DNA of 64,000 nucleotides from Eubacteriales bacterium (GTDB taxonomy: Bacteria > Bacillota > Clostridia > Oscillospirales > CAG-382), in NCBI GenBank assembly GCA_045644305.1, contig JAZRGS010000075.1, positions 465 to 64,464 of the forward strand. The letters run 5' to 3'. The position numbers were made by a program, and so were the translations under genes. The notes below the pieces were generated by a model that was not told the DNA's origin, ran no database searches, and worked only from the letters and a program-made list of their open reading frames with translations. Shown one piece after another: positions 1 through 64,000 of the stretch; position 1 is the stretch's first letter; every line of letters begins with the position of its first letter.

Positions 1-98
1 GACATTTGGCTTTTTATAATGTAAAATAAAAATGTGGTATATAATTATACCGTTATGAGTAATTAAAAGGCGTATCAACGTCGGAAAAGGAGTACAGT

Positions 99-989
99 AT
101 GTTAAGAAAATTGTGTTTCATTTTGATTCTATGCCTGTTACTCAGCACTTTTTCACTGTGCGCAAACGCATATTATCACGACAAAGAGTTAGAAGCGCTT
201 GACGGTTCGGCTTTTGTAAAAGAAGAGCTTTTGATTTACACGACCGAAAAGCTGGATATGACTGCTTTTGAAGGCGACGGTCCGTTCGATTTTTTGGGTA
301 TAAGTATTGTTAAAATAAAAGACTTGTACGCAGGATACGAGGAGGTTCTCAACACTGATAAAGGCTGTTACGTGATCACAGTAGCATCAGGAACCGATAC
401 TGTCGAGGCATATAGTACGCTTTCCGAAGCCGAAGGCGTTGAAAAGGTGATTTTCAATAGCATCGAATACCTTGGTTATGAGGGGCAGCATTATCCCGAA
501 CGCTCACCTTATATCGGAAAAACACCTGAGGAGCTTGAAGAGGATCACGCCTTTGCGCCAAATGAACTTACCGTTTATTTGGATCACGAGCTTGACTTGA
601 CAGAATTCGAAGGCGACGGAAAGCGTTACCTTTACGGCGTATGTGTTGATACGATACGCCAAATCGATCCCGAAGAAGACGGCGTTTACGGTTATCATAT
701 CAAATTCGGCGTGCAGGTTATGGAAAACGCCGACGCGATCTGGGTTTTAATGTGCAACGAAAACGTTATTTCGGTAGATTATACACCGACCTACGGAAAC
801 GGTGATATCAACGAAGACGGAACGGTCGATTCTTACGATTACATCCTCGCAAAGCGTATGCATTTTAAGACCTATCTGCCGTATGATACCGAGCTTGGAT
901 ATGCCGACGTGAACCACGACAGCTACGTGGACGTTTACGACTATATTCTTATAAAACGTATTTATTTCGGTACCTATACTGTCGGTTAA
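99..989 (+). CDS. secreted dockerin-containing protein (two related N-terminal modules plus C-terminal type I dockerin)
   Basis: 296-aa ORF with an AAGGAG RBS. N-terminal signal peptide (MLRKLCFILILCLLLSTFSLCANA). Two modules share a TxFEGDG motif. The C-terminus has two Ca-binding dockerin repeats, GDINEDGTVDSYDYILAKR and ADVNHDSYVDVYDYILIKR (nt ~795-975). Confidence 0.7.
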   Translation: MLRKLCFILILCLLLSTFSLCANAYYHDKELEALDGSAFVKEELLIYTTEKLDMTAFEGDGPFDFLGISIVKIKDLYAGYEEVLNTDKGCYVITVASGTDTVEAYSTLSEAEGVEKVIFNSIEYLGYEGQHYPERSPYIGKTPEELEEDHAFAPNELTVYLDHELDLTEFEGDGKRYLYGVCVDTIRQIDPEEDGVYGYHIKFGVQVMENADAIWVLMCNENVISVDYTPTYGNGDINEDGTVDSYDYILAKRMHFKTYLPYDTELGYADVNHDSYVDVYDYILIKRIYFGTYTVG

Positions 990-1012
990 TAAAGAAGATA
1001 CCAAAAGCAAAG

Positions 1013-1043
1013 CCGCGTGATAAATTCACGCGGTTTTATTTTT
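1013..1043 (+). terminator. rho-independent terminator after the dockerin gene
   Basis: Stem ccgcgtga (1013-1020) / tcacgcgg (1026-1033), loop taaat, followed by ttttattttt. Confidence 0.6.
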
Positions 1044-1045
1044 GC

Positions 1046-1074
1046 TTGATTTTTGATTGCTTTGGTTTTATAAT
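1046..1074 (+). promoter_or_regulatory. candidate sigma-A promoter for ldhA
   Basis: TTGATT (1046-1051), 17-bp spacer, TATAAT (1069-1074), about 30 nt upstream of the ldhA start. Confidence 0.4.
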
Positions 1075-1102
1075 GTTAATAATAGTAATCGGAGGCAATG
1101 AT

Positions 1103-2131
1103 ATGAAATATGCATTTTTTGACACGAAATCCTATGATATTCCTTCTTTTCAAAAATACGGAGACGAAAATAATATAGAATTCAAGTTTTACGAGACCAA
1201 GCTCAATGCCGACACCGCATCACTCGCATCAGGCTGCGACGGTGTTTGCGTTTTCGTGAACGACACGGTCGACGCAGAGGTCATCGACAAGCTCTGCTCG
1301 ATGGGAGTTAAGTCGGTCGCTTTGCGCTGTGCGGGCTATAATAACGTCGACGTCAAGCACGCGTTCGGCAAGCTTCACGTCTTCCACGTGCCCGCATATT
1401 CCCCCTATGCCGTCGCAGAGCACACAATGGCGTTGCTCCTTACCTCGATAAGAAGGATTCACAAGGCATATATCCGCACCAAGGATTTTAATTTTTCGCT
1501 TTCGGGCATGACCGGCTTCGACCTTCACGGCAAAACCGTCGGCGTCATCGGCACGGGCCGCATCGGGCGCGTGTTTATCGATATTTGCAAGGGCTTCGGC
1601 ATGAGGGTTATCGCGTACGACAAGTTCCCGAGCGAGAATTCGGGCATCGATTACGTCGGGCTCGATGCACTTTTTGCAGACAGTGACATTATTTCGCTTC
1701 ATTGTCCGCTTACCGAAGAAACCAAGCATATTATCGACGAAAACGCTATTTCGAAAATGAAAAAGGGCGTCGTGATTTTAAATACCTCGCGCGGAGGACT
1801 TATCGATACCGAGGCTCTGCTTGCGGGCATCAAATCGCGCCGCGTCGGCGCCGCCTGCTTGGACGTTTATGAGGAGGAATCCGACATTTTCTTCGAGGAT
1901 TTTTCGGGTCACATTATGGACGACGACACGCTCGCAAGGCTTATTTCGATGCCCAACGTCATCGTGACCTCACATCAGGCGTTCCTGACCGAGGAGGCAC
2001 TGAACAATATCGCGGAAACGACGGTTCAAAATATTATCGAATTCGGCGAAAAGGGATATTGCGAAAACGAGCTTTGCTACCGTTGCGGAAAGACCGAAAG
2101 CTGTAAAAACGGCAAAAGTCGTTGTTTTTAA
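1103..2131 (+). CDS. ldhA: D-lactate dehydrogenase / D-isomer-specific 2-hydroxyacid dehydrogenase
   Basis: ORF 1046-2131. The likely start is ATG 1103 (MKYAFFDTKSYD), preceded by GGAGG at 1091-1095. Contains a Rossmann GxGxxG motif (GVIGTGRIGR) and the family pattern LHCPLT...LNTSRG...DVYEEE. Confidence 0.8.
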   Translation: MKYAFFDTKSYDIPSFQKYGDENNIEFKFYETKLNADTASLASGCDGVCVFVNDTVDAEVIDKLCSMGVKSVALRCAGYNNVDVKHAFGKLHVFHVPAYSPYAVAEHTMALLLTSIRRIHKAYIRTKDFNFSLSGMTGFDLHGKTVGVIGTGRIGRVFIDICKGFGMRVIAYDKFPSENSGIDYVGLDALFADSDIISLHCPLTEETKHIIDENAISKMKKGVVILNTSRGGLIDTEALLAGIKSRRVGAACLDVYEEESDIFFEDFSGHIMDDDTLARLISMPNVIVTSHQAFLTEEALNNIAETTVQNIIEFGEKGYCENELCYRCGKTESCKNGKSRCF

Positions 2132-2149
2132 ATAGCAACACTTCAACAA

Positions 2150-2375
2150 GGCTGCGATGCCTCTCGCAGAGAGAGCAACAAGTCTGTTGAACCCGATAGG
2201 ACTCTACAAGTTTGTGAAGGGTCTCGCGGGGAGAAGATAACAAGTCTGTTGAACCCAATAGGACTCTACAAGTTTGTGAAGGGTCTCGCGGGGAGAGCAA
2301 CAAGTCTGTTGAACCCGATAGGACTCTACAAGTTTGTGAAGGGTCTCGCGGGGAGAAGATAACAAGTCCGTTGCA
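2150..2375. repeat. intergenic tandem repeat, three full copies plus partial flanks of a 60-62-bp unit
   Basis: The unit caacaagtctgttgaacccgataggactctacaagtttgtgaagggtctcgcggggaga recurs with 'caag' at 2179, 2241, 2301 and 2363 (periods 62/60/62). Each unit contains the small palindromes CAACAagtcTGTTG and TCTCgcggggAGA. Confidence 0.85.
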
Positions 2376-2477
2376 TCGCACATCGCGAAACCAAAACTTT
2401 TACAAAATCATAATATTTCCAGAATCATTTCAAAATAAACAAGGGTTACACTCGTGGCACAGAAAGGAGGAGTGTTT

Positions 2478-3464
2478 ATGAAAAATAAAACGCTCGCATT
2501 GATGACGGCGATTATCATTTCTTCCGCCGTACTCATTCTCACGGTTTCGCTTTCTTTGCTTAACAGCTCTGCGGTCGAAGGCGGCATATTTTCTTCGATG
2601 ATCGAATCGATAACCGATTCCGAAGCAGATGAAACCAACGAAACTCAGCCTGCAGAACCCGACGAAGGTCCCTTCACCGATGAGGATATCTTCGTAAGCG
2701 AGGGCGAGGGTGACGACACCGTTATCGAAGATGAAACCCTCGATCAGCCTATCGTTAACGAGCCCGCGATCGAAGACGAGCCCGTAATTGAAGACGCGCC
2801 CGCGATCGAAGAGGATAACGCGCCTTTCGTTCCCGAAATCGGCCCGCTCGGTAACCCCGTGTTCCCCGCAACCGAGGAATGGGACGGCTCTGAATTGGTC
2901 GAAGGACACAGCGCGCCCTGCTATATCGACGACGTTGTTATCGCAATTTACGAGCACGCAACCGGTAAGCTTGTCGGTCAGGTAACCATTCGCGACGACG
3001 AAGCTTGGAGAACCGTAAATCAGCTCCATCTCGACATTTACGAAAAGGGCAACCGTATTTACGACCCCGCCGATCCCGACGCGGTTCCTATTTCTATCCC
3101 CAACGGCAAATACCGCATTGAGGTTTACGGCATTTGGTGGGCAGACGACGGCGGCTGCGGCAGCCTCTTCTTCGCTTACACCTACGGCGATAACGAAATG
3201 ATCGAAATGTGGAAGCACGGCATCCTTTACTCGGGCGCACAGGACTTCATCGCATACACCGATTCTCTCATCGCCGATGAAATCGCTGCTATCGAGGCAG
3301 GCACCAACAAGGTTCCCGCTCCCGAAGAAGCAATCACCTATATCTGCGGATTTGGTGCTGATATGCCTACGCTTCACTCGTTCAGATGGACCGGCGATTA
3401 CCACGCAACCTTTGAATCTTCCCGTGGCACCCCCAGATTCCCCTATCTCGAAATCGAAGAGTAA
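2478..3464 (+). CDS. hypothetical membrane-anchored/secreted protein with an acidic low-complexity linker
   Basis: ORF 2454-3464. The likely start is ATG 2478 (MKNKTLALMTAIIISSAVLIL), after AGGAGG at 2466-2471. It has an N-terminal hydrophobic anchor, a D/E/P-rich stretch, then a ~230-aa C-terminal region with no domain I recognise. Confidence 0.55.
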   Translation: MKNKTLALMTAIIISSAVLILTVSLSLLNSSAVEGGIFSSMIESITDSEADETNETQPAEPDEGPFTDEDIFVSEGEGDDTVIEDETLDQPIVNEPAIEDEPVIEDAPAIEEDNAPFVPEIGPLGNPVFPATEEWDGSELVEGHSAPCYIDDVVIAIYEHATGKLVGQVTIRDDEAWRTVNQLHLDIYEKGNRIYDPADPDAVPISIPNGKYRIEVYGIWWADDGGCGSLFFAYTYGDNEMIEMWKHGILYSGAQDFIAYTDSLIADEIAAIEAGTNKVPAPEEAITYICGFGADMPTLHSFRWTGDYHATFESSRGTPRFPYLEIEE

Positions 3465-3489
3465 CGCTTCACACTCCTTGCTAAACCGT

Positions 3490-3520
3490 AAAACCGCTTT
3501 ACGCGGTTTTGCGGTTTTTC
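3490..3520 (+). terminator. rho-independent terminator
   Basis: Stem aaaaccgc (3490-3497) / gcggtttt (3503-3510), followed by gcggtttttc. Confidence 0.5.
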
Positions 3521-3572
3521 TTTGCAAAAATGCGAGAGGAAAAGATTTCCGAAAATTTTTTTCGAAAATAAG

Positions 3573-3621
3573 TTGACAAATGTAGTCTTTTGTGTTACAG
3601 TAAAGACGACACGTGTAGTCA
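3573..3621 (+). promoter_or_regulatory. promoter with candidate BlaI/MecI-type operator
   Basis: TTGACA (3573-3578), 17-bp spacer, TACAGT (3596-3601). A TGTA-N11-TACA dyad (3581-3599) overlaps the spacer and -10. The heptamer TGTAGTC is repeated at 3581 and 3614. Confidence 0.45.
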
Positions 3622-3643
3622 AAAATCATCGAGAGGTGTATTT

Positions 3644-4039
3644 ATGAAAGAATTGATAGGCTTATCAAACGGCGAATGGAAGCTGATGAAGCTTTTGTGG
3701 AACCACGAAACCATGACGGTCGGCCAGATGGTGGACGCACTTGCGGGCGATACCGATTGGAACAAAAACACGGTTTTCACAATGCTCAAGCGACTTGAGG
3801 AAAAGCAGGCGATCGCTATGGTAACCACTCGCAGACCCCAGCAATATGCCGCGATCATAACGCGCGAGGAAGCGGCGAAGGATGAAACCGATTCCTTTCT
3901 TTCGCGCGTATACGACGGCAATCTAAAAATGTTCGTCTCGGCCTTGTCGGGCAACTGTAACCTTTCACAAGAGGAAATTAACGAAATCCGCGATATTTTG
4001 AACCAAGCGGAAAGCAGGCTTACAAAAACGGAGGACTAA
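3644..4039 (+). CDS. BlaI/MecI/CopY-family transcriptional repressor
   Basis: ORF 3590-4039, with likely start ATG 3644 (MKELIGLSNGEWKLMKLLW). Shows the winged-helix pattern typical of the family (TVGQMVDAL...WNKNTVFTMLKRLEEK). Lies immediately upstream of an M56 sensor-protease gene. Confidence 0.8.
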   Translation: MKELIGLSNGEWKLMKLLWNHETMTVGQMVDALAGDTDWNKNTVFTMLKRLEEKQAIAMVTTRRPQQYAAIITREEAAKDETDSFLSRVYDGNLKMFVSALSGNCNLSQEEINEIRDILNQAESRLTKTED

Positions 4040-4041
4040 TT

Positions 4042-5697
4042 ATGCTTTCGCATATTATTGCCTCTTCTCTCCTTATCTGTGCAATCCTGTTAATACGCTT
4101 GTTTTTCAGAGGACGCATCCCCAACCGTATGATTTACGCGCTTTGGATAGTCGTTTTCATACGGCTCGCCGTTCCGGGATTTGCTTTTCAAATCACGCTT
4201 CCCGAAACGGCGGCGCGTCCCGAAGTGAACGAAAAATTTTCGGACGAGGTGTTTTTCGACCACGAATTTCACCGTCCGCAATATTTGCCGAACGCTTCGA
4301 CCGAGCAAAGCGAAAATACCGAAGCAACCGCTTCGCAAGTCCCCGCCCTGCCGTCACCGACGCAATCAAAGGGCTTTTCGATTACCGCGATGCAGGTTTA
4401 TCTTGCAGGTGCGGGTGTTGTGCTTGCTTGGATTTTCGTTACAGAGCTTGCGATATGGAGAAGGCTTAAAAAGACACGGCGCTTTTTCGAAAATCGAAAC
4501 GGCATCAACGTCTATATCTCCGACGAGTCGCCGTCTCCTTGCGTTTTCGGCATTATACCGTCGGTTTACGTTGATTCCTCAAGCGTAGACTCCTGCGACT
4601 TGGAGCTCATTTTGATGCACGAATTCGCGCACATCCGCCAATCCGACCATATCCGCACACTCGCGAGAGCGCTGATTCTTGCAGTTCATTGGTACAACCC
4701 GTTGGTGTGGGTATATTTCCGCGCCGCATCAAGGGATGCCGAGCTTGCGTGTGACGAGGTAGTAACGAAGGGTTTAGACGAGCATCTTCGGCTGAAATAT
4801 GCCCAAATCATCTTTAATTACGCACCGCGTGCGAAAAACGGCGCGGTGGGATTTGGAGGCAAACCTATGAAAAAAAGAATACTCGCTATCACCAACAACA
4901 AAAAAGTGAAAACAGTATCTTTGGTTCTCGCAATCATAATGTCTTTGACCGTCTGCGTTTTGGCATTTACAGGATGTGTAAGCGGTAGCGCGAAGAGCTC
5001 GGATGAAGACGTTTTATCCGAAGACAATGTTTCCGAAAATAACAACTCCGAAAGCTTCGGCTACGAAAGTCCCGAAATCGTGTATTCCGATGGAGGCGAA
5101 CCTATTTTGCCAACTTTGGAAGCGCGTGTTAACGAAAAATACATTCGTTCGTGCGACGGTGGTATGGATTACACCTATGAAGAGCTGGTCAAAATGTCCG
5201 AGGATGAAATATCTCGTATGATGCTTGGTCCCACAACACGTTACGGCTTTTTCTTCGATTATCCCGTTTTAAAATCCAACAACAAGGTTGAATTTGTCGA
5301 CGCAAATGGCAAAAAAACAGTCGTTTGCGACCTTAGCGAAGATCTTTTCACTTATGAATGGCTTGTTTCCGAGGTTCGTAAATACTTTTCGGAAGATATC
5401 GCAGTCGAACTTTTTTCCAAAGGCATTTACTTCGAATGCGGGGAAAAGCTATTTATGGTCGATGCGATAGAATTCGGTCGACAGAACTGCGGCACCAAAT
5501 ACGAAATTGTTTCGTCTGCTGAAACTCAAATTGTTTATAAAGCCACTACGAAATATCTTATAAACGATGAGGACTATGAAAAATATGTGATGAACAGCAG
5601 TCTTGTTTTCCCTGAGGAAAGCTATTCCTATAAATATTCGGAATATGTGCTTTCCTTAATCGACGGCAAATGGGTATTTACTCAATTTGAAGCTTAA
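4042..5697 (+). CDS. BlaR1/MecR1-like M56 family membrane metalloprotease with a non-canonical extracellular C-terminal domain
   Basis: 551 aa, with N-terminal TM helices and an HExxH motif (MHEFAHIRQSDH). A further TM helix (VSLVLAIIMSLTVCVLAF) is followed by a ~240-aa domain lacking any SxxK penicillin-binding signature. There is a 2-nt gap after the repressor gene. Confidence 0.75.
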   Translation: MLSHIIASSLLICAILLIRLFFRGRIPNRMIYALWIVVFIRLAVPGFAFQITLPETAARPEVNEKFSDEVFFDHEFHRPQYLPNASTEQSENTEATASQVPALPSPTQSKGFSITAMQVYLAGAGVVLAWIFVTELAIWRRLKKTRRFFENRNGINVYISDESPSPCVFGIIPSVYVDSSSVDSCDLELILMHEFAHIRQSDHIRTLARALILAVHWYNPLVWVYFRAASRDAELACDEVVTKGLDEHLRLKYAQIIFNYAPRAKNGAVGFGGKPMKKRILAITNNKKVKTVSLVLAIIMSLTVCVLAFTGCVSGSAKSSDEDVLSEDNVSENNNSESFGYESPEIVYSDGGEPILPTLEARVNEKYIRSCDGGMDYTYEELVKMSEDEISRMMLGPTTRYGFFFDYPVLKSNNKVEFVDANGKKTVVCDLSEDLFTYEWLVSEVRKYFSEDIAVELFSKGIYFECGEKLFMVDAIEFGRQNCGTKYEIVSSAETQIVYKATTKYLINDEDYEKYVMNSSLVFPEESYSYKYSEYVLSLIDGKWVFTQFEA

Positions 5698-5700
5698 AAC

Positions 5701-5729
5701 AAAAAGCATCGCTAACGCGATGCTTTTTT
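5701..5729. terminator. bidirectional terminator between convergent genes
   Basis: Stem gcatcgc (5706-5712) / gcgatgc (5717-5723), flanked by an A5 run and a T6 run. Confidence 0.6.
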
Positions 5730-5730
5730 C

Positions 5731-6783
5731 TTATTTCGCTTCTATAATACCGCCGCCAAGTAAGGTTTCGCCGTCGTAAAAGACCGCCGACTGACCGGGG
5801 GTGACTGCGCGGACGGGAGATTCGGTTTCGACAAGAAGCCTTCCCTCGCCTATCGGGGTCAGAACAGAATCGACAAACGGTGCGCGGTAACGGATTCTCG
5901 TTTGGCATTTTATGCTCGAGCTCGGGAAATCGAGCGCCGAAAACGAGGCGTTTCTCACGCAAAAGCTTGTTGTAAATAAATCGGAATTGCTTCCCAAAAT
6001 CACCTGATTTTTCTTCATATCGCGGCCTATTACGTAAAGCGGCTCCTTGTACGCGATACCCAAGCCCTTTCGCTGACCGATGGTGTAGCAGCGCTGACCC
6101 AAATGCTTTCCGAGAAGGGTTCCGTCCTTAAGCACGAAGTCACCGACCTTGTCGGTTTTTCCGACGATTCTTTCCAAAAACGCGCGGTAATCGCCGTCGG
6201 GAATGAAGCAAATATCCTGACTGTCGCCCTTGTTCGCAACCGCAAGTCCGAAAGCCTGCGCCTGCTCGCGAACCTCTTTTTTCGTCATCTCGCCGAGCGG
6301 AGCAATAAAGCGCGAAACCTGCTCGCTTTTAAGGCTCCAAAGCATATAGCTTTGATCCTTGTCGGGGTCGGCGGCGCGGGTAATAACGCGACGGTCGCCG
6401 CATTGCTTGACCCTTACGTAATGCCCCGTTGCGTATTCGTCGGCGCCGTGCGAAAATGCATAATCGGCAAGCGCGCCGAATTTTAAAAATCGATTACAAA
6501 CGATGCAGGGGTTAGGTGTTTCGCCGTTCGCGTATGCATCGACGAAGTCGGCAACGACACGCTTTGAAAATTCATCACGCAGATCGACCGCGTGGTGGGG
6601 TACTCCCATCGATTGGCAGAGCGATTTAGCCGATTCGAGCTCACCGCCCGAAAAATCGGGGACAAGCTCACGTCCGAAGGGAATCATGGTCACGCCCTCG
6701 ACGGAATAGCCCTTTTCCTTCAAAAGCAAAAGCGAGGTCGCGCTGTCGACGCCGCCGCTCACCGCGACAAAGCATTTTTTCAT
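5731..6783 (-). CDS. mnmA: tRNA 2-thiouridine(34) synthase
   Basis: 350 aa. N-terminal PP-loop motif VAVSGGVDS, and family-typical CN.FLKF and DQSYML segments. Confidence 0.9.
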   Translation of the reverse strand: MKKCFVAVSGGVDSATSLLLLKEKGYSVEGVTMIPFGRELVPDFSGGELESAKSLCQSMGVPHHAVDLRDEFSKRVVADFVDAYANGETPNPCIVCNRFLKFGALADYAFSHGADEYATGHYVRVKQCGDRRVITRAADPDKDQSYMLWSLKSEQVSRFIAPLGEMTKKEVREQAQAFGLAVANKGDSQDICFIPDGDYRAFLERIVGKTDKVGDFVLKDGTLLGKHLGQRCYTIGQRKGLGIAYKEPLYVIGRDMKKNQVILGSNSDLFTTSFCVRNASFSALDFPSSSIKCQTRIRYRAPFVDSVLTPIGEGRLLVETESPVRAVTPGQSAVFYDGETLLGGGIIEAK

Positions 6784-6910
6784 CCTATCCCCTCCGTACA
6801 GTTTTTTATTATTCTATCACAGAGAACGCGCTCTTTCAACTGTTTTTATCATATTCCTCGACAGTAACGTGTATAAATATAAGGAAACAACGAACAAGGA
6901 TGGTTTTGTT

Positions 6911-8179
6911 ATGAAAAAACTGTTAATGCTGTTTTTTGCGCTTGCGCTCTGCTTCACCCTTGCATCCTGCACGAACGGCAACGAGGAGACAAACGAGCCT
7001 CTGCCGCCCGCGTTATCGCTTTTGCAGAAGCAAACGACGCTCGCAAAGCACAGCGAAAGGGGCAAAAGCGCGAGCTTTTCCAAGCAGGATTTTGAAAACG
7101 CGTTAGGAGAAGAGGTCGATTCGGTCACCGTTACTTCGCTGCCCGATGCCGAATTGGGCACGCTTATCTATAACGGAAGCTCGATCGCTTCGGGGCAGAC
7201 TATTCACGCAAGCTCGCTCGAATATCTGAAATTCGTACCGACCGCCGAATGTAAAACTGCGCTCTTCAGCTTCACCTGCGAAAGCAAGAGCTTTGAAAAC
7301 GTCGAGCTTTCCTGTGAAATCGTCTATACCGACACGGTAAATTCTCCGCCCGTCGCAGCCGATTGCGAAATCGAAACCTTCGAAAGCATCCCCTGCGCGG
7401 CAATTCTCGACATCAACGAGCCCAACGGCGATGATTTCGTTATAAACGTCATCACCTACCCGACCGACGGATTCGTCAGCATATCGCGGGACGGATACGT
7501 CGTTTACACGCCCGAGGAGGGATTTTCGGGAAGCGATCGGCTGGTTTACACCATCACCGACAAATTCGGCGCCGTTTCGGAAAGCGCAACCCTCTCAATA
7601 ACCGTCGGTAAAAACGAAAACGGACTGAAATTTGCCGATATGAGCGACGATCCCATGCAGCTTTACGCATATAAAATGTGCGAGAGCGACGTTATGGTTT
7701 ACCGATTCGAAAACGGCGAATACTTTTTCGACCCCGAGGTGACGGTTTCTAAAATCGACTTTTTGGTCATGCTAATGAACCTTTCGGGCGAGGATCGCGG
7801 TATTTTGGCGGTTGCCGACAGCGTCGTTTCCGACGACAAGGGGCTTTCCTCGGGCTTGAAGGGATATCTCTCCGCGGCGGCGGAAAAGGACCTGATAAAG
7901 CTTGAAAACGGTGCATTTTCGCCCAAGGAGCCCTGCACGGTTGCCGACGCCGCTTATATGATTTCCTCGCTTTTGAAATTCCCGAGGCTCGACAGCGAAA
8001 GCATTCAATCGGGCGAGAGCGACCGAAGCTTCGCATCGCTCATCGCGGCAAGCGACGCGGGCATTTTCGACACCGTAGACCCCGAGCATCAGCTCACCAA
8101 GGCGGAAACCGCCGATATTTTATGCAGGGTTTACAGATATATGCAGGAAAACAATATGATCGGCGCGATTGACAACTAA
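6911..8179 (+). CDS. lipoprotein with Ig/cadherin-like module and three degenerate SLH-like repeats
   Basis: ORF 6869-8179, with likely start ATG 6911 (MKKLLMLFFALALCFTLASC, a lipobox). The central segment NGDDFVINVITYPTDGFVSISRDGYVVYTPEEGFSGSDRLVYTITD resembles bacterial cadherin/Ig-like repeats. The C-terminal FADM...GEYFFDPEVTVSKIDF pattern resembles SLH repeats. Confidence 0.55.
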   Translation: MKKLLMLFFALALCFTLASCTNGNEETNEPLPPALSLLQKQTTLAKHSERGKSASFSKQDFENALGEEVDSVTVTSLPDAELGTLIYNGSSIASGQTIHASSLEYLKFVPTAECKTALFSFTCESKSFENVELSCEIVYTDTVNSPPVAADCEIETFESIPCAAILDINEPNGDDFVINVITYPTDGFVSISRDGYVVYTPEEGFSGSDRLVYTITDKFGAVSESATLSITVGKNENGLKFADMSDDPMQLYAYKMCESDVMVYRFENGEYFFDPEVTVSKIDFLVMLMNLSGEDRGILAVADSVVSDDKGLSSGLKGYLSAAAEKDLIKLENGAFSPKEPCTVADAAYMISSLLKFPRLDSESIQSGESDRSFASLIAASDAGIFDTVDPEHQLTKAETADILCRVYRYMQENNMIGAIDN

Positions 8180-8199
8180 GGAAATAAGTGATATAATTT

Positions 8200-8231
8200 G
8201 CTCGGGAAGCTAACTTTCCGAGCATTTTTTT
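8200..8231 (+). terminator. rho-independent terminator
   Basis: Stem gctcgggaa / tttccgagc (one G-U pair), loop gctaac, then a T7 run (8225-8231). Confidence 0.5.
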
Positions 8232-8242
8232 GAGGTTTATTT

Positions 8243-15571: not shown

Positions 15572-17857
15572 ATGGAACAGCAATCAAAGTCAATCGCGGC
15601 ACGACTTAAATGGGCGAGAGAAAACCTCGAAATTCCCGCCTCGGCTATGGCAGAGGCTTGCGGAATCGGCGAAGCCGAGTACGTGAAAATGGAAAGAGGC
15701 GAAGAGGATTTTTCCTTCTCGTTCCTTTTCAAGTGCGCAAAGCTTCTCGGTATGGACATTTCCGAGCTTGTTTCGGGCTCCGACCCCAAGCTCGACTTTT
15801 ACAACCTTACCCGCGCAGGCGGGGGTATGCCCATCAAGCGCGAAAAGGGCTTTGATTACCGTCACGTCGCTCCCCTTCTCAAAAACCGCGTAAGCGAGCC
15901 CTTTATCGTAACCGCAAAATACGACGAGGAGCTTCAAAGCAAGCCGATCACGCTTGCTACCCACGAGGGTCAGGAATTCAACCTTATCCTCACCGGTAAT
16001 TTGAAGGTTCAGCTCGGTGACCACACCTACATTATGAATCCCGGCGACACGGTCTATTACGACTCGCGCCATCCCCACGGTATGATCGCGGTCGGCGGTC
16101 AGGACTGTACCTTCTTGGCGGTCGTTTTCAAGGAAAGCGCTCCTCAGGAAAATGTTTCCGAAAGCGAGCCCGCCCCCGAAAAGCAGGCAACCTCTTACAA
16201 TTACGACAATTGCATTTACAAGCAGTTCGTTGAAGAAACCTTCGACAGCGAGGGCAAGATTTCGGACATCAAGCTTCACTGCAACGATAATTTTAACTTT
16301 GCATACGACGTTGTTGACGCGTTGGCGGCAAAGGTTCCCGATAAAAAATGTATTCAATGGGTCGGAAACGACGGAACCGAAACAGAATTCACATTCTCGG
16401 ACATTTCGCGTCTTTCCTCCAAGGCGGCTAATTATTTCGCTATGCTCGGAATCAAGAAGGGCGACAGAGTTATGCTCGTTCTTAAGCGCCATTGGCAGTT
16501 CTGGGTGTGCATGATCGCGCTTCACAAGCTCGGCGCCGTTGCGGTTCCCGCAACCAATCAGCTCGTTGAGCACGACTTTGAATATCGCTTTAACGCGGGT
16601 GAAATCAGCGCAATCGTCTGCACCGCAGACGGGAATACCGCGATCGAGGCAGAGCGTGCGGCAGAAAAGGCAAAGACCCTCAGAACCAAAATTATGGTCA
16701 GAGGCTCCCGCGACGGCTGGCACGATTTCGATTCCAACTTCGTTCGCTGCTCGTCGAAATTCGAAAGAGTCGAAAATTCCAAGGACGACCCATCGGTCAT
16801 GTTCTTCTCGTCGGGCACGACGGGATACCCGAAGCTCGCTATGCACAGCTTCACCTACCCTCTCGGACATATCGTCACGGCAAGACATTGGCACCACGTC
16901 GACCCCGACGGCTTGCATTTCACCATTTCCGACACCGGCTGGGGCAAGGCACTTTGGGGCAAGCTTTACGGTCAATGGCTTTGCGAGGCGGCAATCTTCG
17001 TTTACGTCTTCGACCGCTTCGATGCGTCCAAGCTTCTTCCCATGTTCGCAAAATACAACATCACCACCTTCTGCGCACCTCCCACGATGTACCGCTTCTT
17101 CATTCGCGAGGATTTGAGCAAGTACGACCTTTCGTCGCTCAAATATGCAACCATCGCGGGCGAAGCGCTTAATCCCGAGGTATTTAAGCAGTTCTATAAC
17201 GCAACCGGCATCAAGCTTATGGAGGCGTTCGGTCAAACCGAAACCACGCTTACCGTCGGCAACTTTATCGGATGCGAGCCCAAGCCCGGCTCTATGGGTA
17301 AGCCCAGCCCCGCTTACGATATCGACATCGTTCGTGAGGACGGTACCAGCGCCGCTGTCGGCGAAGAGGGCGAAATCGTTATCCGACTCGACAAGGGCAG
17401 ACCCTTCGGCTTGTTCCTCGGATATTACAAGAACGACGAAGCGACAAACGCAGTATTGTGTGACAACGTTTATCACACGGGCGACACCGCTTGGCGCGAC
17501 GAGGATGGCAACTTCTGGTACGTCGGACGCGTCGACGACGTTATTAAGTCGTCCGGTTACAGAATCGGCCCCTTCGAAATCGAAAGCGTTATTATGGAGC
17601 TTCCCTACGTTCTCGAGTGTGCAATCACAGGCGTTCCCGACGAAACGCGCGGACAGGTCGTTAAGGCGACTATCGTTCTTACCAAGGACAAAGCGCCCAG
17701 CGACGAATTGGTCAAGGAAATCCAAGACTACGTCAAAACCCACACCGCGCCCTACAAATACCCCCGCAAGGTTGAGTTCGTAGAAGCGCTTCCCAAGACG
17801 ATTTCGGGTAAGATTCGCAGAACCGCAATTCGAAATCAGGACAAAAACAAGCAGTAA
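15572..17857 (+). CDS. fusion protein: XRE-family HTH + cupin sensor domain + AMP-forming acyl-CoA synthetase (medium-chain/ACSM-like)
   Basis: Single uninterrupted 761-aa ORF with RBS AGAGGAAAG. aa 1-70 form an HTH_3 pattern (ARLKWARENLEIPASAMAEACGIGEAEYVKMERGE). aa ~110-185 are cupin-like (GQEFNLILTGNLKVQLGDHTYIMNPGDTVYYDSRHPHG). The remainder is an adenylate-forming enzyme (FFSSGTTGYPK, YHTGD, SSGYRIGPFEIE, PKTISGKIRR). Confidence 0.8.
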   Translation: MEQQSKSIAARLKWARENLEIPASAMAEACGIGEAEYVKMERGEEDFSFSFLFKCAKLLGMDISELVSGSDPKLDFYNLTRAGGGMPIKREKGFDYRHVAPLLKNRVSEPFIVTAKYDEELQSKPITLATHEGQEFNLILTGNLKVQLGDHTYIMNPGDTVYYDSRHPHGMIAVGGQDCTFLAVVFKESAPQENVSESEPAPEKQATSYNYDNCIYKQFVEETFDSEGKISDIKLHCNDNFNFAYDVVDALAAKVPDKKCIQWVGNDGTETEFTFSDISRLSSKAANYFAMLGIKKGDRVMLVLKRHWQFWVCMIALHKLGAVAVPATNQLVEHDFEYRFNAGEISAIVCTADGNTAIEAERAAEKAKTLRTKIMVRGSRDGWHDFDSNFVRCSSKFERVENSKDDPSVMFFSSGTTGYPKLAMHSFTYPLGHIVTARHWHHVDPDGLHFTISDTGWGKALWGKLYGQWLCEAAIFVYVFDRFDASKLLPMFAKYNITTFCAPPTMYRFFIREDLSKYDLSSLKYATIAGEALNPEVFKQFYNATGIKLMEAFGQTETTLTVGNFIGCEPKPGSMGKPSPAYDIDIVREDGTSAAVGEEGEIVIRLDKGRPFGLFLGYYKNDEATNAVLCDNVYHTGDTAWRDEDGNFWYVGRVDDVIKSSGYRIGPFEIESVIMELPYVLECAITGVPDETRGQVVKATIVLTKDKAPSDELVKEIQDYVKTHTAPYKYPRKVEFVEALPKTISGKIRRTAIRNQDKNKQ

Positions 17858-17871
17858 AATCAAAATCAAGG

Positions 17872-17899
17872 AGCGAGGATGAAAAATCCTCGCTTTTTT
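17872..17899 (+). terminator. rho-independent terminator
   Basis: Stem agcgaggat / atcctcgct, loop gaaaa, then a T6 run. Confidence 0.7.
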
Positions 17900-17932
17900 C
17901 TTGCGATTTCTCGATGAAATTTGAAAAAACTA

Positions 17933-17961
17933 TTGTCTTTTTATGTATTTTTGTGTAGAAT
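17933..17961 (+). promoter_or_regulatory. candidate promoter of the BMP ABC-transporter operon
   Basis: TTGTCT (17933-38), 17-bp spacer, TAGAAT (17956-61). Confidence 0.4.
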
Positions 17962-18009
17962 AAAGTTAATTATCGCAGAGTAATTCTGCAAAAAATACGG
18001 AGGAAAAAA

Positions 18010-19248
18010 ATGAAAAAGTTTATCGCACTCTTTCTTGCCGCTCTTATGCTTGTAAGCTTCGCGGCGTGCTCCAACCTTGACACCGGCGACGGCGCAAACG
18101 GCGGCAACGACGACGCTTCCGACGACGCACTTAAGGTAGGCGCAATTTACATTAACAGCAAGAACGATACCGCAGGCTACACCTTTGCACACCACAACGG
18201 TATCACCACCGCTATGAAGCAGCTCGGTCTCGACCCCGAAAAGCAGCTCTTCATCGTTGACGAAGTTCCCGAAGACAAGGAACAGGTTCTCTCCGCAATC
18301 GACACTCTCGTTGGTAACGGCGTTGACATCATCTTCGGTATCTCCTTCGGTTACATCGATGCTATGGAAGAAGCAGCAGGCAAGTATCCTGACGTTATCT
18401 TCTCGCACGCTACCGGCTACAAGAGCAACGAAACCAACTTCAACAACTACTTCGGCCGTGCATATCAGGCTCGTTACCTCGCAGGTATCGCTGCAGGTCT
18501 CAAGTCCCTCGAAACCGGCAACAACAACATCGGCTACGTTGCAGCATACGGCACCGAATACGCTGAAACCGCTTCCGGTATCAACGGCTTCGCTCTCGGC
18601 GTACAGGCTGTTAACCCCGATGCACAGGTTTACGTTAAGTCTCTCACCAACTGGGCTGACGAAGTAAACGAAAAGGCTTACGCAAACGAGCTCATCGCTT
18701 CCTACGGCTGCGGCATCATTTCTCAGCACTGCGACTCCGCACAGCCTCAGATCGCTGCACAGACTGCAGGCGTCTTCGGTTGCGGCTACAACTCCGACAT
18801 GACCGCTGACGCTCCTAAGGCACACCTCACCGCTGCTATCTGGCACTGGGACGTTTACTACAAGACTGCTATGCAGGCTGCAATCGACTGCGAAAAGGCA
18901 GCTGACTTCGTTACCAAGATGGGCGGTCAGGCATACTACGGCGGCCTTAAGGAAAACTTCGTTGACGTATCTCCTCTCAATAACATCTGCGCTCCCAACA
19001 CCGACAAGGCAATCGCTGCAGTTCGCGAGCTCATCGTTAGCGGCGAATGGGACGTATTCTCCGGCGTTAAGCTCTCTATCGCAGCAGACGGCACCGTCAC
19101 CAAGACCGATGCTGCTCTCGTTGACAACAAGGGCACCGAAATCGTTGCTGCAGGCGGCGCAAGCGTTGCTGACGGCGTAATCACCGGCACCATGAACTAT
19201 CTCGTTGCAGGTATTACTTGGGTTAACGACCCCAACGCAGCTGAATAA
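18010..19248 (+). CDS. BMP-family (PnrA/Med-like) ABC transporter substrate-binding lipoprotein, probably for nucleosides
   Basis: 412 aa with GGAGG RBS and a lipobox (LMLVSFAACS). Shows the BMP family pattern (GAIYINSKNDTAGYTFAHHNG..., GYVAAYG). Codon usage is strongly biased, in the style of highly expressed genes. Confidence 0.85.
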   Translation: MKKFIALFLAALMLVSFAACSNLDTGDGANGGNDDASDDALKVGAIYINSKNDTAGYTFAHHNGITTAMKQLGLDPEKQLFIVDEVPEDKEQVLSAIDTLVGNGVDIIFGISFGYIDAMEEAAGKYPDVIFSHATGYKSNETNFNNYFGRAYQARYLAGIAAGLKSLETGNNNIGYVAAYGTEYAETASGINGFALGVQAVNPDAQVYVKSLTNWADEVNEKAYANELIASYGCGIISQHCDSAQPQIAAQTAGVFGCGYNSDMTADAPKAHLTAAIWHWDVYYKTAMQAAIDCEKAADFVTKMGGQAYYGGLKENFVDVSPLNNICAPNTDKAIAAVRELIVSGEWDVFSGVKLSIAADGTVTKTDAALVDNKGTEIVAAGGASVADGVITGTMNYLVAGITWVNDPNAAE

Positions 19249-19265
19249 TTAACAGCGCATTTTAT

Positions 19266-19302
19266 TCGGGCCGGCCGGATTTTCAGACCGGCCCGATTTT
19301 TT
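19266..19302 (+). terminator. intra-operon hairpin / partial terminator after the binding-protein gene
   Basis: Stem tcgggccgg (19266-74) / ccggcccga (19288-96), then a T6 run. Its position between the SBP and ATPase genes is typical of differential-expression attenuators. Confidence 0.55.
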
Positions 19303-19384
19303 CAAAGTGAACGGGAGAAAACGTTTTTTCGCTTTTTGCCGTTTGCTTCGAAATTACACCAAATCAAGCACAGGAGGCGGTTTT

Positions 19385-20992
19385 ATGGCAAATACCGAAC
19401 ACATCGGCGAAAATAATTATGCCATTGAAATGAGAGGAATCACCAAAACCTTCGGAAGCGTCGTTGCCAACAAGGGCATCAATCTTTCGGTAAAATCGGG
19501 TGAAATCCTCGCGCTGCTCGGCGAAAACGGCTCGGGCAAAACCACCCTTATGAATATGCTGTCGGGTATTTACAAGCCCGACGAGGGCAGCATTTTCGTT
19601 GACGGACAAGAGGTCTCGATCAACTCTCCCGAGGACTCTAAAAAATATGGAATAGGCATGGTGCATCAGCATTTTAAGCTTGTTGATGTTTTTTCTGCCG
19701 CAGATAATATCTGGCTCGGACGCGACAATTCCGGCTTCCTGCTTAAAAACGACCGTTATTCGACGATTGAAAGCCTTGCAAACACCTTCGGCTTCGAATT
19801 AGACCCCAGAAAAAAGGTTTATAATATGTCGGTTTCCGAAAAGCAGACTCTTGAAATCGTCAAGGTGCTTTGCTACGGCGCAAAGATCGTCATTCTCGAC
19901 GAGCCGACGGCGGTTCTTACCGTTCAGGAAATCGAAAAGCTCTTCAACGTACTCCGCCGTATGAAGGAGGAGGGCCACGCAATAATCATCATCACCCACA
20001 AGCTAAACGAGGTTATGGAAATTTCCGACCGCGTTGCGATTTTGCGTAAGGGCGAATATATCACGACCGTCAACACAGACGAAACAAATGAACAGCAATT
20101 GACCGAATATATGGTCGGCAGAAAGGTCGACCTCAACATCAACCGTCCTCTCGTCGAAAAGACCCGCCCGCTTCTCGAGGTGCGCGAGCTTACCATTCAA
20201 AACGACGAGGGCGCAACCGCAATCGACAACGTCAGCTTCTATATCCGCGGCGGCGAAATTTTGGGCGTTGCGGGCATCGCGGGCTGCGGTCAGAAGGAGC
20301 TTTGCGAGGCTATCGCGGGACTTCGCCCGATAAAATCGGGACAAATGATACACAAGGGCGACAACATTGTCGGACTTTCGCCCAAGCAGATTCTCGAAAA
20401 GGGCATATCGATGTCCTTCATCCCCGAGGATAGACTTGGTATGGGTCTTGCACCCTCGATGTCGATAACCGACAATATGCTTTTAAAGAACTATCGCGAC
20501 GGCAACAGCCCCTTTGTCGACAGAAAGCGCGGCAAGGCGGACGCCGAGCAGATCATCAAGGAGCTCGAGGTCGTCACTCCCTCGGCTGAAACACCTGTAC
20601 GCCGTCTTTCGGGCGGTAACGTTCAAAAGGTTCTTCTCGGACGTGAAATCAAGGCTGGCCCGAACGTAATCGTAACCGCTTACCCCGTGCGCGGACTTGA
20701 CATCAACTCGTCTTATATGATCTACGATATCCTCAACAAGCAAAAGACCGATGGCGTCGGAATTTTGTTCGTCGGCGAGGACCTTGACGTTATGATGGCG
20801 CTTTGCGACAAGATAATGGTGCTCTGCCACGGCAGACTTATGGGCGTGGTTCACGCGCACAAAACCTCTAAGAGCGAGCTTGGTCTTATGATGACGGGTG
20901 CGCTTGACCTCAGCGAAAAATATGAGGACAAGCCTGCGGGTATCGCAAAAGACACCCTTTTCGGTGAAAATACGGCTAAGGAGGAACAGTAA
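19385..20992 (+). CDS. ABC transporter ATP-binding protein (tandem NBDs)
   Basis: ORF 19307-20992, with likely start ATG 19385 (MANTEHIG) after AGGAGG. First NBD: Walker A GENGSGKTT, signature VSEKQ, Walker B ILDEPT. Second NBD: signature LSGGNVQK. Confidence 0.85.
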   Translation: MANTEHIGENNYAIEMRGITKTFGSVVANKGINLSVKSGEILALLGENGSGKTTLMNMLSGIYKPDEGSIFVDGQEVSINSPEDSKKYGIGMVHQHFKLVDVFSAADNIWLGRDNSGFLLKNDRYSTIESLANTFGFELDPRKKVYNMSVSEKQTLEIVKVLCYGAKIVILDEPTAVLTVQEIEKLFNVLRRMKEEGHAIIIITHKLNEVMEISDRVAILRKGEYITTVNTDETNEQQLTEYMVGRKVDLNINRPLVEKTRPLLEVRELTIQNDEGATAIDNVSFYIRGGEILGVAGIAGCGQKELCEAIAGLRPIKSGQMIHKGDNIVGLSPKQILEKGISMSFIPEDRLGMGLAPSMSITDNMLLKNYRDGNSPFVDRKRGKADAEQIIKELEVVTPSAETPVRRLSGGNVQKVLLGREIKAGPNVIVTAYPVRGLDINSSYMIYDILNKQKTDGVGILFVGEDLDVMMALCDKIMVLCHGRLMGVVHAHKTSKSELGLMMTGALDLSEKYEDKPAGIAKDTLFGENTAKEEQ

Positions 20993-22105
20993 ATGGGATT
21001 TCATATCGTAAAACGTGAAAATTGCCCCTTTTGGCAAAAATGCTGCTTGTACCTCGGTGCCGTTGTGCTTGCCGTTCTGATCGGCGCCTGCATACTCCTC
21101 GCGATCGGTGTTTCCCCGATAAGCTATTACACTCGTATGTTTACGATGAATATGATCGGAAACCGAATTTCGCACGTTATTCTTATAAATTACCTCAAAA
21201 AGCTTGTTCCCCTCGCGCTTACATCGGTTGCGCTTTCGCTTGCATTTAAGATGCGCTTTTGGAACATCGGCGGCGAGGGTCAGTTCATCATAGGCGCGAT
21301 AGCTTCGGCATTTGTTGCTCTTAAGTGGGGCGCTTCGATGCCCAAGGCGATCGCTTTGATAGTTATGTGTCTTGCGGCGATGCTTGCGGCAGGTCTTTAC
21401 GGCTTGATCGCGGCTTGGCTGAAGGTGAAATTCAACACAAACGAAACCTTGATGACCTTGATGCTCAACTACATCGCGCTTTACCTCTTGATATTCTTGA
21501 GCGAGCAGCGCAAGGAATGGAACTTCTTCCTCGATCCCGAATCGCTCCGCCCCAAGTTCGCAAGCTTTTCAAACATCCTTAAGATGCCGGTTTTCAAAAT
21601 CGGCCCGAAATTCGAGCTTAACCTTTGCGTTATTCTCACGGCGGTCATCGGCATCCTTATTTTCGTTTATTTGAAATACACCAAGCACGGTTATGAAATC
21701 AGCGTTATCGGCGACAGCGCAGGTACCGCAAATTACGCAGGCATGAACGTAAAGAGAATCATTCTCCGCACGGTATTCCTTTCTGCGGCATTGATCGGCT
21801 TGGCGGCATCCTTCAGAGTGGGCACCGCCGGTATTCTTTCGACCTCGATCACCGAGGACGTGGGTTGGACGGGCATCATCGTCGCTTGGCTTGCAAAGCT
21901 CAACACGGGTATGATTTTCCTTGTGTCCGCATTGATATGCGTGCTTCAGCAGGGCTCTGTCGAGGCGGCAACCTCATTCTCGCAGGTTTCCTCGAGCTTC
22001 GCGAACATTCTTCAGGGACTTATTTTGTTCCTTGTCCTCACAGCAGATTTCTTCACCCGCTTCAGCATAGTCCGCGCAAAGAAAGGAGAGAACGCAAATG
22101 GATAA
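20993..22105 (+). CDS. ABC transporter permease
   Basis: 370 aa, polytopic and hydrophobic. It starts immediately after the ATPase stop. Confidence 0.8.
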   Translation: MGFHIVKRENCPFWQKCCLYLGAVVLAVLIGACILLAIGVSPISYYTRMFTMNMIGNRISHVILINYLKKLVPLALTSVALSLAFKMRFWNIGGEGQFIIGAIASAFVALKWGASMPKAIALIVMCLAAMLAAGLYGLIAAWLKVKFNTNETLMTLMLNYIALYLLIFLSEQRKEWNFFLDPESLRPKFASFSNILKMPVFKIGPKFELNLCVILTAVIGILIFVYLKYTKHGYEISVIGDSAGTANYAGMNVKRIILRTVFLSAALIGLAASFRVGTAGILSTSITEDVGWTGIIVAWLAKLNTGMIFLVSALICVLQQGSVEAATSFSQVSSSFANILQGLILFLVLTADFFTRFSIVRAKKGENANG

Positions 22106-23096
22106 AGTCGGTGTATTAACTCAATTTGTCTATAACATCGTTCTTTTGAACATTCCCCTTCTTTACGGCACGGTCGGTGAAATCGTGGTTGAAAAATCGG
22201 GCTCGCTTAATTTGGGCGTTGAGGGCACAATGGCTGTCGGCGCAATCTTCGGTTATATTTTCGGATGCTATGCGAACAGCTTGGGCATCGGTATTCTTTC
22301 GGCGTTCCTTATGGGTGCGCTTTGCGGTCTGCTTTTCGCTTTGCTTACCGTTTCGCTTCAGGCGAACCAAAACATCACCGGTCTTACAATTACCACCTTC
22401 GGGCTCGGCGTTTACTTCTTCGTCGGTCACAGCCTTAAGGCGGCGAAGCGTATGCCCGTTATGAACGACTACGACAACATCGTGAACGGCTTTGACGGCA
22501 TCGAAATTCCGCTTCTCTCAAAGATTCCCATTATCGGCAAGGGATTTTTCGGCCAGAACCTTTTGGTTTACCTCGGCATCGCAATCGCGATCGCGGCATG
22601 GTGGTATCTTAACCACACGTCGCTCGGCTTGAAGCTTCGCGCGGTGGGCGAAAACCCCGCGGCGGCAGACTCGGTCGGTATCAACGTAAAACGCATGAAA
22701 TACATCCATATCTGCCTCGGATGCGGAATTATGGGCATCGGCGGATATTATATGGGTCTTAATATGTCGGGCTCGTTCAACTCGAGCTGCTGGATCAACG
22801 GCTACGGCTGGATCGCAGTTGCGCTTGTAATCTTCGCTAACTGGAACCCCGCGCTCGCAATTCTCGGCACCTTCGTTTTCGGCTTCTTCAACGCGCTTCC
22901 CGTTTCGGCAAGCAGCCTTGCGATGGCGTTCCCGAAGGCTTTGGGTTGGTTGTCGACGATACCGAGCCAGCTTTACGACGCACTCCCCTTCATCATCACC
23001 GCGATCGTGCTCGTCGTAACCTCGATTCGCAACAAGCGCGGCAGCAGCGGATTGCCCGCCGCGTTGGGTCTTAACTACTTCCGCGAGGAAAGATAA
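22098..23096 (+). CDS. ABC transporter permease
   Basis: 332 aa, polytopic. It overlaps the previous permease by 8 nt. Confidence 0.8.
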   Translation: MDKVGVLTQFVYNIVLLNIPLLYGTVGEIVVEKSGSLNLGVEGTMAVGAIFGYIFGCYANSLGIGILSAFLMGALCGLLFALLTVSLQANQNITGLTITTFGLGVYFFVGHSLKAAKRMPVMNDYDNIVNGFDGIEIPLLSKIPIIGKGFFGQNLLVYLGIAIAIAAWWYLNHTSLGLKLRAVGENPAAADSVGINVKRMKYIHICLGCGIMGIGGYYMGLNMSGSFNSSCWINGYGWIAVALVIFANWNPALAILGTFVFGFFNALPVSASSLAMAFPKALGWLSTIPSQLYDALPFIITAIVLVVTSIRNKRGSSGLPAALGLNYFREER

Positions 23097-23115
23097 GAAC
23101 AACACAACAAATAAA

Positions 23116-23155
23116 AAGCTTAGGTCAAGGGCGATACCCTACCTAAGCTTTTTTA
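23116..23155. terminator. bidirectional terminator between convergent genes
   Basis: Stem aagcttaggt (23116-25) / acctaagctt (23141-50), with A-run and T-run flanks. Confidence 0.6.
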
Positions 23156-23623
23156 TTTATGGTATTTCTTTCCGTTGTTTATTGCGAATGCGCGATAGAC
23201 CTGCTCGGCGAGCATAACCCGCGCAAGCATATGCGGAAAGGTCATTTTCGACATCGAAAGGCGCAAGTCACATTCTCGCTTTAACGATTCGTCAAGCCCG
23301 AAGCTCGAGCCGATGATAAAGCAAATCGGTCGCGATTCGTTTTCAAAAGCCTTTGCAAGCTCGGTGCTCGACAATTGCTTGCCCTCGATGCACATCGCGA
23401 TTTTCAAGGCATTTTTCGGAATCTGCTGACGAATCGCATTTGCCTCCTTTTCAAGGGCGCGCTGAATCAGCTTTTCGGATTCCTCACCGAAGCAGGATTC
23501 CTCTTTTATGCAAACGGTTTTATAGTCGCAAAATGCCTTTAAACGCTTGATATATTCGGTTTCGGCGTCCTTAAAGTATTTTTCCTTAAAATCGCCGACG
23601 TGAATCACAGTGACAGAATTCAT
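23153..23623 (-). CDS. rlmH: 23S rRNA (pseudouridine1915-N3)-methyltransferase
   Basis: About 156 aa of the SPOUT family (ICFIIGSSFGL...LSMSKMTFPHMLARVML.EQ.YRA). ATG 23623 overlaps the upstream TGA, and an AAGGAGA RBS is present. Confidence 0.85.
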   Translation of the reverse strand: MNSVTVIHVGDFKEKYFKDAETEYIKRLKAFCDYKTVCIKEESCFGEESEKLIQRALEKEANAIRQQIPKNALKIAMCIEGKQLSSTELAKAFENESRPICFIIGSSFGLDESLKRECDLRLSMSKMTFPHMLARVMLAEQVYRAFAINNGKKYHK

Positions 23624-24204
23624 CACTTTCTCCTTTTTTGCGTCTTTTTCTTGCGCACCGAAAAGCCGAAATCGCCGATTTTTTTGCCCAGCGTGAAGTA
23701 ATCGCCGTGTAAATAGGCGAGCATATCGGCTTTTTCAAGCATAAGCCTTCCCTTTTCATCGACAATTTCCTCGTCGACGGTGACAGCAACGATATCTGCG
23801 ATAAACATATCGTGCGAGCCGAGGGGGATGATTTTATCGACCTTACATTCAAGCGTCATCGGACATTCGGCAACGCTTTTGCAGGAAACCGCGACAGAAT
23901 CCGCCTTTGTAAGCTTGGTTTCCTTGAATTTGTCGTAATCCTTGCCCGACCTTACGCCACACCAATCGAGCGCTCTTACCATCTTTGAAGTCGGGAGATT
24001 AACGCAAAATTCGCCGCTTTGCTTGATGATTTCGTAAGAAAACCGCTCGGGACGGACAGAAATATAAAGCTTCGGGGGATGTGTCGAGCAAATTCCCGTC
24101 CAGCCGATAGTTATTAAATTGTCGGCTTCGCCGTTTCCGCAGGAAACCAAAACCGCGGGCACGGGCGCCAACAACGCCCCGCCCTTCCAATGCTGTTTTG
24201 CCAT
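23623..24204 (-). CDS. flavin reductase-like (FMN-binding split-barrel) protein
   Basis: 193 aa. Pattern NLITIGWTGICSTHPPKLYISVRPERFSYEIIKQSGEFCVNLP is typical of the flavin reductase domain. Confidence 0.7.
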   Translation of the reverse strand: MAKQHWKGGALLAPVPAVLVSCGNGEADNLITIGWTGICSTHPPKLYISVRPERFSYEIIKQSGEFCVNLPTSKMVRALDWCGVRSGKDYDKFKETKLTKADSVAVSCKSVAECPMTLECKVDKIIPLGSHDMFIADIVAVTVDEEIVDEKGRLMLEKADMLAYLHGDYFTLGKKIGDFGFSVRKKKTQKRRK

Positions 24205-24260
24205 AATCGAACCTATACAATAAAACTTACGTATTTTTCAAGGACATGCGCCTTGGTAAA

Positions 24261-24968
24261 TTATTGCTCGGAAATCAGCCTTTTCGTGATCTCATACGCC
24301 ATTCTCAATCCCGCTGTTGCAGGCACGAAAACCGCGCTCGAAGGTGTCGCTCTGCCCGTGATTTCATTTCTGCCCTCGACGCATTTTCCGGGAGGCTCTT
24401 CCGAGCAAACGACGGTTAATTTATCGACCCCACGGGCGCGAAGCTCCTTTCGCATAACCCGCGCAAGCGGGTCTCCCTCGGTTTTAAAAACGTCGGTGAC
24501 TATAATTCTCGAGGGGTCAAGGCGGTTGCCTGTGCCCATCGAGGAAATTATTTCGACACCCGCTTCGTTGGATTTTTGTATGAGCAGAAGCTTGCTCGTC
24601 ACGGTATCGATACAATCGGCGACAAAATCATATTCGCCCACGTCGATCTCATCTGCGGTTTCCGCCGAATAAAAGAGATCGAACGAGCTTACCTTGCAAT
24701 CGGGATTGATGTCCGACAGCCGTTGTGCGCAGACCTCCGCCTTTGATTTTTCGACCGTCGAGGTCAAGGCGATAAGCTGACGGTTGCGATTGGTTTCGGA
24801 AACGACGTCGCCGTCAACGACCGTGATTTTGCCGATGCCGCATCGCACCAGCGCCTCCGCACACCAAGAGCCTACCCCGCCCACACCGAAGACGATGACG
24901 CTTGAATTATTCAATTTTTCTTCACCGTCTTCGCCTATCAAGGGAAGCGAGCGTTCCAAAAGACTCAT
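24261..24968 (-). CDS. tcdA: tRNA threonylcarbamoyladenosine dehydratase (ThiF/E1-like)
   Basis: 235 aa. Contains a GVGGVGSW nucleotide-binding loop and ...DGD.V..TN.NRQ, a ThiF-family pattern at TcdA-typical size. Confidence 0.75.
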   Translation of the reverse strand: MSLLERSLPLIGEDGEEKLNNSSVIVFGVGGVGSWCAEALVRCGIGKITVVDGDVVSETNRNRQLIALTSTVEKSKAEVCAQRLSDINPDCKVSSFDLFYSAETADEIDVGEYDFVADCIDTVTSKLLLIQKSNEAGVEIISSMGTGNRLDPSRIIVTDVFKTEGDPLARVMRKELRARGVDKLTVVCSEEPPGKCVEGRNEITGRATPSSAVFVPATAGLRMAYEITKRLISEQ

Positions 24969-24977
24969 AATGCACCT

Positions 24978-26705
24978 TTATTTCTCAAAGGGATTTACCG
25001 CGTCGACAACCGCGGAATAATATTTTTCGTAGGTTACAAATCCCGGTGCGCTGCCCGAGGGCTTTTTGAGGTTGCGCACACGGGTGTAATCGACCTCGAC
25101 GTTTCGGCTTCCCCGCTTTTCGCTGTAATATGCAGCAAGCATAAGCGCTTCGTTGTAATCGCGGTCGCTCGGCTCCTCGTTCCCGTTGGGTGTGAGAATA
25201 ACGTGCGAGCCGTGGAAGCCTTTAATATGGAACCAAATTTCGTTGCGCTCGGCTCCTCCCGTAAGCGCATCGTTTTGGCGGTTATTTCTGCCGACGCGAA
25301 CCAATAATCCGTCGGTCGTGGTGAACGAAAGAGGCTTCGACGCGGGCGTTTTTTTCTTTTTGCCGGTTATGCCCTTGTCGGAAAGATAGCCGCCCTCGGC
25401 AAGCTCCTGCTTGATTTCGGCAAGCTCTTGGGGATTAGCCGCGCGGTCTATAAAGCTCAAAACGCTTTTAAGATAATCTGCTTCGGCTTCAGCCTTTTTG
25501 ATCTGCTCGGCAAGCATGACCGAGGCTCTTTTCATTTTCGAATACTTTTTATAATATTTTTGCGCATTTTTCGCGGGGGTAAGCGCGATATCCAAAGGCA
25601 CGCAAAGCTCGTTGCCCGATTCATAATCGATGCCCGTGACAGAATTATCGCCCTGACGGATGCGATAGATATTCGCCGTGACAACGTCGCCCTTTATGCG
25701 CATTTCCTCCATCGACGCACAATCGTCGAGCTCGTTTTTAAGCAAAACAAGCTTCTTTTGGGTGCGCGAAAGATGCGTGTTGACGGTTTTGACCATCTCG
25801 CGCGAGTAGCGACCGATGTTCACCGCCTCTTCCTTTCGTCCGAAATAATCGGTCAAAAGCAGCGAAAAGCTTTCGTATTCTCGCAAGGTCGCGCCGTTTT
25901 CATACTGATTTAATCGAATGAAGGAATATTCAATTCCGTTCCCCTCGTCGTCAAAAACGGCGCAGGGGGTGAAGTCGTTGGCTTTAAGCCTTTCAACCAA
26001 GCCGTTAACGCTTTTATAAAGCGCCAAAACATTGTCCGACGAAAGCGCTTCGTCCGACGAGCCAAGCGCCGAAAACGCCAATTCGCGTGCAACGACGGGC
26101 GAAATGCCCAAAAAGCTTTTGAGAATAAAATCGCAAGCCGCAACCCCGATTTTTTCCTCGCAAAGCTTCAAAAACGAGCCTTCGTCTATGTCGAAAATCG
26201 AAATTTTATCCTGCTTGGGGGGCATTTCATAAGGCAAGCCCGACATAATTCTGCGGACGCTTGCGGTTATATCCGAAACCGAGCTTGCAGAAAGGATCCT
26301 ATCGTTTTCGTCGGTCAGGATAATGTTGGAATATTTGCCCATCATTTCGGCATAAAGATGCTTGCGCTTAACGTACCCCATTTCGTCCGCCGAATCAAAA
26401 AGAAAGCGAATTATTCGCTCGTTTTCAACCCATTCGGCACCGACGAAGCGTCCGTTTTGAAGATGCTTTCGGTAAAGCATACAGGTCGGCGTGGGGGTGT
26501 CGGGGCGGGCAACCGATTCCTCGGTTATTGCAAGAATGGGGCGCGAAGCAGACGCCGAAACGACAAAATTTCCGCGTTTTCCCTCGTGATAAACCTGAAA
26601 ATAAAAGCAGGTTTGCGAGCTTTGATGGATTTTTTCAACCCTTGCGCCCGACCATTTATTCAATTCCTGCGCCACAGCGGCGCAAAAAAGTCCGTCAAAT
26701 GCCAT
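24978..26705 (-). CDS. rqcH: ribosome quality-control NFACT-family protein (Rqc2 homolog / FbpA-like)
   Basis: ORF to 26747, with likely start ATG 26705 (MAFDGLF...). Has an NFACT-N pattern, a central coiled coil, and a C-terminal NFACT-R segment (LLVRVGRNNRQND.LT...WFH.KG.HGSHV). Confidence 0.8.
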   Translation of the reverse strand: MAFDGLFCAAVAQELNKWSGARVEKIHQSSQTCFYFQVYHEGKRGNFVVSASASRPILAITEESVARPDTPTPTCMLYRKHLQNGRFVGAEWVENERIIRFLFDSADEMGYVKRKHLYAEMMGKYSNIILTDENDRILSASSVSDITASVRRIMSGLPYEMPPKQDKISIFDIDEGSFLKLCEEKIGVAACDFILKSFLGISPVVARELAFSALGSSDEALSSDNVLALYKSVNGLVERLKANDFTPCAVFDDEGNGIEYSFIRLNQYENGATLREYESFSLLLTDYFGRKEEAVNIGRYSREMVKTVNTHLSRTQKKLVLLKNELDDCASMEEMRIKGDVVTANIYRIRQGDNSVTGIDYESGNELCVPLDIALTPAKNAQKYYKKYSKMKRASVMLAEQIKKAEAEADYLKSVLSFIDRAANPQELAEIKQELAEGGYLSDKGITGKKKKTPASKPLSFTTTDGLLVRVGRNNRQNDALTGGAERNEIWFHIKGFHGSHVILTPNGNEEPSDRDYNEALMLAAYYSEKRGSRNVEVDYTRVRNLKKPSGSAPGFVTYEKYYSAVVDAVNPFEK

Positions 26706-27453
26706 ATTCTTCTTCTCTTGTAAATTGATAAATATCGCAAGGTACAAATTCGTTTACAATTTCGGCGAGCGTAGGAACGATGATTCTCTCGGTTGCGTAG
26801 TGGGTTCCGCAAATAAGGTTAAGTCCCAATTCCTTGCAATCTATCATATGGTTATGCATAACCTCGCCGGTTACAAAGGTGTCGGCACCTGCATCAAGAA
26901 CCGCCGCTATCTCATCCTTGCCGCAGCCCGAAACGACCGCAACACGCGATACGGTGTCATTCGCCTTTACCATAGGCATCGTCTTGAAATCAAGCTTTAA
27001 AAGTCTCGCCACCTTTTCGGCAAATTCAGAAAAGCTTTGCTTTTCGACGTCGCCGATTCTGCCGTATGGGATAAATTTTTCTGTGTTTTTCAGTCCCAAA
27101 ACAACCGATGCTAAAAAGTCGTTCACACCACCATCGATGATATCAAGCCGCGTGTGAAATGAAATCACCGCAATGCCGCTTTTGATACATTCGATAACGC
27201 GCTTGCCCACGCTATCGTCGCAAGAAATCGCGCCCAATGGCTTGAAAACGAGGGGGTGATGAGTGATTATAAGGTTGCAGCCCAAAGACTTCGCTATTTC
27301 GATAGCAACGCTTGTGCAATCGAGTGCGCAAAGCGCGCGTGTGACCTCCATGTCCTTATCGGGAATTACGTCGATTCCGTCGTTATCCCAAGGCTCGGAC
27401 AGGCTTTTGGGGATTCGTTCATCAAGCTTATTTATTAATTCCTGAACTGTCAT
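26695..27453 (-). CDS. Nif3-like dinuclear metal-centre protein
   Basis: 252 aa. Patterns WDNDG, LIITHHPL.FKP, ISFHT.LD and THYATE are typical of the NIF3 family. Confidence 0.8.
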   Translation of the reverse strand: MTVQELINKLDERIPKSLSEPWDNDGIDVIPDKDMEVTRALCALDCTSVAIEIAKSLGCNLIITHHPLVFKPLGAISCDDSVGKRVIECIKSGIAVISFHTRLDIIDGGVNDFLASVVLGLKNTEKFIPYGRIGDVEKQSFSEFAEKVARLLKLDFKTMPMVKANDTVSRVAVVSGCGKDEIAAVLDAGADTFVTGEVMHNHMIDCKELGLNLICGTHYATERIIVPTLAEIVNEFVPCDIYQFTREEEYGI

Positions 27454-27474
27454 AGCTTCACCGAATTTTAATTA

Positions 27475-27497
27475 AGGGGTATCCGTAAGATACCCCT
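27475..27497 (-). terminator. hairpin immediately downstream of the transketolase genes (weak terminator)
   Basis: Stem aggggtatc / gatacccct, loop cgtaa. The clean T-run is on the plus strand, and the minus-strand trailer is only UUAAUUAAAAUU. Confidence 0.35.
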
Positions 27498-27503
27498 CTT
27501 TTT

Positions 27504-28439
27504 TTATTTATTAAGAAGTTTTTTAACCTTTTCGACAATGCCTGCCGCGTTGAGCTTATAATGCTCAAGCAATACGCCCGCGGGTGCAGAGGTGCCGAAA
27601 ACGTCGTCGATACCGTGCTTTACAACCTTTGCGCAAGCAGTTTCGGCAAGTGCCGAGATAACTGCGTCGCCGAGACCGCCGATAACAGAATGTTCTTCGG
27701 TGGTTACGATATTGCCGGTCTTTTCAGCGTATTCCTTGATAAGGTCAGCGTCAAGAGGCTTAACCGTATGAATGTCGATAACAGCGGCGTCGATACCCTC
27801 GCCTGCGAGGATTTCTCTTGCTTCCATAGCTGCCGCAACCATAATACCGGTTGCAACGATAGCAACGTCCTTGCCGTCTGCGAGCACGATGCCCTTGCCG
27901 AGCTTGAATTCGCGTTCGCCCTTCTTATAGAACTGAGGAACCGCATATCTGCCGAGTCGCATATAAACGGGGCCGTCGAAGTTAACGATTTCTTCAAGCA
28001 AAGCCTCGGTCGAAGCCGAGTCAGCGGGGCAAACAACAGTCATGTTGGGGAGTGCGCGCATAATCGCCATATCCTCACAGAACTGGTGGGTTGCGCCGTC
28101 CTCGCCAACGGTAATACCTGCGTGAGACGCGCAGATCTTAACGGGGAGGTTGGGGTATGCAACAGAGTTGCGAATCTGTTCGAACGCTCTGCCGCACGCA
28201 AACATTGCGAAGGAGGAAGCGAACGCGGGAATACCGCTTGCAGCGATACCAGCCGCAACAGAGATCATATTTCCTTCCGCGATACCGCAGTTGAAGAAGC
28301 GTTCGGGATATTTCTTCGCGAAAACAGCGGTCTGTGTCGAGCCCGAAAGGTCGGCGTCGAGCACGTAAAAATCGTATTTTTCACCGAGTTCGGTAAGCTT
28401 TCTGCCGTACGCCACTCGAGTTGCTTCTTTTTCAGCCAT
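27504..28439 (-). CDS. transketolase, C-terminal (pyrimidine-binding) subunit
   Basis: ORF to 28448. The likely start is ATG 28439, which overlaps the upstream TGA, with GGAGGA 8 nt upstream. Sequence is the family-typical RVAYG..L.ELG...D.DL..ST...F...P.RFFN.GIAE.NM. Confidence 0.85.
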   Translation of the reverse strand: MAEKEATRVAYGRKLTELGEKYDFYVLDADLSGSTQTAVFAKKYPERFFNCGIAEGNMISVAAGIAASGIPAFASSFAMFACGRAFEQIRNSVAYPNLPVKICASHAGITVGEDGATHQFCEDMAIMRALPNMTVVCPADSASTEALLEEIVNFDGPVYMRLGRYAVPQFYKKGEREFKLGKGIVLADGKDVAIVATGIMVAAAMEAREILAGEGIDAAVIDIHTVKPLDADLIKEYAEKTGNIVTTEEHSVIGGLGDAVISALAETACAKVVKHGIDDVFGTSAPAGVLLEHYKLNAAGIVEKVKKLLNK

Positions 28440-29286
28440 TTTTAACATCCTCCGCTGCCTTTACCCATGCATCGTTAAGCTCCTTAGCGGCGATTTCATA
28501 TTCATCGTCCTTAGGTGCCTTGCCGTGCCACGAATAGTTATTTTCCATAAACGATACGCCCTTGCCCTTTACCGTCTTGCAGATGATAGCCGCAGGCTTG
28601 CCGCTATTGATCGCCTCGGTAACGGCGTTATCGATTTCTTCAAAGCTGTGTCCGTCGATAACGGTTACAAACCAACCGAACGCGCGGAATTTTTCATCAA
28701 CGGGATGGGGGTTCATAACGTCCTCAACAGCGCCGTCGATCTGATAGCCGTTACAGTCGATAAACGCGATAAGGTTATCGAGCTTGTACTGGTTTGCGAA
28801 CATTGCTGCTTCCCAAACCTGACCCTCCTCGATTTCGCCGTCGCCCAACGCGGTGTAGACCTTCCAATCGAAGCCCTTGCGTTTTGCAACAGCCGCCATA
28901 CCGCAAGCGGTCGAAAAGCCCTGACCGAGCGAGCCGGTAGACATATCAATACCGGGGATGCCCTTCATATCGGGGTGACCCTGAAGCATTGCGCCGAGCT
29001 TTCTGAGGTTCTTAAGCTCGGATACGTCAAAGTATCCCTTTTCGGCAAGTGCCGAATAAAGCGCGGGACAGCAATGGCCCTTCGAAAGAACGAATCTGTC
29101 GCGCTCCTCCATACGGGGATTCTTCGGGTCGATGTTCATTTTGTAAAAGTAGAGATAGGTGATTACGTCTGCAATAGACAGCGATCCGCCCGGATGGCCA
29201 CTTTTTGCGCCGTAGACCGCTTCGACAGAATGCATTCTGACCTTAGCGGCTCTTTCTTTCAGCATTAATACGGTGTTTCTTTCCAT
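28432..29286 (-). CDS. transketolase, N-terminal (TPP-binding) subunit
   Basis: 284 aa. Contains SGHPGGSLS, DRFVLSKGH and GDGE..EG..WEA motifs. This is a split transketolase, as is common in Clostridia. Confidence 0.85.
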   Translation of the reverse strand: MERNTVLMLKERAAKVRMHSVEAVYGAKSGHPGGSLSIADVITYLYFYKMNIDPKNPRMEERDRFVLSKGHCCPALYSALAEKGYFDVSELKNLRKLGAMLQGHPDMKGIPGIDMSTGSLGQGFSTACGMAAVAKRKGFDWKVYTALGDGEIEEGQVWEAAMFANQYKLDNLIAFIDCNGYQIDGAVEDVMNPHPVDEKFRAFGWFVTVIDGHSFEEIDNAVTEAINSGKPAAIICKTVKGKGVSFMENNYSWHGKAPKDDEYEIAAKELNDAWVKAAEDVKNG

Positions 29287-29307
29287 TTTCGCGTTTCCTT
29301 TCTTTGA

Positions 29308-30219
29308 CTAAAGCCCGGCACGGCGTAACGCATCGCTGAAATACGTCGGCCTTGCCGCTTCAAACGTCTGAGTCTCACCTGTTATCGGGTGGACAAAAGA
29401 TATGTATTTTGCGAACAGACATTGACCTTCCATGCCAAGTCTGTACCGTACGTTTCCGTATACCGTATCACCCGCGACGGGATGACCGATATGCGCCATA
29501 TGTACCCTGATTTGATGGGTACGTCCTGTTTCAAGCGTCAGCTCGAGGTGTGAATACTCGCGCGATTCGGCGAGCACGCGCCAATGAGTCGTCGCTTCCT
29601 TTGAATTATATTCGGTGACCGCCATCTTCTTTCGGTCGGTTTTATGACGCCCGATGGGCGCACAAACCGTGCCGGATGCTTCGCGAAGGTGACCGCCGAC
29701 GATTGCTTCGTATTTTCGCTCGAAGGAATGAACCGCAATCTGCTCGGCAAGCCCCTGATGCGCCTCGTCGGTTTTAGCGACGATAAGCAGTCCCGAGGTG
29801 TCCTTGTCTATTCTGTGGACGATTCCCGGACGAATTACGCCGTTTATCGACGATAACCGCCCCTTACAATGGTAAAGCAGAGCGTTCACCAGAGTTTGAT
29901 CGGGGTTGCCCGCGGCGGGGTGAACCACCATTCCGCGGGGTTTATCGACCACCAAAAGGTAATCGTCCTCGTAAACTATATCGATAGGAATATTTTGAGG
30001 AATCGCCTCAAGCTCCTTTGCGGGTGGAAGCTCGACCGAGATGACGTCCCCGACCGAAAGCTGTGTTTTTTTCTCACACCTTCTGCCGTTTACAAGAATC
30101 ATTTGATCGGCAATAAGCTCCTGCACGCGCGAACGGCTTATATCAAAAACCTTCGCCGCAAAGGCATCGATTCGTATTTTTTCGTTTAAATCCGCTTCGG
30201 TGACGGTGTAATTATCCAT
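29308..30219 (-). CDS. rluD: RluA-family 23S rRNA pseudouridine synthase (RluD-like)
   Basis: ORF to 30255, with likely start at MDNYTV (30219). Has an N-terminal S4 domain and the catalytic motif HRIDKDTSGLL. Confidence 0.8.
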   Translation of the reverse strand: MDNYTVTEADLNEKIRIDAFAAKVFDISRSRVQELIADQMILVNGRRCEKKTQLSVGDVISVELPPAKELEAIPQNIPIDIVYEDDYLLVVDKPRGMVVHPAAGNPDQTLVNALLYHCKGRLSSINGVIRPGIVHRIDKDTSGLLIVAKTDEAHQGLAEQIAVHSFERKYEAIVGGHLREASGTVCAPIGRHKTDRKKMAVTEYNSKEATTHWRVLAESREYSHLELTLETGRTHQIRVHMAHIGHPVAGDTVYGNVRYRLGMEGQCLFAKYISFVHPITGETQTFEAARPTYFSDALRRAGL

Positions 30220-30766
30220 TTTCGCCGTTTTCCTCGACCTTTTGTTCGGTGACAACTTCGTTTTCGGTTGTATCTAAGCTCAATTCCTGCGCCCTCTTTT
30301 GTTCCTCGGCGAGGCGTTTTTCAACCTTCGGTTCGAAAAACAGCAGATAAACCGCCAAAACCACCGCGCCGACCGTGATAAAGCAATCGGCAACGTTGAA
30401 AATTGCAAAATCGACAAAATCGGTGTGGAAGAAATCGACAACGTATTCGAGCCTGACTCGGTCGATCATATTGCCGATTCCGCCCCCGAGAATCATTCCG
30501 AGCGAGATATTCATAAGAATATGGCGCTTATATTCCTTCCAAAGAATATAAACTATCATCGCCATCGAAATCACCGAAAACACCATAAACACCCATCTAT
30601 GCTCGGAAAACATAGAAAATGCGGCGCCGGTGTTTCGCGTGTGATAAAGGCTCATAACGCCCGGAATAAAGGGTTTTGTTCCGTAAAGCTCAATATTTTG
30701 AACTACAAAATACTTTGTTATCTGATCGAGAATTACCGCAACGACAGCGATAAGAGCCGCTAACAT
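30212..30766 (-). CDS. lspA: lipoprotein signal peptidase II
   Basis: ORF to 30790 with an ambiguous start (30766 or 30790). Contains the motifs NTGAAFS and FNVADCFITVG. Confidence 0.8.
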   Translation of the reverse strand: MLAALIAVVAVILDQITKYFVVQNIELYGTKPFIPGVMSLYHTRNTGAAFSMFSEHRWVFMVFSVISMAMIVYILWKEYKRHILMNISLGMILGGGIGNMIDRVRLEYVVDFFHTDFVDFAIFNVADCFITVGAVVLAVYLLFFEPKVEKRLAEEQKRAQELSLDTTENEVVTEQKVEENGENG

Positions 30767-33564
30767 ACTGCTTTGCGGCAGCGTGCGCAAAGATGCTGGC
30801 CGTCCTCATCGGGAGTGCAATCGTCCTTCTGCATCCAGCAGCGTACACATTTTTCGCCCTCGGCAACCGAAACCTTAACAGAAATGCCGGATTCCTCATC
30901 CTTGTACGCGTCTGCGGGTGCAGCACCGTCGCAAAGGCTTACCTTGCTTACGATGAACACGTCGGGAAGGATGGATTCGAATTCCGAGAAGAGCTTCATC
31001 GCGTCGCTTCCCGCTTCGGCGTAAACGGTTACAGCCGCTTCGAGGGATTTACCGATGATCTTTTCGGCTCTTGCCAATTCAAGCGCCTTCATAACGCCGT
31101 CGCGGAGGTTAAAGAGCGATTCGTACTTTTCTTCGATTTCCGAGAAGTCGTACTTTTCCTCGAACTTGGGCATTTCGTTGCAGAAGATGCTGTCGAGGTC
31201 GTCACATTCGGTGTGACTCATAAAGCTCCAGGTTTCTTCTGCGGTGAAGGAGAGAACGGGTGCGAGAAGCTTGGTGAGCGCCTTTACGATGATGTACATC
31301 GCGGTCTGTGCGCTGCGGCGTGCAACGCCGTCCTTGGTTTCGCAGTAAAGTCTGTCCTTGGTGATGTCGATGTAAAGCTTCGACATATCGATCGAGCAGA
31401 AGTTATGGATGTCATGATAAACGATGTGGAACTGATATTCGTCGTAAGCCTCGCGAACGCGCTTAACGAGCTTGTTGAGACGCGAAAGCGCCCACTTATC
31501 GATATCGAGCATAGCCTCGGGCGCGATCATATCGCGGTTCGGGTCGAAATCGGTTTCTGCCGAGCCGAGGTTTGCAAGAAGAATACGAATGGTGTTTCTG
31601 ATCTTACGGTAGCTTTCAGAAAGCTGCTTGAAGATTTCCTGCGAGCAACGAACGTCTGCGTGGTAGTCGGAGGAAGCCGCCCAAAGACGAACGATATCGG
31701 CACCAAAGTTCTTGATAAGATCTGCGGGATCAACACCGTTGCCAAGGCTCTTGTGCATTGCACGGCCCTGACCGTCAACTACCCAACCGTGGGTAAGAAC
31801 CTGCTTGAAGGGAGCGCCCTTGCCAAGCGCACCGACAGAGGTCAACAAGCTCGACTGGAACCAGCCGCGGTATTGGTCTGCACCTTCGAGATATACGTCT
31901 GCGGGCCAGAGCTCGGGGGTATCGTTCATAAGCGAAGCGAAATGGGTAGAGCCCGAGTCGAACCAGCAGTCGAGAGTGTCGGTTTCCTTTTCGAATTCCT
32001 TGCCGCCGCAATGAGGGCAGGTGAATCCTTCGGGGATAAGCTCCTCGGCGGTCTTTTCGAACCAAGCGTTCGAGCCATGCTCGTCGAAGAGTGCCGAAAT
32101 TTTAGCGATAGATTCGGGAGTAGATACAGGCTTGCCGCAGTCCTTACAATAGAACACGGGAATGGGGAGACCCCAACGGCGCTGACGGGAGATACACCAA
32201 TCGGCTCTTTCCCTGATCATGCTGATCATTCTGTCCTCGCCCCACGCGGGATACCACTTAACGTTTTCGATAGCCTTGATTGCCTCGTCCTTAAAGGATT
32301 CGACAGAGCAGAACCATTGAGGAGTAGCGCGGAAGATAACCGGCTTCTTGCAACGGTCGTGGTGGGGATAGGAGTGCATTATGTTTTCGGATGCAAAGAG
32401 TGCGCCCGATTCCTTCATATCCTCAAGGATAATGGGGTTGGATTCCTCGGTCTTAAGTCCTGCGTATTTACCTGCGTAATCGGTGTGTCTGCCGTGGTCG
32501 TCAACGGGAACGACAAGCTCCATGCCGTATCTCATGCAGGTCTGATAGTCGTCCGCTCCGAAGCCGGGAGCGGTATGAACACAGCCGGTACCGCTATCCA
32601 TGGTTACGTATTCGGCGTTAACAAGACGCGAGGTCTTATCGAGGAAGGGATGCATCGCTACCATATTTTCGAAGAATTCGCCGGGGAAGGTAGCGAGAAT
32701 TTCGTAATTTTCAAAGCCGCCCAGCTGCATTGTCTTTTCGGTGAGCGCCTCTGCCATTATATAGGTTTCGCCGTTTTCTGCCTTTACGAGCACGTAGCTT
32801 TCGCGGGGGTGCAAGCAGATAGCCATGTTACCCGGAAGAGTCCAGATAGTGGTGGTCCAAATGACGAAATAGGTATTTTCAAGATCAAATCCTGCGAGCT
32901 TGCCGTTATCGTCCTTCATCTTGAACTTAACGTAAACCGAGGTACAGGGATCGTCGTGATATTCGATGTCGGCTTCTGCCACAGCGGTGGTACAGAAGGG
33001 ACACCAGGTTACGGGCTTCAAGCCCTTATAGATAAAGCCCTTATCGAACATTGCTCCGAAGATCTTAACCTCCTGAGCCTCGAAGTGCTTATCCATGGTG
33101 CGATAGGGCTTTTCCCAATCGCCGAGAACGCCGAGACGCCTAAATCCCGACATCTGCTTCTGAATAAAGTCCTCTGCAAAGTCCTCGCATGCCTTTCTGA
33201 ATTCGGGCACCGACATATCCTTGTTGAGGTCCTTCTTATTCTTTTCGATAGCCCTCTCGATAGGAAGACCGTGGTTGTCCCAGCCGGGAACGTAGGGGGT
33301 ATAATAGCCGCTCATCGCCTTGGACTTAACGATAAAGTCCTTAAGCACCTTATTGAGCGCGTGACCCATATGGATAAATCCGTTGGAAAAGGGAGGGCCG
33401 TCGTGAAGCACGAACGCGGGCTTACCCTCGTTCTTCTTCAAAACCTTTTTATAAAGATCTGCCTCGTTCCAGCGGTTAAGGGTTTCGGGCTCCTTTGCGG
33501 GGAGGTTGCCTCTCATCGGAAATTCGGTGGCAGGCAGATTAAGTGTATCCTTGTATTCCTTCAT
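30760..33564 (-). CDS. ileS: isoleucine--tRNA ligase (type 1)
   Basis: 934 aa. HIGH motif (PFSNGFIHMGHAL), KMSKS variant (MHKSLGN), the CP1 editing region, and a C-terminal Cys4 cluster (CVRCW...CARC). Confidence 0.95.
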   Translation of the reverse strand: MKEYKDTLNLPATEFPMRGNLPAKEPETLNRWNEADLYKKVLKKNEGKPAFVLHDGPPFSNGFIHMGHALNKVLKDFIVKSKAMSGYYTPYVPGWDNHGLPIERAIEKNKKDLNKDMSVPEFRKACEDFAEDFIQKQMSGFRRLGVLGDWEKPYRTMDKHFEAQEVKIFGAMFDKGFIYKGLKPVTWCPFCTTAVAEADIEYHDDPCTSVYVKFKMKDDNGKLAGFDLENTYFVIWTTTIWTLPGNMAICLHPRESYVLVKAENGETYIMAEALTEKTMQLGGFENYEILATFPGEFFENMVAMHPFLDKTSRLVNAEYVTMDSGTGCVHTAPGFGADDYQTCMRYGMELVVPVDDHGRHTDYAGKYAGLKTEESNPIILEDMKESGALFASENIMHSYPHHDRCKKPVIFRATPQWFCSVESFKDEAIKAIENVKWYPAWGEDRMISMIRERADWCISRQRRWGLPIPVFYCKDCGKPVSTPESIAKISALFDEHGSNAWFEKTAEELIPEGFTCPHCGGKEFEKETDTLDCWFDSGSTHFASLMNDTPELWPADVYLEGADQYRGWFQSSLLTSVGALGKGAPFKQVLTHGWVVDGQGRAMHKSLGNGVDPADLIKNFGADIVRLWAASSDYHADVRCSQEIFKQLSESYRKIRNTIRILLANLGSAETDFDPNRDMIAPEAMLDIDKWALSRLNKLVKRVREAYDEYQFHIVYHDIHNFCSIDMSKLYIDITKDRLYCETKDGVARRSAQTAMYIIVKALTKLLAPVLSFTAEETWSFMSHTECDDLDSIFCNEMPKFEEKYDFSEIEEKYESLFNLRDGVMKALELARAEKIIGKSLEAAVTVYAEAGSDAMKLFSEFESILPDVFIVSKVSLCDGAAPADAYKDEESGISVKVSVAEGEKCVRCWMQKDDCTPDEDGQHLCARCRKAVC

Positions 33565-33587
33565 TTTTCTAAAAAGCTCTGCTCCGA

Positions 33588-34331
33588 TTATTCTGCGTCG
33601 GGCGTGCTTTCTCCCATCATGTATTTAAGATATTCGTCCTCGGCTGCCTTTGCTTCGGTGGAAAGCTCGGGCTGAGGCTCGGTCGTAGCTTCTGCTTCGG
33701 AAATAGGCTCCAACGCTTCAAGCTCTTCTTCGATTTCTTCGGCGATGCCGGCAAACTGAGGAGCCTCGGTCTTGAGCTCGCGAACGTTCTTTCTGCGTTC
33801 GGTTTCTTCCTCGATTCGACCCTTAACGTCGTTGAAAATGCTTGCAACGAGCGCGTCGTCGTTGGGAAGAACGATATCCTCGATTTCGTTTACGCTCAAA
33901 TCCTTAAGCTCAGCGATGTGTGTGCCGTAAAGCTCGTAAAGCTGCTTTTTGAAGTCGATAATACGGGTACGCATTATCCAAGCCTTTTCCTTTTCAGCCT
34001 GAAGCTGCTGACGGAATTCGGCAATAACGCCGTCGCAGCGGTCCTTGATGGCACCGGTGATGATATCGGCGCGGTCGTTGGCGTCCGCGATGATCTTTTC
34101 CGCCATTTTCTGTGCCGAAATAAGTGTGCTTCTTATCGATTCTTCCTCATCCTTGATTTCGTCAAGGTTGGTGACAACGATTCTTAATTTTCTTTCAAGC
34201 TCGTTGTTTTCTCGGTATGCCTCGGTGTACTTTTCAAGTACGAATTCGAGATATTCGTCAACCTCTTGAGGATTATAGCCCTTGAAGGTCTTTTGAAACT
34301 GTTTGTTTTTCAGTTCGTGCGGTGCCAGCAT
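33588..34331 (-). CDS. divIVA: DivIVA domain cell-division protein
   Basis: 247 aa. The N-terminus LAPHELKNKQFQKTFKGYNPQEVDEYLEFV is the canonical DivIVA lipid-binding domain, followed by a coiled coil. Confidence 0.85.
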   Translation of the reverse strand: MLAPHELKNKQFQKTFKGYNPQEVDEYLEFVLEKYTEAYRENNELERKLRIVVTNLDEIKDEEESIRSTLISAQKMAEKIIADANDRADIITGAIKDRCDGVIAEFRQQLQAEKEKAWIMRTRIIDFKKQLYELYGTHIAELKDLSVNEIEDIVLPNDDALVASIFNDVKGRIEEETERRKNVRELKTEAPQFAGIAEEIEEELEALEPISEAEATTEPQPELSTEAKAAEDEYLKYMMGESTPDAE

Positions 34332-34432
34332 TATGCATCGTTCCTTTCGGGAAATATATCGTTAAATCGGGCATTTACGCAATTTGCGCAAAATACGCCC
34401 AAAAGCACTACGTCTTTCGAGGCTTTTTTCCT

Positions 34433-34702
34433 CTAATACGGTAGTGCCATTTGAACTATCATTATAATAAGACAAGTCGCCGTGAATGAAAAATCGATCG
34501 GCGAATCCTCCAGCGCGGGAATACGCGAAAGCAGATTCCTCACGGGAGATACGACAGGCTCGGTAACCGTTGCGCAGAAATTCAAAATCGGGCTTTCCTC
34601 ATCCGAAAAGAAGCCGATAAGCACTCTCGCAAGGAGAAGATACATCAAAGCGCTCAAAAAAGCGGATACCGTCTGCGATACTACAAAATAAAACTGTACC
34701 AA
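34433..34702 (-). CDS. YggT-family membrane protein
   Basis: 89 aa with two hydrophobic segments. Its position between sepF and divIVA matches the conserved dcw-distal cluster. Confidence 0.7.
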   Translation of the reverse strand: MVQFYFVVSQTVSAFLSALMYLLLARVLIGFFSDEESPILNFCATVTEPVVSPVRNLLSRIPALEDSPIDFSFTATCLIIMIVQMALPY

Positions 34703-34723
34703 GTAAATCCTACTCCGATTCGA

Positions 34724-35188
34724 TTAACGGAAAAGCTCTCTGGGCTGCTTGCTTGCCGCATCTTCTTCAGCGGGCTGTTCGGTCTGTTCGCCCGAAACGT
34801 CAACGTTCTTCGGGGTAACAACGTAGGTAGCGTTAGCAACCTTCTTTACCTGACCGTCGATTGCGAAAACAACGCCGCAAAGGAAGTCGATGATTCTCTT
34901 GGTGGTTTCCTTGTTGGTTTCTTCAAGGTTAAGAACGACAGTGCGTCTTGCAAGGAGATGCTCGCCGATAGCACGAACCTCGTCAAAGCGTTCGGGCTTA
35001 ACGACCTTCATTTCCAAAGCCGCGCCGGAGGAAATACCGCCGGTAGGTCTCGAAACGGGAGCTGCCTTGGGAGCGGGAGCGGGAGCTGCTGCTACTTCCT
35101 CTTCCTCTTCGTATTCTTCAAATTCTTCGTTTTCGTCGTATTCCTCTTCACCCTTGAAGAGCTCGCCCAAGCGATTCATAAGTCCCAT
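34724..35188 (-). CDS. sepF: cell division protein SepF
   Basis: ORF to 35299, with likely start ATG 35188 (MGLMNRLGELF) after AGGAGG. The C-terminal SepF core is VVKPERFDEVRAIGEHLLARRTVVLNLE...IIDFLCGVVFAIDG. Confidence 0.85.
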   Translation of the reverse strand: MGLMNRLGELFKGEEEYDENEEFEEYEEEEEVAAAPAPAPKAAPVSRPTGGISSGAALEMKVVKPERFDEVRAIGEHLLARRTVVLNLEETNKETTKRIIDFLCGVVFAIDGQVKKVANATYVVTPKNVDVSGEQTEQPAEEDAASKQPRELFR

Positions 35189-35213
35189 AGTGTGCCTCCT
35201 GAAATATAATAAA

Positions 35214-35906
35214 TTAATTGTTTTTGTTTTCGGGGTAAATTCTTTTGCCGAATATCGAGCTGCCCACGCGAACAAGGTTCGAGCCGCATTCGACAGCATC
35301 GAGATAATCGTCGCTCATACCGAGCGAGAGAATTTCCATATTACTATTATCTACATTTATACTCGATATGTCAATAAATATTTTGCGCATTTCCGAAAAA
35401 TATTTCGAATTTCCTCCATTTTTTTCACTTTTCGGAGGAATCGCCATCAAACCGCAGAGCTTTACATGCGGAAGAGTCTGCAAAAAGCGGCAAAATTCGA
35501 TAGCCGACTCGGGCGCGACGCCCGATTTCGATTCTTCCTTGCCGATATTGACCTCGGCAAGTATCGGCATAACCTTGCCGATTTTCGCCGCCTGACGCTC
35601 GATTTCCAAGGCAAGGCTTTCGCGGTCGACCGATTGTATCATATCCACTTTATCGATTATGTATTTAACCTTGTTTGTCTGCAAGGCGCCGATAAAGTGA
35701 AGCTCGACCTTGTCCCTGTCGATAAATTCGTATTTTTCCAAAAGCTCGTTAACGCGGTTTTCGCCGATAAGGTCAATCCCCTGCTCTATCGCAAAGTTTA
35801 TCATTTCGGGCGGAACCGTTTTCGTCGCGGCGAGCAGCCTTGCCCTGCCGCCGAGCTCCTGCTTGATTCTTCGGATGCTTTCGGCAACCTGCATTTTGTC
35901 GTTCAT
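35214..35906 (-). CDS. YggS-family pyridoxal-phosphate homeostasis protein
   Basis: 230 aa. Pattern LLAATKTV..E.I......G...IGENRV.E is followed by HFIG.LQ.NK and LS.GMS.D. Confidence 0.85.
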   Translation of the reverse strand: MNDKMQVAESIRRIKQELGGRARLLAATKTVPPEMINFAIEQGIDLIGENRVNELLEKYEFIDRDKVELHFIGALQTNKVKYIIDKVDMIQSVDRESLALEIERQAAKIGKVMPILAEVNIGKEESKSGVAPESAIEFCRFLQTLPHVKLCGLMAIPPKSEKNGGNSKYFSEMRKIFIDISSINVDNSNMEILSLGMSDDYLDAVECGSNLVRVGSSIFGKRIYPENKNN

Positions 35907-35913
35907 AAGCCAC

Positions 35914-37275
35914 CTACTTCAATCGCATTCCGTCGTATATCTCATCACCGTCGATTATGACGCTGTCGTGAAGCGAAAGCTCGGTCGCCGACGAATAGGC
36001 AACGTCCTTGCGGTTGGGATATGCGGGGTTTACGGGAATCGCGCAGATCGAATAGCTTCCGTAGTTGTAAAGCACCGTCGTCTTCTTGAAAACGACCTTA
36101 GAGCCGACAACCGTGTAAACGCCGGTTTCGCCGTCCTTAACGCGAATCGCGCTGTTGCTGACGCGGATGCCCTCGTAGGTCACGGTCGAAAGCTCGACGG
36201 TTTGGCAACGCGAATAATCGAAATCCTGCGGCATCTGCTTGGTGGAAAATACAAGCACCGTCATATCCTTATCGGTTCGGGTTATTCTGCGGTCAAGCGT
36301 CATATTCAATTCTTTATTGTTGGAATATTGAAAGGTTATCGGGTAGCTGCTTCCGTCGCGGAAGGCTTCGGCGCTGCGCTTGTCCAACGCAACCGCGATG
36401 TACCAGGTCGAGCTGCGCACTATTTTACCCGAGGAGTTTGAAATAAGGCTGTTATCGGGGGTCGAATTCGCAAGATTTTCGAATTCCTCGCCGGTGAGCG
36501 ACTCGAGCTTATCAAGCGTGAACACCGATTCGTATCCGTCGACAGTCGCGTAAAAATATCCGCTTTGCGGAGACTGCGTTATCGTGCTTTCACCGCTTAA
36601 GCGTCCGACCAGCGATTCCCTTTCCTTCGTGAGCGAAGAGAGCTCGGCGCCGTAGCTTTCGGATTCTATCAGCGATTGACGGCGATTCATAAGAATCAAA
36701 AGTTCTTCCTTTGCGCGGAGAACCTTATCGAAATCGTTCGAATCGACCTGACGGATTATCGTAAGCATCAATTCGTCGATTTCCTCGTCGATAAGCGCGA
36801 TATCGGTCGTGGATGCGCCGGTCGAAAGGCTCGAGCGCTCGAGAATATCGATGCGTTTATCGATTTCACCGATGCGTTTTTGGATTTCAACGTCGCTCGG
36901 GTTGGAATAGGTTATAACGATATCCTCGCCGTAGCGCACCTTTTCACCGTCGTCGGCAAGGAAGCAATTCGTGCCCGATGCCGCAGAAGGTATCAAAAAT
37001 TCGTCGCGGAAAAGGAACGCCTCAAGCTCCGCCCTGTCGGTGATGCTCGCGTAGGTTGCCGCCTCACGCTCGAGGCTGACGCTGACGTTGAGCATTAATT
37101 GAAGGAAAACGTAGGCAACCAGCGCGACGGCAATTATCGCCGTGCCGAATTGAGCGAAAAAGCGTTTCGCCAAACGCGCAAAGCGCGAAGCCCTGCTTTC
37201 CTGCTTTTTAATCCTTCGCGTCGAAACCGCCGCAGGCTTTGATTCTGCGGGCAGATTCTTATTTTCCTCGCTCAT
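35914..37275 (-). CDS. membrane-anchored coiled-coil protein, HlyD/membrane-fusion-like
   Basis: 453 aa. It has one N-terminal TM helix, a central heptad-rich region, and a beta-rich C-terminus. The family call is a weak pattern match only. Confidence 0.4.
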   Translation of the reverse strand: MSEENKNLPAESKPAAVSTRRIKKQESRASRFARLAKRFFAQFGTAIIAVALVAYVFLQLMLNVSVSLEREAATYASITDRAELEAFLFRDEFLIPSAASGTNCFLADDGEKVRYGEDIVITYSNPSDVEIQKRIGEIDKRIDILERSSLSTGASTTDIALIDEEIDELMLTIIRQVDSNDFDKVLRAKEELLILMNRRQSLIESESYGAELSSLTKERESLVGRLSGESTITQSPQSGYFYATVDGYESVFTLDKLESLTGEEFENLANSTPDNSLISNSSGKIVRSSTWYIAVALDKRSAEAFRDGSSYPITFQYSNNKELNMTLDRRITRTDKDMTVLVFSTKQMPQDFDYSRCQTVELSTVTYEGIRVSNSAIRVKDGETGVYTVVGSKVVFKKTTVLYNYGSYSICAIPVNPAYPNRKDVAYSSATELSLHDSVIIDGDEIYDGMRLK

Positions 37276-37305
37276 TTTGTCGCCTCCCTTCCTTTTATTT
37301 CGTCC

Positions 37306-38184
37306 TTAAATGTAAATGATTTCGTCGGTATGCACGCGGTTGAACCAAGTCAACTGCCGCTTCGCATAGCGCCTTGTGTTGAGGCAAATAGCCTCTTTGA
37401 CGGCGTTTATATCGCATTCGCCGTCGAAATAGGGGTAAAATTCCTTATATCCTATCGCCTGCGATGCCGTCGGGGTATCGCGAAGCCCTTTTTCGAAAAG
37501 CGCTTTCACCTCGGCTTCAAGCCCCATTTCAAACATAACGTCGACGCGTTTGTTTATACGTTCGTAAATAGTTTCACGCTCGCTCGGCTTGATGTAAACG
37601 ACGTGCGGCGAATAAACGCTTTCGTTTTCTTTGCTTTTTTTGTCCTGCTCGGTTTTGGTGATGCCGGTTTTGTAATAAATTTCAAGTGCGCGAACAACTC
37701 GCTTAAGGTTGTTCGGATGTATCGCAGAAGCCGATTCGGGGTCGATCTGCTTAAGACGGTCGTGCATCGCGAGAACACCAAGCTCTTCCGCCTCTTTAAA
37801 AAGCGATTCGCGAAGAATCGGGTCGTCCTCGGTAGCCGAAAGCTCGGTACCCGAGATGAGCGTATCGATGTAAAGCCCCGTGCCGCCCGCAATTATCGGC
37901 AGCTTGCCGCGCGCGGTTATATCGGCAATTGCCTCCGACGCCAATTCGACAAACCTTGCGGCAGAAAAGCCCTCGGTTATATCGGCGACGTCGATCAAAT
38001 GATGCAAAACGCCGCTTTTTTCCTCTTCGCTCGGCTTTGCGGTGCCGATATCCATGCCGCGGTATATCTGCATGGAATCACCGCTGATGATTTCACCGCC
38101 AAGCTCTATTGCTTTTTTGATTGCATAGGCGCTCTTGCCACTTGCGGTCGGACCGACAACGACAAGCAAGGGAATTTTTGACAT
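37306..38184 (-). CDS. miaA: tRNA dimethylallyltransferase
   Basis: 292 aa. P-loop GPTASGKS, followed by DSMQIYRGMDIGTAKP and PIIAGGTGLY. Confidence 0.9.
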   Translation of the reverse strand: MSKIPLLVVVGPTASGKSAYAIKKAIELGGEIISGDSMQIYRGMDIGTAKPSEEEKSGVLHHLIDVADITEGFSAARFVELASEAIADITARGKLPIIAGGTGLYIDTLISGTELSATEDDPILRESLFKEAEELGVLAMHDRLKQIDPESASAIHPNNLKRVVRALEIYYKTGITKTEQDKKSKENESVYSPHVVYIKPSERETIYERINKRVDVMFEMGLEAEVKALFEKGLRDTPTASQAIGYKEFYPYFDGECDINAVKEAICLNTRRYAKRQLTWFNRVHTDEIIYI

Positions 38185-38315
38185 ATTTACCCCATACAGG
38201 TATATTAAGGCGCAGGTGGAATTCCTGCGCCTCTACCTAATATTATCTTAACATAATATTGACTAAAGTCAACGATTTTTTGTTAATTTTCAGCCGATTT
38301 TTTCGCGCTCGCAAA

Positions 38316-39137
38316 TCAGCCGAGCTTGTTTCCGCAACGAACGCAGAACTTCGCCTGAGGACGCGCCTGCTGTCCGCAAAGCGGGCAGAATTTTGCCGAA
38401 GTCGTAGACTCTGCAACGGGAGCTTCCTCAACAACGGGAGCCTCTTCCACAACGGGAGCTTCTTCCACGACGGGAGCTTCTTCCACGACGGGAGCTTCTT
38501 CAACAACGGGAGCCTCTTCCGCAACGGGAGCTTCTTCCACAACGGGAGCCTCTTCCACGACGGGAGCTTCCTCAACGATGGGAGCCTCTTCCACGACGGG
38601 AGCTGCTGCAACCGAAACCGATTCAACAGCAATTTCTTCCTCAACAACGCTCTCTTCCACTGCAGGAGCTTCGGTAACGACGGCTTTTTCTTCGCTCACG
38701 ACAGCGCCGTTGCTCTTGCAAAGCGCTTCAAGCAATTCGATAATTCTTTCGTTCGAAAGCTTGTTGCTTTCGGCGTCGCCCTTGACCGCTTCGAGGATTT
38801 CGACTTCGGTATTTTTGTTGTCCTTGACAGCATCGAGGATGCGCTTATCGGTGCCCTCGGTGGCTTTATTTTTAAAGTGGTTGAGAATGGTTTGGTTTAC
38901 CTTGCAATTATCCTCGGAAACCTGAATAAGCTGACCGTAGCCGTAAATGAAGCAAGCGCTGAAAAACGCGAGTATAAAGCCGAGAACAAGCACCGCAGCA
39001 CCGAGGATGATAAGATTTTCCGACTCCTTTATGATTCCGATCGCAAGCGGGGCACAGCTCGCTATAAGCTCGAGCACGAAAATTACCACTGCAAAGAGTT
39101 TGATTTTGTTACCTACGTTTTTGAACATTTTGCTCAC
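38316..39137 (-). CDS. membrane protein with (A-P-V-V-E-E)x11 tandem repeat and C-terminal zinc ribbon
   Basis: 273 aa. Three N-terminal hydrophobic helices, a central helical segment, 11 hexapeptide repeats, and a C-terminal CPLCG-X11-CVRCG. Confidence 0.6.
   Translation of the reverse strand: MSKMFKNVGNKIKLFAVVIFVLELIASCAPLAIGIIKESENLIILGAAVLVLGFILAFFSACFIYGYGQLIQVSEDNCKVNQTILNHFKNKATEGTDKRILDAVKDNKNTEVEILEAVKGDAESNKLSNERIIELLEALCKSNGAVVSEEKAVVTEAPAVEESVVEEEIAVESVSVAAAPVVEEAPIVEEAPVVEEAPVVEEAPVAEEAPVVEEAPVVEEAPVVEEAPVVEEAPVVEEAPVAESTTSAKFCPLCGQQARPQAKFCVRCGNKLG
38414..38611. repeat. 18-bp coding tandem repeat, 11 units
   Basis: The unit acgggagc[ct]tc[ct]tc[ac]ac[ag]a repeats head-to-tail across 198 bp. 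It encodes EEAPVV-type hexapeptides on the minus strand. Confidence 0.85.
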
Positions 39138-39149
39138 CTCATAAATTAA

Positions 39150-39581
39150 TTATTGGATATCCGCGTATCCCATTTCGGAGGGGACAAAATAAACGTCCCT
39201 ATTGCCCAAATGGGTGTTCATTTTTACAATATCGAAGCCGTCGTAATGATATTCGCGGCTTCCGTCGGGAAAATCGGTAGCCTCGATATCCTTATCCGCA
39301 AGGTCTTCCTCGGCGGCAGTCAGGATATCGTCGATGCTCAAATCGCCCTCGATCAATGCCATTTCAAGCATTTTGGGCTCGCCGTCGATCTTCACCATCA
39401 TCATTCCGCCCACAACGTAAACCGAACGAAAATCGGTGTAATAATCCTCGTTTGAATAAATCAGGCTCTTGGTTTTGCTTCCGTCGGGAGTAAACGCCAA
39501 GCCGTATTCGTTCATTTTTGAACAGGACGCAAGAGATACGACAAACAAAAGGCAGAGTAAAAGCGAAAGGATTTTACGCAT
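39150..39581 (-). CDS. hypothetical lipoprotein
   Basis: 143 aa with a lipobox (LFVVSLASCS). No domain recognised. It overlaps the ftsK stop by 8 nt. Confidence 0.55.
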   Translation of the reverse strand: MRKILSLLLCLLFVVSLASCSKMNEYGLAFTPDGSKTKSLIYSNEDYYTDFRSVYVVGGMMMVKIDGEPKMLEMALIEGDLSIDDILTAAEEDLADKDIEATDFPDGSREYHYDGFDIVKMNTHLGNRDVYFVPSEMGYADIQ

Positions 39582-42003
39582 TTTCGTTCTCCTTTTTGTC
39601 GCCGTTGAGCTTCATTTCGGCAAACTGCTCGCGGGTGATGAGGATCGAGCGCTTCTTGGTCGCGGTGTCGAACTCACCGATAAATCCGCGTCTTTCCATC
39701 TTATCGACGATTCTTGCCGCTCTTGCATAGCCGAGCGAAAGTCTGCGTTGGAGAAGCGATGTGGAAACGGTACCGCATTCGATCGCAACCTCGATCGCGT
39801 CCATAAACATCGGGTCTGTCTTTTCGTCGCCATCGTCGGCAGCCTCTGCCGCAGCGGCGCCCTTCTTGCCCTTCATGCCGCAAAGCTTCGCTTCCTGCTC
39901 GATCTGCTGCATGATAGCTTCGTCGTACTGTGCACGTGCGGCTTCCTTAATGAACTGAGTAACAGCCGCAACCTCGCCCTTGCCGTCGACAAACGCGCCC
40001 TGAACACGCAAAGGCTTCATCGCGCCTACGGGATAGAAGAGCATATCGCCCTTACCCAAAAGCTTTTCGGCGCCGGTCATATCGAGAATGGTACGCGAGT
40101 CGATAGCCGAGGTCGTGGTGAGTGCAATTCTTGAGGGTATGTTCGCCTTGATAAGACCTGTAATAACGTCGACCGACGGTCTCTGGGTACCGATAACAAG
40201 GTGGATACCCGCCGCACGCGCCTTCTGAGCAAGACGGCAGACCGAGGTTTCGACGTCGTCGGGAGCGGTCATCATCAAATCGGCAAACTCATCGATAAAT
40301 ATAACTATCTGAGGCAAAAGCTGACGCTCGGGGTCGTTCTGGACCGCGTTGTTGTAGCCCATAAGGTCACGCGCGCCGACCTCTTGAATAAGCTTGTAAC
40401 GGTTTTCCATTTCCGAGCAAGCCCAATTGAGCGTGCCCGCCGCATTCTTCGGGTCGTTGATTACAGGAACGAGAAGGTGCGGAATGTCCTTATAATCCGA
40501 AAATTCAACGGTTTTCGGGTCGATAAGTATAAGCTTTACGTCGTTGGGGTGATTGCGATAAAGCAAGGAAATGATAAGCGAGTTAATGCAGACCGACTTA
40601 CCCTGACCGGTCGCACCTGCGACGAGCAGGTGGGGCATTTTCGCGATATCGAGATAAACCGGACTGCCCGCGACGTCTTCGCCGAGCGAGCAATAAAGTC
40701 GGCTCTTATTTTCGGTAAACGCAGGGTTATCGATAAGTCCGCGAAGTCTTACGGTAGAGGTCGACTTGTTGGGAATTTCTACGCCGACAGCCGCCTTACC
40801 GGGGATGTTTTCGATTCGAACCGCGGTTGCGGCAAGGTGAAGAGCAATATCGTCGGCAAGGTTGGATATCGCCTTGACTCTTACGCCTGTTTCGGGCTGA
40901 AGCTCGTACCTTGTGACCGTCGGGCCGTAAGTGGAATTAATAACCTTTGCCTTAACGTTGAAGCTTGCCAAAACCTCCTCGAGCTTACGGCTTGTACGCT
41001 CGACCTCGGTACCGCTGGGACCGCCTGCGCCGTTCGAAGAATCGGCGGTCAGAAGCGTAATCGGGGGGAACTTATAGGGGGTATCCTCAATGGGCTGGAG
41101 GCAAAGCTCCTCATCCTCGTCGTATTCCTCAATTATTTCGGGAATGGTTTCGCCGACGGGCTCGGGAATAGGATCGGGCTCAAAGGGAAGGTCTTCTATA
41201 TCATTTTCGTTATTTTCGATTTTAATGTCCTCTGCGGCGTTATATTCCGAAACGACGGTAAATTCGTCGTCGTCCTCGACAACCGCAGGGTCCTCGGGAA
41301 GCTCTTCGGCAACCGGCGCGGGTTCGGCAGGCTCGTCGGGGAAAAGCTTTTTCTTTTTGCGGAGCTTAGGCTCCTCAACCGCAACCTCTTCTTCCTCGTC
41401 GTCCTCTTCGCGTGCGCGCCGTGCCGCATCGCGGAAGAAATTGAATATCGCGCTGACGGTATCCTTAGGCGTTGCGCCGCAAAGCAATACGGTACAGATG
41501 AAGATGCCCAAAATCGCGAGCACCATCGAAGCGGTGCTGCCGATAAGGTTGATGAACAGCAAAGCGACCGAGCCGCTGATAAGACCCGCGCTTTGAAGCA
41601 GGGTGCCCTTTCCGTAAAGCTCGCGAACCGTCATTTCGGCACCGTTTGCAACGGCAACCTGAACTATAAGCGAAATGAACACAAATTCAAGCGCGTACAA
41701 AAGATATTTCACCTTTGCGACGTTATTTTCGTGGTCCTTTTTCCAGAAAAGCACGACGAGCAAAATGAGAATGGGAATTATGTAATAAAGCGGTCCGAAA
41801 AGTCCCTTGAAGAAGGAGGGGACCACTCTGCCGAGCCAACCGTTTTCCTTGGAGAAAAAGGTCAGGATCATAAAGAACGCAACAAAGCCGATTCCCCAGC
41901 GGATAAGCTCCGAGCGGTCGACCTTGATGGAATCCTGTTTGGAGCCCGAGGGTTTTTTCGTATTCGTTTTTGATGACGTCTTTTTCTTTTTCTTGTCTGC
42001 CAC
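39574..42003 (-). CDS. ftsK: DNA translocase FtsK/SpoIIIE
   Basis: 809 aa. N-terminal TM helices, an acidic/Pro-rich linker, the motor domain (Walker A GATGQGKS, Walker B IVIFIDEFADL), and a C-terminal gamma winged helix (LLQRRLSLGYARAARI.D.ME). Confidence 0.9.
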   Translation of the reverse strand: MADKKKKKTSSKTNTKKPSGSKQDSIKVDRSELIRWGIGFVAFFMILTFFSKENGWLGRVVPSFFKGLFGPLYYIIPILILLVVLFWKKDHENNVAKVKYLLYALEFVFISLIVQVAVANGAEMTVRELYGKGTLLQSAGLISGSVALLFINLIGSTASMVLAILGIFICTVLLCGATPKDTVSAIFNFFRDAARRAREEDDEEEEVAVEEPKLRKKKKLFPDEPAEPAPVAEELPEDPAVVEDDDEFTVVSEYNAAEDIKIENNENDIEDLPFEPDPIPEPVGETIPEIIEEYDEDEELCLQPIEDTPYKFPPITLLTADSSNGAGGPSGTEVERTSRKLEEVLASFNVKAKVINSTYGPTVTRYELQPETGVRVKAISNLADDIALHLAATAVRIENIPGKAAVGVEIPNKSTSTVRLRGLIDNPAFTENKSRLYCSLGEDVAGSPVYLDIAKMPHLLVAGATGQGKSVCINSLIISLLYRNHPNDVKLILIDPKTVEFSDYKDIPHLLVPVINDPKNAAGTLNWACSEMENRYKLIQEVGARDLMGYNNAVQNDPERQLLPQIVIFIDEFADLMMTAPDDVETSVCRLAQKARAAGIHLVIGTQRPSVDVITGLIKANIPSRIALTTTSAIDSRTILDMTGAEKLLGKGDMLFYPVGAMKPLRVQGAFVDGKGEVAAVTQFIKEAARAQYDEAIMQQIEQEAKLCGMKGKKGAAAAEAADDGDEKTDPMFMDAIEVAIECGTVSTSLLQRRLSLGYARAARIVDKMERRGFIGEFDTATKKRSILITREQFAEMKLNGDKKENENA

Positions 42004-42015
42004 TTCGAACTCCTT

Positions 42016-42852
42016 TTATAAGACGATGTCGGCAATAATTGCCGCTGCGCCGATTATTACGCAGTAAACTGCGAAAAATGTGAAGCTTTTATTTTTGGTA
42101 AGATACTGCAAAAGCTTGATTGCGAAAAATCCGACGACCATTGCCGTCAATGCGCCGACGATTATCGGCAGAAGCATATCCTGCGAAAAGCCCTCGCCGA
42201 AAAGGTCGGGAAGCTCGGTCACGCAGGCGCCGAGTATCGCGGGGATCGACATGAGAAATGAAAATCTCACCGCCTCCTCGCGGCTGTAATTGAACAAGCG
42301 TCCGCCGGTTATCGTCGAGCCCGAGCGCGAAATGCCGGGCATTATTCCGACAAACGCCTGCACGATACCGACACCCAGCGGTCTGAGAAAACCGCCGTTT
42401 TCGACGGTTTTCTCGCCGGTTTTGAGTTTATCGCTTATAACGAGCATTGTTCCGTTAATTATCAAAAGAATACCGATGACCCAACTGAATTTACTCAATT
42501 CCTCGATCTTATCGTCTACTCCCAAAAGCTTAATCGGAATCAACGGCAGGGTCGCAAGGCAAAGCATCAAAAACAGCCTTTCGCCGCTGTCGAGCCCCTG
42601 CTTTAATCTGCCCGTGAAGGTCTTTTTGATAAGCGAAAAGAAGCTTTTTATGAGCATTATCACATCCTTGCGGAAAATCACGCAGACCGATATGAGCGTT
42701 GCCAAATGCAAAGCGATATTGAAGGCAAAGCCGTTTTCGGTTTCGCTTCCGAAGAAATTTTGCGCAAGCGCCAAATGTCCCGAGCTCGATACCGGCAGAA
42801 ATTCGGCAACACCCTGAATAAAGCCGTAAATGATCGCTTCTAAAATGCTCAT
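42016..42852 (-). CDS. uppP: undecaprenyl-diphosphate phosphatase
   Basis: 278 aa, polytopic. BacA motifs EFLPVSSSGH and PGISRSG. Confidence 0.9.
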   Translation of the reverse strand: MSILEAIIYGFIQGVAEFLPVSSSGHLALAQNFFGSETENGFAFNIALHLATLISVCVIFRKDVIMLIKSFFSLIKKTFTGRLKQGLDSGERLFLMLCLATLPLIPIKLLGVDDKIEELSKFSWVIGILLIINGTMLVISDKLKTGEKTVENGGFLRPLGVGIVQAFVGIMPGISRSGSTITGGRLFNYSREEAVRFSFLMSIPAILGACVTELPDLFGEGFSQDMLLPIIVGALTAMVVGFFAIKLLQYLTKNKSFTFFAVYCVIIGAAAIIADIVL

Positions 42853-42883
42853 GCTTGCTCCTTTCGCATATTTGTTAGTCTAA

Positions 42884-44374
42884 TTATTGAAAATCGATGG
42901 ATTGAAGCGTGCTTTCAAGCTCGCTTTCAGCCTTCGAAAGAACGCTTTCAAAGCGAGAAGCAACGTTCTTGTCGAGCTGCATATACTGGTTCATAATGCC
43001 GCCCCAGCCGAATGCACAGCCAAGGTCGAAGGTACGCGAATCGAAGATGATGTCAAGCATTTCGCCCGATTCATCGTCGCGGGAATCGCGGTACTTAAGC
43101 TGTACGTCATAGTATGCGGGGGTTACGACGTGCATCGAATATTCACCGATTGCGGAGATAACGGTACCGATATCATTGATTTCGTTTTCGGGAATGGTTA
43201 CGGGGAGATACATTACCGATGCGTTATCACGCGAAACGGTGTGATAATATCTGTCCTGAGCAGAGGTGTGCTTGGGCATGGGAAGAATACCGAATTCATC
43301 GTCCATCTGACGGAAGGACGCAACGTTGATGAGGCCGCACATATAGAAGAGCTCTCTGCCCTCGATGAACGACTTATGAACGGTTGCTTCCCAAACGTTC
43401 TGGGGATAGGGATACTTGGATTCGTACTTGGGCGAGTTTGCAACCATAACGAGGGATTCGTCGGTGTAGAACTCGAGTACGTCGTTCAAAATGCTGTAAG
43501 TAGCCTCGGTTTCCTCGGAAAGGGTGAGATAAGGAAGGTCCTCCTCATCCTTTTCGGCAACCTTTTTGCCGCCTGCTACGAGGTGAACGTAGATGTTGTA
43601 GGTTTCGGTACCGAACGCCCAGTTGTCGTGCTCGTCAATGGCGCCGTCGCCGTTGCGGTCGTAGGTAGCCTTGCTGTCCTTACAGATTTCAACGAGCTTA
43701 TCAAAGGTCCAGTTGTCATCCTTTACGAGCTGATAGAAATCCTCTTCGATACCCAAGGTATCCTTGAGATTCTTGTTGAAAAGGATGCACCAGGTTCCCT
43801 GATCGTCGTAATTGTTGATATCGCCGCAGGTGAAGAACACCTTGTTGGAGATAGAAAGGTCATTAACCGCGTTCGCGTCCCACCAAGGAGCGGTAAGGTC
43901 AATGGTTTCGATCGTGTTGAGATCGAGCAGATAGCCTTCGATTGCAAGGCCCGAGGTTCTTCCGAGCGAATCGAAAACGATGTCGTAATTGTGAAGACCC
44001 GAGGTTACCTGAGTCTTGATGATTTCGGGAATCGTTTCTTCGGCGGGGTTGGTGATCTTACCGACGATTTCGCAGTTGTAAACGCTTTCGATGTAATCGA
44101 CGGTCTTTTTCTTTGCTTCATCAACCGAAGAGGGATTTTCCTCGGAATAGATGATTTCGCCGGTGTAGCCGAGAATCGACTGAGAGTTAGCACCCCAGCC
44201 GTGGCAGAGAACGTTAATGGTTCTCTTTTCGGCGAACTTGAATTCGGGCGTGGTCATCGTAAAATCGTTGGTGCCCGCAGTGTTCGAGCCATCGTCCGCA
44301 TCTTCCTTGTCGCAAGCCACCATACAGGGAACGAGCAGACAAAGAGCAAGCAGACAAATAAACAGTTTTTTCAT
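42884..44374 (-). CDS. extracellular solute-binding lipoprotein (large family-1 type sugar SBP), with no adjacent permease genes
   Basis: 496 aa with a lipobox (LLVPCMVACD). Size and pattern are typical of ~500-aa carbohydrate-binding SBPs. Confidence 0.7.
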   Translation of the reverse strand: MKKLFICLLALCLLVPCMVACDKEDADDGSNTAGTNDFTMTTPEFKFAEKRTINVLCHGWGANSQSILGYTGEIIYSEENPSSVDEAKKKTVDYIESVYNCEIVGKITNPAEETIPEIIKTQVTSGLHNYDIVFDSLGRTSGLAIEGYLLDLNTIETIDLTAPWWDANAVNDLSISNKVFFTCGDINNYDDQGTWCILFNKNLKDTLGIEEDFYQLVKDDNWTFDKLVEICKDSKATYDRNGDGAIDEHDNWAFGTETYNIYVHLVAGGKKVAEKDEEDLPYLTLSEETEATYSILNDVLEFYTDESLVMVANSPKYESKYPYPQNVWEATVHKSFIEGRELFYMCGLINVASFRQMDDEFGILPMPKHTSAQDRYYHTVSRDNASVMYLPVTIPENEINDIGTVISAIGEYSMHVVTPAYYDVQLKYRDSRDDESGEMLDIIFDSRTFDLGCAFGWGGIMNQYMQLDKNVASRFESVLSKAESELESTLQSIDFQ

Positions 44375-44491
44375 GTCTTTTCCTTTCTTGTTCTTTATAC
44401 CTTCGGCGCGACATTTTCGCCGTGTAAAAATATATTGTATATTATAGCTTCATATTCACGAAATGTCAAGGAAGATTGACAAACAATATAA

Positions 44492-44520
44492 TTGACAAAA
44501 GCGCTTATTTGGTGTATAAT
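44492..44520 (+). promoter_or_regulatory. candidate sigma-A promoter
   Basis: TTGACA (44492-97), 17-bp spacer ending in TG, and TATAAT (44515-20). It lies 36 nt upstream of the GTG start at 44556, with RBS AAAGGAGA. Confidence 0.5.
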
Positions 44521-44555
44521 TCATTGATAAACGTAACTCAAAAGGAGATGGACAC

Positions 44556-45530
44556 GTGTCTTCTGCATTTAAAAATTTCTTTTTAACCTTTGCAATCGCG
44601 CTTTTGGTTTTTGCGTTGCTTGCCTTTTTGTTGGTAAAGCCCGCTATTTTGAACCTTTTGAAGGATGACGATAATTCCGACGACACAAACGTTTCGGACT
44701 CGAGCGACGTCGGCGATGAATCGAGCGAGGATACCGAAAGTGACATACCGATCACCGATCCCGACGGCATCGATGAAACCGCGGACGTTTTCACGGCGGC
44801 GATTCTCTGCGTCGACTCTAACGGACGTGCGCTTAACACGGTATTTATCGACGCGAACGCGCAAACCAAGCGATTTATTTACTGCCCCATCGCTTCGACG
44901 GTAAAAACCGTTAACGAAATCGGCGTCACCGTTCCCATAGGCGACCTTTTCGCGACGATGACCCCCGAAAACATCGCACAATGCGTCACCGCAATGACCG
45001 GCATCGAAACAAATTATTGCCTTAAGTTTGACAGAAACGGCGTGCGCGCCATGGCGGCGATGATACCCGGCGCGAACGTAATTCTTACCGAGGACGTCGT
45101 ATTCATCAATCCCGCATACAAGGATTTCGTTCCCGAGCTCGGACAGCCCTACCCCGACGATTACTACATCACGATCTCCAACGTCGACGGCCGCGTGCTT
45201 CTTAACGAGCAGATCAACGGCAAATCCAAGCTCGACTGGCTTTTGGAATACAACCCCAACCTTGACGGAAGCGAATACAACGCGATTTATTCACTTATCG
45301 CAAAATCGATAATCACCCAGTTCTTCGAAAACGAATCGATGCTCAAGAGCACGTCGGTTATGACAAGCATTATTCAAAGCTGCGAAACCAACCTCACCTC
45401 GACCGACGCGACCGAGCATCTCGAAACCATATTCTCTTACAACGATTTTTCGATCCACAAGACCGTATACCCCGCAAGCTGGGAAACCGCGGTAACCAAG
45501 CTCCGCGAGCTCGACGGAAGATTTAATTAA
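44556..45530 (+). CDS. hypothetical membrane-anchored protein, possibly a divergent LCP-like fold
   Basis: 324 aa with a GTG start. It has an N-terminal TM helix and an acidic linker like the LCP protein at 8243. The core AAILCVDSNGRALNTVFIDANAQTKRFIYCPIAS...GIETNYCLKFDRNGVRAMAAMIPG loosely parallels the LCP core. Confidence 0.45.
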   Translation: MSSAFKNFFLTFAIALLVFALLAFLLVKPAILNLLKDDDNSDDTNVSDSSDVGDESSEDTESDIPITDPDGIDETADVFTAAILCVDSNGRALNTVFIDANAQTKRFIYCPIASTVKTVNEIGVTVPIGDLFATMTPENIAQCVTAMTGIETNYCLKFDRNGVRAMAAMIPGANVILTEDVVFINPAYKDFVPELGQPYPDDYYITISNVDGRVLLNEQINGKSKLDWLLEYNPNLDGSEYNAIYSLIAKSIITQFFENESMLKSTSVMTSIIQSCETNLTSTDATEHLETIFSYNDFSIHKTVYPASWETAVTKLRELDGRFN

Positions 45531-45547
45531 TTTAAAGTGAGTTAATT

Positions 45548-46834
45548 ATGAAAAAAGAATATTCTCCCGCAACAAAATGCATTCACTCGGGCTATGAGCC
45601 CGCAAACGGCGAGCCCTTGGCGCTCCCGATATATCAAAGCACGACCTATTCCTATTCCTCCCCGACCGAAATCGGCAAGCTCTTTGACCTCACCGCAGAC
45701 GGACATATGTATTCGCGTATTTCCAACCCCACGGTGGCTTGCGTTGAAGCCAAAATAGCCGACCTCGAGGGCGGCGTGGGCGCACTTTGCACAAGCTCGG
45801 GTCAGGCGGCATCCTTCCTGGCTATCGCGAACATCGCAAGTGCAGGCGATAACATCCTTGTTTCTTCCAAAATCTACGGCGGCACGACCAACCTTTTCGA
45901 CGTGACCCTTCGCCGCTTCGGCATCGAATGCACCTTCTTCGATCAGGATATCTCCAACGAGGAATTGAAGGCGCTTATCAAGCCGAACACCAAGCTTATT
46001 TTCGGCGAAACCATTGCAAATCCCGCACTTTCGGTATTTGACATCGAACGCATCGCAGCCGTCGCACACGAAGCCGGCATCCCCCTTATCATCGACAACA
46101 CCTTCGCGACAGGCGTGCTTTGCAGACCTATCGATTTCGGTGCTGACATCGTCGTGCTTTCGACAACCAAGTACATGGACGGCCACGCCGTACAGCTTGG
46201 CGGCTGTGTAGTCGACAGCGGTAATTTCGATTGGACCCAAAACGACAAATTCGAGGGTCTTTGCACCCCCGATAAATCCTACCACGGCATCGTTTACGTC
46301 GAATCCTTCGGCAAGCTCGCGTACATCACGAAGATGCGCGTTCAGCTCATGCGCGACTTCGGCGTTTACCCTGCTGCGCAGAATGCATTTTTGCTTGATT
46401 TGGGAATGCAGACGCTCGACGTGCGCTTGAAGCGTCATTGCGAAAACGCGCAAGCGGTTGCCGAATTCCTTGAAAACAGCGGCTACGCAGAATATGTAAA
46501 TTATGCGGGACTTGAAAGCAACAAATACAATGCTCTCGCAAAGAAATACCTTCCCAACGGCTGCTGCGGAGTTGTCTCCTTCTGCATCAAGGGCGGCAGA
46601 GAAAAAGCCGAAAAATTCATGAACTCGCTTTCGCTCTTCGTCAACGCGGTTCACGTTGCGACGGTTCATTCCTGCGTGCTTCACCCCGCAAGCTCGACCC
46701 ACCGTCAGTTGAGCGACGAAATGCTTGTCAAGGCGGGCATAGACGCAGGTCTTATCCGTATTTCGGTGGGCATCGAGGACATAAGCGATATTCTTGACGA
46801 CCTTAAGCAGGCGTTCGAAAAAACTTTCAATTAA
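45548..46834 (+). CDS. O-acetylhomoserine aminocarboxypropyltransferase / sulfhydrylase (PLP-dependent)
   Basis: 428 aa of the Cys/Met-metabolism PLP family. The PLP-lysine segment is STTKYMDGH. The N-terminus is ATKCIHSGYEP...PIYQSTTY. Confidence 0.85.
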   Translation: MKKEYSPATKCIHSGYEPANGEPLALPIYQSTTYSYSSPTEIGKLFDLTADGHMYSRISNPTVACVEAKIADLEGGVGALCTSSGQAASFLAIANIASAGDNILVSSKIYGGTTNLFDVTLRRFGIECTFFDQDISNEELKALIKPNTKLIFGETIANPALSVFDIERIAAVAHEAGIPLIIDNTFATGVLCRPIDFGADIVVLSTTKYMDGHAVQLGGCVVDSGNFDWTQNDKFEGLCTPDKSYHGIVYVESFGKLAYITKMRVQLMRDFGVYPAAQNAFLLDLGMQTLDVRLKRHCENAQAVAEFLENSGYAEYVNYAGLESNKYNALAKKYLPNGCCGVVSFCIKGGREKAEKFMNSLSLFVNAVHVATVHSCVLHPASSTHRQLSDEMLVKAGIDAGLIRISVGIEDISDILDDLKQAFEKTFN

Positions 46835-46904
46835 AATAAAAACCCTATTGAAATTCATAAACAAATGTGATATGATTTAAATAATAATTATGGAGGTGTT
46901 TACC

Positions 46905-47078
46905 ATGGCATATTCTATCGTTAACGATACTTGCATCGGCTGCGGCACCTGCGAGGCTGAATGCCCCGTAAGCGCTATCACTGTCGGCGATGATGGCAAG
47001 TACGTAATCGACCCGGAACTCTGCATCGAATGCGGCGCATGCGCAGGCGTATGTCCCGTAGATGCTCCTCAGGCGTAA
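46905..47078 (+). CDS. 2x[4Fe-4S] ferredoxin
   Basis: ORF from 46890, with likely start ATG 46905 (MAYSIVND) after GGAGG. Two CxxCxxCxxxCP motifs (CIGCGTCEAECP and CIECGACAGVCP). Confidence 0.85.
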   Translation: MAYSIVNDTCIGCGTCEAECPVSAITVGDDGKYVIDPELCIECGACAGVCPVDAPQA

Positions 47079-47096
47079 TTTTAGGGCCGAGACCCG

Positions 47097-47140
47097 ATAA
47101 TGCGTCCATAGGCTCGACCTGTGGACGCATTATTGTTTTT
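47097..47140 (+). terminator. rho-independent terminator after the ferredoxin gene
   Basis: 12-bp stem ataatgcgtcca / tggacgcattat with a 13-nt loop, followed by tgttttt. Confidence 0.6.
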
Positions 47141-47174
47141 CCCGTATTTTCAAATTTATTTTTTTGGAAAAGCT

Positions 47175-47894
47175 ATGATAAAGAACAAAATCAACGGCGA
47201 GCTTACAATTGTCGAGCCGACGGGAGGTATTCGCTTCGGGACCGACGCGCTTTTGCTTGCCGATTTCGCACGCGCGGCAAAGCGCGGGCATTGTATAGAT
47301 TTGGGCACCGGCTCGGGAGTGATTCCGTTGCTTATGCTCGCAAGCGGAAGCAACGCCGATTTTTCGGGGCTTGAGCTTCAGCCCGAATATGCAAAAATTG
47401 CGCAGGAAAACGCAGACAATAACGGATACGGCGACCGATTCAAGGTGATTTGCGGCAACGCGTCGGATTACAAATCGCTTTTCGAAAGCGGACGCGCCGA
47501 TTACGTTGTGACCAACCCGCCTTATATGCGTATCGACTGCGGCGGTCAGAACGAATCCACCCCCTTGAATATCGCAAGGCGCGAGGTTTTCGGAGGCATC
47601 GACCTCTTTTGTGAGGCGGCTTCTTGGTGCTTAAAAAGCGGCGGCTCTTTTTTTGCGGTCTACCGTCCCGACAGACTTGTGAATCTGCTTTGCGCGATGC
47701 GAAGCAACAGAATCGAGCCGAAGCGATTACGCGCCGTTGTCGCGTCTAAGGGCATGGCGCCCTCGCTGATATTGGTCGAGGGACGCAAGGACGGCAAGGA
47801 GGGACTTACCTACGAGCCCGACTTGGTGATATACTCCGACTCGACACACAAAGAACAAACCGAGGAAATTCGAGCGATATACGATCGCTTCTGA
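47175..47894 (+). CDS. SAM-dependent methyltransferase, tRNA (adenine-N6)-methyltransferase (YfiC/TrmN6)-like
   Basis: ORF from 47121, with likely start ATG 47175 (MIKNKING). SAM motif DLGTGSG and an N6-MTase TNPPY motif. Confidence 0.7.
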   Translation: MIKNKINGELTIVEPTGGIRFGTDALLLADFARAAKRGHCIDLGTGSGVIPLLMLASGSNADFSGLELQPEYAKIAQENADNNGYGDRFKVICGNASDYKSLFESGRADYVVTNPPYMRIDCGGQNESTPLNIARREVFGGIDLFCEAASWCLKSGGSFFAVYRPDRLVNLLCAMRSNRIEPKRLRAVVASKGMAPSLILVEGRKDGKEGLTYEPDLVIYSDSTHKEQTEEIRAIYDRF

Positions 47895-47910
47895 TTAAAG
47901 AAGTAAAAGC

Positions 47911-50900
47911 ATGAAAAAGGCGATTGCGGTAATTTTAATATTGCTTTTGATACTGCCTGCCCTGATTTCGGCAGGGGGTCTTCTTTTCGCGCCCAAATCG
48001 CTTTTTTACCGTCTCGATTCGCAACGAGAAATTGCACTTCAGGCGGCATTGGGAATCAAGAGCGGCAAGCAAAGCGCCGCAAATATGCTGCCCGACGGCG
48101 ATCGATTTATCGTCCGATTCAAGGACGATGCGCCGCTTAATGAAATCGAAAAAACACTCAAAAACAAGGACTTCAATCTGCTGGCGGACAGCAAAAGCAG
48201 GCTGTTTGCGATTTCGACCGACGAATCCTTTTTAAAGCACAATTCCGACGTAATCGACTATTACGAGCCCGATTTACAGCGCGCGCCGCTTGCAACCACC
48301 AACGACCCGATAACCCTTCCCGTTTACGAATCGATCGGCATCAACACGGCTTGGGACAGCGTCAGCGCAAACAGCGATATCATCGTTGCGGTGCTCGACA
48401 CCGGCGTTGACCGCACCCACGAGGACCTTGCGGGCACGAACATTTTGAACGGCTACGATGCGGTTGCGAAAACCGCGGGGGTAAACGGTGACAGCGTCGG
48501 TCACGGCACGGGTGTTACCGGCATTATCGCCGCTACCGCAAACAACGAGCTCGGCATCGCGGGCGTCGCACACGGAGTCACGATTTTGCCGATCAAGGTT
48601 TCGTCGAGCGGGGCGATAATCTATTCCTCCGACCTTATCGCGGGCATTCGCTTCGCCGCGGATGCCGGTGCGAAGATCATAAATATGTCGGTCGGCGGAT
48701 ATTCTTTTTCCGATGCAGAGCAGGAGGCTGTCAACTACGCACTTTCGAAGGGCTGTATTCTTATCGCCGCCTCGGGCAACGGCGGCAACACGCCTTATTC
48801 CGACCAAGAAAGCTATCCCGCATCTTACGAGGGGGTAATTTCGGTCGCTTCCTGCACACCCGACGGAAAGCGCAGCAGCTTTTCGCAATATAACGAATTT
48901 GTCGACGTTGCGGCTCCCGGTGAATTAATAACCATGCCCCGAACCGAAAACGGCGAATCGATTTATATCACCGATTCAGGCACGAGCTTTTCCTGCGCTC
49001 TTGTGAGCGGCATCGCTGCTTTGGCGGTTTCGCGAGCAGATAGCTCGGTTCGATTCGGATGCGACGAGTTTTTGTCGCTCATTATCGATTCCTGCGGAAG
49101 CAAGCGCAACGACGAGCTCGGCTATGGAATCATCAACGCGTACGAAATCATAAGACGCGCAAACCTACCGATAATCACGGGGGTTGCCGAGGGACAAACC
49201 TATTACGACCGTGTCACCATCGGCTTTAACAGAGGCGAGGGCTTTTTAAACGGCGAGCCCTTTGAGGACGGAGACGTCGTTATTTCAAACGGCAGACACC
49301 AATTCACCGTTATCGACAACGGCGCCGAAAGAACCATAAACTTCAGGCTTGATTACGTCCCCTTGTCCTATGAATTCAAGGAATTCGTCTCGTTTGCAAC
49401 CTTTGAATTCGAGCGCGGCGAGGCATTTCTCGACGGATTCCCCTATGCCTCGGGCGACAAAATAACCACCTCGGGCGTGCATCAATTTATTTTGATCGAC
49501 GGCGACGAGAGGATCGAAAAGCAATTCACGCTTGAATACGATCTGCCGATAGTTTTCGGCGTCGAGGACGGCAAGACCTACAATCACCCCATTGAAATAA
49601 AGATTCTCGGCACCGGCGGAGCAGAGCTCGACGGCGAGAAAATATTCGGCGAGGTTGTCGTTGCAACGCACGGAAGTCACACCCTGACCCTTACAAGCGG
49701 CAACGGTGCGGTCAGCGAAAGCTATGAATTTACAATCGATTTCCCCTTTTCTCAGCTCATCGAAAATGATTACGCGGGCGGCAAGGCGGCTATCGACGAC
49801 GAAAACGGCTATTTCTGTCTTTACGGCGATTCGCTGGTCGGCGCGAGGATTTATTCGCTCGACGAGCCCGAGCAATTTTTGCATTTCCTCCCTGTCGGCA
49901 GGGTTTATTCGCACGGCTTTACCGAAAGCTCGCTGTATTTGCTTACAGACGAGGGCGTGACCGTCATTTCGCGAAGCGATGCCTTGAACGGCGAAAGCGC
50001 GATTACCTTGACCTATAAAAACCCCGATTTGATAAATTACGTCTTTGCCGAGGGAGTTGTTTACGGCTTTTCCGACGAGCATATGTACAGGCTCGAGCTT
50101 GAGCGCGACATTATTCATCAGGTTGCGCGTCTGGGCTTTACCTGCGAAAGGGCATTTTACTCGAACGGAGAATTCTGCCTGCTTTCCCCCGCAAACGACA
50201 GAATCGTCAGACTTTTAACGCTTGAAGACGGAATTGTTTCAAGCTTTGACGCAGGCATAAATCTCGACGGTGTCCCTCTTTGCTACGGCGAGGGTTATTT
50301 GTCGGCAGGTTACAGGCTTTTTGACGTGGCAAGCGGCAGGGTTGCGCTTGAAACGCGTTCCTATTACGGAGTGAAAATCGAAAACGGCATTCTTTTCACC
50401 GAAAGCCGAATGATCGAAATCGCCTCGGGCAAGGAAATAGCAAGCTTTGCCTTTGATTTATCCGATATTTGCCAAACCGAGCGCGGGGTTTACCTTTTCG
50501 GGCTCGAGCAAATTATGGTCCGCATCGAGGGCGGAGTCGAGGGCGTCGCCGCATATTACGCGGCAGAGCGCAACAACTCAAGCCTTATCGCTTCGGAGCC
50601 GACGAACGTTTACACCCACAATCTTTACTTTGATAAGCATTCGACGCTATCTTCGGCAGCCACCGACGAGCAAAATTTGTATATGCTGTTCGAAGACAAA
50701 AACGCCGTTTTCAGCTTTTCGCTTTTAAACAACAGCGAAAATGAATCTATTCCTCTGCGATACACCCCCGAAGCGGTGTTTGCCGCGAACGGTTATATCG
50801 CAGTCACCTTCAAGCAGGAATCCTTGGTTTATCTCGCGCAATCGGCGCTCCCGTCGGAGGGTGTTTACGTCGATATTCCCGCAAAAACAAGCTCTGTCGC

Positions 50901-53376
50901 CGTGGGCGGAGGCCGATTCTTCGCAGTTTGCAACGGCAGACTCTTCTATTGCAACCTCGACGGAACGGCTCCGACCTTCACTCAAACGCGAGCGGAGCAA
51001 ATCGCCTGCGATTCAGGCAGACTTTATATCATCAATCAAAAAGTGCTTTCGGCGCACAATTTCGCCTTAACCGAAGCCATTTCGATAACCACCGAAGGCG
51101 GAAAGCTTTTCGTCGGCAGCGGCGTTGCGGTCGGCGGTGTTATCTACGACAAAACCCTGAATTCCGAATTCGCACGAATCGAGGATGAGGTTTTAGGCTT
51201 TAACGGCAACACCTTAATTACCGAAAAAGGGCTTTACAATCTCGTTTCCAAGCAATATTCCTGCCCTCTTTTGGAAAAGAGCCTGAATTTCGCTATAATC
51301 GGTGGAAACAGCAAGCTTGTTTCGATAGGTGAAAAATTTATCTCGATTTCTGGCTATGAGGACGGCAGAGAAATCAGCGCGATTCCCTATATCGACGGCA
51401 TCGCCGAAAACGGAATCTATTCCGACCGACTTGTAATCGATTACAGCCACGGCATCGGATATCTTGATGGCAACCCGATCGCTTCAGGCGAAGCGGTCAC
51501 CGAGGCGGGCGAGCATATTTTCCGCGTCGTGCTTCCCTGCGGCGGCGCAATAAGCATAAAATTCAAAATCGAAGCCAAGCTTGAATCGATCGAATTTCTC
51601 GGCGGCGACAAGGTTATGTCCATCGGTGAAACGATCGCACTCGGCGTGCTTTATCTCCCCGCGGGCGCGGGCTCTGTCCCCGTAAGCTTCAAAAGCGACG
51701 CTACGGGAATCACGGTAAGCGAAAACGGCGAGGTCACCGCTCATGAGGTGGGTGTTTACAGCGTTTTCGTAACAGCCGAAACCGATTACGGCATATTCAC
51801 AGCCGAATGTAAGATCACTGTACGCGACGACCTGATCGCATTCGCGCCCGAGCATGGCATCACCATCGACCGTAACAACCAAGTCGTTTTGGGTCTTAAG
51901 CCCGGTACGACTGCCGAATCGGTCATCGCAATGCTCTATAACAGCACAAACGTATTCATTTTAACGCCAAAGAACAGCGAGGCAAAAAGCACCGACGTTG
52001 TCGGCACAGGCTATAAAATAGTGGTCGGCGATTCCGAAAGCCTCACCGACGAGTTAACCTTTATTATCATCGGCGACACCGACGGCGACGGATATATTTC
52101 CGCCTACGACCTTTACGTCGAGGAGCGAATCCTGCGCGGATACACTTACGAGCTCCCCTACAAGGCGGCGGCAGACATTAACGGCGACGGAGTTGCCAAC
52201 GACAGCGATTACCGCGCGCTGAAATATCAGGTTTTGGGAACCGCCGAAGCCGAAGTCGGCACCCCCGACGAAAGCATATTCGGACTTGCAACCGCTCAAA
52301 CCGTAACGAGAATCGAAAGCGGAAGCATAATCGACGTCGCAATCTGCATAAGCGGATGCAAATATGCACGCGGCGTTTCGGGTGCAATCAATTTCGGTGA
52401 AGGACTTCAGTTCATCGAGGGCGAAAGCGTCGGCTGGGATTGCGATTTCAAGGAGCTCGACCAAAAAATAGCCTTCTTTGCTTACGGCGAAGACGGAACC
52501 GAATGCGGTCGTGCGTTCAAGGTGGTTGTAAACCTTAAATTCCGTGTCACCGCGCAAGCAGGAAAAACGGTTTCCTTCTCTTCCGAAGGGCTTACCGCTT
52601 CCTTTAACGACGGCTGCCGCATCATCCGATTCGAACCGAGCGAGCGTTTTGTTTACTCGACGGGCACGGGCGATTTTAATCTTGAAATCCAAAACGCAAA
52701 CGGCTTCAAATTCTCCCCCGACGTTTACGAATACAACATCGTCATCCCCTATAACAGCGCACTTTTAGACCTTTCGGTCACACGAAATATCGGACAAACG
52801 GTAAGTGTTTCGGGACTTACAATCCCCGATTCCGACGAAAGAACGATAACCGTAACTCTTAGCTCGCTTGACGGAAAATCGGTCTTTTACACGCTTAGGG
52901 TAAAACGCGACGACGAGCCGAGATTCGATACAAACTGCAAGCTGAACACGCTTGAAATCGAGGGCTTCAGGCTCGAGCCGCTCTTTTCGCCCGATATACT
53001 CGAATACGACGTTTTTGTGCCGCACGGCACCGAAAGCATCAACCTTTACTGCGTTGCACAGAACCCGTCGGCGCAGGTCGTTGTAAGCGATACGACGCTT
53101 AAGGGCAGTCACACAATCGTCACGGTGACCGTGGGCACGCCCGACGGCGAAATGCTGGTTTATACGCTAAACGTCGAGATTCTCCCGCCCGAGGAAGAAT
53201 CAATCCCCGACGTTATCGACGATAAAAAGGGCGATAACCCGATTCTGACAACGGTTATCATCGTTTTGATTGCGCTTCTAACCGTAGCAGGGCTTTTCTT
53301 CCTATATAAACGCAATAAAATCGACGAACCGATTTCAACCAACGACGATAACGAAACGCAAGCAAACAATCAATAA
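47911..53376 (+). CDS. giant surface protein: S8 subtilisin-like protease + repeat modules + Big_2 + dockerin + cohesin-like + two cadherin-like beta-sandwich domains + C-terminal TM anchor
   Basis: 1821 aa with a signal peptide. Catalytic triad: D in VAVLDTGVD (~48385), H in HGTGVTG (~48501), S in GTSFSCA (~48978). Four ~55-aa repeats fit the pattern G.(A/G)(F/Y)LDG.P...G..(I/V)...G.H.F. A Big_2-like segment lies at ~51580-51825. A dockerin (GDTDGDGYISAYD...DINGDGVANDSDY) lies at ~52060-52245. A cohesin-like beta domain lies at ~52290-52640. Two cadherin-like repeats contain (F/L)SPD(V/I)(Y/L)EY(N/D). A TM helix lies at ~53225-53300. Confidence 0.85.
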   Translation: MKKAIAVILILLLILPALISAGGLLFAPKSLFYRLDSQREIALQAALGIKSGKQSAANMLPDGDRFIVRFKDDAPLNEIEKTLKNKDFNLLADSKSRLFAISTDESFLKHNSDVIDYYEPDLQRAPLATTNDPITLPVYESIGINTAWDSVSANSDIIVAVLDTGVDRTHEDLAGTNILNGYDAVAKTAGVNGDSVGHGTGVTGIIAATANNELGIAGVAHGVTILPIKVSSSGAIIYSSDLIAGIRFAADAGAKIINMSVGGYSFSDAEQEAVNYALSKGCILIAASGNGGNTPYSDQESYPASYEGVISVASCTPDGKRSSFSQYNEFVDVAAPGELITMPRTENGESIYITDSGTSFSCALVSGIAALAVSRADSSVRFGCDEFLSLIIDSCGSKRNDELGYGIINAYEIIRRANLPIITGVAEGQTYYDRVTIGFNRGEGFLNGEPFEDGDVVISNGRHQFTVIDNGAERTINFRLDYVPLSYEFKEFVSFATFEFERGEAFLDGFPYASGDKITTSGVHQFILIDGDERIEKQFTLEYDLPIVFGVEDGKTYNHPIEIKILGTGGAELDGEKIFGEVVVATHGSHTLTLTSGNGAVSESYEFTIDFPFSQLIENDYAGGKAAIDDENGYFCLYGDSLVGARIYSLDEPEQFLHFLPVGRVYSHGFTESSLYLLTDEGVTVISRSDALNGESAITLTYKNPDLINYVFAEGVVYGFSDEHMYRLELERDIIHQVARLGFTCERAFYSNGEFCLLSPANDRIVRLLTLEDGIVSSFDAGINLDGVPLCYGEGYLSAGYRLFDVASGRVALETRSYYGVKIENGILFTESRMIEIASGKEIASFAFDLSDICQTERGVYLFGLEQIMVRIEGGVEGVAAYYAAERNNSSLIASEPTNVYTHNLYFDKHSTLSSAATDEQNLYMLFEDKNAVFSFSLLNNSENESIPLRYTPEAVFAANGYIAVTFKQESLVYLAQSALPSEGVYVDIPAKTSSVAVGGGRFFAVCNGRLFYCNLDGTAPTFTQTRAEQIACDSGRLYIINQKVLSAHNFALTEAISITTEGGKLFVGSGVAVGGVIYDKTLNSEFARIEDEVLGFNGNTLITEKGLYNLVSKQYSCPLLEKSLNFAIIGGNSKLVSIGEKFISISGYEDGREISAIPYIDGIAENGIYSDRLVIDYSHGIGYLDGNPIASGEAVTEAGEHIFRVVLPCGGAISIKFKIEAKLESIEFLGGDKVMSIGETIALGVLYLPAGAGSVPVSFKSDATGITVSENGEVTAHEVGVYSVFVTAETDYGIFTAECKITVRDDLIAFAPEHGITIDRNNQVVLGLKPGTTAESVIAMLYNSTNVFILTPKNSEAKSTDVVGTGYKIVVGDSESLTDELTFIIIGDTDGDGYISAYDLYVEERILRGYTYELPYKAAADINGDGVANDSDYRALKYQVLGTAEAEVGTPDESIFGLATAQTVTRIESGSIIDVAICISGCKYARGVSGAINFGEGLQFIEGESVGWDCDFKELDQKIAFFAYGEDGTECGRAFKVVVNLKFRVTAQAGKTVSFSSEGLTASFNDGCRIIRFEPSERFVYSTGTGDFNLEIQNANGFKFSPDVYEYNIVIPYNSALLDLSVTRNIGQTVSVSGLTIPDSDERTITVTLSSLDGKSVFYTLRVKRDDEPRFDTNCKLNTLEIEGFRLEPLFSPDILEYDVFVPHGTESINLYCVAQNPSAQVVVSDTTLKGSHTIVTVTVGTPDGEMLVYTLNVEILPPEEESIPDVIDDKKGDNPILTTVIIVLIALLTVAGLFFLYKRNKIDEPISTNDDNETQANNQ

Positions 53377-53453
53377 AAAGCTCGGAATGGCGATGCACCA
53401 TAGTTTTAAATCGCCTTAAAAGATTCATTTTTGCACAATATTGCGCCCAAACA

Positions 53454-53486
53454 AAAAACGCTTAGGCTTAAACCTAAGCGTTTTTT
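53454..53486. terminator. bidirectional terminator between the S8 gene and the tubulin-like operon
   Basis: Stem cgcttagg (53459-66) / cctaagcg (53473-80), loop cttaaa, flanked by an A6 run and a T6 run. Confidence 0.7.
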
Positions 53487-53493
53487 ATTTGCC

Positions 53494-56400
53494 TTAAAGC
53501 GGTTTTTCGGGGTCTTCGAACGGGGTTGCGCCCTTGAGGCTTGTGGTTGTAGACAAGGGATAAACCGATGTGTACATATTAAAGCCTCTGCCGTATTCGT
53601 CTTCACGCATACGGGAAATGATTTCCTCACGCTTACCTGTCGCGAACTCGTTTATAAGGTATGCGTACTGAACCTCACTCCACTTCGCCATACCCTCGTA
53701 AATTTCGAGGTTAAGCTTCTTACCGTAGAGCTTCTTGATCTTCTTCGCATCCCAATTGAGATACTGCCAAATGTGAGTCATTTCGTGAACCATTGTCATG
53801 GTTGCGCTGATACGAGGCGAGCCGTTTTCAAGAAGGATAGAATATCCTTCCTTATCCTTAATAGCCACGCCCAATACGCGTCCGTCGGAGTTGCCCGTGG
53901 GAACAAAGCGTTTGCCGAGCTTGCGGTGCAAGGTCTTTGCGTTAACCATCTTGATCTGAACGGGTTCGTTTATCACGACACCGTAGAAGACCTTCATGTT
54001 ACGCATTACATCCTCGTAAAGCTGCTTAAATTCCTTTTCGGTCTTAACAGCGGTACGGCTGCAGGAGATACAACGCTCTCTGCCGTCGGCGAGAACCTCA
54101 TATTCGGTACCGAGAAGCTCGGTTCCGCAGAAGTCGCAGTAATGGTTGCCCGAGCGAGTCGGGTCATAGCTGCCTTCAAGGCGTTCTGCCTCGTGCTTGC
54201 CCTTTCTTGCCTGCTCGAGGAAGCCGTTCGCATATCCGAGACTTGTCAGAAGCGCGAGCGTTCCGTCGATATCAATGCTTTCGGGCATATCGGTTCCGCC
54301 GTAAAGGAGGTAATAGCGTTCGTGATAGGGCTTGCGAGCGAATTCCTTGCTGTTTACAAGCTTGCTGCCATCTGCTTCGAATTCGAACTGAGCGGCAATG
54401 CCTTCACCCTGAGGTGCGCCTTCGGGTACATCGACTCCGTCAAGGCCTTCGCCGTAATCGGGGTCGTCCTCGGGCATGGGCTGAGGCTCGGGCGCGCTTT
54501 CGCCCTCGTCGGAGGGTTCGGAATCAGCGGCAGGCTCTGCTTCGTCCTTTTTCTTCTTTTTACCGAAGCCGAAGAAGCTGTACATAGAGATGCTTGCATT
54601 TGCATCAAGCTCGCCGTCATCCTCATCCTCGGTAGCCGAAGAGTCGGTGTTTTCGGCACTTTCGGGAGTGTTCAATTCTTCATCGTCGATGTCGGAAACG
54701 TCAAAGGGAAGGTCGCCGTCGTCGGAAGAAGCTTCGGCGGAGGGCTTGTCGCCCTCGGTCAATTCTTCGTCGTCGATATCCGATACGTCGAACGGCAATT
54801 CCTCGCCGTTTTCGCCCGTCGGAGTCGTTACTGTCGAATCAACGTCCGCGTCCTTGTCCTTTTTCTTTTTACGTTTAAACAATCTCTTGAAGAAGCCCTC
54901 GCGCTTCGGCTTATCGCCGGTATTACCGTCGGTTTGCTCGGTTGCGCCCGCCGCTCCGTCCTTCGCAGGCTCGTCGTCGGTCTTGGGCTTACGTCCGAAC
55001 AGCTTTCTGAAGAAGTTTCCGATTCCGCGGAACATCTTCTTGAAGAATCCGCCGATTTTCTTGAAGAATCTGCCGATTGCCGCGAAGAATCCCTTGATTC
55101 CCTTCTTTTTCTTTTCTTCCTCGGGAACCGTATAGTCGGGCTTTTCGGGCTCGACAGGGGGAGGACTCATGCTTTCGGCAAGGGTTTCGTTATGCCATTC
55201 GATATAGTCGTGAATGATGGTGAATATGCGGTTGAGGTTTCTTTCAACGCTTACCAACAAGCCGATATCGAGCTGGCTGTCTTCAATAATATAAATAGCG
55301 TTTGCGGAAGGCTGATATTCACCCTCGCCCTTAAGCGAGTAGGTTACGGGCACCTCGGCTTCGTTCGCGGTAACCGCAACTATCATGCCCTGATTGTCGG
55401 CATAAAGTGTACGGAATACCTCGTTCATAAGCAGAGCGATGGTATTTAATATCTTCGGGGTGATACCCTCACCCTCGGTGAATTCGATCTTGAGCATCTG
55501 CTTGTTACTGTACTCGCGCTTGGGCACGCCGTTGATCTGGATGCACTTGCCCGTGCTGAAGTCGTTGTAACGCTTCATGCTCCAATACGCGGGGGTTTCG
55601 ACGGCAATATCTGCATATTGCTTGGTCACCTTAACCCCGCCGATGTCGCGCATATCGCCCATCATCGTGGAATCGACAGCCGACGAAATGGTGTAGTTAC
55701 GAACCTGACGGTATTGAGGTCTGCCGTTGATATGGTCTGCGGCACGGCGAACTATAACCTTGCCGTCGGAGGACAAACGAAGCATTTCGTAATACTTGCC
55801 CCCGAAGGTAAAGAACTGACCGGGCAGATACTTCTGGAAGACGTGACCGCGAAGCTCGGTACCGAGGTACTGCTTTTCTCCCTTTTCGTCCTCGGCGATG
55901 TATTCGGCAGAGCAAAGGTCGCCCAAGAATACGTCGACGAAGCGCTTGTCGGAGATAGAGTACATATTTTCGATGTTGCCGGTTTTGTAGGAATACTTGC
56001 GCTGAACGTCGATAACCGACGGGCCGAACACGTATTCCCTGCCGTTCTTCATTATGTGAAGCTCGTCTTCACCGTCAACCGTTGCGATGCCTGCGTTTTG
56101 CGAGCACTTGCAAATGCTTTGCCAGATGGTCGACGCAATATTTTCGGTATCCATATCGATAAGCGAAAGCTCACGCGCGATTTCATCCTCGAGCACGTTG
56201 TAGGAGCTCAAGCGCAGACAAAGTCTGTAAATAACGTTTCTTTCGGTGCCCGCATAATCGGCAACGATATAGGGAATCGCCTTGGAGTCGGCATTGAAGA
56301 TGGTATCGTTAGCCGACATATAATCTTTAAGAAGATATTCCGAGGAGATTACGTTGATAAAGCCCTGCTTCTTGGCACGCGTGGAGAATTCACGCTTAAC

Positions 56401-58233
56401 CTCGAACATATTGTAGCTTTCGTCCTCGACAGTGATGTAATTGTAATCCTCTGCCTCGGCATCCCACATATTCGGGGTTGCCTTAAAGACGTCGTCAACG
56501 ATATTTTGCTGTGCGGGAAGCGCCGCATAGGTGAGCAGATCGTAGTGATACTGCTTCACGATCCAGTGCATATCAAGCACGGGGAATGCTTCGCCGCCGT
56601 ACCAAGCGGTTTTGGACACCTGATTCTTGAGCGCGGTGAACGAAAGCTCGGTACCGACACCCAAGTATCTCGAAAGGTTGGGTAACATTCTGTGCTGAAG
56701 GTGCTCGTCGTCGACCTCCCAGCACATATAAGAGGAAGTTCCGCCGTGTCTGTTCGTCGCAGAAACCTCTTCAAGGCTCGTCATAAGAATGTGCGAAAGT
56801 GCATCGACGATGCCGTCGCAGTTTTTGTCGGCAGAACAGAAAACAAGGCGCTTTCCATCTCTGCGGCAATGTCTTACAAGCGAGTTAAGACCGATCTGTG
56901 CGGTTGCAACCAGCCTCGAGGGCTCGATAATTACGACGAATTCGACGTCCTTAAAGAATTCCTCGTTTGCTTCGTGCATTTTCAAATCGTGAACGCAGGA
57001 TCTTGTTACGATACCGACGTCAAGATTCTTTTCCTCATCACCCAAAACGCCGATATTCCAAAGCGTCGGAATGTGGCAAACCGACGTCAAGCCGTCGCGA
57101 AGCCATTCCTCAACGCCATCCTCGATCGCGTGGCGTCCGCAAACGACAAGCACCTTTTTACGGCGAAGTATCGCGCGGTTCATCGGATAGAAGATATAAG
57201 GAATAAGGTCGTAATAGAAGGGGTTGTTGAAGAGTATGCTCTTACCCTTTAAAAGATCGAGACCCGACATCAAATAGTTTTGGTCGACGTCAAGACCCTG
57301 CATCGTTTTATGACGCATGAATTTGCCGTATGCCTCGATAGCGACCTCATCGTCGTCCTCGAGGTTGCCGATAAGCTCGTCGTTCGTGCGGTAATGAAGC
57401 AAGCCGTTGTTTACCGTGGTGTTTTCGCTTAAAAGCTTATCACCGAAGGTGCGGCGAAGCACGTTACGCATAAGCGTATAATCGCAAATCGAGCTCGAGC
57501 TGTCTGCCTCGCCCTCGATCGTGCCCTTGTCCTCTGCATAGAAGGGGCCGTTGAGGTAGAAGTAGATTTCACCGACAAGAATAAGGCTGAAAATCGGGTA
57601 ATACATGGATGCGATCAATTCGTGGGTGTACATCCAAGCGGTGATACCGATGCCGGCAACGGCAAACACGAACGTAACGATATAAAGCGTCTTCATAAGG
57701 GTCACGCCCTGAGAAAATGCCTCGCGCACGAACATTTTGCCGCGGCGCTCGTCCTTGTAATAAACAAGACCCGCGAACCAATCGTAATGCTTCTTGCCTT
57801 CCTTGCAGAAAAGCTTCATGAAGCGGATGATTATTCCCTTGAAGGGAACGTAAACGATTGCCACAAGCGTATTCGCGATGATTCCCGCCCAGAACGGGAT
57901 ATTGAGCGACTTGATGAATTCCTCAAGCTTGGGCACGATTTCGCGAATCTTGTACGCAAAATCCTCAAACCTGCCCTCGAGCAAGCCCGCGATCCAATCG
58001 GCGCCGTAGGTCAACCAAGTCGTAATCTGGTTGAAAACGTTAACGATAAGAGCGTTTATCTTGCTGAGGAATACACCTGCCACTATGCAGAAGATCAAAG
58101 CGATTATCGGCATATAGCATTGGCGGGAGCGCTGTTCCTTTTTAAGGTTCATCTTTGCGGAAAGAAGCACCAACAGAAGGAACGGCGCACTAACCAAAAG
58201 CACGTCAAGGAGAAACGAAAGCAGCTTAATCAT
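53494..58233 (-). CDS. giant polytopic membrane protein (gene C): about 5 N-terminal TM helices, large unassigned cytoplasmic region, charged disordered linker, zinc ribbon + DA1-like HExxH metallopeptidase module
   Basis: 1579 aa. ATG 58233 is preceded by GGAGAGAGG and overlaps the gene B stop (ATGATTAA). There are TM helices in aa ~1-225. The segment GLDLLKGKS...KKVLVVCG...VEFVVIIEPS loosely resembles a degenerate NTPase/helicase core without a true Walker A. Basic-aromatic FFKK repeats and acidic repeats lie at 54541-55125. Zinc ribbon CDFCG-X17-CISC at 54061-54141. HEMTH at 53773-53787, followed by IYEGMAKW at ~53685-53705. Confidence 0.7.
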   Translation of the reverse strand: MIKLLSFLLDVLLVSAPFLLLVLLSAKMNLKKEQRSRQCYMPIIALIFCIVAGVFLSKINALIVNVFNQITTWLTYGADWIAGLLEGRFEDFAYKIREIVPKLEEFIKSLNIPFWAGIIANTLVAIVYVPFKGIIIRFMKLFCKEGKKHYDWFAGLVYYKDERRGKMFVREAFSQGVTLMKTLYIVTFVFAVAGIGITAWMYTHELIASMYYPIFSLILVGEIYFYLNGPFYAEDKGTIEGEADSSSSICDYTLMRNVLRRTFGDKLLSENTTVNNGLLHYRTNDELIGNLEDDDEVAIEAYGKFMRHKTMQGLDVDQNYLMSGLDLLKGKSILFNNPFYYDLIPYIFYPMNRAILRRKKVLVVCGRHAIEDGVEEWLRDGLTSVCHIPTLWNIGVLGDEEKNLDVGIVTRSCVHDLKMHEANEEFFKDVEFVVIIEPSRLVATAQIGLNSLVRHCRRDGKRLVFCSADKNCDGIVDALSHILMTSLEEVSATNRHGGTSSYMCWEVDDEHLQHRMLPNLSRYLGVGTELSFTALKNQVSKTAWYGGEAFPVLDMHWIVKQYHYDLLTYAALPAQQNIVDDVFKATPNMWDAEAEDYNYITVEDESYNMFEVKREFSTRAKKQGFINVISSEYLLKDYMSANDTIFNADSKAIPYIVADYAGTERNVIYRLCLRLSSYNVLEDEIARELSLIDMDTENIASTIWQSICKCSQNAGIATVDGEDELHIMKNGREYVFGPSVIDVQRKYSYKTGNIENMYSISDKRFVDVFLGDLCSAEYIAEDEKGEKQYLGTELRGHVFQKYLPGQFFTFGGKYYEMLRLSSDGKVIVRRAADHINGRPQYRQVRNYTISSAVDSTMMGDMRDIGGVKVTKQYADIAVETPAYWSMKRYNDFSTGKCIQINGVPKREYSNKQMLKIEFTEGEGITPKILNTIALLMNEVFRTLYADNQGMIVAVTANEAEVPVTYSLKGEGEYQPSANAIYIIEDSQLDIGLLVSVERNLNRIFTIIHDYIEWHNETLAESMSPPPVEPEKPDYTVPEEEKKKKGIKGFFAAIGRFFKKIGGFFKKMFRGIGNFFRKLFGRKPKTDDEPAKDGAAGATEQTDGNTGDKPKREGFFKRLFKRKKKKDKDADVDSTVTTPTGENGEELPFDVSDIDDEELTEGDKPSAEASSDDGDLPFDVSDIDDEELNTPESAENTDSSATEDEDDGELDANASISMYSFFGFGKKKKKDEAEPAADSEPSDEGESAPEPQPMPEDDPDYGEGLDGVDVPEGAPQGEGIAAQFEFEADGSKLVNSKEFARKPYHERYYLLYGGTDMPESIDIDGTLALLTSLGYANGFLEQARKGKHEAERLEGSYDPTRSGNHYCDFCGTELLGTEYEVLADGRERCISCSRTAVKTEKEFKQLYEDVMRNMKVFYGVVINEPVQIKMVNAKTLHRKLGKRFVPTGNSDGRVLGVAIKDKEGYSILLENGSPRISATMTMVHEMTHIWQYLNWDAKKIKKLYGKKLNLEIYEGMAKWSEVQYAYLINEFATGKREEIISRMREDEYGRGFNMYTSVYPLSTTTSLKGATPFEDPEKPL

Positions 58234-60235
58234 ATATTTCCTCTCTCCTTACCGTAATATTTTTAACAAAGTTGACCGGCACGTCGATTCGGTTGCCGCT
58301 GCGCATGAATTCGATCTGCTTTACCCTGCCCTCGGTATAAGGAATCGGGTAAGCGTATTCGACCGGCTTTTCATAGTTATAATCGTATTCCAACATATTC
58401 GAAGTGTCGATTTCCATCTTTTCGACCATATAATGACCGAAAATGTCGCGGGAATCCGCCTTTGCCGTTTCGATATCGATGATATGCTTGCGGTAAAGGA
58501 TCATCTTCGCCTTGTCGGGGTCCTCGCGGTTTTCTGCTGCGTCAAGCACCTTAAAGCCGCGGCGAACGTTGCTGACGTGACCCAAATACTGCGAATAATC
58601 GGACATTGCGCCGTAAATCTCGTTATTTATCTCTTCAGCCGTGCGGTTATACGCCTTAAACTTCTTGACAAGCGCGTGTCTTAAGAAGAAAAGCGTAACA
58701 ACGGCAGTGAGCGCGAAAACGCCGAGCGCCGAAAGCGCGATTATCGCAGAGGTGGTCATATTGAAGAAGCTGGAAGAGGAATTCTGCCAGAATAACGTGA
58801 AGAATCCGAGAACAAAGGCAAATGTTGCGATAGCGCCGATGGTTATCGTCGTGCCCTTGTGCATTCTCTTCCTTATTTTTTCTTTAACCCTTTCGCTATC
58901 CTCGTCGAGCTTTTCGAGGTAAATATCCTCATCGTAAAGATCGGGGATAGGCACAGAAATCATTCCAAGCTCCTCGTTGGCGATGTGCTCCTTAACGTCT
59001 TCTATTTGGAATTCGTTAAGCAAGCCGACTCTCGTCAGGTCGCCGCCCTCCTCGGCGCGGCAATCTGTTGCCGCACGCTTCAGAGCTCTGCGCGCCTGCT
59101 TCAAGGTTCTGTGCAAGGCTTTTTTGGATTTACTGTAACGGGAATCCCAGACAGCGTCCTCTTCCGAGGGACAGCCGTTTGCGAGACCTATGTCTTTATG
59201 AGCTATATACAGCTCCTTCGTGTCGGTATCCTCACTAAAAGTGACCGGAACCGTCACCGAGCTGCAAAAGATCTTTTCCGCCTCTCTGTCGCTCATGCGT
59301 TGAGGACGTTTGGATTTGATTGCAACGATGCGCTGCTCGAGCATATCCTTGGTAAGATCGAGCTTTGCTTCGTAGGTGAAGAGCAGCTCGCGCAGAGCTT
59401 CTTCATCGTGCTCGCAATCAAATTTATAGACTCGGTTCGGACTGAGACTACCGGCAGGTATTTCGTTCGCTGCCAACAGCATAGTCGCATAAAGGAATCT
59501 TACGTAATCGAAGGGATAGTTGCGTTGGGTCTTCGGCAGGATGTCGAAAACAAGATAACGCATCTTGTCAAAGTACATATTCCTGTCGTAGAAACGCGAA
59601 TATTCTGTTTCGTTATGGGTGGTCCAAGCGTTTTCGAAATCCTGGTCCTGAGCGAAAAGGGTACGCTTTGCTACACAAACGACTTCGGACGGAAGAGACG
59701 TGTAAAACACCTCTTCGTTACGAATAGCCTTGCGCAATTCCTCTTTTTTGAGGTATTCCGCAACGTATCGCTTATATTCGTTGTCGCCTTCAAGCTCGGA
59801 TTCGGGCATCGAAACGATCGGGCCCTCGCAGAAATAGGTTACCAAGCGCGTGAGCGAAAATTTAGAGGCTTCTTCGTATGCCTTGAGCTTCTTTTCGTGC
59901 TCGCTTGCGCGATACGCCTCAAACTGCTCGGAGTTGCCCTCGTCGAGCTCGCCGATGATATTTCCTTCAAAGCTTTCGGGCTGATAGCTGACCAAATCAA
60001 ACGGATTTTTCTGTCTGATTCCGTCCTCGTCACAGATAATCAGAGCGCGCCATTCGGTACGTCTGCCGATTGCTTCGGGAAGCTCGGGCACCATTTCAGC
60101 CAGCGTGGTTCCTTCGGGGTTCCATTCACAGAACGCCACGTGCTTGGGATCCATAAACGGCTTTAAAAACAGGCTGTATACGTTGACCTTATCGATATAT
60201 TCCTTTTGGGCTATTATAGCGGTGAACAATTTCAA
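58226..60235 (-). CDS. hypothetical two-TM protein (gene B of the tubulin-like operon)
   Basis: 669-aa ORF beginning at TTG 60235. A second TTG at 60229 has better spacing (9 nt) from GGAGG at 60239-60243. Two adjacent TM helices (TITIGAIATFAFVLGFFTLFW and AIIALSALGVFALTAVVTLFFL) lie at about aa 470-530. No domain recognised. Confidence 0.6.
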   Translation of the reverse strand: MKLFTAIIAQKEYIDKVNVYSLFLKPFMDPKHVAFCEWNPEGTTLAEMVPELPEAIGRRTEWRALIICDEDGIRQKNPFDLVSYQPESFEGNIIGELDEGNSEQFEAYRASEHEKKLKAYEEASKFSLTRLVTYFCEGPIVSMPESELEGDNEYKRYVAEYLKKEELRKAIRNEEVFYTSLPSEVVCVAKRTLFAQDQDFENAWTTHNETEYSRFYDRNMYFDKMRYLVFDILPKTQRNYPFDYVRFLYATMLLAANEIPAGSLSPNRVYKFDCEHDEEALRELLFTYEAKLDLTKDMLEQRIVAIKSKRPQRMSDREAEKIFCSSVTVPVTFSEDTDTKELYIAHKDIGLANGCPSEEDAVWDSRYSKSKKALHRTLKQARRALKRAATDCRAEEGGDLTRVGLLNEFQIEDVKEHIANEELGMISVPIPDLYDEDIYLEKLDEDSERVKEKIRKRMHKGTTITIGAIATFAFVLGFFTLFWQNSSSSFFNMTTSAIIALSALGVFALTAVVTLFFLRHALVKKFKAYNRTAEEINNEIYGAMSDYSQYLGHVSNVRRGFKVLDAAENREDPDKAKMILYRKHIIDIETAKADSRDIFGHYMVEKMEIDTSNMLEYDYNYEKPVEYAYPIPYTEGRVKQIEFMRSGNRIDVPVNFVKNITVRREEIYD

Positions 60236-60250
60236 TCACCTCCGTTCTTC

Positions 60251-60277
60251 CCGACCCGCCGTATCACGACGGGTCGG
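60251..60277 (-). other. GC-rich intercistronic hairpin between genes A and B
   Basis: On the minus-strand RNA this forms an 11-bp stem, ccgacccgucg / cggcgggucgg (one G-U pair), with loop ugaua. No U-run follows. The RBS of gene B begins 8 nt downstream. Confidence 0.6.
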
Positions 60278-60290
60278 CAATATCATTAAA

Positions 60291-63200
60291 TCAACCAAGC
60301 TTTTCCTTCATTTTGTTGATCATGGACACATAATCGGAGGGTTCGGGAGTTGCTTCGATTACCTGTCTGATCTTGCGAAGGATGATTTCGAGAACGGGGT
60401 TGTCCTTCTTTTCGAATCCGCCGCGAAGCTTAGGATACTTATCGTATTTTTCCATAAGAAGGTTATACTGCTGTTCAAGGATCTTACAAAGAACGAACTT
60501 AACGTCGTCCTTGTCTTCCCACATAAGAAGCTCGTCTTCGAAGGTCTTGATAACAGCATCTACGATAGCGGAGATTTCACCGTTGAAGCGCTTGTTGTTG
60601 GGAAGCGATGCATAGTAGTAAACAGGGATTTCGAAGAGCGAGGAAACTTCGCCTGCGGGAATATCGTTTTCCTTGCAATCGTCGTCAACTCGGCTTTCGC
60701 AGATAAGGAAGCTGTCGAGCGACTTCTTGAATTCGGTTTCCTCGTAGCATGCGTGGTGCATACGGTCCTTGTAGTTCTTCTTTGCCTTGATAACGTCGAT
60801 ATCAGAGACAATGAAGGGGCTGATGTACATCGAGTCTACCAATTCATAGAATTCGTCGCAAGGTGTGTTGTTCGAAACCGAAAGGGTTACGTACTGCTCG
60901 TCGGAATTCTGATACTTATAAACCATTCTGTCGTCAGCAACAAGAGAAAGCTTGCAGCGACGGAGCGCCTTATAAATAAGACCGTAGATCATAGCCTGAT
61001 GGATTCTGAGCATTTCGCGTTCCTGATGACCGAAGTCGAGCTCAGGCATTCTGGAAATGTTATCCCAGCGCTTGTCGATGTGGGTAGAGATCTTTGCACC
61101 CTTGGTGGTGTCGGGACCGATATCTCTTGCATAGCTTACGTATGCGTTGTAGTAGAGACCGCCCTTTCTCTTGGTGGTTTCGGTGATCTGAGGAGCGGCA
61201 AACTTGTTGAGCTTGTCGGGAGTGAGGTTATAAAGAGCGTTGAAGAAGCGAAGCTCGTACTTCGAGATGCTGTCGACCGCGTTACCCTTGGGCATGAGGT
61301 CCTTAACTCTGTAAGTACGCATTTCGGTGAGCGCTCTGTTATATGCAACAAGTGCGATTTCGCGAGATTCAACGTTACGCATACGCTGAACCGAGGGAGC
61401 CGCAAGGCGTGCACCCATCGCGATAACTTCCTTGATGTGTCTTTCGTAATCTTCGTTGCTGAGCTTATCGAATACCTTTTCGGTCTTGCCCTCGATACCG
61501 TTCATCATTTCGTTTTCTTCGCGGGTCTTACGACGAGCGGAGAGACGCTTTTCAAGCGCGATAGCTTCGATGATGTTTACGTCGAGAGAAGCGCACTTGC
61601 GGCGAACGTCCTTCTTGAAGTAGCCAACGAGAACGTCGTCGAAAATGTCGATACGCTTATCCTCTTCAACAACATCAAGAGCAGCCATTTCGCGTTCGAA
61701 TTCAACGTTCTGCTTCATTGCGTCGAAGATTTCAGCGTTTGCTTCGGAATCGAGAAGAGTGCCTTCCTTGCTCTGGCTCTTGGTGGAAAGGCTTGCTTCA
61801 TCGAGAAGGTCCTTGGATGCGCAAACGTTGAATACCGAGTCACCCTTACGGAACGAAAGGATATCTACAAGATCGTCCTTCTTCTTGGTGAGGGCTTCAA
61901 CCTTTTCCTTGAAGGTTGCATAGAATCTTTCGAATGCTTCGCAAAGATCCTTAACGTAATCGTAACCGATTCTGTAGGTTGCGAGCTTTGCTTCGGCTTC
62001 ACCGTACTTGGTGATACCTGCATAATATTTGGGGAAGTAATCGTTGAGCTGGTCATAAACCTGCCATGCACCCTTCATCTTTTCCTTGAAGGAGGGTTCT
62101 GCGAGAGCAACTTCACAAAGTGCATCGAGGTTTCCTTCCTGCTCCTTAGTGTACTTAGCGTCGAACTTTTCGGGGTTATCCTGCTTGCTGGAGAAGATAT
62201 CAAGTGCCTTCTTGGCCGAGTCGCGGATAGCAGAAGTTTCGTTCAACTTCTTATCGAACGCGGTCTGGAGAGAGTAAAGAATGTAACGCATTGCGTTAGG
62301 ATGGCAAACCTCACCATAGGTGTTCTTCATAAGAGCCTCGAGGGTGTGCTTATCCTGTTCCTTAGCGTTGATGGTCTTGGTTTCGTTACGGAAGATAGCT
62401 TCTGCAACGCCTTCTGCGATCTTATACGCCTTTTCACCCATAATTCTTTCGTAATTACGGAGCTTGCCAAGGTCGCCGGAAGCGTTACCGCACTTATCGG
62501 GGTTGCTTCTGTAATCGATCTTATTTCTGAGAAGGTTTGCGCCGGTCATCGCGTTGCGAACCTCGTTATTGTTGCGGAGTTCCTTAAGAACCTCTGCTTC
62601 GAGTGCTGCGATGTATGCATTGATACGGCTCTTTGCGCCGTTGAGGTACTTGTCGCGAAGATCCTTCGAGAAGTTATCCTTAGAGGAATCGAGCTTTTCG
62701 ACGTAAACCTCGGGGAGCTTGGGAAGGTCTGCAAGAGAGAGACCCTTCTTGCGTGCTTCCTGCTGAAGTACGTAGAATGCCTTGTCGTATCTCGACCACT
62801 TTGCAGCTTCGCCTTCGCCGCCGATGCTTTCGATAGCCCAGTCGTATGCAACGTAGTCTGCAATGTCTTCGTACGGATAGCGGATGGTAGCCGCGCCGAT
62901 AGCACCGAAACGGTTACGGCCGTAGTTACCGGGGTTGGACATTTCCTTGATGATGTTATCTTCAACCGAGAAAGCATTCTTCTGCATAGGACCGATGTTC
63001 TGTTCGTAAAGCGCCTGTGCAGCCTGCTTCTTATACTGTTCGATACTTACAAGGGTGGTATCCTCGGCGTCCTGACCATCCATAAGGAAGCAGAAGCCGA
63101 AGGGGAGGATGCCCAAGGACTTCTTGTCCTCGGTGCCGGGGATCGGGAAATCGATGTGAAGGTTGCCGTAGCGCTTGAGGTCGCTTTCAACGTCAAGGAA

Positions 63201-64000: not shown

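Follow-up and report, generated by a model that had tools for sequence, protein, structure and literature searches.

A membrane protein of an FtsZl1 operon with a degenerate MrfA/YprA-like helicase core and a tethered, apparently active zinc protease

The window, i.e., the whole stretch of 64,000 nucleotides analysed here, carries on its minus strand a four-gene operon in the order vWA (U), FtsZl1 (A), B5 (B), and B12 (C); all the coding features below are on this strand. For gene U, the last 19 codons and the stop codon are present (63941..64000), the remainder lying beyond the window. The corresponding translation, KSPQNGPSVTFDCKVCTEK*, matches the end of an 844-aa gene in locus L001, whose gene C is 88% identical to that of the window, and this 844-aa vWA gene encodes a signal peptide and a DNSGS MIDAS motif and, late in the chain, a TM helix with a cytoplasmic tail. 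Gene A (60291..63890, 1199 aa) encodes an FtsZl1 tubulin-like GTPase (Pfam PF13809, E 1.2e-54) with visible GVGGTG and SGGTGSG motifs, a Tubulin_2 domain at aa 16–353 (62832-63845), and a long C-terminal extension; the C-termini of FtsZl1 proteins are not conserved across the family. Gene B (58226..60235, 669 aa) belongs to the B5 family, presents by hydropathy a 2-TM hairpin at aa 464–509 (58709-58846), and is homologous to a 701-aa gene of Microbacterium (E 4e-42). Its identification as a SLATT 2-TM effector is not supported, with DUF4231 at 21.3 bits for a cut-off of 24.7 (E 3.6e-4), NCBIfam SLATT_1 at E 0.085, and no SLATT/DUF4231 match in the B proteins of P. capillosus and Microbacterium. 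The stop of gene B overlaps the ATG of gene C by 8 nt, and a Shine-Dalgarno sequence lies inside B. Gene C (53494..58233, 1579 aa, ATG start by ORF calling), the final gene of the operon, is directly followed by a hairpin and a T-run (53453..53486), a terminator shared with a convergent subtilase gene. The U-A-B-C order was found in 74–80 of 84 loci.

A homology search retrieved 614 homologs of gene C, the family amounting to some 450–1000 clusters at 50% identity, with gut Clostridia and Microbacteriaceae among its hosts. It occurs in at least 314 of 185,579 species genomes, a patchy distribution, and at genomic locations that differ between species. The flanking genes are mostly housekeeping; none of their families occurs in more than 2 of 132 flanks, and defence matches were limited to a few isolated ones. 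No copies were found in plasmid and phage collections, and PADLOC gave no matches for genes A, B, and C.

The combination of domains in gene C had been called unusual in a sequence-only reading. It is not unrecorded, its protease part being already present in a 2010 supplementary table, in which B12 is an FtsZl1-associated membrane protein with a zincin and a Zn finger, represented by RUMLAC_01526 and BACCAP_04121 (PMC2875224, Biol Direct 5:33, Additional file 5). By tblastn, gene C is 53% identical over aa 31–1023 to locus L022 of Pseudoflavonifractor (formerly Bacteroides) capillosus ATCC 29799 (contig NZ_AAXG02000044.1). The ORF of L022 has 1447 aa, versus the 1435 aa listed for BACCAP_04121, and corresponds to it by strain, gene order, and sizes; thus, gene C is of the same family as B12. 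Gene order and sizes also agree between the window operon and the BACCAP locus (vWA, 861 aa; FtsZl1, 1183 aa; B5, 658 aa; B12, 1435 aa; PMC2875224, Additional file 5). In the portions of the 2010 publication available to us, Additional file 5 is the sole place where B12 is listed, the family being absent from the table of Additional file 6 (B1–B9) and from the main text, and the entry includes no helicase-like core, tether, actinobacterial fission, or transglutaminase extension, although there is no difference in kind from gene C (PMC2875224). In the literature searched, we found neither an earlier report of the helicase ancestry of gene C nor experiments on any FtsZl1 operon.

According to our analysis, gene C is anchored in the membrane, and its cytoplasmic body is apparently a dead version of a DNA-repair/defence helicase of the MrfA/YprA type; through a long flexible tether, it also bears a zinc protease that seems to be active. 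The N-terminal membrane domain (aa 1–229, 57547..58233) contains ~5 TM helices, as deduced from hydropathy, K/R counts of the loops, and the helices of an AlphaFold (AF2) model. Four segments were detected by hydropathy (aa 4–22, 39–57, 109–127, and 183–201) and an extra helix appears in the model (aa 213–227), giving a total of four to five, in agreement with the polytopic anchor that had been proposed from the sequence. The loop K/R counts predict, by the positive-inside rule, an N-out/C-in topology with the rest of the protein in the cytoplasm. In the alignment columns of this domain, R35, K132, P213, and the membrane-embedded E222 (within GEIYFYLNG) are invariant.

The sequence-only reading had also suggested a RecA/helicase-type centre with its NTPase motifs lost, based on GLDLLKGKS (aa 324–332), KKVLVVCG (359–366), and VEFVVIIEPS (430–439), all of which are present. 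Foldseek comparison of the AF2 model of aa 1–1030 (pLDDT 85.4, pTM 0.72) supported this proposal, retrieving SF2 helicases for a cytoplasmic core at aa ~250–1022 (55168..57486). The best PDB match was 6znp_A, MrfA (E 1.2e-23, ~825 columns, TM(target) 0.55–0.62), followed by Hel308, Lhr, Brr2, and RecQ; Hel308, a canopy-less helicase, reached E 2.7e-8. A total of 265 PDB matches was obtained at E<1e-3, and the best 50 of these 265 were all SF2 helicases. In the model, the core consists of RecA1, RecA2, a helical domain, a beta-rich OB/CON-like region, and a DUF1998/MZB-like end, and the whole-chain match covers the MrfA/YprA architecture of two RecA-like domains, WH/helical domain, and OB/CON/MZB canopy. 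In addition, a strand at aa 267–274 precedes RecA1 and would be a candidate for the NTR of MrfA/YprA, an N-terminal beta-strand that inserts into the RecA2 sheet. At the sequence level, no helicase signal was detected in the family with Pfam DEAD, Helicase_C, and DUF1998 or with a PDB profile search, and neither NTPase Pfam models nor DUF1998 matched any of 32 members even at E<=1.

The equivalences of individual motifs in this core were set by secondary-structure register and pattern, as distinct from residue-level structural superposition. A degenerate motif I, NNPFYYD (aa 336–342, 57208..57228), occupies by DSSP the beta1-alpha1 loop, between a strand at 332–336 and a helix at 340–356, where SF2 helicases have PTGSGKT. 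P338, F339, and D342 are invariant in it (family pattern NPFYxD), GK[ST] is present in none of 299 cores, and the loop, only ~3 residues long in the model, lacks Lys and Ser/Thr in all 299 sequences. The GKS that had been read as an off-register Walker A is variable (GKS, GES, GQS, GNS, DVS), precedes strand beta1, and is not a P-loop. In the degenerate motif II, VEFVVIIEPS (56917..56946; strand 430–436), the DExH is replaced by (I/L/V/A)EPS, with E437 and P438 invariant, xEPS in 270 of the 299 cores, and the DExH Asp missing from all of them; a hydrophobic residue stands in place of this Walker-B Asp. At the end of the core, IYIIEDSQLDIGLL (aa 980–993, 55255..55296), with invariant E984, D985, D989, and G991, would be the remnant of the DUF1998/MZB motif, as suggested by its pattern and by the whole-chain MrfA match; no Cys is present at aa 926–1022, so that the four-Cys zinc cluster of DUF1998 is absent, a loss also reported for Dpd (Bell et al., bioRxiv 10.1101/2025.09.15.676423).

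Compared with the MrfA/YprA proteins (B. subtilis MrfA, 6znp; DrmA/DrmB of DISARM; DruE; Dpd), gene C shares the overall multi-domain architecture and residual patterns at the positions of motifs I, Ia, II, III, VI, and DUF1998, but shows no detectable sequence similarity and has lost motif I, the Asp of motif II (DELH in MrfA, ΦEPS in gene C), and the four-Cys zinc site. Instead, it begins with a 5-TM anchor and ends in a protease, lacks a nuclease partner, and shares its operon with a vWA gene and the gene of a tubulin-like GTPase. Having lost its P-loop and Walker-B Asp as well as the zinc cluster of DUF1998, the core is most likely a scaffold, ligand-binding or conformational, that performs no hydrolysis and is not a motor. 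Across Bacillota and Actinomycetota, G366, R367, E437, P438, D469, G474, D477, E603, D604, R614, and R619 are invariant around the former active-site cleft, and they could still bind some ligand, even a nucleotide.

The core is followed by a Pro/acid-rich low-complexity tether (aa 1023–1295, 54349..55167) of variable sequence (conservation 0.1–0.3), with two copies of LPFDVSDIDDEEL (54760-54798 and 54673-54711). Among homologs it ranges from 69 to 350 aa, with 25% D+E, and in Microbacteriaceae it is replaced by a gene boundary. Inside the tether lies a basic-aromatic amphipathic segment, GIKGFFAAIGRFFKKIGGFFKKMFRGIGNFFRKLFGRKPK (aa 1045–1084, 54982..55101), whose FFxK-type motif was found in 114 of 120 homologs and which is probably a membrane-binding helix; a match to Pfam FtsA_C (E 1.5e-4) was obtained in one relative.

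The C-terminal module (aa 1296–1579, ~290 aa, 53497..54348), defined by alignment A1 (46 sequences, with identity down to 33%), an AF2 model (pLDDT 87.8), and Foldseek, includes a helical lead-in, a zinc ribbon, and a minimal gluzincin-type peptidase. The ribbon, CDFCG-x17-CISC (54061..54138), is formed by C1366 and C1369 (CDFCG, aa 1366–1370, 54124-54138) and C1388 and C1391 (CISC, aa 1388–1391, 54061-54072), a CxxC-x18-CxxC spacing, or X17 if counted between G1370 and C1388, and it shows weak matches to the zinc ribbons of ribosomal eL43 (E 0.03) and to Pfam DZR. HEMTH (aa 1483–1487, 53773..53787) would provide the zinc ligands H1483 and H1487 and the catalytic E1484, and YEGMAKW (aa 1512–1518, 53680..53700), with invariant E, G, and M, the predicted third ligand E1513, assigned by the gluzincin pattern and located 25 residues past the second His. 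These CDFCG, CISC, HEMTH, and EG motifs lie within one codon of where the sequence-only reading had placed them, and its zinc ribbon plus HExxH...E zincin agrees with our reading; C1366, C1369, C1388, C1391, H1483, E1484, H1487, E1513, and G1514 are all invariant in A1. As these ligands are invariant in an alignment that descends to 33% identity, the motif is more than a chance occurrence.

In a larger set of 359 sequences, selected with a crude marker of the module, HExxH...EG was kept in 353. Of the six exceptions, two are true degenerates, the only ones among ~355 module-bearing proteins; two are actinobacterial cores without the module, one is a truncated fragment, and one (EGF) was missed by the regex. 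This pattern suggests strict purifying selection on the catalytic residues, and we infer that the peptidase is probably active. In the model, three strands precede the active-site helix, the HExxH lies on helix 185–204 and the Glu ligand on helix 216–237 (module numbering; H194, E195, H198, and E224 in A1), and the top PDB and BFVD Foldseek matches were all zincins, albeit weak (best E 1.5e-3 and 2.3e-3, TM 0.2–0.36 overall and 0.2–0.33 for the PDB).

The module is not always attached to the core. It has its own gene of 274–278 aa, directly after that of the core, in Microbacterium (274 aa), Naasia, and Humibacter, and in Microbacterium an HNH/GmrSD_C gene follows. About half of the clostridial loci (37 of the 78 species loci) encode a further 398–466 aa beyond the zincin. 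Transglut_core passed the Pfam cut-off in L043, the sole scanned extension with a match, and transglutaminase-like Cys/His/Asp motifs are visible in four extension sequences, so the extension can be considered a putative transglutaminase-like domain.

From the computed topology, folds, loss and conservation of motifs, conservation of the operon, and fission/fusion of the module, a model was drawn that extends to catalysis, substrate, gating, and biological role. In this reading, which we hold at about even chances, gene C would be the membrane-anchored scaffold/sensor and tethered-protease subunit of a module that also comprises an extracellular vWA protein, FtsZl1, and the 2-TM protein. Its ~5 TM helices would put the remainder of the protein in the cytoplasm, where the pseudo-helicase body (~770 aa) would act, with no hydrolysis, as a scaffold of the ligand-binding or conformational kind. 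The basic-aromatic amphipathic helix would bring the chain back to the membrane surface, and the acidic disordered tether would bear the zinc ribbon and the HExxH...E metallopeptidase, which may cleave proteins at the inner membrane face. Candidate substrates are the tether itself, A, B, the vWA protein through its cytoplasmic tail, or a protein from an invader. Both the pseudo-helicase body and the tubulin-like partner would gate the access or activity of the peptidase. Within the tubulin/FtsZ superfamily, the FtsZl1 proteins rank with the most divergent, and gene C, their largest partner in gut Clostridia and Microbacteriaceae, offers three experimental handles on them, namely, the active site of its protease, the putative groove for nucleic acids, and the tether.

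As for the biological role, we consider a system of the conflict/defence type somewhat more probable than one that remodels membranes. In a tentative but possible form of the former, the operon would be an anti-phage or conflict system whose pseudo-helicase would have kept its ability to bind DNA or RNA, such as an invading phage genome at the membrane, and this binding would license the assembly of FtsZl1 and set free the protease, or in relatives the transglutaminase or the HNH effector, with killing or protection of the cell as the outcome. Such a system would be one particular case of the scaffold/sensor reading, with no contradiction between the two. YprA/MrfA-family helicases are central to DISARM, Dpd, Druantia, and ARMADA (bioRxiv 10.1101/2025.09.15.676423), so that the helicase fold links the FtsZl1 system by ancestry to these defences. 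Moreover, the variable C-terminal domains (the transglutaminase-like extension, the GmrSD_C/HNH gene of Microbacterium) look effector-like, GmrSD genes are found near the Naasia locus, and the patchy distribution with differing genomic locations is in line with such a role. Tubulin–vWA–GTPase neighbourhoods have likewise been reinterpreted as conflict systems, according to the accessible part of Kaur et al. 2020 (eLife 9:e52696, PMC7159879); the GAP1-N2 systems described there share with our operon an FtsZl1-type tubulin and a membrane vWA protein with extracellular vWA, and occur in Firmicutes/Actinobacteria. However, a GAP1-type or other GTPase gene is absent here and in loci L001, L002, L087, and L088, and that part of the work describes no pseudo-helicase and no such zincin. 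Also against this role are the lack of PADLOC matches for A, B, and C, the overwhelmingly housekeeping immediate flanks, the absence from the plasmid and phage collections, and the YprA survey of Bell et al., which makes no mention of tubulin, FtsZ, or transmembrane forms (bioRxiv 10.1101/2025.09.15.676423). The family is a large and widespread one in which no sequence method recognises the helicase, absent from the PADLOC models tested and unmentioned in that survey. Should the operon turn out to serve defence or signalling, a tubulin homolog and a pseudo-helicase would for the first time be seen to act jointly in such a device.

The operon could, more doubtfully, be a cytoskeletal or membrane-remodelling machine, as argued in the available text of Makarova and Koonin 2010 (PMC2875224), in which FtsZl1 filaments anchored by B and C would shape the membrane or vesicles, and the protease would act on the filament or its anchors, in their maturation or turnover. 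Each of the four proteins either is associated with the membrane or can reach it (U, B, and C have TM helices, and C also an amphipathic helix like that of FtsA), and the operon sits among housekeeping genes. Nevertheless, the patchy distribution fits an accessory function and not a core one, and a zincin, a transglutaminase, an HNH gene, and a defence-affine helicase fold are unexpected in a shape machine. In addition, the same text reports no recognisable T6-H7 elements in FtsZl1 (PMC2875224), and filament formation is therefore unproven.

A bolder proposal, which we regard as unlikely, takes the whole operon as a membrane-embedded immune or conflict machine, in which a helicase of the YprA defence lineage would have turned into a non-hydrolysing sensor located beneath the membrane, and invader nucleic acid or a signal from the vWA protein, as an extracellular receptor, would trigger GTP-dependent assembly of the tubulin homolog and release of the protease, plus the transglutaminase in many relatives. 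MATCAP (PDB 7z5g) is a human metallocarboxypeptidase that detyrosinates tubulin, i.e., a gluzincin acting on tubulin. It was among the top fold matches of the module (E 0.01, probability 0.5–0.7), and the gluzincin of gene C is likewise encoded with a tubulin homolog, but the TM-score is ~0.2 and there is no sequence signal, which makes it a lead only. In a sub-variant of the immune machine, the protease may process the tubulin homolog, as a prokaryotic counterpart of the processing of tubulin tails by MATCAP or the vasohibins.

It is quite improbable that the core is still an NTPase through non-canonical residues and gene C an active motor such as a translocase: the conservation round the former cleft (G366, R367, E437, D469, R619, and others) is very strong, with the Walker-B Glu equivalent E437 and a motif-VI-like Arg, R619, kept, but the short beta1-alpha1 loop devoid of Lys and Ser/Thr in 299 of 299 sequences, the hydrophobic residue in place of the Walker-B Asp, and the lack of NTPase Pfam matches in 32 members argue against it.

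The last reading to be weighed concerns the family of the peptidase, which the sequence-only reading had likened to the plant DA1 proteins. A LIM domain contains two zinc sites. That the C-terminus of gene C is a DA1-like peptidase, i.e., a LIM/zinc-finger-regulated HEMxH...EG enzyme homologous to plant DA1 and placed on a bacterial membrane protein, is very improbable, because the likeness (HEMxH followed by EG, an upstream zinc-binding module, and a Pfam DA1-like (PF12315) match of E 0.099) comes with a score of 12.4 bits for a cut-off of 25 over only 34 residues around HExxH, a single four-Cys, eL43-like ribbon instead of a two-zinc LIM domain, no LIM or UIM among the Pfam matches returned for gene C, and no place for DA1-like among the best 25 families matched by the 46 members. 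Other models match more members and score better, namely DUF6782 (42/46), DUF6055 (35/46), and BSP, the 'peptidase of plants and bacteria' (33/46), with best per-member E values of 1.7e-5 to 1.1e-4, although all were sub-threshold, and no model passed the curated Pfam cut-off for the zincin module in gene C and the 46 members. With these minimal MA-clan zincins (HExxHxxQ...EGxAxY/W), gene C shares the ligand pattern and spacing and the predicted layout of three strands, active-site helix, and Glu helix, and it differs from them in scoring below their gathering thresholds and in having its own helical lead-in, zinc ribbon, and conserved DEYGxGF...TPF...PL tail.

The window shows three genes in the same direction, A (60291–63890; 1199 aa), B (58226–60235; 669 aa) and, at their end, gene C (53494–58233, minus strand; 1579 aa from an ATG start). 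Upstream of A, positions 63941–64000 carry the final 19 codons of a fourth gene, U. A hairpin with a T-run lies directly 3' of the stop codon of C. Gene A encodes a Pfam Tubulin_2 protein (E 1.2e-54), corresponding to the FtsZl1 family of Makarova and Koonin (2010, PMC2875224), and the order U-A-B-C is kept in 74–80 of 84 loci. As the exact sequences of A and C had no record on look-up, the 88% identical relative P0002 was taken instead. At locus L001, whose gene C is 88% identical to that of the window, U combines a signal peptide with the MIDAS motif of a vWA domain (DNSGS) and a beta-rich region; it also has a TM helix late in the sequence and a tail in the cytoplasm. Additional file 5 of PMC2875224 lists the same arrangement (vWA, FtsZl1, "B5" and "B12") in Ruminococcus lactaris and "Bacteroides" capillosus, and the capillosus locus (L022) was among our matches, 53% identical to C; therefore, C is a B12 protein. 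Its protease, zinc-finger and membrane nature has been recorded since 2010, in that supplementary table only, so the gene family and the protease annotation were already known and this part of the finding is on record.

The stop codon of B overlaps the ATG of C by 8 nt, and a strong Shine-Dalgarno for C (AAGGAGAGAGG) sits within the final codons of B. At this junction (58226–58250, minus strand), B of the window ends in ...VRREEIYD*, and a REELYD tail is conserved in 66 of 81 loci, against 28–57% identity for B overall. Since the bases encoding this end are also the Shine-Dalgarno and ATG of C (AAGGAGAGAGGAAATATATG), REELYD was not counted as a peptide motif of B; its conservation is a dual-coding, translational-coupling constraint that does not require a functional peptide tail. 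The identification of B as a SLATT protein was too weak and was not reproduced in relatives. FtsZl1 was also examined for a conserved peptide at its C-terminus that could be a target of the protease, but the C-termini of A proved not to be conserved across the family.

Hydropathy located TM segments of C at residues 4–22, 39–57, 109–127 and 183–201, to which the AlphaFold model adds a helix at 213–227. With 5 K/R in the loop 23–38 and 12 in the loop 128–182, against 6 K/R together with 7 D/E in the loop 58–108, the protein fits a predicted topology of five TM helices with the N-terminus outside and the C-terminus inside, in which core, tether and protease would share the cytoplasm with FtsZl1. 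E222, in the last predicted TM helix (GEIYFYLNG, aa 221–229; 57547–57573, minus strand), is invariant from Clostridia to Microbacteriaceae, and a charge buried in this way suggests either the sensing of ions or protons or contact with a partner TM helix (B or U).

The region that follows was analyzed by alignment and by structure prediction. More than 90 positions between residues 213 and 1013 are invariant in an alignment across Bacillota and Actinomycetota (30–91% identity), and residues 1–1030 were modeled with a pLDDT of 85.4 and a pTM of 0.72. In the PDB, the best fold match to this model was B. subtilis MrfA, a DUF1998 helicase (6znp_A; E 1.2e-23 over 825 aligned columns; TM normalised to target 0.55–0.62). 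Next came Hel308, Lhr, Brr2, the Pol-theta helicase and RecQ at E-values of 1e-8 to 1e-5, and 265 PDB fold matches had E < 1e-3. No helicase was found by sequence, either with Pfam and NCBIfam on the whole protein, in a PDB profile search, or with Pfam at E ≤ 1 on 32 members; the predicted helicase nature of the core is thus revealed by the fold search only.

SF2 equivalences were read by comparing the secondary structure of the model with the alignment. Strand beta1 corresponds to SILFN (aa 332–336), and motif I (PTGSGKT) is replaced by a three-residue loop and a helix, NPFYYD, in which P338, F339 and D342 are invariant. The motif Ia region reads VLVVCGRH, motif II (DExH) reads FVVIIEPS, that is, (I/L/V/A)-E-P-S, and the regions of motifs III and VI read CSADKNCDG and TRAxxQGF, respectively. 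MrfA itself comprises NTR, RecA1, RecA2, WH, rope, OB, CON and an MZB domain with four Cys (PMC7797055; Bell et al. 2025); in the DUF1998 region of C (IYIIEDSQLDIGLL), the cysteines are absent. Among 299 cores, GK[ST] was never found where the P-loop would lie, and xEPS is present in 270. The sequence-only reading had taken a GKS as an off-register Walker A, a proposal that falls because this tripeptide is variable and sits ahead of beta1. Its suggestion of an inactivated NTPase scaffold, in contrast, is upheld by the missing P-loop, and the MrfA fold of the model allows the core to be named, with support, as a YprA/MrfA-type SF2 pseudo-helicase.

The motifs quoted in the same reading, upstream and C-terminal alike, were all present, at positions right to within one codon. 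In a 46-sequence alignment of the module (aa 1296–1579), which included stand-alone proteins of about 275–290 aa and reached down to 33% identity, the invariant residues comprised the zinc-ribbon cysteines C1366, C1369, C1388 and C1391, the HExxH residues H1483, E1484 and H1487, the downstream E1513, G1514 and M1515, and a DxYGxG motif. HExxH...EG was kept in 353 of 359 sequences picked by a crude module marker, the six exceptions being two true degenerates, one truncated fragment, two cores with no module and one regex miss. In P0380 and P0409, HELTR and CELTK replace HExxH while the rest of the module is kept; these are rare, probably inactivated variants.

In the AlphaFold model of the module (pLDDT 87.8), a helical stretch leads into a small ribbon, after which come three strands, the helix with HExxH and, further on, a helix bearing the Glu. 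Its top Foldseek matches in PDB and BFVD were exclusively zincins (the Colwellia lipoprotein 3o0y, MATCAP, M32 carboxypeptidases, ACE2, anthrax lethal factor, IrrE and SprT-like proteins), none with an E-value below 1e-3 and with TM-scores of 0.2–0.36. Pfam, run member by member, returned DUF6782 in 42 of 46 (best 1.7e-5), DUF6055 in 35 and BSP in 33, all under cut-offs, and a PDB profile search gave nothing except eL43 zinc-ribbon noise. The proposal of a DA1-like peptidase was rejected, as DA1-like appeared in one Pfam match only (E 0.099 over 34 residues) and the zinc module, which faintly resembles eL43, consists of one ribbon instead of a LIM domain. The likeness to DA1 is a motif-level resemblance and not membership, and the module defines an uncurated family: predicted minimal zincins of the HExxH...E type with their own zinc ribbon.

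The module also exists as a unit in its own right: the operons of Microbacterium, Naasia and Humibacter encode it in a gene of 274–278 aa, placed after U, FtsZl1, B and a gene for a core of about 1100 aa. The Microbacterium core is 32% identical to aa 4–1046 of C (E 6e-164), and its B is 24% identical to that of the window (E 4e-42). A GmrSD_C/HNH nuclease gene lies 10 nt past the stand-alone module in Microbacterium (L002:10835-11647). The Naasia operon, in which B seems truncated (425 aa), is flanked by sbcD and sbcC, and two GmrSD-type genes are found close by (L087:1034-2074 and 17790-19943).

In the fused clostridial proteins, core and module are joined by 69–350 aa, beginning with a Pro-rich stretch, continuing with a basic-aromatic amphipathic motif (GFFKKIGGFFKKLF-RKPK) present in 114 of 120 homologs, and ending in acidic low-complexity sequence. 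The amphipathic motif of one relative matches Pfam FtsA_C (E 1.5e-4), the membrane-targeting helix of FtsA. Within the acidic tether of C there are two exact copies of LPFDVSDIDDEEL (54673–54711 and 54760–54798, minus strand), 29 residues apart; as the pair was found only here and in the 88% relative, it represents a lineage-specific duplication or a short linear motif.

The reading frame runs past the zincin in 37 of 78 species-level loci, by at least 398 aa in 30 of these, with extensions of roughly 400–466 aa (e.g., L043:14681-15889, L052, L028 and L067). The printed extensions show transglutaminase-type Cys/His/Asp motifs, that of L043 passing the Pfam Transglut_core cut-off (26.3 bits vs 23). 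At six loci, a TM helix between the zincin and the transglutaminase-like domain would place the latter outside the cell. C of the window carries no such extension. In addition, a 425-aa ORF (P0172, L085:6250-7527), seen in two related samples, fuses FtsZl1 aa 1–175 in frame with the final 250 aa of the module; the R. lactaris-like operon to which it belongs has genes of 739 aa and 732 aa upstream. It was discarded as a natural tubulin-peptidase fusion, since in this R. lactaris-like strain a deletion of about 10 kb seems to have taken out the core of C, the whole of B and most of A.

A search of 5.8 billion proteins gave 614 homologs of C; the 120 listed were all of 1381–1670 aa, none had a Pfam domain, and the few named entries came from Oscillospiraceae, Acutalibacter or Clostridiales MAGs. 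In a representative library, 985 clusters at 50% identity matched a profile of the N-terminal 1030 aa with E ≤ 1e-3, 449 of them with E ≤ 1e-30; the 150 matches listed were all close family members, with no bridge to active helicases. Relatives are encoded in at least 314 GTDB species genomes, and the 80 best all come from gut or rumen Clostridia.

Two views of such systems have been published: membrane remodelling, in the 2010 paper (Makarova and Koonin, PMC2875224), and, for related tubulin-vWA-GTPase neighbourhoods, NTP-dependent conflict systems (Kaur et al. 2020, PMC7159879). We infer that C may serve as a scaffold or sensor in the membrane, bearing on its tether an active protease that would work at the inner membrane face and be controlled by the pseudo-helicase and FtsZl1. 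We give this picture an even chance; our confidence in any specific biological role is lower. A conflict role, in this lower range, would agree with a pseudo-helicase from a fold family dominant in defence systems, a modular, effector-like C-terminus (zincin with or without transglutaminase), the HNH/GmrSD_C gene next in line in Microbacterium, and a patchy distribution with genomic positions that vary by species. However, PADLOC gave no match for A, B or C, operon copies were not found in plasmid and phage collections, and 132 flanking ORFs from about 80 loci showed no defence enrichment but diverse housekeeping genes, with each Pfam family in at most two and single defence matches in a few.

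In the literature searched, we found no experimental work on the FtsZl1-B12 system, and no report of the YprA/MrfA pseudo-helicase identity of the B12 core, of its conserved amphipathic helix and tether, of module fission in Actinobacteria and transglutaminase fusion in Clostridia, or of quantified conservation of its catalytic residues. The YprA survey of Bell et al. (2025) does not mention tubulin, FtsZ, transmembrane or zincin associations, and nothing relevant was found joining DUF1998 with tubulin. The combination of features in this protein would surprise specialists in helicases, bacterial immunity or the bacterial cytoskeleton, and brings the FtsZl1 question within experimental reach.

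Next to the operon, in most cases just downstream of it and in the same orientation, three unannotated gene families recur (e.g., L006:14786-16762, L009:12367-14484 and L011:13354-13827) that may be accessory subunits: one of about 600 aa (15 loci), one of about 700 aa with faint Castor/Pollux/RCK-like matches (11 loci), and one of about 155 aa (9 loci). None of them adjoins the operon of the window. Its convergent neighbour (47911–53376, plus strand), retained in the 88% relative and absent from the other loci, encodes a subtilase of 1821 aa (Peptidase_S8, E 7e-47) in which dockerin and cadherin-like domains pass their Pfam cut-offs and cohesin gives a faint match. It is a large secreted protease, possibly cellulosome-style, whose gene shares its terminator hairpin with gene C.
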